Origin: Candidatus Limnocylindria bacterium
Lineage (GTDB): Bacteria > Chloroflexota > Limnocylindria > P2-11E
Reading direction: 5' to 3'
Length of the DNA stretch: 41,047 nucleotides
Assembly (NCBI GenBank): GCA_036395035.1
Contig: DASWDY010000018.1
Coordinates: 1 to 41,047, forward strand
This document shows positions 1-41,047 of the stretch, piece by piece. A model generated the notes under the pieces. That model was not told where the DNA came from, did no database searches, and saw only the letters and a list, made by a program, of their open reading frames with translations. The translations under genes and the position numbers were made by a program. Position 1 is the first letter of the stretch, and the number at the start of each line of letters is the position of its first letter.

Positions 1-1233
1 GACCTTGTCGTACTTCAGCTCGAGCTTGTCGATCGTCGTATAGACGGCGGCGAGCTTCTTGTCCGGCAGCACGATGACCGGCAGCTGGAACTGCTCCGCC
101 CAGTTGAAGGCCGAGAACACGTCCTGGTAGCACTCGCGCAGGTCGCCGGGCGCGATCACGACGTGCGGGAAATCGCCCTGCGCGGGGTGGAGGACGAACT
201 GGAGGTCGCCCTGCTCCTGGCGCGTCGGCAGGCCCGTCGACGGGCCGCCGCGCTGGTACATCGTGATGACGGGACCGGGCGCCTCGGTGATGGACGAGAA
301 GCCGATGCCCTCGACCATGAGCGCGAACCCGGGGCCGCTCGTCGCGGTCGCGCTGCGCACACCCATGTGCGCGGCACCGATGGCCATGTTGATGGACGAG
401 ATCTCGTCCTCACACTGCACGACGAGCAGGTTCTGATCGCGCTGGTGCCGCTCGAGGTACACGCTCTCGTCCGTCGCCGGCGAGATCGGGTAGTACGTCT
501 GGAACGCGCAGCCCGCCTTCAGCTTCGCGATGGCGATGACCTCGTACCCCTTGGCGAGGATGCGCGCCTTCTTGTCCGCGCCGGGCTGGAGCCGGTACGG
601 GAAGGCCTTCGCGTCGAAGTTGTCGCGGACGTGGTCGAAGGCGAGCCGCGCGGCGCGGACGTTCAGCTGCCCGATCTCGCTGCGCTTGCCCTTGAACTGC
701 CCGATGATCACCTCGGCCACGAGGTCGAACGGGTACTCGCACAGCGCGAGCGACGCGCCGAGCGCGACGGTGTTCTTCATGACCTCGTAGCGGCGCGCCT
801 GCTCGCCCTTGCCGACCTCGTCGAGCGCCGTCTTGATGATCTCCAGGAACGGGACGGGAAAGAAGCGCACGTCGGAGCGGTCCGCCGGCGGATCCCAGCC
901 GATGTCGCTGTCGAAGACCACCCCGCCGCCCTCGTTCACCTCGTGGAGATGCCCGTAGTGGGTGGGCCAGCGGCGATGGTCCCCGTCACCGACGAGCGTC
1001 TCGTGGTCGAGGGCCACGAGGATGTCGGTCTTCTCCTTGTAGGAGCGCACGTCCTCGTCGTCCACGCGGACGCGATAGAAGGAGTGCTTCCCCATGATGT
1101 TGGAGTGGTATTCGATGTTCGCGTAGACCCGCAGTCCGGCACGGCTGCAGGCCTTGGCGAAGACTTCGGCGGAGGCGTTGATCCCGCTCCCCTGGGGCCC
1201 GCCGATCAGCCAGGTGAGCCGGTTCTTCTGCAT
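1..1233 (-). CDS. korA: 2-oxoacid:ferredoxin (acceptor) oxidoreductase alpha subunit with fused N-terminal gamma domain. The 3' end runs off the window.
   Basis: This ORF is absent from the track because it is open to position 1. My reverse-strand translation from the ATG (complement of 1231-1233) reads MQKNRLTWLIGGPQGSGINASAEVFAKACSRAGLRVYANIEYHSNIMGKHSFYRV. Further on it reads YYPISPATDESVYLERH and ATATSGPGFALMVEGIGFSSITEAPGPVITMYQRGGPSTGLPTRQEQGDLQ. These are the gamma-domain and POR_N motifs of KorA/OorA-type enzymes. Confidence 0.85.
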   Translation of the reverse strand, partial: MQKNRLTWLIGGPQGSGINASAEVFAKACSRAGLRVYANIEYHSNIMGKHSFYRVRVDDEDVRSYKEKTDILVALDHETLVGDGDHRRWPTHYGHLHEVNEGGGVVFDSDIGWDPPADRSDVRFFPVPFLEIIKTALDEVGKGEQARRYEVMKNTVALGASLALCEYPFDLVAEVIIGQFKGKRSEIGQLNVRAARLAFDHVRDNFDAKAFPYRLQPGADKKARILAKGYEVIAIAKLKAGCAFQTYYPISPATDESVYLERHQRDQNLLVVQCEDEISSINMAIGAAHMGVRSATATSGPGFALMVEGIGFSSITEAPGPVITMYQRGGPSTGLPTRQEQGDLQFVLHPAQGDFPHVVIAPGDLRECYQDVFSAFNWAEQFQLPVIVLPDKKLAAVYTTIDKLELKYDKV

Positions 1234-1360
1234 GTGGGGTATGTGCCTATTCTACGTTGCGGAAAGCCGTTCGGAGGCCCGTCTTCGAGCCGAATGACAC
1301 TTTGCCGCGACGCGGAGCGGTCGCGAAGGTGGACGTACCTTTGAGCGAAGGAGCGGCCAG

Positions 1361-2794
1361 ATGACGACGATCACGAGGCCTCCCGAGGGAGCGACGACGA
1401 GCACGCGCATAGAGAAGGACACGCTCGGCGAGGTCCGGGTCCCCGCCGACGCCCTGTGGGGTGCCCAGACCCAGCGCGCGGTCGAGAACTACCCGATCAG
1501 CGGGTACCGCGCGTTCCCCGCGTTCATCCGCGCGATCGTGTCGGTGAAGAAAGCGGCGGCGCTGGCGAACGCCGAGGCCGGGCGCCTCTCAGCCGAACGC
1601 CGTGACGCGATCGTGTGGGCGTGCGACGAGATCCTCGGCGGCAAGTACCACGATCAATTCGTCGTGGACGTCTTCCAGGCGGGCGCGGGCGTCTCGTTCC
1701 ACATGAACACGAACGAGGTCATCGCGAACCTGGCGGACCGCAAGCTCGGCGGAGCGCTCGGGACGTACGCGAAGGTGAACCCGAACGACCACGTGAACAT
1801 GGCGCAGTCGACGAACGACGTGACGCCCACCGCCATGCGCCTGGCGCACCTCGAGCTGACGAAGGCGCTGACGGCGGAGCTCGATCAGCTCGCGACCTCG
1901 ATCGCCGCGAAGGCGCAGGAGGTGCGCGAGGTCGTCAAGCCGGGACGGACGCACCTGCAGGACGCCGTCCCCGTCACGTTCGGCCAGGAGCTCGGCGGCT
2001 GGGCCGCGCGCGTCCGCTCGGCGGCGGCGCGGCTGCGCGCGGGACGCCAGGAGCTCTGTGAGCTCGGGATCGGCGGCACGGCCGCGGGCACCGGCCTCAA
2101 CGCCGACCCGAAGTTCCGCGAGCGCGTGTGCCGTCACCTCGCGCAGTGGTACGGCGAGCCGATCGTGCCCGCGGCCGACCTCTTCCAGTCGATGCAGTCC
2201 ATGGCGGCCTTCGTCCGCATCTCGAGCGGCATGCGCACGGCGGCCATCGAGCTCGGCCAGATGTGCAACGACATCCGGCTGCTCGTCTCGGGGCCGCGCA
2301 CGGGCTTCGGCGAGATCCACATCCCGGCGGTGCAGCCGGGCTCCTCGATCATGCCGGGCAAGGTGAACCCGGCGATCGTCGAGATGGTCAACCAGGTCTG
2401 CTTCCAGGTGATCGGGAACGACACGGCCGTCATGCTCGGCGCGCAGGCCGGTCAGCTCGAGCTGAACGTGATGATGCCGGGCATCAACTACGCGGTCTGC
2501 CTCTCCGCGACGATCCTCACGAACGCGGTGCGCCAGCTGCGCACGCGGACGATCGACGGCCTGCGCGTGGACCGCGAACGGGCGCGGGAGCTGCTCGACG
2601 CGAGCCCCCCGCTCATCGCCACGGCGCTGTCGCCGCACATCGGGTACGCGCGCGCCGCTGCCCTCGTGAAGCGCGCGATCGCCGAGCGGCGCTCGCTCCT
2701 CGACGTCGCACTCGAGGAGAAGGTCCTCCCCGAGGCGGACCTGCGTCGCGTGCTCGACCCGCTGCCGATGACCCGCGGCGGCGTCATGGAGTGA
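1361..2794 (+). CDS. aspA: aspartate ammonia-lyase (class II fumarase/aspartase superfamily)
   Basis: 477-aa ORF with AAGGAG about 7 nt upstream of the ATG. It carries the GSSIMPGKVNP signature loop. VDVFQAGAGVSFHMNTNEVIAN and VNQVCFQVIGNDTAVMLGAQAGQLELNVMMP match my recollection of AspA better than FumC. Confidence 0.8.
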   Translation: MTTITRPPEGATTSTRIEKDTLGEVRVPADALWGAQTQRAVENYPISGYRAFPAFIRAIVSVKKAAALANAEAGRLSAERRDAIVWACDEILGGKYHDQFVVDVFQAGAGVSFHMNTNEVIANLADRKLGGALGTYAKVNPNDHVNMAQSTNDVTPTAMRLAHLELTKALTAELDQLATSIAAKAQEVREVVKPGRTHLQDAVPVTFGQELGGWAARVRSAAARLRAGRQELCELGIGGTAAGTGLNADPKFRERVCRHLAQWYGEPIVPAADLFQSMQSMAAFVRISSGMRTAAIELGQMCNDIRLLVSGPRTGFGEIHIPAVQPGSSIMPGKVNPAIVEMVNQVCFQVIGNDTAVMLGAQAGQLELNVMMPGINYAVCLSATILTNAVRQLRTRTIDGLRVDRERARELLDASPPLIATALSPHIGYARAAALVKRAIAERRSLLDVALEEKVLPEADLRRVLDPLPMTRGGVME

Positions 2795-2798
2795 TGGA

Positions 2799-4211
2799 GT
2801 GAGGGCGAGCGAGGATCCGGCTCCGCCGGTCCGAGCGAGCTCTACAAGAGCGGAGCGGCTAGCCGCGAGCGAGCGAAGCGAGCCGACGGCTATTGAGGAG
2901 GTCACCGACCTCCTCCAGACGCTCATCCGCAACCGCTGCGTCAACGACGGGACACCGGGCTCTGGGAACGAAACGCGCAGCGTCGAGACGCTCGAGGCGT
3001 ACCTCGCCGGTCCCGGCGTCGAGATGCGGCGCTACGAGGCGGTCCCGGGGCGCGGCAACCTTGTGCTCCGCATCGAGGGCACCGACCCGACCGCGCCCAC
3101 CCTTTGCCTCATGGGTCACATCGACGTCGTGCCGGCGAGCGCCGAGGGCTGGGAGCGCGACCCGTTCGGCGGAGAGCTGGTGAACGGTGAGGTCTGGGGC
3201 CGCGGCGCGATCGACATGCTCGGGATCACAGCGTCGATGGCCGTCGCCGTGAAGCGGGCGATGCGGAGCGACTGGAGGCCGCGCGGCACGCTCATCTACC
3301 TCGCGGTCGCCGACGAAGAGGCGCTCGGCACGTACGGCGCGCAGTGGCTGGTCGAGCACGAGTGGGACGCCGTGCGGTGCGACCTGCTCGTCACGGAGTT
3401 CGGCGGCGCGCGCATCCCGCTCGGCAGCGCGCCAAGGCTTCCGATCATGGTCGCCGAGAAGGGCTCGCACTGGATGCGCCTGCGCGTGACGGGTGTGCCG
3501 GGCCACGGGTCGATGCCGTACCGCACCGAGAACGCGGTCGTGAAGATGTCCGAGGTCGTGCGGCGGATCGCGTCGTACCGTCCGCCGGCGGACACGCACC
3601 AGGTCTGGCTGCGCTTCATCGACGGTCTCGAGCTGCCGCCCGCGCAGCGCGCGCTCCTGCGCAGCGCGCCGGACCTCGAAGGCGAGCTGGGCCGGATGCC
3701 CGTCGGGGTCGCGCGGATGATGCACGCGGCCACCCATACGACGTTCTCGCCGAACGTCATGCACGGCGGCGTGAAGACGAACATCGTGCCCGACAGCGCC
3801 GAGATCCAGGTCGACATCCGCACGCTCCCGGGCATCGACGGCACTGCGGTCCACGCGATGCTGCGCGACGCGATCGGCGACCTGTGGGCCTCGGTCGAGA
3901 TCGCGGACGAAGGCGACAACCTCGCCACGGCGTCGCCCGTCGACACACCGCTCTGGCGCGCGCTCACGAACGCGACCGAGCGGCTCGTCCCCGGCGGCAC
4001 GACGATCCCGTTCCTCGTCGTCGGTGCGACCGACGCGCGCTTCTTCCGCCGCAAGGGCGTGACGGCGTACGGCTACGGGCTCTTCAGCGAGCGGATCCCC
4101 TTCAACGAGTTCTCGTCCATGTTCCACGGGAGGAACGAGCGGATCGACCAGACATCGCTGGGACTGATGGTCGATCTGTGGGGATCGGCGATGCGCGAGG
4201 TGCTCGGCTAG
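2799..4211 (+). CDS. M20-family metallopeptidase (ArgE/DapE/CPG2-like)
   Basis: 470-aa ORF with a GTG start 4 nt after the aspA stop. Metal-binding motifs of the M20/M25/M40 clan are present: LMGHIDVVPA, GRGAIDMLG and LAVADEEALG. Confidence 0.8.
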   Translation: MRASEDPAPPVRASSTRAERLAASERSEPTAIEEVTDLLQTLIRNRCVNDGTPGSGNETRSVETLEAYLAGPGVEMRRYEAVPGRGNLVLRIEGTDPTAPTLCLMGHIDVVPASAEGWERDPFGGELVNGEVWGRGAIDMLGITASMAVAVKRAMRSDWRPRGTLIYLAVADEEALGTYGAQWLVEHEWDAVRCDLLVTEFGGARIPLGSAPRLPIMVAEKGSHWMRLRVTGVPGHGSMPYRTENAVVKMSEVVRRIASYRPPADTHQVWLRFIDGLELPPAQRALLRSAPDLEGELGRMPVGVARMMHAATHTTFSPNVMHGGVKTNIVPDSAEIQVDIRTLPGIDGTAVHAMLRDAIGDLWASVEIADEGDNLATASPVDTPLWRALTNATERLVPGGTTIPFLVVGATDARFFRRKGVTAYGYGLFSERIPFNEFSSMFHGRNERIDQTSLGLMVDLWGSAMREVLG

Positions 4212-4243
4212 GCGCCGACGCCGGATCCCGCGATGCTGCAGCG

Positions 4244-5416
4244 GTGCGCCGCGCGGACAGGGCCTTCGCGATCGCCACACTGGCGTCCCTCGCCATCGTC
4301 GTTCTCGGCCCGCTGCAGCGCCGCATCGAGCTCATCGGCGAGGACGACCTCTCGGGCATCTGGGCCGGCCCTCGTGCCATCGCGACCGGCCACGACCCGT
4401 ATGACCCGGAGACGTGGCGCCCGCTCTCCGTCGCGCTCGGCACGCAGCTGTTCGACACGCCCGTCTACATCTACCCGCCCTGGGTCGCGGTCCCCTTGCT
4501 GCCGCTCGGCTTCCTCCCGTTGCCGGTCGTCTCGATCCTGTGGCTCGTCGCGAGCCTGGCCGCGGCGCTGCTCGCCTTGCGCTATGCGCTGCGGCTCCTC
4601 CTGCCGGCGCGGACCGGCGATCACGCGGTCGCGCCCGTCGCGCTCCTTCTTTCGTGGGTCGGCATCCTCACGCTGGTCCTCGGCCAGTGGGGCTACCTGC
4701 TCGTGGCCGCGCTCTTCACCGCGGTCCTCGCGGTGCGCAGCGGCCACGCGATGCTCGCGGGCCTCGCCGCCCTCGCATTCCTCGCCAAGCCCCAGCTCTT
4801 CCTCCTGGCCGCGCCCGCGTTCGCGGTCCACGCCCTCTGGCCGGAGCGCCCGGGCGGGCCACCGTCGCGGACCGGCCTGCGCGCGGTCGGGATCGCGCTC
4901 GCCGGCGCGCTCACGCTCCTCGCCGCGGGCTGGATCCTGCTCCCGTCGTGGTGGCCGACCTGGGCCCAGATCGTCCTGCCTCAGCAGACGCGGCCGTTCT
5001 CGGACACTGTGCCGGCGCTCCTCGTGACGATCATCGGCGGTCCGGGGCTCGTGCTCGCGCCGATCGTCGTCCTTGTGCTCACCGCCGTCGCGCTGCAGTT
5101 CCATCCGCGCGGCCTCGCCTGGATGGCGGTGTGGCCGGTGCTATCGCTGCTCGCGGCGCCGTACACGAATTCGTACGATCAGATCCTGCTCATCGTCCCG
5201 GTCGTGCTCGCCGCGGGCGTGCTTCACGCGCGCGATCCGGGTCGCAGCCGAGCCGTGCTGTGGGCCGGGGCCGCGGTGCTGCTCGTCGCCACCCCGGTCA
5301 TGTACTGGATCGCGCTCCAGCGCCATTCGGAGACGTTCGGCGCGGTCGTGACCCTCGCGATCTTCGCGATCGTCACCGCGTCGCTGTGGCGCTACCGGCG
5401 CGACCCGACGGCGTGA
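4244..5416 (+). CDS. polytopic membrane protein, GT87/DUF2029-like (GT-C fold glycosyltransferase candidate)
   Basis: This is the C-terminal roughly 390 codons of track ORF 3344..5416. The upstream part of that ORF is an out-of-frame overlap with the peptidase. The first in-frame start after the peptidase stop is GTG 4244. There are about 9-10 hydrophobic helices. The first loop reads GEDD...GHDPYDPETW...VYIYPPW and is followed by LAKPQLFLL, a pattern I associate with the PimE-like DUF2029 family. Confidence 0.55.
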   Translation: MRRADRAFAIATLASLAIVVLGPLQRRIELIGEDDLSGIWAGPRAIATGHDPYDPETWRPLSVALGTQLFDTPVYIYPPWVAVPLLPLGFLPLPVVSILWLVASLAAALLALRYALRLLLPARTGDHAVAPVALLLSWVGILTLVLGQWGYLLVAALFTAVLAVRSGHAMLAGLAALAFLAKPQLFLLAAPAFAVHALWPERPGGPPSRTGLRAVGIALAGALTLLAAGWILLPSWWPTWAQIVLPQQTRPFSDTVPALLVTIIGGPGLVLAPIVVLVLTAVALQFHPRGLAWMAVWPVLSLLAAPYTNSYDQILLIVPVVLAAGVLHARDPGRSRAVLWAGAAVLLVATPVMYWIALQRHSETFGAVVTLAIFAIVTASLWRYRRDPTA

Positions 5417-5429
5417 CGCGGCGCCGCGC

Positions 5430-6143
5430 TCACGCTGTCGCCGCGGCGGGCGGCGCCGCCGGCAGCGGTCGTCGGCGTGCCAAGCGTCCGACGATCCGTC
5501 GGGTGAGGGCGTCCATCGCCGCGTAGCCCGCGCCGATGCACGCCGGCGGGTTGCCCGCCGGCAGCCAGACCACCGGGAGCACCGGCGACCACGTCCAGAT
5601 CCCGAGGCCCGTGCCGTACCACTCGAGCGCCGCTGTCATCACGAAGCTCACCGCGTACAGCAGCGGATAGCGGCCGCGGAGCACGAAGCGGAGGAAGATC
5701 GCCCAGACGACGAAGCCGAGGAGATCCGGGAGCGGCGGCCGCGCGAGGCTCACGAGCATCCACGCCGTCGCGGCGACGGTCACGACGGTCACGATCGCGC
5801 GCGCACCGCGTACGAGGATCGGCAGCGACGCGGCGCGCAGCGCGGCGAGATAGAAGAGGCCGTGGCCCGCCGGGACGTAGAGCGGCAGGTCCTCGAGGCG
5901 GTACGTGTACGCGTGCCAGATGAGCGACCCGAAGACCTCGAGGGCGGTCGCGACGCAGACGAGGACGATGACCTGCACGCGGATGGCCGGCGGCTGCAGC
6001 CGGAGCGCGACCGCGAGGAGCGCCCATGCCAGGAGCCCGAGCGCCGTGTGGCCGGCCGCGTCGGCCCGCGCGTCGAGCGGCAGCGCGGCCAGCCAGAACG
6101 CGGTGAACGCGCCGACGTACGCGAGCGTGCCGCGGACGCTCAC
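5430..6143 (-). CDS. integral membrane protein, unknown function
   Basis: Track ORF 5430..6266, trimmed to GTG at 6143 (VSVRGTLAYVG...). This start overlaps the upstream cyclophilin stop by 1 nt (TAGTG). There are about 7 hydrophobic segments. I recognise no family motif. Confidence 0.5.
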   Translation of the reverse strand: MSVRGTLAYVGAFTAFWLAALPLDARADAAGHTALGLLAWALLAVALRLQPPAIRVQVIVLVCVATALEVFGSLIWHAYTYRLEDLPLYVPAGHGLFYLAALRAASLPILVRGARAIVTVVTVAATAWMLVSLARPPLPDLLGFVVWAIFLRFVLRGRYPLLYAVSFVMTAALEWYGTGLGIWTWSPVLPVVWLPAGNPPACIGAGYAAMDALTRRIVGRLARRRPLPAAPPAAATA

Positions 6144-6751
6144 TACGGGATGCGGATCGTCTTGATCTTGTCGCCCATCGCGATCTTGAGCACGACGTCC
6201 ATCCCGGACGTCACGTTGCCGAAGTTCGTGTATTGCCCATTGAGGTGCGGTGCGTCGTCGAGGCACACGTAGAACTGGCTGTCATTGCTGACCTTGATGT
6301 CACCGCCGCGCGCGATGCCGAGCGCGCCCTTCACGAACGGCAGATCGCTCAGCTCGGTGGGCTGCTGGCCGCCGCCGGTGCCGGGCGTCCCCGCGCCCGT
6401 CTTGCTGTAGGGGTCGCCGCCCTGCGCGACGAAACCAGGGACGACGCGGTGGAACGAGGTCCCGTCGTAGTCCTTCGCGCGAGCCTTCTTCACGAAGTTC
6501 GCGACGGTGTTCGGCGCCTTGTCCGCGCGGAACGCGATGGTGAAGGATCCGCCCTTCTCGAGCTCGACGATCGCCGTGGTCGCGGGGCCTGTCGACGCGG
6601 GTGTGGGAGCGGCCGTGTCAACACCTCCTGTGTTCGGTGTGGGTGTGCGCGTGGTGGTCGGTGACGGTGTCGGTGGACGCACGACGCGCGCGCCGCCGCA
6701 TGCGGAGAGCAGGAGCGCGGCGATGATCGTGAATGCGACCGAACGCGGCAC
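6143..6751 (-). CDS. cyclophilin-type peptidyl-prolyl cis-trans isomerase, probable lipoprotein
   Basis: 202 aa. The N-terminus has a lipobox-like LLLSACGG followed by a Thr/Pro linker. Cyclophilin motifs are present: FHRVVPGFVAQGGDP and SNDSQFYVCL. Confidence 0.85.
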   Translation of the reverse strand: MPRSVAFTIIAALLLSACGGARVVRPPTPSPTTTRTPTPNTGGVDTAAPTPASTGPATTAIVELEKGGSFTIAFRADKAPNTVANFVKKARAKDYDGTSFHRVVPGFVAQGGDPYSKTGAGTPGTGGGQQPTELSDLPFVKGALGIARGGDIKVSNDSQFYVCLDDAPHLNGQYTNFGNVTSGMDVVLKIAMGDKIKTIRIP

Positions 6752-6783
6752 CTGACGACGATAGCCGCTAGGCTCGACGGACC

Positions 6784-8115
6784 GTGCCGCAGTACCAGGC
6801 CCCCCGGGGCATGCGTGACCTCTTGCCCGCCGAGTCGACGACCTTCGATCGCCTCGAGGCGGTGATCCTCGCGCGGGCGACGCGGTACGGCTACCCGCGG
6901 ATCTCGACGCCGATCGTCGAGGACCGCGAGGTCTTCGCGAAGACGTCGGGTGAGGACAGCGACATCGTCGGGCACGAGATGTACGAGGTGTCGCTCGAAG
7001 GCAAGGGCGGGCTCGCGCTGCGTCCGGAGGGCACCGCGGCGGTCACGCGCGCGCTGCTGCAGCACGGCCTGCATCGCGCGCCGCGGCCGATCCGCCTCGC
7101 CTATTACGAGCCGATGTTCCGCGGGCAGCGCCCGCAGCTGCTGCGCTTCCGGCAGTTCTGGCAGTGGGGCCTTGAATGTGATGGTGCCGAGGAGCCGAGC
7201 GCGGACGTCGAGATCGTGGAGTTCACGAACGGTCTCTTCGCGGAGCTCGGGCTGACCGACTTCGACCTCGAGGTGAACACGGTCGGCGATGCCGCCTGCC
7301 GGCCCAAGGTGACCGAGGCGCTCGCGGCGTACTTCACCGAGCACAAGGATGCCCTCAGCGAAGCATCGCAGCGGCGACTCTCCTCGAACGTGCTGCGCAT
7401 CCTCGACTCGAAGGACCCGAAGGACCGCGAGGTGATCGAGGGCGCTCCGGACGTGCACGGACTGCTCTGCGCGGAGGACCGTGCGCACTTCGATGCCGTC
7501 GTCGTCGGGCTGGACCGTCTCGGGATCCGTCACCGCGTGGTCCCGACGCTCGTGCGCGGTCTCGACTACTACACGCGCACCGTGTACGAGTTCATCCTCA
7601 CGGATCCCGAGTACACCAAGAGCGGCGACATAGCGGTCGCCGCGGGCGGCCGCTACGACGAGCTCGTCGCGCGCATGGGCGGACCCGCATTGCCCGGGGT
7701 CGGGATCGCCGGCGGTGTCGACGTCCTCCACGCCGCGCTACAGCGCCAGGGTGTCGCGATGCCTCCAGAGCCCACCGCCGAGGTCTGGGTCCTTTCGGCG
7801 CAGGCCGACGACGTCGCGGACCGCATCCAGCTCGCCGCTCCCCTGCGCGATGCGGGGTTCCGCGTCGCGATCGAGTACAGCACGCGGCCCGTGGAGCGGC
7901 AGCTCGAGAACGCGGTGAAGCACGGCGCGAAGGTCGCGGTCATCCGGGGTACCGAGGAAGCGCGAGGCGGCAACGTCATCGTTCGCGACCTCACCGCGAA
8001 GACGCAGCGCGTGACGCGCCTCGCCGCCGTCGTCGCCGAGGTCGGGCGGCACGCGCCGAAGTACACGAAACCGACCCTGACGGACCAGCCGCCATCCGCG
8101 GGAGCGGAAGCCTAG
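6784..8115 (+). CDS. hisS: histidine--tRNA ligase
   Basis: 443 aa. The N-terminus is PRGMRDLLP and class II motifs are present, including AAGGRYDELV. The anticodon-binding C-terminus is also present. Confidence 0.95.
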   Translation: MPQYQAPRGMRDLLPAESTTFDRLEAVILARATRYGYPRISTPIVEDREVFAKTSGEDSDIVGHEMYEVSLEGKGGLALRPEGTAAVTRALLQHGLHRAPRPIRLAYYEPMFRGQRPQLLRFRQFWQWGLECDGAEEPSADVEIVEFTNGLFAELGLTDFDLEVNTVGDAACRPKVTEALAAYFTEHKDALSEASQRRLSSNVLRILDSKDPKDREVIEGAPDVHGLLCAEDRAHFDAVVVGLDRLGIRHRVVPTLVRGLDYYTRTVYEFILTDPEYTKSGDIAVAAGGRYDELVARMGGPALPGVGIAGGVDVLHAALQRQGVAMPPEPTAEVWVLSAQADDVADRIQLAAPLRDAGFRVAIEYSTRPVERQLENAVKHGAKVAVIRGTEEARGGNVIVRDLTAKTQRVTRLAAVVAEVGRHAPKYTKPTLTDQPPSAGAEA

Positions 8116-8117
8116 CC

Positions 8118-9890
8118 GTGCTGCGGACGCACACGTGCGGCGAGGTCCGGCCGACTGACGCGGGGCGCGAAGTGGCCCTGTGCGGCTGGGTGCACACGCG
8201 CCGCGACCACGGCGACCTCACGTTCATCGACCTGCGCGACCGCTACGGCATCACGCAGATCGTCGCGAGCGCCAAGGACCAGCCCGACGCGCATGCCGCG
8301 CTGAAGGCCGCGCGCGGCGAATGGGTCCTGCGCGTGCGCGGCGTCATCCGCGAGCGCCCGGCCGGCACGCGCAACACGAAGCTGCCGACCGGCGAGGTCG
8401 AGGTCGTCGCGACGTCGATCGAGGTCCTGAACGCGTCGAAGACGCCGCCGTTCTACGTGAACGAGGAGACCCCGGTCGACGAGACGCTGCGCTGGAAGTA
8501 CCGCTACGTCGACCTCCGCCGGGAGCGCTCGCGCGACCTCATGCGCCTGCGCCACGAGGTCGTCGCGCACATCCGCTCGTACTTCATCGAGCGCGGCTTC
8601 TGGGAGATCGAGACGACGAACCTCATCCGCGGCGACCCGACCGGCGCGCGCGACTTCGTCGTGCCGTCGCGCTACAACCCGGGGAAGTTCTGGGCGCTGC
8701 CGCAGTCACCGCAGCAGCTGAAGCAGATCCTCATCTACGGCGGCATCGACAAGTACTTCCAGATCGCGCGCGCCTATCGCGACGAGGACCCGCGCTCGGA
8801 CCGCGTCGCCGAGCACACGCAGCTCGACGTGGAGATGGCGTTCGTCGAGCGCGAGGACGTCATGGCGCTCATCGAGGACCTCTACACGGGGATCATCGAG
8901 CGCTTCAGCGCGAAGCCGCTCATGCGGAAGCCGTGGCCCCGCCTCACGTTCGCGGACGCGATGCGCCGCTTCGGGTCGGACAAGCCCGACCTGCGGTTCG
9001 CGATGGAGCTCGTCGATCTCACCGACGCGTTCCCGAAGAGCGGTTTCGCGGTCGTCCGTGACGCGGTCGCGAAGGGAGGACGGGTCCGCGCGGTCGTGGT
9101 CACGGGCAAAGCGGACGCATCGCGCAAGGAGATCGACGCTTGGACCGAGGTCGCGAAGCGCAAGGGCGCGAAGGGTCTGCTCTCCTTCGGGTTCGCGGGC
9201 GCCGAGGTGCGCTCGCCGGTCGCGAAGTTCCTCACGGCCGACGAGCTCTCTGCCGTGCGGCGCATCGCCGGCGCGCGCGAGGGCGACCTCGTGCTCGCGG
9301 TCGCGGACGCCGAGCGGCACGCGAGCGAAGCGGTCGGGACGCTGCGGCAGCATCTCGGCGAGACGCTCGGCCTGATCGACGCATCGAAGCACTCGGCCGT
9401 GCTCATCCACGAGTTCCCGATCGTCGAGCGGACGTCCGACGGCGGCTGGACGTTCTCGCACAACCCGTTCTCGGGGCCGCTCACGCCTGAGGAGCTGGGG
9501 TACCTCGACACGGAGCCCGAGCGCGCGCGCAGCTCGCAGTACGACTTCGCGCTCGACGGCCGGGAGACGGCCGGCGGCAGCATCCGGATCCACGAGCGGG
9601 CGGCGCAGGAGCGGATCTTCGCGCTCATGGGCATCCCGAAGGAGAAGGCGCAGGAGCGCTTCGGCGCGATCCTCGATGCCCTCGAGTACGGCGCGCCGCC
9701 GGAAGGTGGGTTCGCGGGCGGCATCGAGCGGATCTGCATGACGCTCGCGGGCACCGAGAACATCCGCGAGCTGCAGGCGTTCCCGAAGACGCAGACGGGC
9801 TACGACCCGCTGCTCGACGCCCCCGCGCCGATCACGGGTCCCGAGCTCGAGGAGCTGGGCCTCCGCGTGGTGGGGAAGCCGCAGCGCTGA
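8118..9890 (+). CDS. aspS: aspartate--tRNA ligase
   Basis: 590 aa, starting 2 nt after hisS. It has an N-terminal OB fold (CGWVHTRRDHGDLTFIDLRDRYG). The class IIb motifs YFQIARAYRDEDPR and GGSIRIH are present. Confidence 0.95.
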   Translation: MLRTHTCGEVRPTDAGREVALCGWVHTRRDHGDLTFIDLRDRYGITQIVASAKDQPDAHAALKAARGEWVLRVRGVIRERPAGTRNTKLPTGEVEVVATSIEVLNASKTPPFYVNEETPVDETLRWKYRYVDLRRERSRDLMRLRHEVVAHIRSYFIERGFWEIETTNLIRGDPTGARDFVVPSRYNPGKFWALPQSPQQLKQILIYGGIDKYFQIARAYRDEDPRSDRVAEHTQLDVEMAFVEREDVMALIEDLYTGIIERFSAKPLMRKPWPRLTFADAMRRFGSDKPDLRFAMELVDLTDAFPKSGFAVVRDAVAKGGRVRAVVVTGKADASRKEIDAWTEVAKRKGAKGLLSFGFAGAEVRSPVAKFLTADELSAVRRIAGAREGDLVLAVADAERHASEAVGTLRQHLGETLGLIDASKHSAVLIHEFPIVERTSDGGWTFSHNPFSGPLTPEELGYLDTEPERARSSQYDFALDGRETAGGSIRIHERAAQERIFALMGIPKEKAQERFGAILDALEYGAPPEGGFAGGIERICMTLAGTENIRELQAFPKTQTGYDPLLDAPAPITGPELEELGLRVVGKPQR

Positions 9891-9915
9891 CGCGAGGCGT
9901 TAGCGTGATCGCGGG

Positions 9916-10914
9916 ATGAGCCGAGAGATCGCGATCGCGGTCGTGCTCATGTCGACCGTCGCGATCGGCCTCATCGACTACGTGACGGGGCCCAACATCG
10001 GCTTCTCGCTCTTCTACCTCGTCCCGATCGCTGTCGCGGGCTGGCGTCTCGGCCAGCCGCACGCGTCGATCGCCGCCACGGCGGCGGCGCTCATCTGGGT
10101 CGCCGCCGACATCGCCGCGTCGCGCGACCTCGCGGTCGGCGTCTCGGCGTGGAACGGCTTCACCCGTCTCGTCATCTTCAACGCCCTCGCGGTCCTGCTC
10201 GTGCGCACGCGGCGCGAGCGCGAGCATCACCTCGCCCTGAACGCGATGCGCGAGCAGCTCCTGTACAGCGTCGCGCACGAGCTGCGCGCGCCGCTCGCCG
10301 TGCTCGAGAACGCGCTCGACATCCTCGGTGAGGGCTACGCCGACCTGCCAGCCGACGAGTTCGCGAAGATCACCGGCTCCGCGCAGCGCACGGCCGGCCG
10401 CCTGCGCACCCTGATGGAGGACCTCCTCAGCGCGGGCAGCATCCAGGCGGGCCGCTTCCATGTGGACCCGCAGCCAGTGGAGCTCCAGCGGATCGTGAGC
10501 GACGCGATGGACTCGGTCGAGCTGCTCATCCTCGAGCGAGGGCAGCGGGTCGACGTCGAGATGCCCGACGGGATCATCGTGCGCGCCGACCGACGGTATG
10601 CGCGACAGGTCCTCACGAATCTGCTCGGCAACGCGTCACGGTACGGCCCCACCGGCACCCCGATCCGGCTGCACGGGCAGCGCGAGGCCGGTCACGTCCG
10701 CCTCGCGGTCGACGACCGGGGTCCCGGCATCCCGAAGGAGGAGCAGCGGCTGCTCTTCGAGCGCTTCTACCGTCCGCGCGTCGAAGGTCCGGGGATCGGG
10801 CTCGGTCTCGCGATCGCGAAGGGGATCGTCGAGGCGCATGGTGGCCACATCGGGATCGACAGCGAACCGGGGCGGGGAACGAGCGTGTGGTTCACGCTGC
10901 CGGAGGCGACATGA
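9916..10914 (+). CDS. sensor histidine kinase (membrane-embedded N-terminus, HisKA + HATPase_c)
   Basis: 332 aa with three N-terminal hydrophobic helices and no obvious extracytoplasmic sensor domain. The H-box is SVAHELRAPL. The ATPase boxes are LLGNASRYG, DDRGPGIP and GIGLGLAIAKGIVEAHGG. Confidence 0.85.
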   Translation: MSREIAIAVVLMSTVAIGLIDYVTGPNIGFSLFYLVPIAVAGWRLGQPHASIAATAAALIWVAADIAASRDLAVGVSAWNGFTRLVIFNALAVLLVRTRREREHHLALNAMREQLLYSVAHELRAPLAVLENALDILGEGYADLPADEFAKITGSAQRTAGRLRTLMEDLLSAGSIQAGRFHVDPQPVELQRIVSDAMDSVELLILERGQRVDVEMPDGIIVRADRRYARQVLTNLLGNASRYGPTGTPIRLHGQREAGHVRLAVDDRGPGIPKEEQRLLFERFYRPRVEGPGIGLGLAIAKGIVEAHGGHIGIDSEPGRGTSVWFTLPEAT

Positions 10915-11636
10915 CCGCGAAGATCCTGCTCGTCGACGACGACCGCGAGCTCACGTCGCTGCTCGAGTTCGCGTTCCGCCGCGCGGGGTTCACGCCGCTC
11001 GTCGCGAATACCTCGCCGGCCGCGTTGCGGCTCTACGACAGCGAGCATCCGGACATCGTCATCCTCGACATCAACCTCGGCGCGTGGAACGGGCTGGACC
11101 TGCTCCAGGAGCTGCGGCGCAGCGCCATACGCGTCCCGATCGTCATGCTGACGGCGCTCGACTCCGAGGACGACAAGATCAAGGGCCTCGAGCTCGGGGC
11201 CGACGACTACGTCACGAAGCCGTTCAGCCATCGCGAGCTGGTGGCGCGCGTGCGCGCGCACTTGCGGCGCTTGGGCCAGGACGTCCCGGAGCACGGGGCC
11301 GGCCCGCGCGAGATGCGGATCGGGCCGGTCCACCTGAGCGTCGCCGAGCATTCCGTCCATGTCGACGGCCGTCCGGTCGATCTCACCGTCACGGAGTTCC
11401 GGCTCCTCAACGCGCTGATGCGGGAAGCGGGCTCCGTCGTGCGAACGCGCGCGCTGCTGAAGCGGGTCTGGGGCCACGACGATCCGAGCGGCAGCGACGT
11501 CGTTCGCGTGACGGTCCATCGTCTGCGGCGCAAGCTCGGTGACGATGCGGCGGATCCTCGGCTCCTCCAGACCGTGCCAGGCGTCGGGGTCATGTTCAAG
11601 GTCCGCGGGGAGGAGCCGCCCGGAGGTGGCTCCTGA
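10911..11636 (+). CDS. OmpR-family response regulator
   Basis: ATG 10911 overlaps the kinase stop (ATGA). The track start 10887 is probably too early. Receiver motifs are KILLVDDD, DIVILDINL and DDYVTKPF. The winged-helix C-terminus reads LTVTEFRLLNALM...VTVHRLRRKL. Confidence 0.9.
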   Translation: MTAKILLVDDDRELTSLLEFAFRRAGFTPLVANTSPAALRLYDSEHPDIVILDINLGAWNGLDLLQELRRSAIRVPIVMLTALDSEDDKIKGLELGADDYVTKPFSHRELVARVRAHLRRLGQDVPEHGAGPREMRIGPVHLSVAEHSVHVDGRPVDLTVTEFRLLNALMREAGSVVRTRALLKRVWGHDDPSGSDVVRVTVHRLRRKLGDDAADPRLLQTVPGVGVMFKVRGEEPPGGGS

Positions 11637-11642
11637 TCCGTC

Positions 11643-12689
11643 GTGTGCTCGCCGAGCGTGACCCTCGAAGCCGAAGGGGTCGGCCAGAGCGCGACGGGGA
11701 CCGCGCAGGACCGCGCTGGCAACACCGCCACGGCCGCCGTGGCGGGGATCAACATCGACCGCACGGCCCCGACGATCGCCGCCTCGCGGACGCCCGCGAA
11801 CACGAACGGCTGGAGCAGTGGTGACGTCACCGTGACGTTCAGCTGCGCCGACGCCCTCTCGGGCCTGGCATCGTGCTCGGCGCCCGTGGTGCTCTCGGCC
11901 GAAGGCGCGGCGCAGAGCGCGAGCGGATCCGCCCGGGACCCCGCGGGCAACACCGCGAGCGCGGTGGTCTCGGGGATCGACATCGATCGCACCGCGCCGA
12001 CCATCGTCGGAACGCCGACCGCCGCGAACGTGAACGGCTGGAGCAACGACGATGTCGTCGTCACGTTCGCGTGCGCCGACGCGCTGTCGGGCGTCGAGAG
12101 CTGCGGCGCGACGGCGGTGATCGTCGACGAGGGAGCCGGCCTCAGCGTCAGCCGCGGCGCGACCGACCGTGCCGGCAACGCGTCGACCGCGACGGTCGCG
12201 GGCGTGAACATCGATCGGACCGAGCCGACGATCGCGTTCTCCGGCAACGCGAGCGCGTACGAGGTCGACCACACCGTCGCGATCACGTGCGCCGCGACCG
12301 ACGCCCTATCCGGTGTCGCGACCACCACGTGTCCCGCCGTCGCGAGCGCGCCCGCGTACTCGTTCGTGACCGCGAACCCGACGGTCGTCACGCGTACCGC
12401 CACCGCGACCGACCTCGCCGGCAACACGACGAGCGCGAGCACGTCGTTCACGGTGACGGTCACGTACAGCGGCGTGTGTGCGCTGACAGGGTCGTTCTCG
12501 ACGAGCGCCACCGTCGGCGAGTCGCTCTGCGCGCAGCTGAGCGCCGCGGCGATGGCCGATAGCAGGGGTTCCGAGATCGCCAAGGGGAACGCGATCGCGT
12601 CGTATCAGAACGAGGTCCAGGCGCAGGTGGGTCGCGCGTTCACGAGCGCGCAGGCCGCCACGCTCATCTCGCTCTCGAAGCTCCTCTAG
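11643..12689 (+). CDS. Ig-like repeat protein (about 77-aa D.AGN...IDRTAPTI...C.D.LSG..SC repeats), apparently 5'-truncated with no signal peptide
   Basis: 348-aa ORF with three and a half tandem repeats. Examples are SARDPAGNTASAVVSGIDIDRTAPTI and NGWSNDDVVVTFACADALSGVESC. The ORF begins in the middle of a repeat unit, directly after the regulator stop and in the same frame. It ends in a helical C-terminal tail. Confidence 0.5.
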   Translation: MCSPSVTLEAEGVGQSATGTAQDRAGNTATAAVAGINIDRTAPTIAASRTPANTNGWSSGDVTVTFSCADALSGLASCSAPVVLSAEGAAQSASGSARDPAGNTASAVVSGIDIDRTAPTIVGTPTAANVNGWSNDDVVVTFACADALSGVESCGATAVIVDEGAGLSVSRGATDRAGNASTATVAGVNIDRTEPTIAFSGNASAYEVDHTVAITCAATDALSGVATTTCPAVASAPAYSFVTANPTVVTRTATATDLAGNTTSASTSFTVTVTYSGVCALTGSFSTSATVGESLCAQLSAAAMADSRGSEIAKGNAIASYQNEVQAQVGRAFTSAQAATLISLSKLL

Positions 12690-12907
12690 CGACCCGGCGC
12701 GCGTCCCGAACAGGGATGCGCTCGGCGATGAATGCGTCGTACGACACGCTCTGGCGCGATCTGTCACGGCCGCGCCTCGCCTGAGACCGTGGGGACACCG
12801 GTTCCGTAACGGACCTGTACGGCGCTGGTGTCTAGCGTTCTCGTCAGCGACCGCCGTCCCGAACGGGGCGGCATCAGGTGGGATCACAAAGAAGAGGGGT
12901 CCATCGA

Positions 12908-13471
12908 ATGCGCATCAAGGCGACAGCGATCCTCGCGGTCTTGCTCCTCGCGATCACAGCGCAGCCGGCGCTCGCGACCGTGACGTTCGACCCGGCAACG
13001 GGGACGGGCTTCGTCGGCAAGGGCGACATCCAGATCCCGTGGGGCTGGAACAACGCCAAGCTGCAGTCGGCGGCCGGGAGCGTGACGTTCTCGTACGTCC
13101 AGACGGACGCGGCCGACTACGGCGTCACGTGCGAGTGGGACACCGTGAACAAGATCCAGACGATCCATCACGCGGTCACGAACACGCGGTCCGTCAACGA
13201 CACCGTGGCCTATGACCTCGCCAGCGTCACCCGCAAGAACCCGCAAGGCAATGTGACCGGGTTCAAGCTGACCGGCTTCGGCGCGCTGACCGTCACCAGC
13301 TCCGGGGACGCGGTCCCGAGCGTCGGCGACGGCTGCCCGAACGGCGGCGACGGCATCGTCACCGCGGTGGACATCCTCTCCGCGACCTCGAGGGGCGGCC
13401 TCTACGCGACGAGCTCGACCGCGGGCACGGGCCCGACGCTCATCTGGGCACCCGCCATCCCCGCTCAGTAG
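12908..13471 (+). CDS. secreted hypothetical protein
   Basis: I prefer ATG 12908 over track start 12878, because GAAGAGGGG lies about 8 nt upstream. The signal peptide is MRIKATAILAVLLLAITAQPALA. The mature part is beta-rich and Thr/Gly-rich with 2 Cys. I recognise no family. Confidence 0.6.
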   Translation: MRIKATAILAVLLLAITAQPALATVTFDPATGTGFVGKGDIQIPWGWNNAKLQSAAGSVTFSYVQTDAADYGVTCEWDTVNKIQTIHHAVTNTRSVNDTVAYDLASVTRKNPQGNVTGFKLTGFGALTVTSSGDAVPSVGDGCPNGGDGIVTAVDILSATSRGGLYATSSTAGTGPTLIWAPAIPAQ

Positions 13472-13494
13472 CCTTCGCGAGCGACGATCGATGC

Positions 13495-13528
13495 AGGCCC
13501 CGGCGCGAGCCGGGGCCTGTTCATTTCC
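13495..13528 (+). terminator. intrinsic-terminator-like hairpin after the secreted-protein gene
   Basis: A perfect 10-bp GC stem AGGCCCCGGC (13495-13504) pairs with GCCGGGGCCT (13509-13518) around a GCGA loop. It is followed by GTTCATTTCC. Confidence 0.55.
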
Positions 13529-13562
13529 ACGGCGGCACCGGCTCGTAGCGAGCGTCGGCTCC

Positions 13563-13568
13563 TACACT
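13563..13568 (+). promoter_or_regulatory. candidate -10 box (TACACT, TANNNT class) 7 nt upstream of the nifS ATG, a leaderless-mRNA geometry
   Basis: The sequence TACACT-ttcttcg-ATG has no Shine-Dalgarno motif between the box and the start. This spacing is typical of leaderless transcripts in high-GC Gram-positive lineages. Confidence 0.3.
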
Positions 13569-13575
13569 TTCTTCG

Positions 13576-14745
13576 ATGGATCGCGTCTATCTCGACCACG
13601 CCGCGACGACACCGGTGGACCCCGAGGTCGCCGAAGCCATGGCGCGTGTCCTGACCGGGATCCCGGGCAACCCCTCGAGCATCTACGCCGAGGGCCGGCA
13701 GGCGCGGGCGCTGGTCGACCGCGCGCGCGAGGAGGTCGCGGCCGCGATCGGCGCCCAGCCGAGCGAGATCGTCTTCACCAGCGGTGGCACGGAGGCCGAC
13801 AACCTCGCGCTCCGGGGGGTGCTGAAGGCGCGACGCGGTGAGGCGGACGGTCTCGTGGTGAGCACGATCGAGCACCACGCCGTGCTCGACACGGCGGAGG
13901 ACCTCGAGCGATACGCGCACGTGCGGGTCGCGCGGGTGCCGGTCGATCGCGATGGCCTCGTCGACCCGGCCGATGTCGAGCGCGCGATCGACGATCGCAC
14001 CGCGCTCGTCTCGATCATGCACGCGAACAACGAGATCGGGACGATCGAGCCCATCGAGGCCATCGGACGGATCTGCCGCGAGCGTGGCGTCGCGTTCCAC
14101 ACCGACGCCGTGCAGACGGTCGGCGTGCTGCCCTTCGACGTGCGCGCGCTCCCCGTCGACCTCGTCTCGATCAACGCGCACAAGTTCTACGGACCGAAGG
14201 GCGTCGGCGCCCTCTACGTCCGCACGGGAACGCGCATCGCGACGATGCAGACCGGCGGTGGTCAGGAGAAGGGCCGCCGCACGGGGACGGAGAACGTGGC
14301 GGGCATCGTCGCGCTCGGCGTCGCCATGCGGATCGCGGCGGCGCGCCGCGACGAGGACGCGCGACGCCTCACCGCGCTGCGCGACCGGATCATCGAGGGG
14401 ATCCGCGCGCGCGTCCCGGGCGCCGTCCTTACGGGCCACCCGACGCGACGTCTGCCGAACAACGCCTCGTTCTGTTTCCCCGGCACGCAGGGCGAGTCGC
14501 TCATCGTCGCTCTCGACCTCGAGGGCATCTCGGTGTCGAGCGGGTCCGCGTGCACGTCGGGCGACACGGAGCCCTCGCACGTGCTGACCGCGATCGGGCT
14601 CGACCGCGACGTCGCGCAGGGGTCGCTCCGGGTCACGGTCGGCCGCGACACCACGGACGCGGGTGTCGATCGGCTCCTGGAGGTCCTGCCGGGCGTCGTC
14701 GAGCGGATCCGCTCGGTCTCGCAGGAGCCTATCGCCGCGAGATGA
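13576..14745 (+). CDS. nifS: cysteine desulfurase (NifS/IscS class V aminotransferase)
   Basis: 389 aa. The N-terminus is YLDHAATTP. The PLP-lysine region is SINAHKFYGPKG and the active-site loop is SSGSACTSG. Confidence 0.9.
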   Translation: MDRVYLDHAATTPVDPEVAEAMARVLTGIPGNPSSIYAEGRQARALVDRAREEVAAAIGAQPSEIVFTSGGTEADNLALRGVLKARRGEADGLVVSTIEHHAVLDTAEDLERYAHVRVARVPVDRDGLVDPADVERAIDDRTALVSIMHANNEIGTIEPIEAIGRICRERGVAFHTDAVQTVGVLPFDVRALPVDLVSINAHKFYGPKGVGALYVRTGTRIATMQTGGGQEKGRRTGTENVAGIVALGVAMRIAAARRDEDARRLTALRDRIIEGIRARVPGAVLTGHPTRRLPNNASFCFPGTQGESLIVALDLEGISVSSGSACTSGDTEPSHVLTAIGLDRDVAQGSLRVTVGRDTTDAGVDRLLEVLPGVVERIRSVSQEPIAAR

Positions 14746-15143
14746 GCGTCGAGCGCTTCGGCGCCGCGGACGATCTCTACGGTCCGGCGGCGGTCGACCA
14801 CTTCACGAACCCGCGCAACGTCGGCGGTGTGCAGGACGCTGACGGGAAGGGCTCGGACACGAACCCGTCCTGTGGCGATCGCACCACGATCACCCTGAAG
14901 GTCCGCGATGGTCGCATCGAGGAGACGCGCTTCCGCACGTTCGGCTGTGTCGCGGCGATCGCCTCGGCGTCGGCGCTCACGGAGCTCGCCACCGGGCGCA
15001 CGATCGACGAGGCGCGCGCGATCGGGCCGGCCGACGTGATCGATTCGCTCGGCGGGCTTCCCGCGCGAAAGGAAGGCTGCGCGCTCATGGCGGTCGGTGC
15101 GCTGCGCGCCGCGCTGGTGGACGCGCGGGTGGGAGCGACATGA
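14742..15143 (+). CDS. iscU: Fe-S cluster assembly scaffold (IscU/NifU N-terminal type)
   Basis: ATG 14742 overlaps the nifS stop (ATGA). The upstream part of the track ORF is an out-of-frame overlap. There are three conserved Cys contexts: PSCGD, FGCVAAIASASA and KEGCALMA. Confidence 0.85.
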   Translation: MSVERFGAADDLYGPAAVDHFTNPRNVGGVQDADGKGSDTNPSCGDRTTITLKVRDGRIEETRFRTFGCVAAIASASALTELATGRTIDEARAIGPADVIDSLGGLPARKEGCALMAVGALRAALVDARVGAT

Positions 15144-16216
15144 GCGAGCGCGTGTTCGTAGCGATGAGCGGCGGCGTCGACAGCTCGCTCGCGGCCGCGC
15201 TGCTGCAGGACCGCGGCTACGACGTCGTCGGCGTGTGGATGCGGCTCTCACGCGAGGCCGTCGCCACCGACGCGCCGCGCTGCTGCGGCACGGACGAGGC
15301 GGGGGAGGAGGCGCGCCGCGCCGCGGCGCACCTCGGGATCCCCTTCTACGCGCTCGACTACGCGGACGTGTTCGGCCGCAGCGTCGTCGACCGCTTCGTG
15401 CGCTCGTACGCGAGCGGCGAGACGCCGAACCCGTGCGTCGCATGCAATGCCCACGTGAAGTTCGAGGCGCTCATGCGCGACGTCATCGCGAAGTTCGGCG
15501 GCACCGCGCTCGCGACGGGCCATTACGCGCGCGTCGTGAGCGACGGCGGCCGCTACCGCCTGCTGCGCGGGCGCGACGCGGCGAAGGACCAGTCGTACGC
15601 GCTGTACATGCTCGGCCAGCGCGAGCTGGGGCGGACGCTCTTCCCGATCGGCGAGCTCAGCGGCAAGGACGAGACGCGCGCGCTGGCCGCGAAGTACGGC
15701 CTGCCGAACGCGACGAAGGCCGAGAGCATGGATATCTGCTTCGTGCCCACCGATCACCGCGACCTCGTGCGGGCGCGGGTGCCGGAGGCGTTCACGTCCG
15801 GACCGGTCGAGCGCACGGACGGGACCGTCGTCGGGCGCCACGACGGGATCGCTGCGCTCACCGTGGGACAGCGCCGCGGCGTCGGTGTCGCGACGGGCGA
15901 GCGGCTCTACGTGCTGCGCCTCGAGCTCGATCGCAACACCGCCGTCGTCGGGACGCGCGACGAGGTCGCGACGCGCACGTACAGCCTGCGCGACGTCCGG
16001 TTCACGGCGGACGCGCCGCCGGCTACGTCGTTCGAGACGACGGTCGCGCTCCGCTACCGCGGCGATCCGATCCGGTGCGAGGTGGAGATGGACGGCGACC
16101 GCGCCATGCTGCGCCTCGCCGAGCCGGCGCTCGTCGCGCCGGGGCAGGCCGCCGTCCTCTATGACGGCGATGAGGTGGTCGGCGGCGGTACGGTCAGCGA
16201 GGCGCTCACCGCGTAA
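15140..16216 (+). CDS. mnmA: tRNA 2-thiouridine(34) synthase
   Basis: 358 aa with an ATGA overlap with iscU. The PP-loop is AMSGGVDSS and the catalytic Cys contexts PNPCVACN and DICF are present. Confidence 0.95.
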   Translation: MSERVFVAMSGGVDSSLAAALLQDRGYDVVGVWMRLSREAVATDAPRCCGTDEAGEEARRAAAHLGIPFYALDYADVFGRSVVDRFVRSYASGETPNPCVACNAHVKFEALMRDVIAKFGGTALATGHYARVVSDGGRYRLLRGRDAAKDQSYALYMLGQRELGRTLFPIGELSGKDETRALAAKYGLPNATKAESMDICFVPTDHRDLVRARVPEAFTSGPVERTDGTVVGRHDGIAALTVGQRRGVGVATGERLYVLRLELDRNTAVVGTRDEVATRTYSLRDVRFTADAPPATSFETTVALRYRGDPIRCEVEMDGDRAMLRLAEPALVAPGQAAVLYDGDEVVGGGTVSEALTA

Positions 16217-16509
16217 GGAGGAGGCGCGGTTTCATCCCGTGGTCGCGTGGCAGTGCCCCCTCACCGCTCTCTCGTTCGCTCGACGGCCGAGAGAACGCTC
16301 GGGACCGTTACGAACTTGTGATGCGAAAGTGTCGCTCCTGTCACGGTGCTTGCAGCGTCACTCCCTGCGGTGGGACAGATCGCCCGGGCCTTCGGCCGGG
16401 TACCGCGGGTCGCGCCTGAAGCCGGGCCTGAGGCCCACGATCCGACGGCGCTGACCGGCCGCATCGTCGCGATCGAGTAGTCGGCTACTGAGATCGCGCT
16501 AGCACCTGC

Positions 16510-19500
16510 GTGATCCCCCCCCGCCTCAGCGGTCGGCAGACTGACCGCGTGCATGCTCGGGTCCCGGAGGAGCGGACTCTGCGCGTCCGCGTCGCGCTCG
16601 CGTTCGGCCAGCGGATGGTCCGTCAGGCGATCCAGCGTTCGCTCAGCTCCGTCGACGACATCGAGCTCGTCGGTCTCGCGGAGGACGGCGCGTCCGCGAT
16701 GGACCTCGTGGCGCGCGAGCGTCCCGATGTACTGCTCATCGACGAATCGCTCCCCGACTACGATGGCGTCGATGCGCTGCTGACGATCGCGAAGCGCTAC
16801 CCGCGCATCGGTCTCGTCCTCATCACGCATGCGCAGACCGCGGCCGACCGCGCGTGCGCGAGCATCGCGGATGACACGGTGGGCCTCGGCCGCTCCGCGC
16901 TCCAGTTCGTCACCGCGATCCGCACGGTCGCGAAAGCGAGGAGAGCGCCGATGTCGCGCCTGACGAGCCTCGTGAGGGCCCGGCTCGTCGGCGGTCCGGT
17001 GAGCTGGAGGTTCCGCGCCGTGGCGCTCGTGGCGACGCTCATCGCGTTCGTCGCCGCATCCAGCGGCGTCGTTTATCTCCTCGCACCGCCCGAGCAGCAG
17101 GGCCCGAGCGTGGTCGCGTTCGAAGCGTCATCGAACCTCACGGTCTTCCGCGGACCGGTGAGCATGCGCCACGGGGAGTCCCCGTTCGTGATGGTGCAGA
17201 GCGGCGATGTCCTTCGAAGCGGGGACGCGATCCGCACCGGCGCGGACGCCAGCGCCGCGCTGACGTTCTTCGACGGTTCCACGGCGACCCTCGGAGGCGA
17301 GAGCGAGCTGTCGATCCTCGCGCTGCGCTCGACGGCCGATGGCCAGATCGTCGTCGTGCTGCGGCAGGACCGCGGCGAGAGCTGGCACGCGATCGCATCG
17401 AAGCTCGGAGCGGAAGCGCGCTACGAGATCCTGACGGCCGAGGGTGCGGCGTCCGCGAAGGGCACGGCGTTCTGGGTGAAGGCCGAGAGAGGTCAGACGT
17501 GGGTCGTGACGACGGAGGGCGTCGTCGCGGCCAGCTCGGCGAACAACGTCGTCGCGGTCGCTCTCGGCATGCGGACGGTCCTTGGCGGCGGTCGGGCCGC
17601 GACGCCGGCGAGCACGCCGGTGGCGGACGATCTCGTGCGCGTGTCGCTGGACGCGACCGGCACGGCGCTGTTCCGTGATCCGGACGGTCGCGTCGCGGGT
17701 GTGAAGGACGGGCAGCCCGTGCGGATCATCCCGGGCTCGAGCGTCGAGCAGGTCGCGGGGAGGGTCGTCATCACGATGCCGGAGCCGCTCGCGGGCCAGC
17801 TGACGTCGGTCGTGTGGCCGAACGACCCGAGCGCGACCGAGATCGCGATCGGCTGGGAGATGCGGATGAAGGGCGGTCAGACGATCCAGGCCGTCGAGAA
17901 GCGCCCCGTCGAGGGTGGTGCCGCGAAAGGCGCTGTCGCGATGTCCGCCACAGGGATGCAAGCGCTCTCCGACGCGGATGCGCGAGCCGCGCCTACGCCG
18001 GTGGTCCCGTCGCCCCCCAGCTCGCCCGTCGCCGCGCAGTTCACGGGGCCGCAGGGACCGCCGGGCCCTTCCGGTCCGAAGGGTGACCCAGGTGCACCGG
18101 GTCCCGCGGGCGCGGCCGGTCCGGCTGGCGTCGCGGGCGCCTCCGGCGCCGCGGGTCCCGCGGGAGCTGCTGGCGCGGTCGGTGCCGCCGGTCCCGCCGG
18201 CACGACGGGGCCCGCTGGTGCAGCCGGTCCCGCGGGTCCGACGGGTCCGACCGGTGCTGCCGGCCCTGCTGGCGCGACCGGACCCGCCGGTCCAGTTGGT
18301 CCTACCGGTGCCGTCGGCCCTGCTGGCCCAGCCGGTCCCGCCGGCCCGACCGGTCCCGCGCCGGACACGAGCGTCTACGCGACGCTGACCGGCGCTCAGA
18401 CGCTGCACGACAAGACGCTCATCGACGCGTGGTTCGGGAACACCACGAACGCGAACACGGTGAAGATCGCGAGCAGCCCGAACGGGTCTTCGTACTCGTT
18501 GACCCTTCCAACGGCGCAGGGCAGCGCGAACCAGCTCCTACAGAACGATGGCACTGGCCAGCTCGTGTGGGCGTCGAGCACCGCCGCGTCCGGCTACACC
18601 TCAGTCGAGAACAACGGCACGGCGGTGACCGCGCGCAGCACGATCAACCTGCCGAGCGGCAGCGGGCTCGTCGCGACGGACGCCGGCGGAAAGACCGAGC
18701 TCAAGGTGGACAGCGGGACGGTCGTGTTCCTCACCGGCGCGCAGACGATCGGCGGCACGAAGACGTTCAGCTCCACGATCGTCGGCGACATCAGCGGGAA
18801 CGCTGGGACGGTCACGAACGGCGTGTACACGAGCGGGTCGTACGCGGATCCGTCGTGGATCACGTCGATCGCCGGATCCAAAGTGAGCGGGAACATCGCC
18901 GGCAACGCCGCCACGGCCACCGCCCTGGCCACGGCGCGCACCATCAACGGCGTCAGCTTCGACGGCACCGCGAATATCACCGTCCCCGCCGCCGCGGGCA
19001 CGCTCACCGGCTCGACGCTGGCCAGCAACGTGACCGGATCCTCGCTCACCAGCGTCGGCACGCTGAGCGGCCTCACCACCAGCGGCGCCATCAGCGCGCC
19101 CACGACGGCCAACACCATCAACGGCCTCGTCATCAGCAGCGGCGCGCTCTCCGGTGTGACCACCATCGGCGCCAGCGGCACGGTCACCGCGGGCGGCTTC
19201 TCGGGGCCACTGACCGGCAACGTGACGGGGAACGTGAGCGGGAGCGCGGCGAGCTTCACCGGCTCGCTCGCGGGCGACGTGACCGGCACGCAGGGCGCGA
19301 CGAGCGTCGTCAAGCTGAACGGCAACACGATCCCGGCGAACGCCGCCGGCGCGCTCACCAACGACGGGAGCGGGAACCTGACGTGGACCGTGTCTGGCGC
19401 GTGCAGCACATGCCTTGTGACGAACCCGAGCGCGACAAGCGTGAACACGATCGCGCCCACCGCCAACAACGTGGTCGGCCTCACGGTGAAGGGCACGACT

Positions 19501-22191
19501 GGGACCGCCGCGAACGTCCTCGAGGTGTTCGACTCCACGGCGACGCCGACGCGGCAGGCGTACTTCGACAGCACCGGCGCGCTCATCGCGAGCCGCCCGA
19601 TCACCGCCAGCGGCGGCGTCACCGGGAACCTCACCGGCAACGTGACCGGGGATGTGACGGGCAACGTCACCGGGAACGTGACGGGGAACGGCGCGCTCAC
19701 GCTCCAGGCGGGTGCCGGCAACAACAACGCGACGTTCGCGTCGACCGGCAGCGGGACGACCACCGTCGGTCAGGCCAGCGGAGGCACGACGATCGCGGGC
19801 AGCAGCCTCTCGTACGCCAACAACACCGCGTTCTCCGGCACCGCCGCGGGCATCTCGAGCACCGGCAACTTCACGGGCACGCTCTTCAAGCTCACCGCCG
19901 ATAGCACGACGGCTGGCACCATCCTCGGCATCAGTGGGCTCGGGCTTACGACGGGCAAGGCCATCGACGTGCAGCTGAACGCGCTCTACACGGGCGCGAG
20001 CGCGGTGAACATCAACGCCGGCGCGTACACCGGCACGATCCTCAACGTGTCGAGCTCGTCAGCGGCGGTCAGCCCCACGGGCAGCACGAGCCTCGCGTCG
20101 TTCTCCACCCCCGCGATCGGTGGCCAGATCCTGAGCGTCAGCGGCACGGGCCTGCTGAGCGCGAACAGCGGGCGCGCCATCAACGTCATGCTCGGGAGCT
20201 CGTCGGGCGGCGGCACCGGGATCTACCTGGACACGAGCGGCGCGGGCTACACGGGGAACTTCGTCGACTTGCGCCAGAGCGGCACCTCGAAGCTGACGAT
20301 CGACCAGACCGGCGCGATCACGACTGCCGGTAACTTCACGCAGACCGGCAGCGCGACGCTCGCGACCGGCACCGGCGCGGTCAGCCTGAACGGCGCGACG
20401 AGCGTGACCGGCAGCAACCCGTTCACCGTCGGCACGGGGACCTCCACGTTCGGCGGGAACATCAGCCAGACCGCGGGCAACTTCGCCCAGAGCGGCCCCG
20501 GCACGTTCTCGACCGGCACCGGCACGGTGTCCTTGAACGGCGACACGACCCTCGCCTCAGGCAAGAGCTTCACGCAGTCGGGCGCGGGGACGTTCTCGAC
20601 CGGCACCGGCGCGGTGTCCTTGAACGGCAGCACGACGCTGGCGGCGGACAAGACCTTCTCGGCCTCGAGCACGAGCGCGTTCACGGGCACGCTCGTCTCC
20701 CTCACCGCGTCGCAGACCAGCGGCACGGTCCTCGGGATCACCGCGAGCTCGCTGACGGGCGGCAAGGCGATCGACGTCCAGACCGGCGGCGGCTTCACCG
20801 GCACCGTCGTGAACCTCAGCGGCGGCGCGGCGTCGAACAGCGGGTCCGTCCTTCTGGGCCTGTCGAGCGGTCAGACGGTGGGCCAGGTACTCGGCGTCAA
20901 TGCCTCGGGCATCTACACCGGCAGCGGCCTCATGCAGCTGAACGCGAATGCCGCGACGACCGGGACCGTGCTCGGCATCAGCGCGACCGCACTGACCACG
21001 GGGAAGGCGCTCTCCTTCGTCCTCGGCACTGCCGGGACCGGGATCTCGATCAACGCGGCGACCGGATACACGGGTACCTTCGTGGACTACGGCGTCAACG
21101 GCACGTCGAAGTTCTCGGTCGACCAGGCGGGCAAGATCACTGGCGCGGGTGGCCTTCTCATCTCGTCCGGCGGCGCCGCCATCACCGGCAACAGCACGAT
21201 CACGGGAGCGCTCTCCGGCCTCACTGCGCTCACGTCGTCGGGGACGATCACGTTCAGCGGCCTCAGCAGCGCCGGACTGGTGACCAACGACGCGAGCGGC
21301 GTCCTCAGCTCGGTCGCCAACAGCAGTGGGACCAACGGTCAGGTGCTGACCCTCTCGGGCGGCGTGCCCACATGGGCGACGGACACGCGCAGCGGCACGG
21401 CGATCTTCGGCGATGGCAGCGACGGTGACGTGACGATCAGCGGGAACACCACGCTGGCGCGCGACATGTTCTACAACAGCCTCACCGTCAACAGCGGCGT
21501 CACGCTCAGCACCGGCAACTTCCGCGTCTTCGTCAAGGGCACGGCGACGGTGAACGGCGCGATCAGCGCGGACGGACCGAACGGCACCAATGCGGCGTCG
21601 GGCGCGGCCGGGACGGGCGGCACCGCCCCCGCGGCCGGGACGATGGGCAAGGGCAATAGCGGCGGCAACGCGGTCAGCAACAACGCTGGCCAGGCGGGCA
21701 CGGCGGCGACGATGTCGCAGGGCGGCGCGGGTGGAACGGGCTCCGCCTCGACGGGGACGGTGAAGGCGGGTGGCGCGGGTGGCACGGTGACCGCACCGAC
21801 GCCGGTCACTGGCTCGCTGCGGAACGTAGCGCTCGCGTTGACAGGCATCGCCGGCTTCAATCAGATCAACGGCGGCGCCGGTGGCGGAGGCGGCGGTTCG
21901 GCGAGCGCGGCGAACGTTGGCGGAGGCGGCGGCGCGGGCGGCGGTGTCCTCTTCCTCGCGGCGAGCTCGATCAGCGTCGGCGGCAGCGGAACCATCAGCG
22001 CCAACGGGGGCAGCGGCGGCAACGGCTTCAACACTGGCGGCGGCGGCGGCGGTGGCGGCGGCGGCGCGGTCGTGGTCGTGTACGGCAGCTACTCGGGCGC
22101 CTCTCCGACGGCCAGCGCGGGCGCCGCGGGCAGCGGCGGCACGGCGGGTGCCGCGGCGAGCGCCGGCGTCGTGATCACCCTCGTCAACTAG
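16510..22191 (+). CDS. giant membrane-anchored fibre protein: receiver-like domain, TM helix, FecR-like domain, collagen triple-helix repeat, tail-fibre-like Gly/Thr/Ser-rich rod and Gly-rich C-terminal module
   Basis: A single uninterrupted 1,893-codon frame. The start is uncertain: GTG 16510, or GTG 16549 which gives [15 protein letters not shown]. The domain calls are detailed in the sub-features and findings. Confidence 0.85.
16579..16944 (+). other. segment encoding a degenerate (pseudo-)receiver domain, aa 24-145
   Basis: [18 protein letters not shown]...[57 protein letters not shown] aligns with NarL-type REC domains. Asp78 (acceptor position) and Thr105 are kept. The acidic DD pair after beta-1 is replaced by F32-G33, and the beta-5 Lys is not evident. 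Confidence 0.65.
17008..17544 (+). other. segment encoding the single TM helix (aa 167-190) and the FecR-like domain (aa about 205-345)
   Basis: The TM helix is [24 protein letters not shown]. It is followed by [31 protein letters not shown] ... KGTAFWV, the characteristic FecR-domain pattern (..L.DGS...L...s.l.i ... GT.F.V). Confidence 0.6.
18046..18360 (+). repeat. collagen-like repeat: 35 uninterrupted G-X-Y triplets (105 aa)
   Basis: [105 protein letters not shown]. Gly occupies every third position with no interruption. Confidence 0.9.
18790..18984 (+). other. segment resembling the phage tail-fibre repeat
   Basis: [65 protein letters not shown]. The A..LA..R.I.G..FDG..NI pattern is what I recall from the Phage_fiber_2-type repeats of lambda/T-even tail fibres. 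This needs HMM confirmation. Confidence 0.45.
19618..19689 (+). repeat. 12-nt tandem repeat x6 encoding (V/L)TG(N/D) tetrapeptides
   Basis: The peptide reads [24 protein letters not shown]. The DNA units are gtcaccgggaac, ctcaccggcaac, gtgaccggggat, gtgacgggcaac, gtcaccgggaac and gtgacggggaac. Confidence 0.85.
20470..20655 (+). repeat. 87-nt (29-aa) tandem duplication inside the fibre gene
   Basis: The two units are [29 protein letters not shown] and [30 protein letters not shown] 39-nt core at 20503-20541 matches 20590-20628 with one mismatch. A more diverged third copy lies at about 20329-20412. Confidence 0.8.
22036..22065 (+). repeat. (GGC)5-GGT-(GGC)4 microsatellite encoding Gly10
   Basis: This is a direct reading of ggcggcggcggcggcggtggcggcggcggc. 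It lies within the Gly-rich C-terminal module ([17 protein letters not shown]). Confidence 0.9.
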
Positions 22192-22211
22192 TCCGCCGAA
22201 AGGTCGTAGAG

Positions 22212-22616
22212 ATGCGGGATGCGGCGCGACGCCTCGTGCGTGTGGGGGCGTCCCTTGTGCTGGCGGCGCTCCTTCTCGCGGGGTCCTTCTCGTTCGTCCG
22301 CTGGTGGGACCTGACGCTGCCCTCCATCGGGCACGCGACGTACCAGGCCGTGTTCCTCTCGAACGGCCAGGTCTTCTTCGGCCGTTACTACGACCGCATC
22401 GGGCCATACGTGAAGATCGTGTCGCCCTACTACATCCAGCAGACGGGTGATCCGAGCGACGCGACCAAGCCCGCCGAGTCGCGCATCGTACGGAGAGGCG
22501 ACGAGCTCCATGCCCCGCTGCCCGAGATGCTCGTGCCGCGCACTTCCTTGCTCTTCGTCGAGGATCTCTCTGCGGGCTCGGCGGTCGCGCAGTTCATCGC
22601 GAAGGACCGGCCGTGA
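22212..22616 (+). CDS. small membrane-anchored protein, paralog 1 of an unrecognised family
   Basis: 134 aa. The ATG is 20 nt after the fibre-gene stop, with GAAAGG upstream. It has one N-terminal TM helix and shares the motifs VFLSNGQVFFG, YY, RRGDELHAP and LLFVEDL..GSAV with 22613..23011 and 23584..24135. Confidence 0.7.
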   Translation: MRDAARRLVRVGASLVLAALLLAGSFSFVRWWDLTLPSIGHATYQAVFLSNGQVFFGRYYDRIGPYVKIVSPYYIQQTGDPSDATKPAESRIVRRGDELHAPLPEMLVPRTSLLFVEDLSAGSAVAQFIAKDRP

Positions 22617-23011
22617 GGCTCCAGCTGGATCGCCGCTGGCTGGCGCAGTGGATCGGGATCCCGCTGCTCGCGGGTGCGCTCCTCGCGCTCATCGTCCCTC
22701 CGCCATCCGCGTGGAGCGTCGAGCGCATGAGCGCCGTCCTCCTTCTCGACGGCCAGGCGTACTTCGGGCATGTCACCGAGGTGCCGTGGTCCGACACCGT
22801 GCAGGTGAACGACGTGTATTACTTCCAGGACGCCCGCGGGAGCTCGATGAACCTGCCGCTCGGGCTGCAGCGCCGAGGCGGTGAGCTGCATCAGCCGACG
22901 GACGGGATGTCGCTCCGCCGCGACAAGATCCTCGCCATCGAGCCGCTGTCGGTCTCGTCGGCGGTACGCAGGGCGATCGCGGTCGAGCGCGTGCTGCAAG
23001 GGGCACGCTGA
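22613..23011 (+). CDS. small membrane-anchored protein, paralog 2
   Basis: 132 aa with a GTGA overlap with paralog 1. It has an N-terminal TM helix and the motifs VLLLDGQAYFGH, VYYFQ, QRRGGELHQP and ILAIEPLSVSSAV. Confidence 0.7.
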   Translation: MRLQLDRRWLAQWIGIPLLAGALLALIVPPPSAWSVERMSAVLLLDGQAYFGHVTEVPWSDTVQVNDVYYFQDARGSSMNLPLGLQRRGGELHQPTDGMSLRRDKILAIEPLSVSSAVRRAIAVERVLQGAR

Positions 23012-23013
23012 CG

Positions 23014-23556
23014 ATGGCCTTGCGCGTCTCGGTCAGGGGCCTGTTGCTCGGTGGCAGCGTGCTCGCGATCATCGCGACCGCCGTACCCGCGCTGCTGCCG
23101 GCAGCCGGCGAGGAGCTGACGCCGCGGACCGTCGCCGGCCGCGAGCTCGTCGATGCCCAGGTGATCGCGACCCAGCGTGCGGTCCAGCGCGGTCACGCCC
23201 GCGCTCTCGGACAGCTGAGCCAGGTCCGACAGCTGAAGCTCGCCATCACTGAGGCTCAGGCGGCGGCCATCGAGCGCAAGGCCAAGGACGACCTCAGCGC
23301 GGTCCGGCGCGAGGCCATCGCCACGGTCGCGGGCCTCATCGGTCTCAAGGGCGCGCAGATCGAGCCCTACGTGGTGAGCACGGAACGTGAGCTCGACCGA
23401 GCCGACCTCGGGGCAGAGCCGGGCGTGCTCTTGGCGCCCCAGCTCTTCAACGTCGTCCGACGGGCCGACGCGCTGCTCGGGCAGATCGCGGATCGCGCTA
23501 CTCGCGAGCTGACCGGGAGCGGGGCGACGCCCAGCCCGCGGCCGACCGGTCCATAA
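23014..23556 (+). CDS. membrane-anchored or secreted helical (coiled-coil-like) protein
   Basis: 180 aa, with the ATG 2 nt after the paralog-2 stop. The hydrophobic N-terminus is LLLGGSVLAIIATAVPALLPAAG. The rest is an Ala/Gln/Arg/Leu-rich helical sequence with a Pro-rich C-terminus. Confidence 0.65.
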   Translation: MALRVSVRGLLLGGSVLAIIATAVPALLPAAGEELTPRTVAGRELVDAQVIATQRAVQRGHARALGQLSQVRQLKLAITEAQAAAIERKAKDDLSAVRREAIATVAGLIGLKGAQIEPYVVSTERELDRADLGAEPGVLLAPQLFNVVRRADALLGQIADRATRELTGSGATPSPRPTGP

Positions 23557-23583
23557 CGGGTCGATGGAGAAGGAGAGAGCGAC

Positions 23584-24135
23584 GTGGATATCGAGCTGAG
23601 GGAGGGCCTCCGCCGCGTGCTGCTGGTCATCCTCGCGGCGCTCCTGGCCCTCGGGCTGGGGACGACCGCGTACGCGTGGAACGAGGGCTTGCCGCCGTTC
23701 GGACCGAGCGACGATCAGTGGTCTGGGGTCTTCCTCACGAACGGGCAGGCATACTTCGGGCACTTCTACGCCGCCCCGGGCGACTACGCGCGGCTGCGCG
23801 AGGTCTACTACGTGCTCGCGACGCAGTTGCAGCCGTCCGATCCGCGCGTCCCGGTCCAGACGCAGCTCAGCCTGCAGCGGCTCGGTGGCGAGATCCACGG
23901 TCCGAAGCGCGACATGAGGGTCTCGAAGGCGCAGATCCTCTTCGTCGAGGATCTCCGTCCGGACTCGCCGGTCGTCGCGACGATCCAGCAGCTGCGCCAG
24001 GGGATCGTCCCCGCGCCGCAGCAACCCGCGCCGGCCCCGCCGACGCAGGCGCCGGCGACCGCGTCGCCGACACCGCCGCCCACCACGGTCGGACCGACCC
24101 CGACGCGGACCGCCTCGCCGTCACCCACGCGCTGA
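23584..24135 (+). CDS. small membrane-anchored protein, paralog 3, with a Pro/Thr/Ala-rich C-terminal tail
   Basis: 183 aa with a GTG start preceded by GAAGGAG. It has an N-terminal TM helix and the motifs VFLTNGQAYFGH, VYYV, QRLGGEIHGP and ILFVEDLRPDSPV. The tail reads PAPQQPAPAPPTQAPATASPTPPPTTVGPTPTRTASPSPT. Confidence 0.7.
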   Translation: MDIELREGLRRVLLVILAALLALGLGTTAYAWNEGLPPFGPSDDQWSGVFLTNGQAYFGHFYAAPGDYARLREVYYVLATQLQPSDPRVPVQTQLSLQRLGGEIHGPKRDMRVSKAQILFVEDLRPDSPVVATIQQLRQGIVPAPQQPAPAPPTQAPATASPTPPPTTVGPTPTRTASPSPTR

Positions 24136-24213
24136 TAGAAAGGTGAGATAAGGCTTCTCCTTCGCGTCGCGGCCGTCGCCGTCGCCGGAGCGGCGCTGTA
24201 CGAGGCGGGATCC

Positions 24214-25563
24214 GTGAACGCTGCGGTGCAGCTGCGCCCGTCGGCGGCGGGCGCGCTCTTCACGACGCTGGCCGTCGCGGCCGCGCTCGTGCTCCTCGCG
24301 ATGGCGGTCACGGGCACGGGGCGCGGGGACGCCCTGACGGGCGGATCGCCCACGCTCGCGGTCGCCATGCGCGCGACGTTCCTGTTCGTCTCGGTGACGG
24401 CGCTCGTCGGCCTCGCGTGGCTGCGCGGGATCCCGTACCCGCCGATCCACGACCCGACGCCGTTCCACAACGACGCCATCGCGCTGAACGAGTGCGCCGC
24501 GCAGATGCTGCTCGGTCGCGCCGACCCGTACGAGGAGTTCGGGCTGCTCAACTGTTACGGCGCGCGCGGCCTCGGCCCGGATCGGACGACACCGCTGCGC
24601 GTCGGCCCGTTCGCCGACATCGAGATCTACCCCACCGAGGAGCGGATGGACGCGGCGTGGACCGCGGCCGCGCGCTGGTCGTCGCAGTGCCTGGGCTGCG
24701 TCATCTCGATCGTGCCCCCGGACTTCCCGTTCGAGTGGCGGCTCTCGTATCCGGCGCTCTCATTCGTCCTCCTCGTCCCGTGGGTCGTCCTCGGCTGGGA
24801 CACGAACACGCTCTACGTGCTCTGCCTCCTCGCCGCGATGGCGCTCGTCGTCATGCGCGCGCCCGCGGGGTCGCGCCCGTTCCTCATCACCGGCCTCCTG
24901 GCCGCGGTCTCGCTCACCGCCTTCACCGTCGGCGGCAGCGCCGACCTCCTCTATGCGCTGCCGCTCGTCGCGGCGTGGCTGTGGCGCGAGCGGCGGTGGA
25001 GCGCGGTCGCGCTCGGCGTCGCGGCGTCCGTGAAGCAGCTCGCGTGGCCGTTCGCGGTCTTCTACCTCATCCAGGTCGCGACCCGGGACGGCTGGCGCGA
25101 GGCGACGCGGCGCGCCGCGGTCGCCGGCGCCGTCTTCGTCGCGGTCAATGCGCCGTTCGTGGCGTGGAACGCGCAGGCGTGGATCCGCGGGATCCTCACG
25201 CCCGTCTCGGAGCCGATGTTCCCGCGCGGCGCGGGCATCGTGTTCCTGTCGACGAACGGGGTCCTGCCGCTCTTCCCACCGACGGTCTACCTCGCGCTGG
25301 AAGGGATCGCCGCGGTCACCGTCCTGATCGTTGCGTGGCGATCGCGCCGGACGAGCCCGGAGCTCGGCGTCGTGCTCGCGATGGTGCCGCTCTTCTTCGC
25401 CTGGCGGAGCCTCTTCTCCTACTTCTTCCTGCTGCCGCTGTTCGCGTTCGCCGCGCTCGCGCGCATGCCTGCGGGCGAGCTCTCCGCCGAGACCGCGCGG
25501 GCATCCGGAGCGCTCACCGTCCTCGCGATGCCCGCTCCGCGATCGCCAGCAGGGCGGAGCTGA
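24214..25563 (+). CDS. polytopic membrane protein, GT-C/GT87(DUF2029)-like glycosyltransferase candidate with a Cys-containing loop insertion
   Basis: 449 aa with about 10 hydrophobic helices. The first loop contains HND...GRADPYEE, then an insertion of about 70 aa with 4 Cys, then LSYPALSFVLLVP, and later SVKQLAWPF. This layout parallels the 4244..5416 protein. The true start may lie upstream (see findings). Confidence 0.55.
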   Translation: MNAAVQLRPSAAGALFTTLAVAAALVLLAMAVTGTGRGDALTGGSPTLAVAMRATFLFVSVTALVGLAWLRGIPYPPIHDPTPFHNDAIALNECAAQMLLGRADPYEEFGLLNCYGARGLGPDRTTPLRVGPFADIEIYPTEERMDAAWTAAARWSSQCLGCVISIVPPDFPFEWRLSYPALSFVLLVPWVVLGWDTNTLYVLCLLAAMALVVMRAPAGSRPFLITGLLAAVSLTAFTVGGSADLLYALPLVAAWLWRERRWSAVALGVAASVKQLAWPFAVFYLIQVATRDGWREATRRAAVAGAVFVAVNAPFVAWNAQAWIRGILTPVSEPMFPRGAGIVFLSTNGVLPLFPPTVYLALEGIAAVTVLIVAWRSRRTSPELGVVLAMVPLFFAWRSLFSYFFLLPLFAFAALARMPAGELSAETARASGALTVLAMPAPRSPAGRS

Positions 25564-25786
25564 CCGCCGCGGCGATCGCCGCGAACAGGAGCTGCGCGTC
25601 GCCGAGGACGCCGATGCGCGTCCCGGTGAGCTCGCCGACCACCTGCGCGGCCGTGACGGCGGCGACGGCGGCCAGCCACGCGGTCCCGAGCGCACGCGGA
25701 CGGCCGACGGCGGCGCGCAACGCGGCCGGGACACCGATCGCGACGAGAAGGAGCGGCACGACCGCGGGCGGCATGTGCCTCATCAT
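25514..25786 (-). CDS. possible small membrane protein (90 aa)
   Basis: The ORF has high third-position GC and two to three hydrophobic segments (MPPAVVPLLLVAIGVPAAL, WLAAVAAVTAAQVV, LLFAAIAAAVSSALLAIA). It is divergent from alaS and overlaps the 3' end of 24214..25563 by 50 nt. There is no homology support. Confidence 0.35.
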   Translation of the reverse strand: MMRHMPPAVVPLLLVAIGVPAALRAAVGRPRALGTAWLAAVAAVTAAQVVGELTGTRIGVLGDAQLLFAAIAAAVSSALLAIAERASRGR

Positions 25787-25794
25787 TCATCGGA

Positions 25795-28452
25795 ATGGAC
25801 AGCAGCGCGATCCGCGAGGCGTTCTTCTCCTTCTTCGAGAAGAGGGGGCACGTCCGCCTGCCCAGCGCGCCGCTCGTCCTGAAGGACGACCCGAGCGTCC
25901 TCTTCACGAGCGCGGGCATGCAGCCGCTCGTGCCGTACTTCACCGGGAAGAAGCAGCCACCGGCCAAGCGCATCGTCACGGTGCAGAAGGTCCTGCGCAC
26001 GAGCGACATCGACGACGTCGGCCGGGATGCCTACCACCAGACGTTCTGGGAGATGCTCGGGAACTTCTCGATCGGCGACTACTGGAAGTCCGACTCGCTC
26101 CAGTGGAGCTGGGACCTCCTGACCGGCCCGTTCGGCTTCGACGGCGACCGCCTCGTCGCGACGGTCCACGTGAGCGACGACGAGGCGTACGGGATCTGGA
26201 CGAAGCAGATCAAGCTGCCGCCGGAGCGCGTCTTCCGCCTCGGCGACGAGTTCAACTTCTGGACGCCGGGGCCGACGGGACTCTGCGGTCCGGACAGCGA
26301 GATCTTCATCGACAAGGGTCCGCAGCCTGGCGTCCCGCCGCACCAGTGCGACCCGAGCGAGAACTGCGGCCGGTACGTCGAGATCTGGAACAACGTGTTC
26401 CAGCAGTACGACCGCCAGACCGACGGCACGCTCGTGCCGCTCCCCAAGAAGAACATCGATACGGGCGCGGGCCTCGAGCGCATCGCGCAGGTGCTGCAGG
26501 GCGTGCCCGGCGACACGTTCCGCACCGATCTGTTCAAGCCGCTGGTCGAGAAGGTCGAACAGCTCGCCGGCGTCCGGTACGGCGACCCGAGCGTTGATCG
26601 CTCGATCCGCATCGTCGCCGAGCACTCTCGCGCGGCGACGTTCCTCATCGGCGACGGCATCCAGCCGTCGAACGAGAACCGCGGCTACGTCCTGCGCCGC
26701 ATCATCCGCCGCGCCGCGCTCCACGCGCGCAAGCTCGGCCTCCGGACCGGGACCATCGCGCAGCTCGGCGTCCTCTCGACGCGCGTGATGCAGGCGCACT
26801 ATCACGAGCTCGCCGAGGGACGCGAGCGCATCAGTGAGACGCTCGAGGCCGAGGAGCGGAAGTTCGAGCAAACGCTGTCGAGCGGCCTCGACCAGCTGAA
26901 CGCGGCGATCGCGTCGGCGCGGTCCGGTGGCCGAAAGGGCATCGACGGCGACACCGTGTTCCGCCTGTACGACACGTTCGGCTTCCCGATCGAGATGACG
27001 CGCGAGATCGCTGGCGCGGCCGAGCTCGAGCTCGACGAGCGTCGCTATCGCGAGCTGCTCGAGCAGCAGCGCGCCCGCAGCCGGGCGAGCGCGAAGTTCT
27101 CGCAGGACGCCATGCGCTTCGGCCAGTTCTATTCGGACCTCCGCGAGCGCGCGGGCGTTCGCAGCGTGTTCACCGGGTACGGCGAGCTCGCGACCGACGC
27201 GCGCATCGTCTCGCTCGCCATCGGCGGCGCGCGCGTCGACGAGGCGCCCGAGGGCAGTGAGGTCGAGATCGTCCTCGACCGCACGCCGTTCTATCCCGAG
27301 GGCGGTGGGCAGGTCGGCGACCGCGGCCACGTGACGACGAGCGAAGGGCGCGCGATGGTCGCGGATACGCAGACGGCCGCGCCGGAGGTGGTCGTCATGA
27401 TCGCGACCGTCGTCGACGGCGTGCTCCGCATGGGCGCCGCGGCGCACGCGGAGGTCGACGCGGAGCTCCGGCAGCACACGATGCGGAACCACACGGCGAC
27501 GCATCTGCTGCATGCCACGCTTCGCCGCGTGCTCGGTGACGAGGTCCATCAGGCGGGCTCGCTCGTCCACGCGCCGAACCTCCGGTTCGACTTCACGTTC
27601 GGGCGCGCGGTGTCACCCGAGGAGCTGCGGCAGGTCGAGGACGGGGTGAACCGGCTGGTCCTCGACAACAGCGAGGTCCACGCGCACGTCATGCCGCTGC
27701 AGGACGCGCTCGCGTCGGGCGCGCTGCACCTGTTCGACGAGAAGTACGGCGGCGAGGTGCGCGTCGTCGAAGCGGGGCCGAGCCGCGAGCTGTGCGGCGG
27801 CACGCACTGCCACTCGACGGGCGACATCGGTCTGTTCCTCATCACGAGCGAGGGCTCCATCGGCGCGGGGCTCCGTCGCATCGAAGCCGTCACCGGCCTC
27901 GGGGCGCTGCACGAGGTACGCGGCGTGCGCGACCGCACCACGCGCGTCGCCCAGCTCCTGCGCGTGCCCGAGGAGCGCGTCGTCGACGCCGCGGAGCAGC
28001 TCGTCGAGCAGCGCGCGCGGCTCGAGAAGGACCTTGGCTCGGCGCGGCGCGCGAGCATGGACACGTCCGCGATGGGCCTCGTCGCGAAGGCCGAGGCGCT
28101 CGACGGCATACGCCTCGTCGTCGCGAACGTCGGCGAGGCCGATGGCAAGCAGCTCCGCGAGCTGTCAGACCGCGTGCGCGACCAGATCGGGTCCGGCATC
28201 GTCATCCTCGGCAGCGTGCGCGACGACCGCGCCCAGCTCGCGGTCGGCGTTACGAAGGACCTGACGAAGGCGGTGCACGCCGGGACCGTCGCGAATCAGA
28301 TCTCGTCGATCGTGGGCGGCAGCGGCGGTGGCCCGCCGCACAGCGGCACCGGTGGCGGCAAGGACGTCGGACGGCTGTCGGAGGCGCTCGATGCCGGGCG
28401 GCGGATCGTCCGAGAACAGATCGACGGGGGCCGTGGCGCAGCTTCGCTCTAA
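25795..28452 (+). CDS. alaS: alanine--tRNA ligase
   Basis: 885 aa. The N-terminus is IREAFFSFFEKRGH. The editing-domain zinc motifs HTATHLLH and CGGTHC are present, and the C-terminus is a DHHA1-like domain. Confidence 0.95.
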   Translation: MDSSAIREAFFSFFEKRGHVRLPSAPLVLKDDPSVLFTSAGMQPLVPYFTGKKQPPAKRIVTVQKVLRTSDIDDVGRDAYHQTFWEMLGNFSIGDYWKSDSLQWSWDLLTGPFGFDGDRLVATVHVSDDEAYGIWTKQIKLPPERVFRLGDEFNFWTPGPTGLCGPDSEIFIDKGPQPGVPPHQCDPSENCGRYVEIWNNVFQQYDRQTDGTLVPLPKKNIDTGAGLERIAQVLQGVPGDTFRTDLFKPLVEKVEQLAGVRYGDPSVDRSIRIVAEHSRAATFLIGDGIQPSNENRGYVLRRIIRRAALHARKLGLRTGTIAQLGVLSTRVMQAHYHELAEGRERISETLEAEERKFEQTLSSGLDQLNAAIASARSGGRKGIDGDTVFRLYDTFGFPIEMTREIAGAAELELDERRYRELLEQQRARSRASAKFSQDAMRFGQFYSDLRERAGVRSVFTGYGELATDARIVSLAIGGARVDEAPEGSEVEIVLDRTPFYPEGGGQVGDRGHVTTSEGRAMVADTQTAAPEVVVMIATVVDGVLRMGAAAHAEVDAELRQHTMRNHTATHLLHATLRRVLGDEVHQAGSLVHAPNLRFDFTFGRAVSPEELRQVEDGVNRLVLDNSEVHAHVMPLQDALASGALHLFDEKYGGEVRVVEAGPSRELCGGTHCHSTGDIGLFLITSEGSIGAGLRRIEAVTGLGALHEVRGVRDRTTRVAQLLRVPEERVVDAAEQLVEQRARLEKDLGSARRASMDTSAMGLVAKAEALDGIRLVVANVGEADGKQLRELSDRVRDQIGSGIVILGSVRDDRAQLAVGVTKDLTKAVHAGTVANQISSIVGGSGGGPPHSGTGGGKDVGRLSEALDAGRRIVREQIDGGRGAASL

Positions 28453-29488
28453 GACCGAGCGCGGTCCGGCCGTGGCCGGCGTCGAGCTCGGGGCCGATCG
28501 GGTGCGGGTCGTCGTCGGCCACCGCGAGGCGGCCGGCATGCGCGTCACCGGCCTGTCGCAGGCGCCGCTCCGCCCCGGGACCATGAGCGGCGGTCTGGTC
28601 GTCGACCGCGAGGCCGTCGGCGGCGCGATCGCGAGCGCGCTCTCCGTCGCGGAAGCCCGCGAGAAGGCGACGCGGATCATCGCCGCGATCGATGGCGATG
28701 ACGTGCGCACGTATCACGTCGCGACGACCTTCGAGCGCGAGGCGCTGAACGAGCCGATGAGCCAGGGTGAGGTCACGCGCGCCGTGCAGGAGGCGCGCGC
28801 GGAGGCGGAGCGCGGCGCGCGCGAGGCCGCCGTGAACGACGCGTCGCTGCGCGGGATCGCGACGGTGCAGCTCCGCGACGACGTCGCCGGGCTCGCCCTC
28901 GACGGCCGCCCGCTCACGTCGCTCGTGGGATTCCAGGGCCGCTACGTCGAGATCCGCACGGACGTGTCGCTCGCGCCGCTCGTCGTCGGCAGCGCCGCGA
29001 GCGGGGCGCTCGACACGGCGAAGCGGCGCGGGACCGTGACGAGCGGCGCGTACGCGCTCGGCCGGCTCATGGCCGCGTCCGGCCTCGTCGAAGGCGCCGT
29101 GCTGCGCCTCGGCGCCGACGTCACGGCATTCGCCGTCGTCCGGGGGTCGCGTGTCGTCGCGACGCGCGCGTTCGGCCTCGGACGCGACGCGTTCTTCGCG
29201 CGCATGGAGCGCGTCGAGCGCGACGCCGCGGTCTGGGCGCGGTGCGTCGTGTCCCCGCTGACCGGCCTCGAGGGCCTGCTGCCCTCGCGGTGGCACTTCG
29301 TCGGCGTGCCCGAGGAGCTCGTGGCGCTGCCGCGCGCGCTCGGCGACGCGCTGGCGGAGCAGCGCGGTGGCGATGTCGAGATGTCGCCGCTGCGGCCCGC
29401 GCTCGCATCGCGCGTCTTCGCGTCGGAGCCGCTCCACGCGGACGACCTCGTCGCCGTCGGCGCGGCCGCGTTCGCCGCGGAGATCTAG
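28433..29488 (+). CDS. actin-fold (FtsA/PilM-like) protein with degenerate nucleotide-binding motifs
   Basis: Track ORF 28328..29488, trimmed to GTG 28433. The order of elements matches FtsA/PilM: VAGVELGADRVRVVVG (phosphate-1 position), a GLVVDREAVGGAI segment, an inserted domain, then GAVLRLGADVTAFAVV (phosphate-2 position) and AFGLGRDAF. The usual Asp residues are E and R here. Confidence 0.5.
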   Translation: MAQLRSKTERGPAVAGVELGADRVRVVVGHREAAGMRVTGLSQAPLRPGTMSGGLVVDREAVGGAIASALSVAEAREKATRIIAAIDGDDVRTYHVATTFEREALNEPMSQGEVTRAVQEARAEAERGAREAAVNDASLRGIATVQLRDDVAGLALDGRPLTSLVGFQGRYVEIRTDVSLAPLVVGSAASGALDTAKRRGTVTSGAYALGRLMAASGLVEGAVLRLGADVTAFAVVRGSRVVATRAFGLGRDAFFARMERVERDAAVWARCVVSPLTGLEGLLPSRWHFVGVPEELVALPRALGDALAEQRGGDVEMSPLRPALASRVFASEPLHADDLVAVGAAAFAAEI

Positions 29489-29489
29489 G

Positions 29490-30956
29490 GTGGCGCGGAC
29501 GATCGTCGACCTCGACGCGCGCGCCACCGTCCTCGATGCTTCCCAGCGCCTCGCCGCGGCACTCCCGGACGGCGATATCGCGCTCATGGTCGCGCCCGGT
29601 GCGCCCGTCCTGCGCAGCGGCGTGTTCCTCGAGGTGCTCCGATCGGAGCTCGGGCAGCGCCGGCTCTCGCTCGTGACCATGGACGCCCGCGCGCGCAGCG
29701 TCGCCGCGTCCGTGCACGTGCCGGCCTACTCGAGCCTCGCGGCGCTCGAGCGCCACGAGCTGGATCCGACCGAGCGCATCGACCGCGCGCGCCGGACGGC
29801 GATCGCGTCCGTGCGTCCGAGCACCGTCGCCGCGTCGCGGCCGTCGTTCCGCCGGGTCGGCGCGATCGCCGGCGCGCTCGCCGCGGCCGCGCTCATCCTC
29901 GCCGCGATCGTCGGTCCCGAGGCCACGGTCCGCGTGGCGGCGGCGGCCGAGGACATCGGGCCCTTCGACTTCCCGGTGCGCGGGACCGTCGGCGGGACCG
30001 CGGACGTGAAGCTGAAGACGGTGACGCAGCAGGTCACCGCGCGGATCCCGGGGACGCTCACCGGCGCGCGCACGGAGGAGCGCAGGGCGCGCGGATCGGT
30101 GCAGCTGCAGAACAAGACCACCGACGAGACACGCATCCCGAAGGGGACCATCTTCCAGACGCCGAACGGGATCCAGTTCCTGTCGACCGAGGAGCGCACG
30201 CTCCCGCGCAGCGTGATCATCCCGGGCACGAACCTCGAGCTGATCATCGGCAAGATCGACGTTCCCGTAGAAGCGGCCGTCGCCGGGCCCGACGCGAACG
30301 TCGCGGCGAACCGCATCACGATCGGCCCGAGCCCGACCCGCTACACCGTCACGAACAACGAGCCGGCGAGCGGCGGCGAGATCAAGCGCATCCCCATCGC
30401 GCGGCTCGAGGACTACGACGCCGCGCGCGCGAAGGCACCCGACGCGCTGAAGGCCGAGGCTGAGCTGCAGCTGCAGAAGTGGATCCGCGAGCCTCGCCCG
30501 CGCGAGCTGGTGATCCCCCGGGTCCTCGTGGGCCAGATGCAGATCGCGCCGGCGAGCGCCGACGTCGTCGGCAAGGAGTCGTTCGAGGTCACTGTCACCG
30601 GCATCGCGACGGCGTACGTCGCGCCGGAAGAGGAGCCGCGCCGGGCCATCGCGGCGAAGCTGCGCGAGTCGGCGGTCGCGGGCAACGACGTCGACGACAA
30701 TGGCGTGATCTTCGACGTCACGAGCCTCAAGGTCGGCGAGGACGGCGTGACGTGGAACGTGACCGCGCGCGGTCAGCAGGCGCGCAAGGTGGACCCGGCA
30801 GGCACCGCGCGGATGCTCGCCGGCAAACGCGTCAGCGAGGTCGAGAAGGAGCTCGAGCGCGACCGGCTTCGCCTGAAGCGCCTCGATTGGCGCCCGGAGT
30901 GGTGGCCGCTCCTGCCCCTGCTCGACGTCCGGATCACCGTGGTGGTCGAGCGCTGA
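29490..30956 (+). CDS. single-pass membrane protein with a baseplate-J (gp47)-like extracytoplasmic domain
   Basis: GTG 29490 lies 1 nt after the upstream stop. There is a cytoplasmic N-domain of about 110 aa, then the TM helix VGAIAGALAAAALILAAIVG. The region RGSVQLQNKTTDETRIPKGTIFQTPNGIQFLSTEERTLP...VPVEAAVAGPDANVAANRITIG...VTNNEPASGGE fits the Baseplate_J pattern as I recall it. Confidence 0.5.
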   Translation: MARTIVDLDARATVLDASQRLAAALPDGDIALMVAPGAPVLRSGVFLEVLRSELGQRRLSLVTMDARARSVAASVHVPAYSSLAALERHELDPTERIDRARRTAIASVRPSTVAASRPSFRRVGAIAGALAAAALILAAIVGPEATVRVAAAAEDIGPFDFPVRGTVGGTADVKLKTVTQQVTARIPGTLTGARTEERRARGSVQLQNKTTDETRIPKGTIFQTPNGIQFLSTEERTLPRSVIIPGTNLELIIGKIDVPVEAAVAGPDANVAANRITIGPSPTRYTVTNNEPASGGEIKRIPIARLEDYDAARAKAPDALKAEAELQLQKWIREPRPRELVIPRVLVGQMQIAPASADVVGKESFEVTVTGIATAYVAPEEEPRRAIAAKLRESAVAGNDVDDNGVIFDVTSLKVGEDGVTWNVTARGQQARKVDPAGTARMLAGKRVSEVEKELERDRLRLKRLDWRPEWWPLLPLLDVRITVVVER

Positions 30957-31339
30957 GCCGCTACCTCGCGCTCGACGTCGGCGACCGCCGCATCGGCCTC
31001 GCGGTCGGGGATGAGGGCGGCGGGATCGCGCGCCCGCTCCGGACGCTCCGCCGTCGTAGCCTGCAGGCCGACGTCGCCGCGATCGGTGACGTCGCGCATC
31101 GGGAGGAGGTGTCCGCGCTGCTCATCGGGCTGCCGCTGACGCTCCGGGGCGAGGAAGGTCCGCAGGCCGCGCGCGTGCGCCGGTTCGCCGACGCGTGCGC
31201 TCCGCTCGGGCTGCCCGTCGCGCTCCACGACGAGCGGTTCACGACGACCGAGGCCGCCATCCAGGGGGCGCCCGACCCGGACGCCGGCGCCGCCGCGATC
31301 CTGCTCGAGGACTTCCTGCGGGCACGAAGGCGCGCATGA
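30953..31339 (+). CDS. ruvX: Holliday-junction resolvase-like nuclease RuvX (YqgF)
   Basis: (L/M)SRYLALDVGDRRIGLAV ... LLIGLPLTLRGEEGPQA ... HDERFTTTEA. The conserved N-terminus begins at CTG 30953, which overlaps the upstream stop (CTGA). The next ATG/GTG upstream is track start 30479, which adds about 158 nonsense residues out of frame with the previous gene. Confidence 0.8.
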   Translation: MSRYLALDVGDRRIGLAVGDEGGGIARPLRTLRRRSLQADVAAIGDVAHREEVSALLIGLPLTLRGEEGPQAARVRRFADACAPLGLPVALHDERFTTTEAAIQGAPDPDAGAAAILLEDFLRARRRA

Positions 31340-32523
31340 GGCCGCCCGGTCCACCGCCGCGTCCCGCACCGTCGCGCTCTCCGGTGGCGTACCGGAGACC
31401 GCCGCCGCCACGGCGGACGATGGCGGGACCCCTCGTGTTCGTGCTGCTCATCCTCGCGCTCGTCGTCGTCATGGTCGGGCAGGGCCAGACGATCGTGGGC
31501 GACGCGATCGTGAGCCTGGCGAGCGAGCGCGAGACGCTCCTCCGGCAAGGACCGATCCGCGCGCTCGTCGCGAGCCGTCTCGGAGCGGCGACGGACCTCG
31601 CCGCGGATCCGAACGGCACGATGCGCGACTTCGAGATCGAGAAGGGCTCGACCGCGGCCGACGTGGCGCGGCACCTCGAGACCGAGGGGTTCGTCCGCGA
31701 ACGGCTGGCGCTCCTCGTCGTGCTGTACGACGGCGACCACGAGAGCGACCTGCAGGCGGGCATGCATCGCATCAGCGCGGCGATGACGCCGCGCGAGATC
31801 GCTGAGGAGCTCGTGCGCCGCGCGCCCGAGGATCAGACGACGCTGCGGATCATCGAGGGTTGGCGCCTCACGGAGATCGCGGCGGAGGTCTCGAAGGTCT
31901 TCCCGCAGATCACCAAGGAGGCGTTCACGCAGACCGCCGTGGTCGGGAAGCGCACGTCGTCGGTGCTCGCCGGCCTTGACCCCGCGATGTCGCTCGAGGG
32001 CTTCCTCTTCCCGGACACCTACTTCTTCAGGAAGGACGCGACCGCCGAGAAGATCGTGTCGACGCTCCTCGAGACGTTCGAGACGAAGGCCGGGCCGGCG
32101 CTGCGCGTGGGCGCGGCCGAGCAGAAGCGGACGGTCTACGACCTCGTGAAGCTCGCATCGGTGGTCGAGCGCGAGGCGCGCGACCGCAAGGAGAGCGCGC
32201 AGATCGCGGGCGTGTACGCGAACCGCCTGAAGGTCGGCATGAAGCTCGATGCCGACCCCACGATCCAGTACGCGCTCGGGACGTGGCGCGAGCTGCTCCT
32301 CGAGGACCTGAAGATCGATTCGCCGTACAACACGTACAAGGTCGCGGGCCTCCCGCCGACCCCGATCGCGAGCCCCGGCCTCGCGGCGATCGAAGGGGCG
32401 GCGAAGCCGGCGGAGCACGACTTCCTCTTCTTCGTGGCGAAGGGCGACGCGAGCGGCCAGCACCTCTTCGCGCGGACGCTCGAGGAGCACGAGGCGAACC
32501 GCGTCAAGGTCGGCAACAGGTAA
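31336..32523 (+). CDS. mltG: endolytic murein transglycosylase MltG (YceG)
   Basis: ATG 31336 overlaps the ruvX stop (ATGA). It has a Pro/Arg-rich N-terminus and a TM anchor LVFVLLILALVVVMV. The YceG motifs are LASVVEREA, IAGVYANRLKVGMKLDADPT, SPYNTYKVAGLPPTPIASPG and FLFFVAKGD. Confidence 0.9.
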   Translation: MRPPGPPPRPAPSRSPVAYRRPPPPRRTMAGPLVFVLLILALVVVMVGQGQTIVGDAIVSLASERETLLRQGPIRALVASRLGAATDLAADPNGTMRDFEIEKGSTAADVARHLETEGFVRERLALLVVLYDGDHESDLQAGMHRISAAMTPREIAEELVRRAPEDQTTLRIIEGWRLTEIAAEVSKVFPQITKEAFTQTAVVGKRTSSVLAGLDPAMSLEGFLFPDTYFFRKDATAEKIVSTLLETFETKAGPALRVGAAEQKRTVYDLVKLASVVEREARDRKESAQIAGVYANRLKVGMKLDADPTIQYALGTWRELLLEDLKIDSPYNTYKVAGLPPTPIASPGLAAIEGAAKPAEHDFLFFVAKGDASGQHLFARTLEEHEANRVKVGNR

Positions 32524-33350
32524 TGGCTGACGTCTACCTGATCGGCGATCCGGTCGCGCATTCGCTCTCGCCGGCGATGCAGAACGCGGCGTTCGCCGCG
32601 ATGGGGCTGCCGCATCGGTACGACCTGATGCGGGTCGACGCGGACGATCTACCCGCCGCGGTACAGCGGATACGCGGTGTCGACACCCTCGGCGCCAACG
32701 TGACGATCCCGCACAAAGAGCGGATCGGCCGGCTGCTGGACGGGATCGAAGAGACCGCGCAGCGCATCGGCGCCGTGAACACGCTGTTCAAGCGCGCGGG
32801 CGGCCTTCGCGGCGACAACACCGACGCGGGCGGCTTCGGCGATGCCCTCCGCGAGATGGACGTCGACGTCGTGGGGCGACGCGTGCTCCTCCTCGGCGCG
32901 GGCGGAGCCGCACGGGCGTGCGCGTTCCACCTCGTCGGCGCTCGCGCGCAGGTCGTGATCGCGAACCGGACGCGTGAACGGGTCGAAGCGCTCGCGGCGG
33001 CGGTGTCGGGGGCGATGGCCAGCGGTGACGAACGGGGCGGCGCGTGGCAGGCGGTCTCGCCGGCGCCGCGCAGGCTCGACGGCTTCGAGATCGTGGTGAA
33101 CGCGACGTCGCTCGGCCTGCATGGCGAGGACGCGCTCGAGGGCATGGATCTCTCGCGCGAGCTGACCGTCGTGGACGTGATCGCGACCGCGGAGGAGACG
33201 CCGCTCGTCCGGCGCGCGAAAGCGTCAGGATGCGTCGCTGTGGATGGGCTGCTGATGCTCCTGCACCAGGGCGCGCGCGCGTTCCGCCTCTGGACGGGCG
33301 TCGACGCACCGCTCGCGGCCATGCGCGCGGCCCTGCCCCGCGACGTCTGA
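32523..33350 (+). CDS. aroE: shikimate dehydrogenase
   Basis: ATG 32523 overlaps the mltG stop (TAATG). The motifs are GDPVAHSLSPAMQNAAF, NVTIPHK, GAVNT, NTDAGG and the Rossmann motif LLLGAGGAARA. Confidence 0.9.
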   Translation: MADVYLIGDPVAHSLSPAMQNAAFAAMGLPHRYDLMRVDADDLPAAVQRIRGVDTLGANVTIPHKERIGRLLDGIEETAQRIGAVNTLFKRAGGLRGDNTDAGGFGDALREMDVDVVGRRVLLLGAGGAARACAFHLVGARAQVVIANRTRERVEALAAAVSGAMASGDERGGAWQAVSPAPRRLDGFEIVVNATSLGLHGEDALEGMDLSRELTVVDVIATAEETPLVRRAKASGCVAVDGLLMLLHQGARAFRLWTGVDAPLAAMRAALPRDV

Positions 33351-34531
33351 TGCGCTTTCTCACCGCGGGCGAGTCCCACGGGCAGCGGCTCGTCGCGATG
33401 CTCGACGGGATCCCCGCGGGCGTGCCGATCGAGGTGGCCGCGATCGACCGCGACCTGCGCCGCCGCCAGCTCGGCTACGGGCGCGGCGCGCGCCAGAAGA
33501 TCGAGCGCGACCAGGTCCGCATCGTCGGTGGCGTCCGGCATGGGCGCACGACCGGCGGGCCGCTCGCGCTCGAGATCGACAACCGCGACGCGCCGAACTG
33601 GGAGCGCGTGATGAGCGTCGAGCCCGTCGTCGATCCGCCGGCGCCGGTGACGCGCCTGCGTCCGGGCCATGCTGACCTCGCGGGCGCGCTGAAGTTCGGC
33701 CACGGCGACGTCCGCGACGTCATCGAGCGATCGAGCGCGCGCGAGACCGCGGCGCGTGTCGCGGCCGGCGGGGTCGCGAAGGCCGTGCTCGCGCTCGTCG
33801 GGATGCGCATCCACAGCGAGGTCGTCGCCATCGGCAGGGTCGAGAGCGCACCGACGTGGGATGAAGCGACCGTCGAGGCGAGCGAGGTCCGCTGCGGCGA
33901 CGCGGAGCGCGCGGCGGAGATGATCCTCGCGATCTCGGAGGCACGGGACGCCGGTGACACGCTCGGCGGGATCGTCGCGCTCCGCGCGACGGGCGTCGTG
34001 CCCGGGCTCGGTTCGTATGCCGAGTGGGACCGGCGCCTCGACGGCCGCATCGCGCAGGCGCTCTGCTCGATCCAGGCGGCGAAGGGCATGGAGTTCGGCG
34101 ACGCCTTCGCGGCCGCGCGCGAGCGCGGCAGCGCGGTGCACGACCCGATCGTCATGGAGGGCGGCCGCTTCGCGCGCACGCGCAATCGCGCCGGCGGCCT
34201 CGAGGGCGGCGTCACGAACGGGAACGACATCGAGTGCCGCGTCGCGTTCAAGCCCATCTCGACCCTCATGAAGCCGCTGCCGTCCGTCGACCTCGCCACG
34301 GGCGAGCCCGCCCCGGCGCACGTCGAGCGCAGCGACATCTGTGTCATCCCCGCCGCGGGCGTCGTCGCGGAGGCCATGCTCGCGATCGTGCTCGCCGACG
34401 CGCTCCTCGAGAAGTTCGGCACGGACGACGCGGACACGCTCGTCGCGTCCGTCGAGCGCTACCGCGGGCGCCTGCATCCGCTCGGGAAGCGCCAGGGCTC
34501 TGGCGGCGGCGACCTCACCGAGATGCCGTGA
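33350..34531 (+). CDS. aroC: chorismate synthase
   Basis: ATG 33350 overlaps the aroE stop (TGATG). The sequence reads MRFLTAGESHGQ, then ERSSARETAARV, then GGLEGGVTNG. Confidence 0.95.
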   Translation: MRFLTAGESHGQRLVAMLDGIPAGVPIEVAAIDRDLRRRQLGYGRGARQKIERDQVRIVGGVRHGRTTGGPLALEIDNRDAPNWERVMSVEPVVDPPAPVTRLRPGHADLAGALKFGHGDVRDVIERSSARETAARVAAGGVAKAVLALVGMRIHSEVVAIGRVESAPTWDEATVEASEVRCGDAERAAEMILAISEARDAGDTLGGIVALRATGVVPGLGSYAEWDRRLDGRIAQALCSIQAAKGMEFGDAFAAARERGSAVHDPIVMEGGRFARTRNRAGGLEGGVTNGNDIECRVAFKPISTLMKPLPSVDLATGEPAPAHVERSDICVIPAAGVVAEAMLAIVLADALLEKFGTDDADTLVASVERYRGRLHPLGKRQGSGGGDLTEMP

Positions 34532-36126
34532 GGCTGTTCGTCGTCGGACCGCCCGGAGTGGGGAAGTCCGTCGTCGGCCACGAGCTCGCGCGCATGCTCG
34601 GCGCGGCGGTCCTCGACATGGACGACGCGATCGAACGGGCCACGAAGCGGCCGAACGCGCGCACGATCATCGACCATGGCATCGAGACGTTCCGCGATCA
34701 CGAGTCGCGCCTCCTCGAGCGGCTTCGGCCGACGCCGGCGTGGCAGGTCGTCGCGACGGGGGGTGGCGCGCCGATCCGTCCCGCGAACCGCGAGCGCATG
34801 CACGCTCTCGGGCTCATCGTCGGGCTGCGTGGGTCCGTCGCGACGGTCGCGCGTGGTCTCGAGCGCACGATGGACAAGCGCGAGCACCTGCTTCGTGAGG
34901 GTATCTCGCCGCGCGCGCACGCGGAGCGCGTCCTGCGAGAGCGCCGCGACGTGTACGCGGACGTCGACGTCGGGTTCGACGTCGACGGGACGACGCCCGA
35001 CGAAGCGGCGCGGGCGATCGCGGCATGGGTGATCTCAGCGCGCGGCCTGCGCATCGACGTCGGGGCGTCGCGCGCGTATCCCGTGCTCGTGCGCGCGGGC
35101 GTCCTCGAGCACGTCGGCCGCCACCTCGCCGACCTCGGCTGGCGCGGTCGCGTCGCCGTCGTCGGGGACCGCGTCGCCGCACGCCGCCACCTCCCGGCGG
35201 TCATGGCCTCGCTGGAGGAGGCCGGGATCGAGCCGGTCGCGGTGCGGGTGCCCGAGGGCGAGCGCGCGAAGACGAAGACGGCGCTCGACCGGCTGTGGCG
35301 CGATCTCGCGAGCGCCGGGATCGGCCGCGACGGCGGGATCGTCGCGGTGGGCGGAGGCGCGACGGGCGACCTCGCCGGGTTCGCCGCGGCGACATACATG
35401 CGCGGCATCGCCGTCGCGCACGTGCCGACGACGCTGCTCGCGATGGTCGACTCGTCGATCGGCGGGAAGACCGGCATCGATCTGCCCGAAGGGAAGAACC
35501 TCGTCGGCGCGTTCCACGCGCCGTCCGCCGTGTTCAGCGATCCGTCGGTGCTCGCGACGCTCCCGCAGCGGCAGGTGTCGTCCGGGCTCGCCGAGATCGT
35601 GAAGACGGCGTTCCTCTCCGACCGCGAGAGCGTCGATCAGACCGCGCGGTCGGTCGAGCGCGTGCTCGCGAGCGACCTTGCGCCGACGACGCTCCTCATC
35701 AGCATGTCCGCCGAGATGAAGGCCGCGGTCGTGGGCGCCGACGAGCGCGAGGCGGGGCTGCGCGAGCTCCTGAACTTCGGCCACACCTTCGGCCACGCGT
35801 ACGAGGCGGCCGGCGGCTACCGCGTCACGCACGGCGAGGCCGTGGCCGTCGGGATGGTGTTCGCGATCGCGCTCGCCGAGGCGCTCGGGCTCGCGCCGCG
35901 CACGCTGCGGCCGCGGATCGAGGACCTGCTCGAGCGGTCGCGCCTGCCGACGCGCGCGCGGATCCCCTCGCGCGCGTGGGCGCTCCTCGGGCGCGACAAG
36001 AAAGCACGGGCCGGCAAGGTGCGCTGGATCCTGCCGCGCCGCATCGGCCGGTTCAGCGAGGTCACGGACGTCGCGCCGCGCGCGCTCGACGTCGCGGCGC
36101 GAGCGCTCGAGGGCCGCGCGGCATGA
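34528..36126 (+). CDS. aroKB: bifunctional shikimate kinase / 3-dehydroquinate synthase (AroK-AroB fusion)
   Basis: GTG 34528 overlaps the aroC stop (GTGA). The N-terminal roughly 170 aa carry the Walker A motif GPPGVGKS and the shikimate-kinase layout. The remainder is AroB: GGGATGDLAGFAAATYMRGIAVAHVPTTLLAMVDSSIGGKTGID, NFGHTFGHA and HGEAVAVGM. There is no stop codon between the two halves. Confidence 0.9.
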   Translation: MRLFVVGPPGVGKSVVGHELARMLGAAVLDMDDAIERATKRPNARTIIDHGIETFRDHESRLLERLRPTPAWQVVATGGGAPIRPANRERMHALGLIVGLRGSVATVARGLERTMDKREHLLREGISPRAHAERVLRERRDVYADVDVGFDVDGTTPDEAARAIAAWVISARGLRIDVGASRAYPVLVRAGVLEHVGRHLADLGWRGRVAVVGDRVAARRHLPAVMASLEEAGIEPVAVRVPEGERAKTKTALDRLWRDLASAGIGRDGGIVAVGGGATGDLAGFAAATYMRGIAVAHVPTTLLAMVDSSIGGKTGIDLPEGKNLVGAFHAPSAVFSDPSVLATLPQRQVSSGLAEIVKTAFLSDRESVDQTARSVERVLASDLAPTTLLISMSAEMKAAVVGADEREAGLRELLNFGHTFGHAYEAAGGYRVTHGEAVAVGMVFAIALAEALGLAPRTLRPRIEDLLERSRLPTRARIPSRAWALLGRDKKARAGKVRWILPRRIGRFSEVTDVAPRALDVAARALEGRAA

Positions 36127-36572
36127 CGAAGCCCGCCGCGGCGCTCCTCCTCATCAACGGGCCGAACCTGAACACGCTCGGCCGGCGGCAGCCGGAGATC
36201 TACGGGACCACCACCCTCGCTGAGGTCGTGGCGCGGTGCCGGCACGTGGCCGAGGAAGCGGGCGCGACCCTCATCGACGTCCAGTCGAACCACGAGGGCG
36301 CGCTCATCGACTTCCTGCAGGAGCACGCGCACGCCGACGGTGCCATCATCAATGCGGGCGGGCTCACGCATACGTCGATCGTGCTCCGTGACGCCATCGC
36401 GGCCTGCGGGTTCCCGGTCGTCGAGGTGCACATCAGCGACATCACGAAGCGCGAGCCGTTCCGGCGCACCAGCTACCTGCACGACGTGACAGCGCATCAG
36501 GTCATCGGCCGTGGCGTCGCGGGCTACGAAGAGGCCCTGCGCTGGCTGCTCGACCGCATACAGAAGGGGTAA
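36123..36572 (+). CDS. aroQ: type II 3-dehydroquinate dehydratase
   Basis: ATG 36123 overlaps the aroKB stop (ATGA). The motifs are LLINGPNLNTLGRRQPEIYG, SNHEGALID, NAGGLTHTS and VEVHISD. Confidence 0.95.
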   Translation: MTKPAAALLLINGPNLNTLGRRQPEIYGTTTLAEVVARCRHVAEEAGATLIDVQSNHEGALIDFLQEHAHADGAIINAGGLTHTSIVLRDAIAACGFPVVEVHISDITKREPFRRTSYLHDVTAHQVIGRGVAGYEEALRWLLDRIQKG

Positions 36573-36580
36573 CGAACAGA

Positions 36581-37144
36581 GTGGTCTCGACCGGTGAGAT
36601 CAAGCGCGGCATGACCATCGAGCTGGATGGCCAGCTCTACCAGATCCTCGAGTTCCAGCACATCAAGCTGGGCCGCGGCTCGGCCCAGGTGCGCATGAAG
36701 CTGCGCAACGTCCGCAAGGGCGACACGATCGAGAAGACCGTGCAGGCCGGCGACCGCTTCACGCGTGCGCGGCTCGACCACCGCAACGTCCAGTACCTCT
36801 ATCACGACGGGGGCCACTACCACTTCATGGACACGTCGACGTACGACCAGATGATCCTCGACGAGGACCTCCTCGGCGACGCCACGAACTACCTCAACGA
36901 CGGCATGGTCGTCGTGCTCGAGGAGTACGAGGGCGATCCGATCGGCGTCGAGCTCCCCGCGTCGGTCGTCCTGCGCATCACGCGGTCCGACATCGGCCTG
37001 CGCGGCGACACCGCGCAGGGCGCGATGAAGCCGGCCACGCTCGAGACGGGACTGCGCGTGAACGTGCCGCTCTTCGTGAACGAGGGCGACAAGATCCGCG
37101 TCGACACCCGGTCCGGGGAGTACATCGAACGCGCGCAGGAGTAG
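36581..37144 (+). CDS. efp: elongation factor P
   Basis: 187 aa with a GTG start and GAAGGGG upstream. The sequence reads IKRGMTIELDGQLYQILEFQHIKLGRGSAQVRMKLRNV and the three-domain length is typical. The loop-tip residue 32 is Arg. Confidence 0.95.
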   Translation: MVSTGEIKRGMTIELDGQLYQILEFQHIKLGRGSAQVRMKLRNVRKGDTIEKTVQAGDRFTRARLDHRNVQYLYHDGGHYHFMDTSTYDQMILDEDLLGDATNYLNDGMVVVLEEYEGDPIGVELPASVVLRITRSDIGLRGDTAQGAMKPATLETGLRVNVPLFVNEGDKIRVDTRSGEYIERAQE

Positions 37145-37293
37145 GCGCCGCCGCGCCCCCGCGACCCGACCGCGTCATCACGGTCGGCCGCCTCACGGTC
37201 CGGATCGCCGAGCGGCTGCAAGCGACGGACGAGTTCAAGGACCTGTGGGTCGAGGGCGAGGTCAGCGAGCGGTCCGTCTCGGCCGCCGGCCAC

Positions 37294-38367
37294 GTGTACT
37301 TCACGCTCCGCGACAACGCCGGCCAGATCCGCTGCGTGCTGTTCGCGACGCATGCCGCGAACGTCGCGCTGACGCCGCAGAACGGCGCCCGCCTCCTCGC
37401 GCACGGGTACGTCGAGGTGTACCCGCGCGACGGCCGGTACCAGCTCCGGTGCGACGACCTCCTCCCGGCGGGCGCGGGCGAAGCGCACCTGCGTCTCGAG
37501 GCGCTGAAGCGCCGGCTCACCGCCGAGGGGATCTTCGCGGCGCAGCGCAAGCGCCCGCTGCCGCCGCGGCCGCGCCGGATCGGCGTCGTGACGAGCGCGG
37601 CCGGCGCCGCGTGGCATGACATCCAGACCGTCGTCGCGCGCCGTGACCCGCGCGTCGAGATCGTCATCGCGGCGGCGCTCGTCCAGGGTCCCGAGGCCGC
37701 GCCGTCGATGATCGCCGCGCTCGACGGGCTGGGGCAGCTCCGCGACCTCGACGCCGTGATCGTCGCCCGCGGCGGCGGAGCGAGCGAGGACCTCTGGCCG
37801 TTCAATGACGAGGCGCTCGTGCGCGCCGTCGCGCGCGCGCCGTGGCCTGTGTGCAGCGGGGTGGGGCACGAGACCGACGTGACGCTCGTCGACCTCGTGG
37901 CGGACGTCCGCGCTCCGACGCCGTCGGTCGCGGCCGAGCTCGTCGTCCCCGACGCCAGCGCGACAGTGATCGCGGCGGAGCGGCTGCGCCGGCGCATGGA
38001 TGCGCGCATGGCCGAGGCGATCGAGCGTCGGCGGCGGCGGCTCGTTGCGGTGAAGCGGCTCATCGATCGCCGCGCGCCCGCGGCCCGCGTCGGCGTGCTG
38101 CGGCAGCGGCTCGACGACGCCCGCCGGCGGGCGGACCGCTCGATCGCGCGCGCCGTGCCGGTGCGCCGGCAGCGCGCGCTCGCCGCGCGTCGCCGGCTCG
38201 ACGCGCTGTCGCCCCTCGCGGTCCTCGGCCGCGGCTACGCCATCGTCGAAGGTGAGGACGGCCGGATCCGCACCGGGACCGCGGCGCTGTCGGTCGGGGA
38301 CGCGGTGCGGCTCCGGATGCGCGACGGTCGCGCGGCCGCGACCGTGACGGGCACGGAGGGGCAGTGA
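37294..38367 (+). CDS. xseA: exodeoxyribonuclease VII large subunit. These are minimal-ORF coordinates; the true N-terminus very likely lies upstream near 37174-37177.
   Basis: Motifs are YFTLRDNAGQIRCVLF, RIGVVTSAAGAAWHDI, RGGGASEDLWPFNDE and GHETDVTLVDLVADVRAPTPS. The in-frame sequence upstream of GTG 37294 (VITVGRLTVRIAERLQATDEFKDLWVEGEVSERSVSAAGH) continues the XseA OB-fold homology. Confidence 0.85.
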   Translation: MYFTLRDNAGQIRCVLFATHAANVALTPQNGARLLAHGYVEVYPRDGRYQLRCDDLLPAGAGEAHLRLEALKRRLTAEGIFAAQRKRPLPPRPRRIGVVTSAAGAAWHDIQTVVARRDPRVEIVIAAALVQGPEAAPSMIAALDGLGQLRDLDAVIVARGGGASEDLWPFNDEALVRAVARAPWPVCSGVGHETDVTLVDLVADVRAPTPSVAAELVVPDASATVIAAERLRRRMDARMAEAIERRRRRLVAVKRLIDRRAPAARVGVLRQRLDDARRRADRSIARAVPVRRQRALAARRRLDALSPLAVLGRGYAIVEGEDGRIRTGTAALSVGDAVRLRMRDGRAAATVTGTEGQ

Positions 38368-38591
38368 GCGCCGACGAGCAGCGGCCGATCGAGGCCACCC
38401 TCGAGCGCCTCGAGGCGATCGCGGACAAGCTCGAGGACCCCTCGCTCGACCTCGACGAGGCCGTGCGCCTCTACGAGGAGGGGCTGCGCCTCTACGAGCA
38501 GTGCGCCAAGCGTCTCGACGCGGCGGACCTCCGTATCACTCAGCTAGCAGAAGCCCTCACGAAGCAGGCCGACCGCTCGAAAGGCACGTAA
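38364..38591 (+). CDS. xseB: exodeoxyribonuclease VII small subunit
   Basis: 75 aa with a GTGA overlap with xseA. The sequence LERLEAIADKLEDPSLDLDEAVRLYEEGLRLYEQCAKRL is present. Confidence 0.9.
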   Translation: MSADEQRPIEATLERLEAIADKLEDPSLDLDEAVRLYEEGLRLYEQCAKRLDAADLRITQLAEALTKQADRSKGT

Positions 38592-38634
38592 CGGGGACGT
38601 AACCTGACCTCTCAGACACACGTTCACCGTCTGA

Positions 38635-39552
38635 GTGAGCGCGCCAGGGGGAAGGGTGAGGGTCTACTCGTCGTTCGCGGTCGCTGCTGTCCTGCTGAGC
38701 GCGCTCCTTGGCGCGGTCGCGCAGCCCGCGTGGGCGGCGACGCTCGACTCGTTCGAGTCGGACCTCGTCGCGCAGGTCAACGCCTTCCGCAGCGGACGGG
38801 GACTGTCGACGCTCGCCGTCTCGGACACCCTCACCGTGGCTGCGAAGTGGATGTCCACCGACATGGCGGTGAACGACTACTTCTCGCACACCTCCCGCGA
38901 CGGCCGCTCGCCGACGCAGCGCATGGCGGACGCGGGCTATCCCGCGTTCGAGACGTGGACCGGCGAGGACCTCGCCGCGGGGTACACGGGCGCGCGCGAC
39001 GTCCTGAACGGCTGGATCGCGAGCCCGGCGCACTATGCGGTGCTGACGAACCCGAACTACCGCGCGATCGGGGTCGGTCGTGCCTACGCCCGCGGCTCTA
39101 CCTATCAGTGGTACTGGTCCGCCGACTTCGGCGGTGTCGCCGAAGCGGCCGCGCCCGCGGCGATCCGCTTCGACACCGGGTTCCATTCTTCATGGAGCGG
39201 TCAGAGCCCGGACCCGGTCCTCGCGCCGGGTCGGGTCACGCAGCTCGTGGTGGCGCTGAAGAACACCGGCTATCGCGGTTGGTACGCCGGCAGTCCCGGC
39301 CAGCAGGCGAACCTCGGGACGAGCGGGCCGCTCGACGGCGCGCGCTGGGACCTCGCGGACGAGTGGATGGCCGGCAACCGCCCCGCGACGACGACGACCT
39401 CGTACGTCGGTCCGGGTCAGGTGGGCTGGTTCGCGTTCAACGTGCGCGCGCCCTCCGCGCCCGGGACGTACCGCCTCGACGTGCGCGGCGTGATCGACGG
39501 CACGACCTGGCTCGAGGATCAGGGGATCTTCTTCACCATCACCGTTCGCTGA
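38635..39552 (+). CDS. secreted CAP/SCP/PR-1-like domain protein with a C-terminal Ig-like (NBR1-like) domain
   Basis: The signal peptide ends AQPAWA. The CAP-domain pattern is FSHTSRDGRSP...GYTGARDVLNGWIASPAHYAVLTNPNYRAIGVG. The C-terminal domain reads VVALKNTGYRGW...PGQVGWFAFNVRAPSAPGTYRLDV. The start is either GTG 38635 or the GTG 8 codons downstream. Confidence 0.75.
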   Translation: MSAPGGRVRVYSSFAVAAVLLSALLGAVAQPAWAATLDSFESDLVAQVNAFRSGRGLSTLAVSDTLTVAAKWMSTDMAVNDYFSHTSRDGRSPTQRMADAGYPAFETWTGEDLAAGYTGARDVLNGWIASPAHYAVLTNPNYRAIGVGRAYARGSTYQWYWSADFGGVAEAAAPAAIRFDTGFHSSWSGQSPDPVLAPGRVTQLVVALKNTGYRGWYAGSPGQQANLGTSGPLDGARWDLADEWMAGNRPATTTTSYVGPGQVGWFAFNVRAPSAPGTYRLDVRGVIDGTTWLEDQGIFFTITVR

Positions 39553-39578
39553 TCTCTTGCTGCGGACAGCTGCATGCT

Positions 39579-39610
39579 CGATCCAGCATCCCTTCGATCC
39601 AGCATCCCTT
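39579..39610. repeat. perfect 16-nt tandem direct repeat (CGATCCAGCATCCCTT x2)
   Basis: This is a direct reading: 39579-39594 equals 39595-39610. It lies in the convergent intergenic region. Confidence 0.9.
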
Positions 39611-39613
39611 GAG

Positions 39614-39637
39614 GAAGCGCGACGTGCCACGCGCTTC
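39614..39637. other. perfect 8-bp inverted repeat (GAAGCGCG / CGCGCTTC) with an 8-nt loop; a possible bidirectional terminator hairpin
   Basis: This is a direct reading. It lies 62 nt after the CAP-protein stop and has no U-tract. Confidence 0.4.
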
Positions 39638-39656
39638 GAGCTCCGCAAGTCATTCC

Positions 39657-39678
39657 GGCGGCGGCGGCGGGGGGGGGG
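39657..39678. repeat. (GGC)4 followed by a G10 homopolymer
   Basis: This is a direct reading: ggcggcggcggc then gggggggggg (39669-39678). Confidence 0.9.
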
Positions 39679-39698
39679 ACTTCCGAGGTGCTGCGGAT

Positions 39699-39739
39699 CT
39701 TGAACCGAATTGGTTCAACCTTGGACCGAAGTGGTTCAA
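39699..39739. repeat. two tandem copies of a palindromic unit of about 20 nt (CTTGAACCGAATTGGTTCAA / CTTGGACCGAAGTGGTTCAA), 21-nt period
   Basis: Each unit contains the inverted repeat TTGAACC-n5-GGTTCAA. The second copy has one arm mismatch. The copies differ at 2 of 20 positions. The local GC content is clearly below the window average. Confidence 0.8.
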
Positions 39740-39803
39740 GAACGGAAGGTCCCTCAAAGAGACATGGGTGTCCTCGGATCGGGAGGCTTGCCTTCCTGTC
39801 TTT

Positions 39804-40667
39804 CTAGGTCGTCCTCACACGCCGTAGGAATGGTTCGAGCGCTTCGAGGAACGGCTCCGGGCGCAGGCCGTGGATGCGGTGGCCGACCCCCGGGAACTTC
39901 ATGACCCTCACGTCCGGCATCGCGGCGCCGAGACGATCGGCCTCGCCGTCCGCGAGCGCGCTCCCCGCGCCGGCCGCGAGCACGAGCACCGGGCATCGCA
40001 CCTTGGACGGCGCGTCGGCGATCGCCGCGCTGCCCGCCTCGTCCCGCGTCAGGACCTGATCGAGGACCGCCGCGTCGACATCCTTGTAGTACGTCGCGAG
40101 GCGGTCGACCGAGTAGAAGCCGCGCACTTCACCGACGCGCCGCTCGCCGCGCGGTCCGGGCTCCGGGAGCGGGATCGTCGACAGCGCGCGCACGAACGCG
40201 CGCGGGTCCTCACGCTGGTCGAGGGCGGTGCGCAGCTGCGTGAAGTACGGCGTGCGCCACTTCCCGTCGCGGTACTGCGCGAGCCACGGGTCCTCGAGGA
40301 CGAGGCCACGCACCAGCGAGGGCTCGCGGGCCGCCGTCACGAGGGCCGTTGCGCCGCCCACGGAGTGGCCGATGAGGATCGCGGGAGCCTTCGCGATCTC
40401 GCGTAGCAGGCGGATGAGATCGCTGACGAGATCGGCGAGGGCGTAGCTCGGGGCGCGGCCGCTCTTGCCGTGGCCGCGCGCGTCGTACGCGATCACGCGA
40501 TAGCGCGTCGCGAGCCGCGGGAAGATGTTCTCCCAGTCCTCGGAGCGCAGCGACACGCCGTGGACGAGCACGATCGGCGGCTCGCCGGGCGCGCCGCCGG
40601 CCGAGTCGTAGTGCGCGATCTTCGGATCGCCCTTCAGCGTTCGCGAGCGCGGCAGGCGCTTCGGCAC
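39804..40667 (-). CDS. alpha/beta-fold hydrolase
   Basis: The oxyanion region is IVLVHGVS, the nucleophile elbow is GHSVGG, and there is a C-terminal GVGHRIH. The track start at 40784 would overlap the tlyA S4 domain antisense by 93 nt. I prefer GTG 40667 (VPKRLPRSRTLKG...), which has a TAGGCT box 7 nt upstream. Confidence 0.8.
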   Translation of the reverse strand: MPKRLPRSRTLKGDPKIAHYDSAGGAPGEPPIVLVHGVSLRSEDWENIFPRLATRYRVIAYDARGHGKSGRAPSYALADLVSDLIRLLREIAKAPAILIGHSVGGATALVTAAREPSLVRGLVLEDPWLAQYRDGKWRTPYFTQLRTALDQREDPRAFVRALSTIPLPEPGPRGERRVGEVRGFYSVDRLATYYKDVDAAVLDQVLTRDEAGSAAIADAPSKVRCPVLVLAAGAGSALADGEADRLGAAMPDVRVMKFPGVGHRIHGLRPEPFLEALEPFLRRVRTT

Positions 40668-40674
40668 GCCTGAG

Positions 40675-40684
40675 AGCCTAGTCT
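40675..40684. promoter_or_regulatory. overlapping divergent -10-like boxes (TAGTCT on + for tlyA, TAGGCT on - for the hydrolase), each 7 nt from a GTG start
   Basis: The sequence is AGCCTAGTCT. On the + strand, TAGTCT (40679-40684) is followed by 7 nt and then GTG 40692. On the - strand, TAGGCT (complement of 40675-40680) is followed by 7 nt and then GTG 40667. Confidence 0.35.
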
Positions 40685-40691
40685 TGCGCGC

Positions 40692-41047
40692 GTGCCTGGG
40701 CGCTCGCGCCTCGATCAGGTGCTCGTGCAGCGCGGCCTCGCGCCGAGCCGCGAGCGCGCGCAGGCGCTCATCCTCGCGCGTCACGTGCTCGTCGACGGCG
40801 CTCCCGCGAGCCGCGCGGCGATGCCCGTGCCCGCGGACGCGCGCATCGAGATCGCCGAGGGCCCGCGCTACGCATCGCGAGGCGGGGAGAAGCTCGCACC
40901 CGCGCTCGAAGGGTGGAAGATCCCGGTCGCGGGGCGCGTCGCGCTCGACATCGGGTCCTCGACGGGCGGCTTCACCGACGTGCTGCTGCAGGCGGGCGCG
41001 GCGCGCGTCTACGCGGTCGACGTCGGGAAGGGGCAGCTCGACTGGCG
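40692..41047 (+). CDS. tlyA: TlyA-family rRNA 2'-O-ribose methyltransferase (S4 + FtsJ-like). The 3' end runs off the window.
   Basis: This ORF is absent from the track because it is open-ended. My translation from GTG 40692 reads VPGRSRLDQVLVQRGLAPSRERAQALILARHVLVDGAPASRAAMPVPADARIEIAEGPRYASRGGEKLAPALEGWKIPVAGRVALDIGSSTGGFTDVLLQAGAARVYAVDVGKGQLDW. It contains the S4 motif and the SAM-binding motif DIGSSTGGFTD. Confidence 0.85.
   Translation, partial: MPGRSRLDQVLVQRGLAPSRERAQALILARHVLVDGAPASRAAMPVPADARIEIAEGPRYASRGGEKLAPALEGWKIPVAGRVALDIGSSTGGFTDVLLQAGAARVYAVDVGKGQLDW

Follow-up and report, generated by a model that had tools for sequence, protein, structure and literature searches.

The window, the whole 41,047-nt stretch of DNA that we analysed, has a GC content of 70% and the synteny hisS-aspS...alaS-mltG-aroC. 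Its plus strand carries a single giant open reading frame, followed at gaps of 20, -4, 2 and 27 nt by four small ones (s1-s4) and by a gene for a GT87-like membrane glycosyltransferase (Table 1). A first-pass annotation of this DNA had placed the giant frame at 16510-22191. The frame holds, while its start probably does not: the alignment of orthologues begins at 16549, as do the JGI and ENA gene calls (1880 aa, against 1893 aa in the NCBI call), so the GTG at 16549 is more likely the start than the GTG at 16510.

The gene is real and intact. Six other public assemblies (L119-L124; JGI, NCBI and ENA, from other samples and pipelines), in which we located close variants through mnmA and s1, contain an ORF of identical length that differs by 5-11 substitutions and has neither indels nor stops. 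Because seven assemblies agree on the same unbroken ORF, the mis-assembly or frameshift that the annotation had allowed for is very unlikely, and we rejected it. At the DNA level the collagen repeats are imperfect, with a self-similarity of only 65-76%. GC3 ranges from 0.86 to 0.99 along the ORF except in the collagen part, where it is 0.67. Upstream of the gene, a search for a riboswitch or structured leader returned no Rfam match and a fold z-score of -1.04, and a sigma-70 scan found no promoter.

Table 1. Features of the giant gene and of the genes downstream of it (window coordinates).
Feature	Position	Strand	Remarks
Giant ORF	16510..22191	+	1893 aa from GTG at 16510; 1880 aa from GTG at 16549
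Degenerate (pseudo-)receiver, NarL/LiaR type	16585..16944	+	aa 26-145; predicted cytoplasmic; Pfam, PDB matches, AF2
Single transmembrane helix	17005..17079	+	aa ~166-190; predicted signal anchor, N-in/C-out
FecR-like all-beta domain	17122..17583	+	aa ~205-358; predicted extracytoplasmic; Pfam and AF2
Gly318-Thr319 (KGTAFWV)	17461..17466	+	aligned with E. coli FecR Gly181-Thr182
All-beta domain after FecR	17629..17964	+	aa 374-485; no family match; AF2 pLDDT 70-89
Pro/Ser-rich spacer	17992..18045	+	aa 495-512; 33% Pro, zero charged residues
Collagen-like stalk	18046..18360	+	aa 513-617; 35 uninterrupted G-X-Y triplets
Post-collagen neck (GPAPDTS.Y.TLTGAQT...)	18361..18609	+	motif kept in 4/4 lineages
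Widespread fibre cassette	18817..19149	+	aa 770-880
Rod module A	19852..20331	+	aa ~1115-1274; internal duplicate of module B
Rod module B	20662..21150	+	aa ~1385-1547; internal duplicate of module A
Junction motif before tip	21337..21375	+	13 residues; equivalents in orthologues
Gly-rich C-terminal tip domain	21379..22188	+	aa 1624-1893
s1	22212-22616	+	small ORF, N-terminal TM anchor; paralogue of s2, s4
s2	22613-23011	+	small ORF, N-terminal TM anchor; paralogue of s1, s4
s3	23014-23556	+	small ORF, N-terminal TM anchor
s4	23584-24135	+	small ORF, N-terminal TM anchor; paralogue of s1, s2
GT87-like polytopic membrane glycosyltransferase	24214..25563	+	closes conserved gene string

The N-terminal domain had been read as a NarL-type receiver at aa 24-145, and three lines of evidence agree: Pfam Response_reg (PF00072) matches aa 35-114 at 38.8 bits (gathering cutoff 30.2), the best PDB matches are VraR, NarL and DesR, and AF2 predicts a (beta-alpha)5 fold that Foldseek aligns to CheB, DesR and NarL receivers with TMt 0.76-0.87. 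A 16-residue motif lies at aa 71 and GLVLITH at aa 101. Functional, phosphorylatable receivers carry a catalytic quintet (DD, phospho-acceptor Asp, Thr/Ser, Lys); in the window DD has become FG and Lys has become Leu, and only the Asp (aa 77) and Thr are kept. Four lineages carry the gene, and all show the same pattern, with DD replaced by FG, FG, SG and VG, Lys by L, L, Q and L, and the Asp and Thr retained. Since the acidic pair and the Lys are lost in all four, this domain is, judged by its residues, a pseudo-receiver as the annotation had called it, one that lacks its Mg2+/phosphoryl-binding residues and has been kept degenerate. Its identity among the lineages is 42-52% and the fold is kept. 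Within the window lineage, 6 of 19 variable sites fall in the receiver, an enrichment (binomial P 0.003) that suggests the cytoplasmic domain may be under relaxed constraint there. The hydrophobic helix noted earlier at aa 167-190 is the only one in the protein by hydropathy, and AF2 places a helix at aa 166-185. Its flanks, Arg/Lys-rich before and acidic or neutral after, fit the positive-inside rule and an N-in/C-out topology is predicted.

Pfam FecR (PF04773) matches aa 239-339 at 38.8 bits against a gathering cutoff of 24, covering positions 1-96 of the 97 in the profile, and AF2 places beta strands across aa 207-358. The FecR pattern first seen at aa ~205-345, with a 21-residue motif at aa 249 and KGTAFWV at aa 317, is therefore supported above gathering by HMM search, as is the receiver. 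In a MAFFT alignment, G318-T319 of the giant protein stands opposite G181-T182 of E. coli FecR, the self-cleavage site of that protein (PMC8144685), and GTAF is invariant in 15 of 15 family members. The giant protein may likewise cleave itself at G318-T319. The all-beta domain that follows has no Pfam match when searched as a separate segment; it is ~51% conserved between lineages and also occurs in a small Limnocylindria FecR family. Profile searches of the FecR and post-FecR domains against PDB gave nothing besides a marginal match of the family profile to 5ix9, the RIN anchor domain of MpIBP (E 0.005), and the matches listed by Foldseek for the N-terminal model were filled by the receiver and left both domains uncovered. 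The Pro/Ser spacer lies at aa 495-512, as described.

Pfam Collagen (PF01391) matches aa 513-570 at 43.5 bits (gathering cutoff 27.2), and an exact count agrees with the 35 uninterrupted G-X-Y triplets reported for aa 513-617. The four lineages have 35, 31+8, 29 and 24 triplets. Because of the length of the repeat and the 34% Pro at its X/Y positions, we infer a homotrimeric collagen triple helix, which would be roughly 30 nm long if helical; counting against a trimer, the tip is confidently predicted as a monomer by AF2. Scl1/SclA and BclA also combine a long uninterrupted G-X-Y run with a distal globular domain. Scl proteins have a C-terminal LPXTG anchor and BclA is attached to the exosporium, whereas the giant protein is predicted to be anchored by a TM helix near its N-terminus that comes with signalling-type domains, a phage-like rod of 1,000 aa follows its collagen, and LPXTG is absent from its C-terminus (...AGVVITLVN). 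The NCBIfam model adhesin_SclA (NF038330) scores 50.1 bits against a cutoff of 400, over the collagen part only.

The rod (aa 618-1623) contains only 5.1% D/E/K/R and 66% G/T/S/A/N, so the earlier picture of a nearly charge-free, tail-fibre-like segment holds in composition and motifs. Two of the three reported copies of L..(D/S)G.G...W fit the strict pattern and the third is looser, and (V/L)TG(N/D), counted as six, occurs eight times. A motif related to that of the neck, LTGAQTxxGxKTF, matches BppL_N weakly (aa 737-756); this is the only match in separate-segment Pfam searches of the post-FecR domain, rod, tip and s1-s4. About 100 of 120 listed matches, at 60-90% identity to environmental fibre proteins, fall in the cassette at aa 770-880; some proteins that share it bear Peptidase_S74, BppL_N or Gly_rich_2. 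The cassette, which includes a 23-residue motif at aa 803, is found in the window and in L001, is partial in P0005 and is missing in P0004. Modules A and B are 43% identical (E 3e-31), module A is 53-63% conserved in orthologues, and between the two modules GTGAVSLNG repeats form an 87-nt tandem repeat (20501-20682). The rod is most likely a mosaic, phage-tail-fibre-like beta-rod. For the fibre part, phmmer against PDB found nothing useful and tblastn against 50,697 GenBank phage records gave zero matches, which counts against our best explanation; PHROG 'tail' matches of the giant protein are confined to the collagen part.

The last 270 aa had been described as a Gly-rich repetitive module ending in Gly10. 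They are indeed Gly-rich, yet rather than low complexity they belong to a folded globular domain family (AF2 pLDDT 95.8, pTM 0.92, as a monomer), and Gly10 occupies aa 1843-1852, 41 residues upstream of the C-terminus. The family comprises 4,409 representative clusters (50% identity) at E<=1e-3, and the tip aligns over the full domain with 150 listed representatives at 45-55% identity. Its hallmark, read from the conserved columns of alignment A3, is a ~265-aa C-terminal domain with a 25-residue motif, followed by RIFVKGTLT and then Gly-rich segments that include a poly-Gly run, all of which the tip has. The family has no Pfam model and no solved structure, and the tip model has no significant PDB match. 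It does match giant-virus collagen-like and phage proteins (TMq 0.65-0.86) and phrog_13336 (function not annotated), and on viral contigs tip-family genes lie inside tail modules, adjoining tail genes. The fold is shared at TMq 0.81-0.86 and 30-39% identity with collagen-like proteins of Orpheovirus (A0A2I2L5F3, A0A2I2L380) and Pandoravirus dulcis (S4VX73), whose names indicate a tip plus collagen repeats; these proteins are viral, and the N-terminal membrane/signalling base is not seen in them. We infer that this domain is a binding tip for an external ligand.

Equivalents of the junction motif in orthologues, GAALTIVGGTPAW and GDLIMWNGSAWI, precede unrelated tips; the four orthologues carry three unrelated tips after a conserved junction. 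The tip of the fibre is most likely exchangeable. The mosaic adhesive trimer (MAT) fibres of Bdellovibrio bacteriovorus, whose rod is an intertwined trimeric beta-prism/beta-helix, are similarly chromosomal and phage-tail-fibre-like, with an invariant cell-proximal N-terminus, a mosaic rod and C-terminal 'tip swapping' (PMC10769870), a likeness of architecture alone. The S74 chaperone domain occurs in S74-type MATs and in some relatives of the aa 770-880 cassette. MATs differ in that their N-terminal domain is soluble and presumed to attach to some element of the surface (PMC10769870) and in having no TM helix, receiver, FecR or collagen stalk, and Bdellovibrio is a predator whereas the host here is a soil Chloroflexota-like bacterium.

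In a 5.8-billion-protein collection, only three other proteins were found to combine Response_reg, FecR and Collagen, and 80 metagenome loci yielded one further locus with this architecture, whose organism is already represented among the three. Neither NCBIfam nor PADLOC has a model that fits the giant protein, and a literature search found no description of the domain combination, which, as the annotation had supposed, looks undescribed. The architecture is present in four lineages (the window, L001, L021/L023 and L022); the L001 orthologue has one in-frame TGA, at a Gly position. Between lineages the giant gene is 49% identical compared with 80-84% for its housekeeping neighbours, so it evolves fast. 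By sequence similarity, the nearest named relatives of the base module are in Chloroflexota, class Candidatus Limnocylindria: all named relatives are Chloroflexota and most are Limnocylindria, except for L016, a Candidatus Udaeobacter protein that matches only in part. An actinobacterial origin, which the GC content and the synteny of the window could suggest, was dropped in view of these relatives. The gene lies, in all four lineages, within a conserved housekeeping block (mnmA ... alaS) with no phage genes near. Directly upstream in three of the four are a histidine kinase (HK2), which has two TM helices, lacks a sensor domain and matches HisKA (PF00512), and a NarL/GerE regulator. The window lineage is without this pair.

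Taken together, we think it probable that the giant protein is a type-II (N-in, C-out) membrane-anchored surface fibre of an uncultured soil bacterium, with an exchangeable tip and a base that reports to the cytoplasm. From inside to outside it would run from pseudo-receiver through TM helix, FecR-like domain, second beta domain, Pro-rich spacer, collagen and beta-rod to the tip. Stalk and rod would carry the tip beyond the wall, where it could bind a ligand outside, for instance a cell, a particle or a glycan. The FecR/TM/pseudo-receiver base would anchor the fibre and report its state to the cytoplasm, perhaps by contacting the sensor-less, intramembrane-type histidine kinase, its NarL-type regulator or both. 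Surface exposure and adhesion of such a fibre seem plausible, and its signalling may include the sensing of contact or force; the coupling of fibre to signalling is possible. The kinase/regulator pair in three of four lineages and the invariant Gly-Thr provide circumstantial support for a sensing fibre.

Several known systems resemble parts of this arrangement. Like HK2, the kinases of LiaFSR/VraSR have two TM helices with hardly any loop outside the membrane, are paired with a NarL-type regulator and receive input through an accessory membrane protein; the receiver of the giant protein is closest to those of VraR and LiaR. They differ in that HK2 matches HisKA and no LiaF-like protein is present, and by analogy the fibre could itself be the accessory protein of HK2. 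FecR/FoxR-type anti-sigma factors share the single-pass N-in/C-out layout with a cytoplasmic partner-binding domain, TM helix and extracytoplasmic FecR, and, at the level of the motif, the Gly-Thr at the aligned self-cleavage position. In place of an anti-sigma domain, though, the giant protein has a degenerate receiver, and it has ~1,550 more extracellular residues; no ECF sigma factor or TonB-dependent transducer genes were found in the window or related loci. The RsgI anti-sigma factors of Clostridium thermocellum are likewise membrane-anchored (the cell of the giant protein is likely monoderm) and combine a self-cleaving juxtamembrane domain, a Pro/Thr-type linker and a distal ligand-binding module, carrying an outside event inwards (PMC10328401). 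Their juxtamembrane fold, Asn-Pro cleavage motif, cytoplasmic domain and partner (SigI) are different (PMC10328401), and they are without collagen or a fibre rod.

The chief alternative, less probable but still a serious contender, is a passive surface fibre or adhesin whose pseudo-receiver, TM and FecR serve as a membrane anchor or assembly platform, with nothing signalled inward, much as giant RTX adhesins use their N-terminal retention module. The much commoner small Limnocylindria FecR family (TM, FecR, beta domain and Pro/Thr tail) speaks for it: its members have no cytoplasmic domain and no signalling neighbour, and thus a FecR base can be purely structural. The marginal 5ix9 match points the same way. 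The RIN 'plug' module of RTX adhesins such as MpIBP (PDB 5IX9; PMC5550230) is also a cell-proximal beta-sandwich that holds a giant adhesin on the cell, although the FecR-like region resembles it, in the first half, too weakly for a claim of homology. RIN is periplasmic and in diderms plugs the TolC-type pore through which type I secretion runs (PMC5550230), whereas the domain here follows a TM helix. The missing kinase/regulator pair and the receiver polymorphism excess in the window lineage also favour a passive fibre and, with the small family, count against a signalling one. It is harder to reconcile a passive role with a receiver fold that persists at 42-52% identity with its Asp and Thr, with the sensor-less kinase and regulator directly upstream in three lineages, or with the invariance of the GT self-cleavage motif, which signalling FecR proteins typically have. 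The small family itself sits after a Liv-type ABC operon. A tie to an FtsE-like ATPase was considered and rejected, as the ATPase is LivF-like and ends the Liv-type transporter operon.

It is tempting to speculate on a more specific version of the sensing fibre, a bacterial counterpart of tethered mechanosensors of the adhesion-GPCR type, which we regard as rather unlikely. FecR would be self-cleaved at G318-T319 and held non-covalently, tethered by the collagen and the phage-type fibre with its exchangeable tip. Tension on an engaged tip would make the cleaved base come apart or become accessible; next would come intramembrane proteolysis of the site-2 type or a rearrangement of the TM helix, and the pseudo-receiver, freed or re-oriented, could act on the kinase/regulator, for example as an anti-regulator or decoy substrate.

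It is very improbable that we are dealing with a fibre gene captured from a phage or giant virus (a prophage remnant or phage-binding decoy) that forms no organelle with a host function. The tip family and the cassette at aa 770-880 are indeed shared with viral proteins, and the weak BppL_N match fits, but the housekeeping block free of phage genes, the GC and GC3 typical of the genome, the empty tblastn search, the lack of any PADLOC defence match (the giant protein, s1-s4, the GT87-like protein, u1 and u2 were searched) and an N-terminal 500 aa that form a lineage-specific bacterial membrane module all oppose it. A prophage or defence island was likewise rejected, given the housekeeping neighbours and the absence of a PADLOC match. 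Finally, an assembly chimera or pseudogene, in which mis-joined repeats and high GC yield a long frame, could draw on the spurious long ORFs common at 70% GC, the collagen and Gly repeats and the in-frame stop in L001, but is close to refuted by seven assemblies without indels, a coding-type GC3 signal across the whole frame, three Pfam domains above gathering, orthologues that align end to end and the confident tip model.

One polypeptide here unites three well-studied but separate toolkits, those of two-component receivers, FecR-type transmembrane signalling and viral receptor-binding fibres, and is a candidate for contact sensing via a long fibre in a monoderm-type soil bacterium. An accessory fibre with a pseudo-receiver would suggest an input route for sensor-less intramembrane-type histidine kinases, and the mechanosensor version, if true, would be a new entry into two-component signalling assembled from viral receptor-binding modules. 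Common to phages, giant viruses and bacteria, the tip family clearly invites work on its structure and on host/ligand recognition, and the gene offers a first molecular handle on the surface of an abundant, uncultured soil Chloroflexota-like lineage.

Downstream of the giant gene, s1-s4 are conserved in related loci and have no family match in Pfam or NCBIfam. A role as tip-specific chaperones is unlikely because they are 65-78% conserved between lineages with unrelated tips. The GT87-like protein has no NCBIfam match; it scores 28.2 bits with Pfam GT87 (cutoff 25), has at least 7 hydrophobic segments, shares ~70% identity with its counterparts in L001 and L021, and is syntenic in all lineages.

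Starting at a GTG, the frame at 16510–22191 (+) stays open through 1893 codons; we take it to encode a surface fibre, probably trimeric, that is anchored in the membrane by its N-terminal part. This is the best-supported reading, and we hold it with moderate confidence. The exchangeable tip would bind an external ligand, and the base, composed of pseudo-receiver, transmembrane (TM) helix and FecR region, may be coupled to a regulator and its sensor-less kinase. The receiver, FecR and collagen assignments of the first-pass annotation all gave Pfam matches that exceed gathering, every motif it quoted was found in place, and its count of 35 uninterrupted G-X-Y triplets (aa 513–617) is exact. Other details changed: the strict L..(D/S)G.G...W pattern is present, but twice rather than three times; (V/L)TG(N/D) occurs eight times rather than six; and the Gly10 that was thought to end the protein lies at aa 1843–1852.

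Features of the giant protein and of the surrounding window (aa numbering from the GTG at 16510)
Feature	Position	Strand	Basis or remark
Response_reg	aa 35–114		Pfam, above gathering
Single TM helix	aa ~166–185		Hydropathy and AF2 helix
FecR-like beta region	aa 207–358		Structure prediction
FecR	aa 239–339		Pfam, above gathering
Second all-beta domain	aa 374–485		Confident structure prediction
Collagen	aa 513–570		Pfam, above gathering
BppL_N	aa 737–756		Pfam, sub-threshold match
OmpL47-type ORF	11643–12689		Beta-barrel of OmpL47 type and Ig-like repeats
Secreted protein	12878–13471		197 aa, without family
Leader ORF	16370–16480	+	36 aa, between mnmA and giant gene; called by JGI gene finders in L116, L117 and L122
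Overlapping ORF	25514–25786	-	86–90 aa, overlaps 3' end of GT87-like gene
ORF after alaS	28328–29488		Weak FtsA/PilM-like similarity
ORF before mltG	29367–30956		TM segment; Baseplate_J match, 28.9 bits (gathering 21.1)

By both sequence and predicted fold, the nearest relatives of the receiver are NarL, LiaR, VraR and DesR. We read its catalytic residues from an alignment with the canonical regulators of related loci. Across the four lineages that carry the full architecture, the acidic pair is replaced by FG, FG, SG and VG and the conserved Lys by L, L, Q and L, while all four keep the Thr and the phospho-acceptor Asp. Because the acidic pair and Lys are gone in four of four lineages, the domain is, on its sequence, a conserved pseudo-receiver, as had been proposed. 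Arg/Lys-rich residues precede the TM helix and none follow it, which predicts an N-in/C-out topology. The second all-beta domain gave no family match when searched against Pfam as a separate segment. The self-cleavage site of E. coli FecR lies between Gly181 and Thr182, and conservation of this GT motif is seen among FecR-type anti-sigma factors (PMC8144685). In a MAFFT alignment the E. coli site falls on G318-T319 of the KGTAFWV motif, which is invariant across the base family; going by the presence of the motif, we regard it as a putative self-cleavage site.

In the related loci L001, L021 and L022, a kinase of ~300 aa lies directly upstream of the giant gene, followed by a canonical REC-GerE regulator. 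The kinase lacks a sensor domain, and its two N-terminal TM helices are separated by no more than a few residues, which makes it one of the intramembrane-sensing type; such kinases are known to depend on membrane proteins in an accessory role, LiaFSR being an example. At the position of the pair, the window lineage carries nothing but 294 nt of spacer, in which neither an Rfam match nor an unusual fold was found. Among seven population variants (the window and the near-identical assemblies L119–L124), the pseudo-receiver holds 6 of 19 variable nucleotide sites (binomial P 0.003). It also holds 4 of 11 variable residues (16549–17004, 8% of the gene; binomial P 0.009). Although the numbers are small, this polymorphism would agree with a constraint relaxed once the window lineage had lost the partner.

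The base alone (TM, FecR and beta domain) is frequent in Candidatus Limnocylindria, other Chloroflexota MAGs and soil metagenomes. There it forms a small family of ~550–700 aa (L003–L015, L024–L055) with a long Pro/Thr-rich repeat tail, a C-terminal Cys-containing motif (e.g. C.P.LTC) and no cytoplasmic domain, encoded after a Liv-type ABC transporter operon; in ~18 loci the gene is directly downstream of the last ATPase gene. Since the module is widespread without a cytoplasmic domain, the giant protein appears to be a rare offshoot of an anchor family specific to the lineage. The main rival reading is that of a passive adhesin whose base is an anchor and nothing else. The small family's missing cytoplasmic domain favours it, as do a marginal match of the family profile to the RIN plug of the MpIBP adhesin (E 0.005) and the absence of the kinase/regulator pair from the window lineage; we consider it possible, if rather doubtful.

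The full architecture was found in four lineages: the window, L001 (2402 codons), L021 (P0004, 1424 aa; L023 is a separately deposited assembly of the same organism) and L022 (P0005, 1435 aa). In all four the gene lies between mnmA and alaS, with the same small ORFs and a GT87-like gene downstream of it. When the window is compared with L021, housekeeping neighbours are 80–84% identical, whereas the giant gene is only ~49% identical. The collagen run comprises 35, 31+8, 29 or 24 triplets depending on lineage, the neck motif GPAPDTS..TLTGAQT is kept, and a cassette at aa 770–880 is present, partial or absent. Three mutually unrelated tip domains occur among the four orthologues behind a conserved junction motif. 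Modular exchange of this pattern is known in Bdellovibrio MAT fibres (PMC10769870), which the giant protein resembles in this respect, as it does phage receptor-binding proteins. In the L001 orthologue a single in-frame TGA (3557–3559 of ENA ERZ1760244 GX_forest_Scaff3016043) stands in place of one Gly codon in the G-X-Y register, so that it is called as two genes (536 and 1762 aa). Past the TGA the collagen repeat runs on in frame; an error in sequencing, recent pseudogene formation or read-through could explain the TGA.

Within the rod, a module of ~165 aa is duplicated. The cassette at aa 770–880 was the only matched part in ~100 of the 120 database matches listed (60–90% identity), and some of the matching proteins carry Peptidase_S74, BppL_N or Gly_rich_2 domains. 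The tip (the last 270 aa, 21379–22188) belongs to a very large family, with 4409 representative clusters at 50% identity in an exhaustive phmmer search, and is nearly always C-terminal; many members are proteins of only ~300 aa. The family has no Pfam model and we found no solved structure; the sole library match was phrog_13336, whose function is undescribed. An AlphaFold2 model from an alignment of 47 members reached pLDDT 95.8 and pTM 0.92, and is largely non-regular by DSSP. Foldseek gave no significant match in the PDB, the best non-significant ones being a polyproline-II antifreeze protein and the phage S16 gp38 adhesin. The tip strongly matches 'collagen-like proteins' of Orpheovirus and Pandoravirus (TMq 0.81–0.86) and also uncultured Caudovirales proteins. 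In IMG/VR contigs, tail genes adjoin tip-family genes: in L104 they are tail fibre and minor tail genes, and in L108 there is a weak match to a major tail protein. A tip family common to phages, giant viruses and bacteria, yet without name or solved structure, is a notable by-product of this analysis. That the giant gene itself is a captured viral gene or decoy we judge very unlikely.

That the frame arose as an assembly artefact is the least credible explanation, contradicted by six more contigs, of differing sample and pipeline origin, reached via the window's mnmA protein and that of s1, the first small downstream ORF (JGI 3300012360, 3300012358; NCBI GCA_009772905.1, GCA_009772115.1; ENA ERZ27253183, ERZ27253180): ORF length is identical in all six, with 5–11 substitutions each and no indel or stop. 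The collagen block (18046–18360) has GC1 and GC2 of ~0.9 and GC3 of 0.67, compared with ~0.9 in the rest of the gene. Its synonymous codons are varied, which lowers DNA self-similarity to only 65–76% and makes repeat collapse unlikely. Outside this block GC3 is 0.86–0.99 in each 100-codon block (window, 70% GC), so codon-position GC is as in real genes of the window. Antisense 'ORFs' within the gene are shadow frames that share its third positions. The GTG at 16549 (1880 aa) is the likely start, because the orthologue alignment begins there and two gene callers picked it.

None of the domain kinds in the giant protein is new by itself, and descriptions exist of collagen-like adhesins in bacteria, of FecR-type transducers and of MAT-type fibres. 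The combination is undescribed, as the first-pass annotation had supposed: we found no model (NCBIfam, PADLOC), name or paper for it. We found it in only three other proteins of a large protein collection, a rarity that may be overstated because the search was word-filtered.

Downstream (22212–25563) lies a tightly packed, conserved string of four small ORFs (s1–s4), each with an N-terminal TM anchor, and a GT87-like polytopic glycosyltransferase gene. s1, s2 and s4 are paralogues with the motif NGQ.[YF]FG, s3 is a TM and coiled-coil protein, and none of the four has a family match. They are unlikely to be tip-specific chaperones, because they are 65–78% conserved while the tips differ between lineages; the downstream genes may have a part in assembling the base or in glycosylating the Thr/Ser-rich rod. 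The string also occurs in related lineages, with L021 and L022 apparently lacking s4, and the overlapping minus-strand ORF is called by gene finders in every related contig, L001 and L021 included. Between alaS and mltG, two ORFs without assignment occupy the usual ruvX position, and the second carries a Baseplate_J annotation in related contigs as well. The region 11643–13471 corresponds to the site of two cNMP-binding genes in L021.
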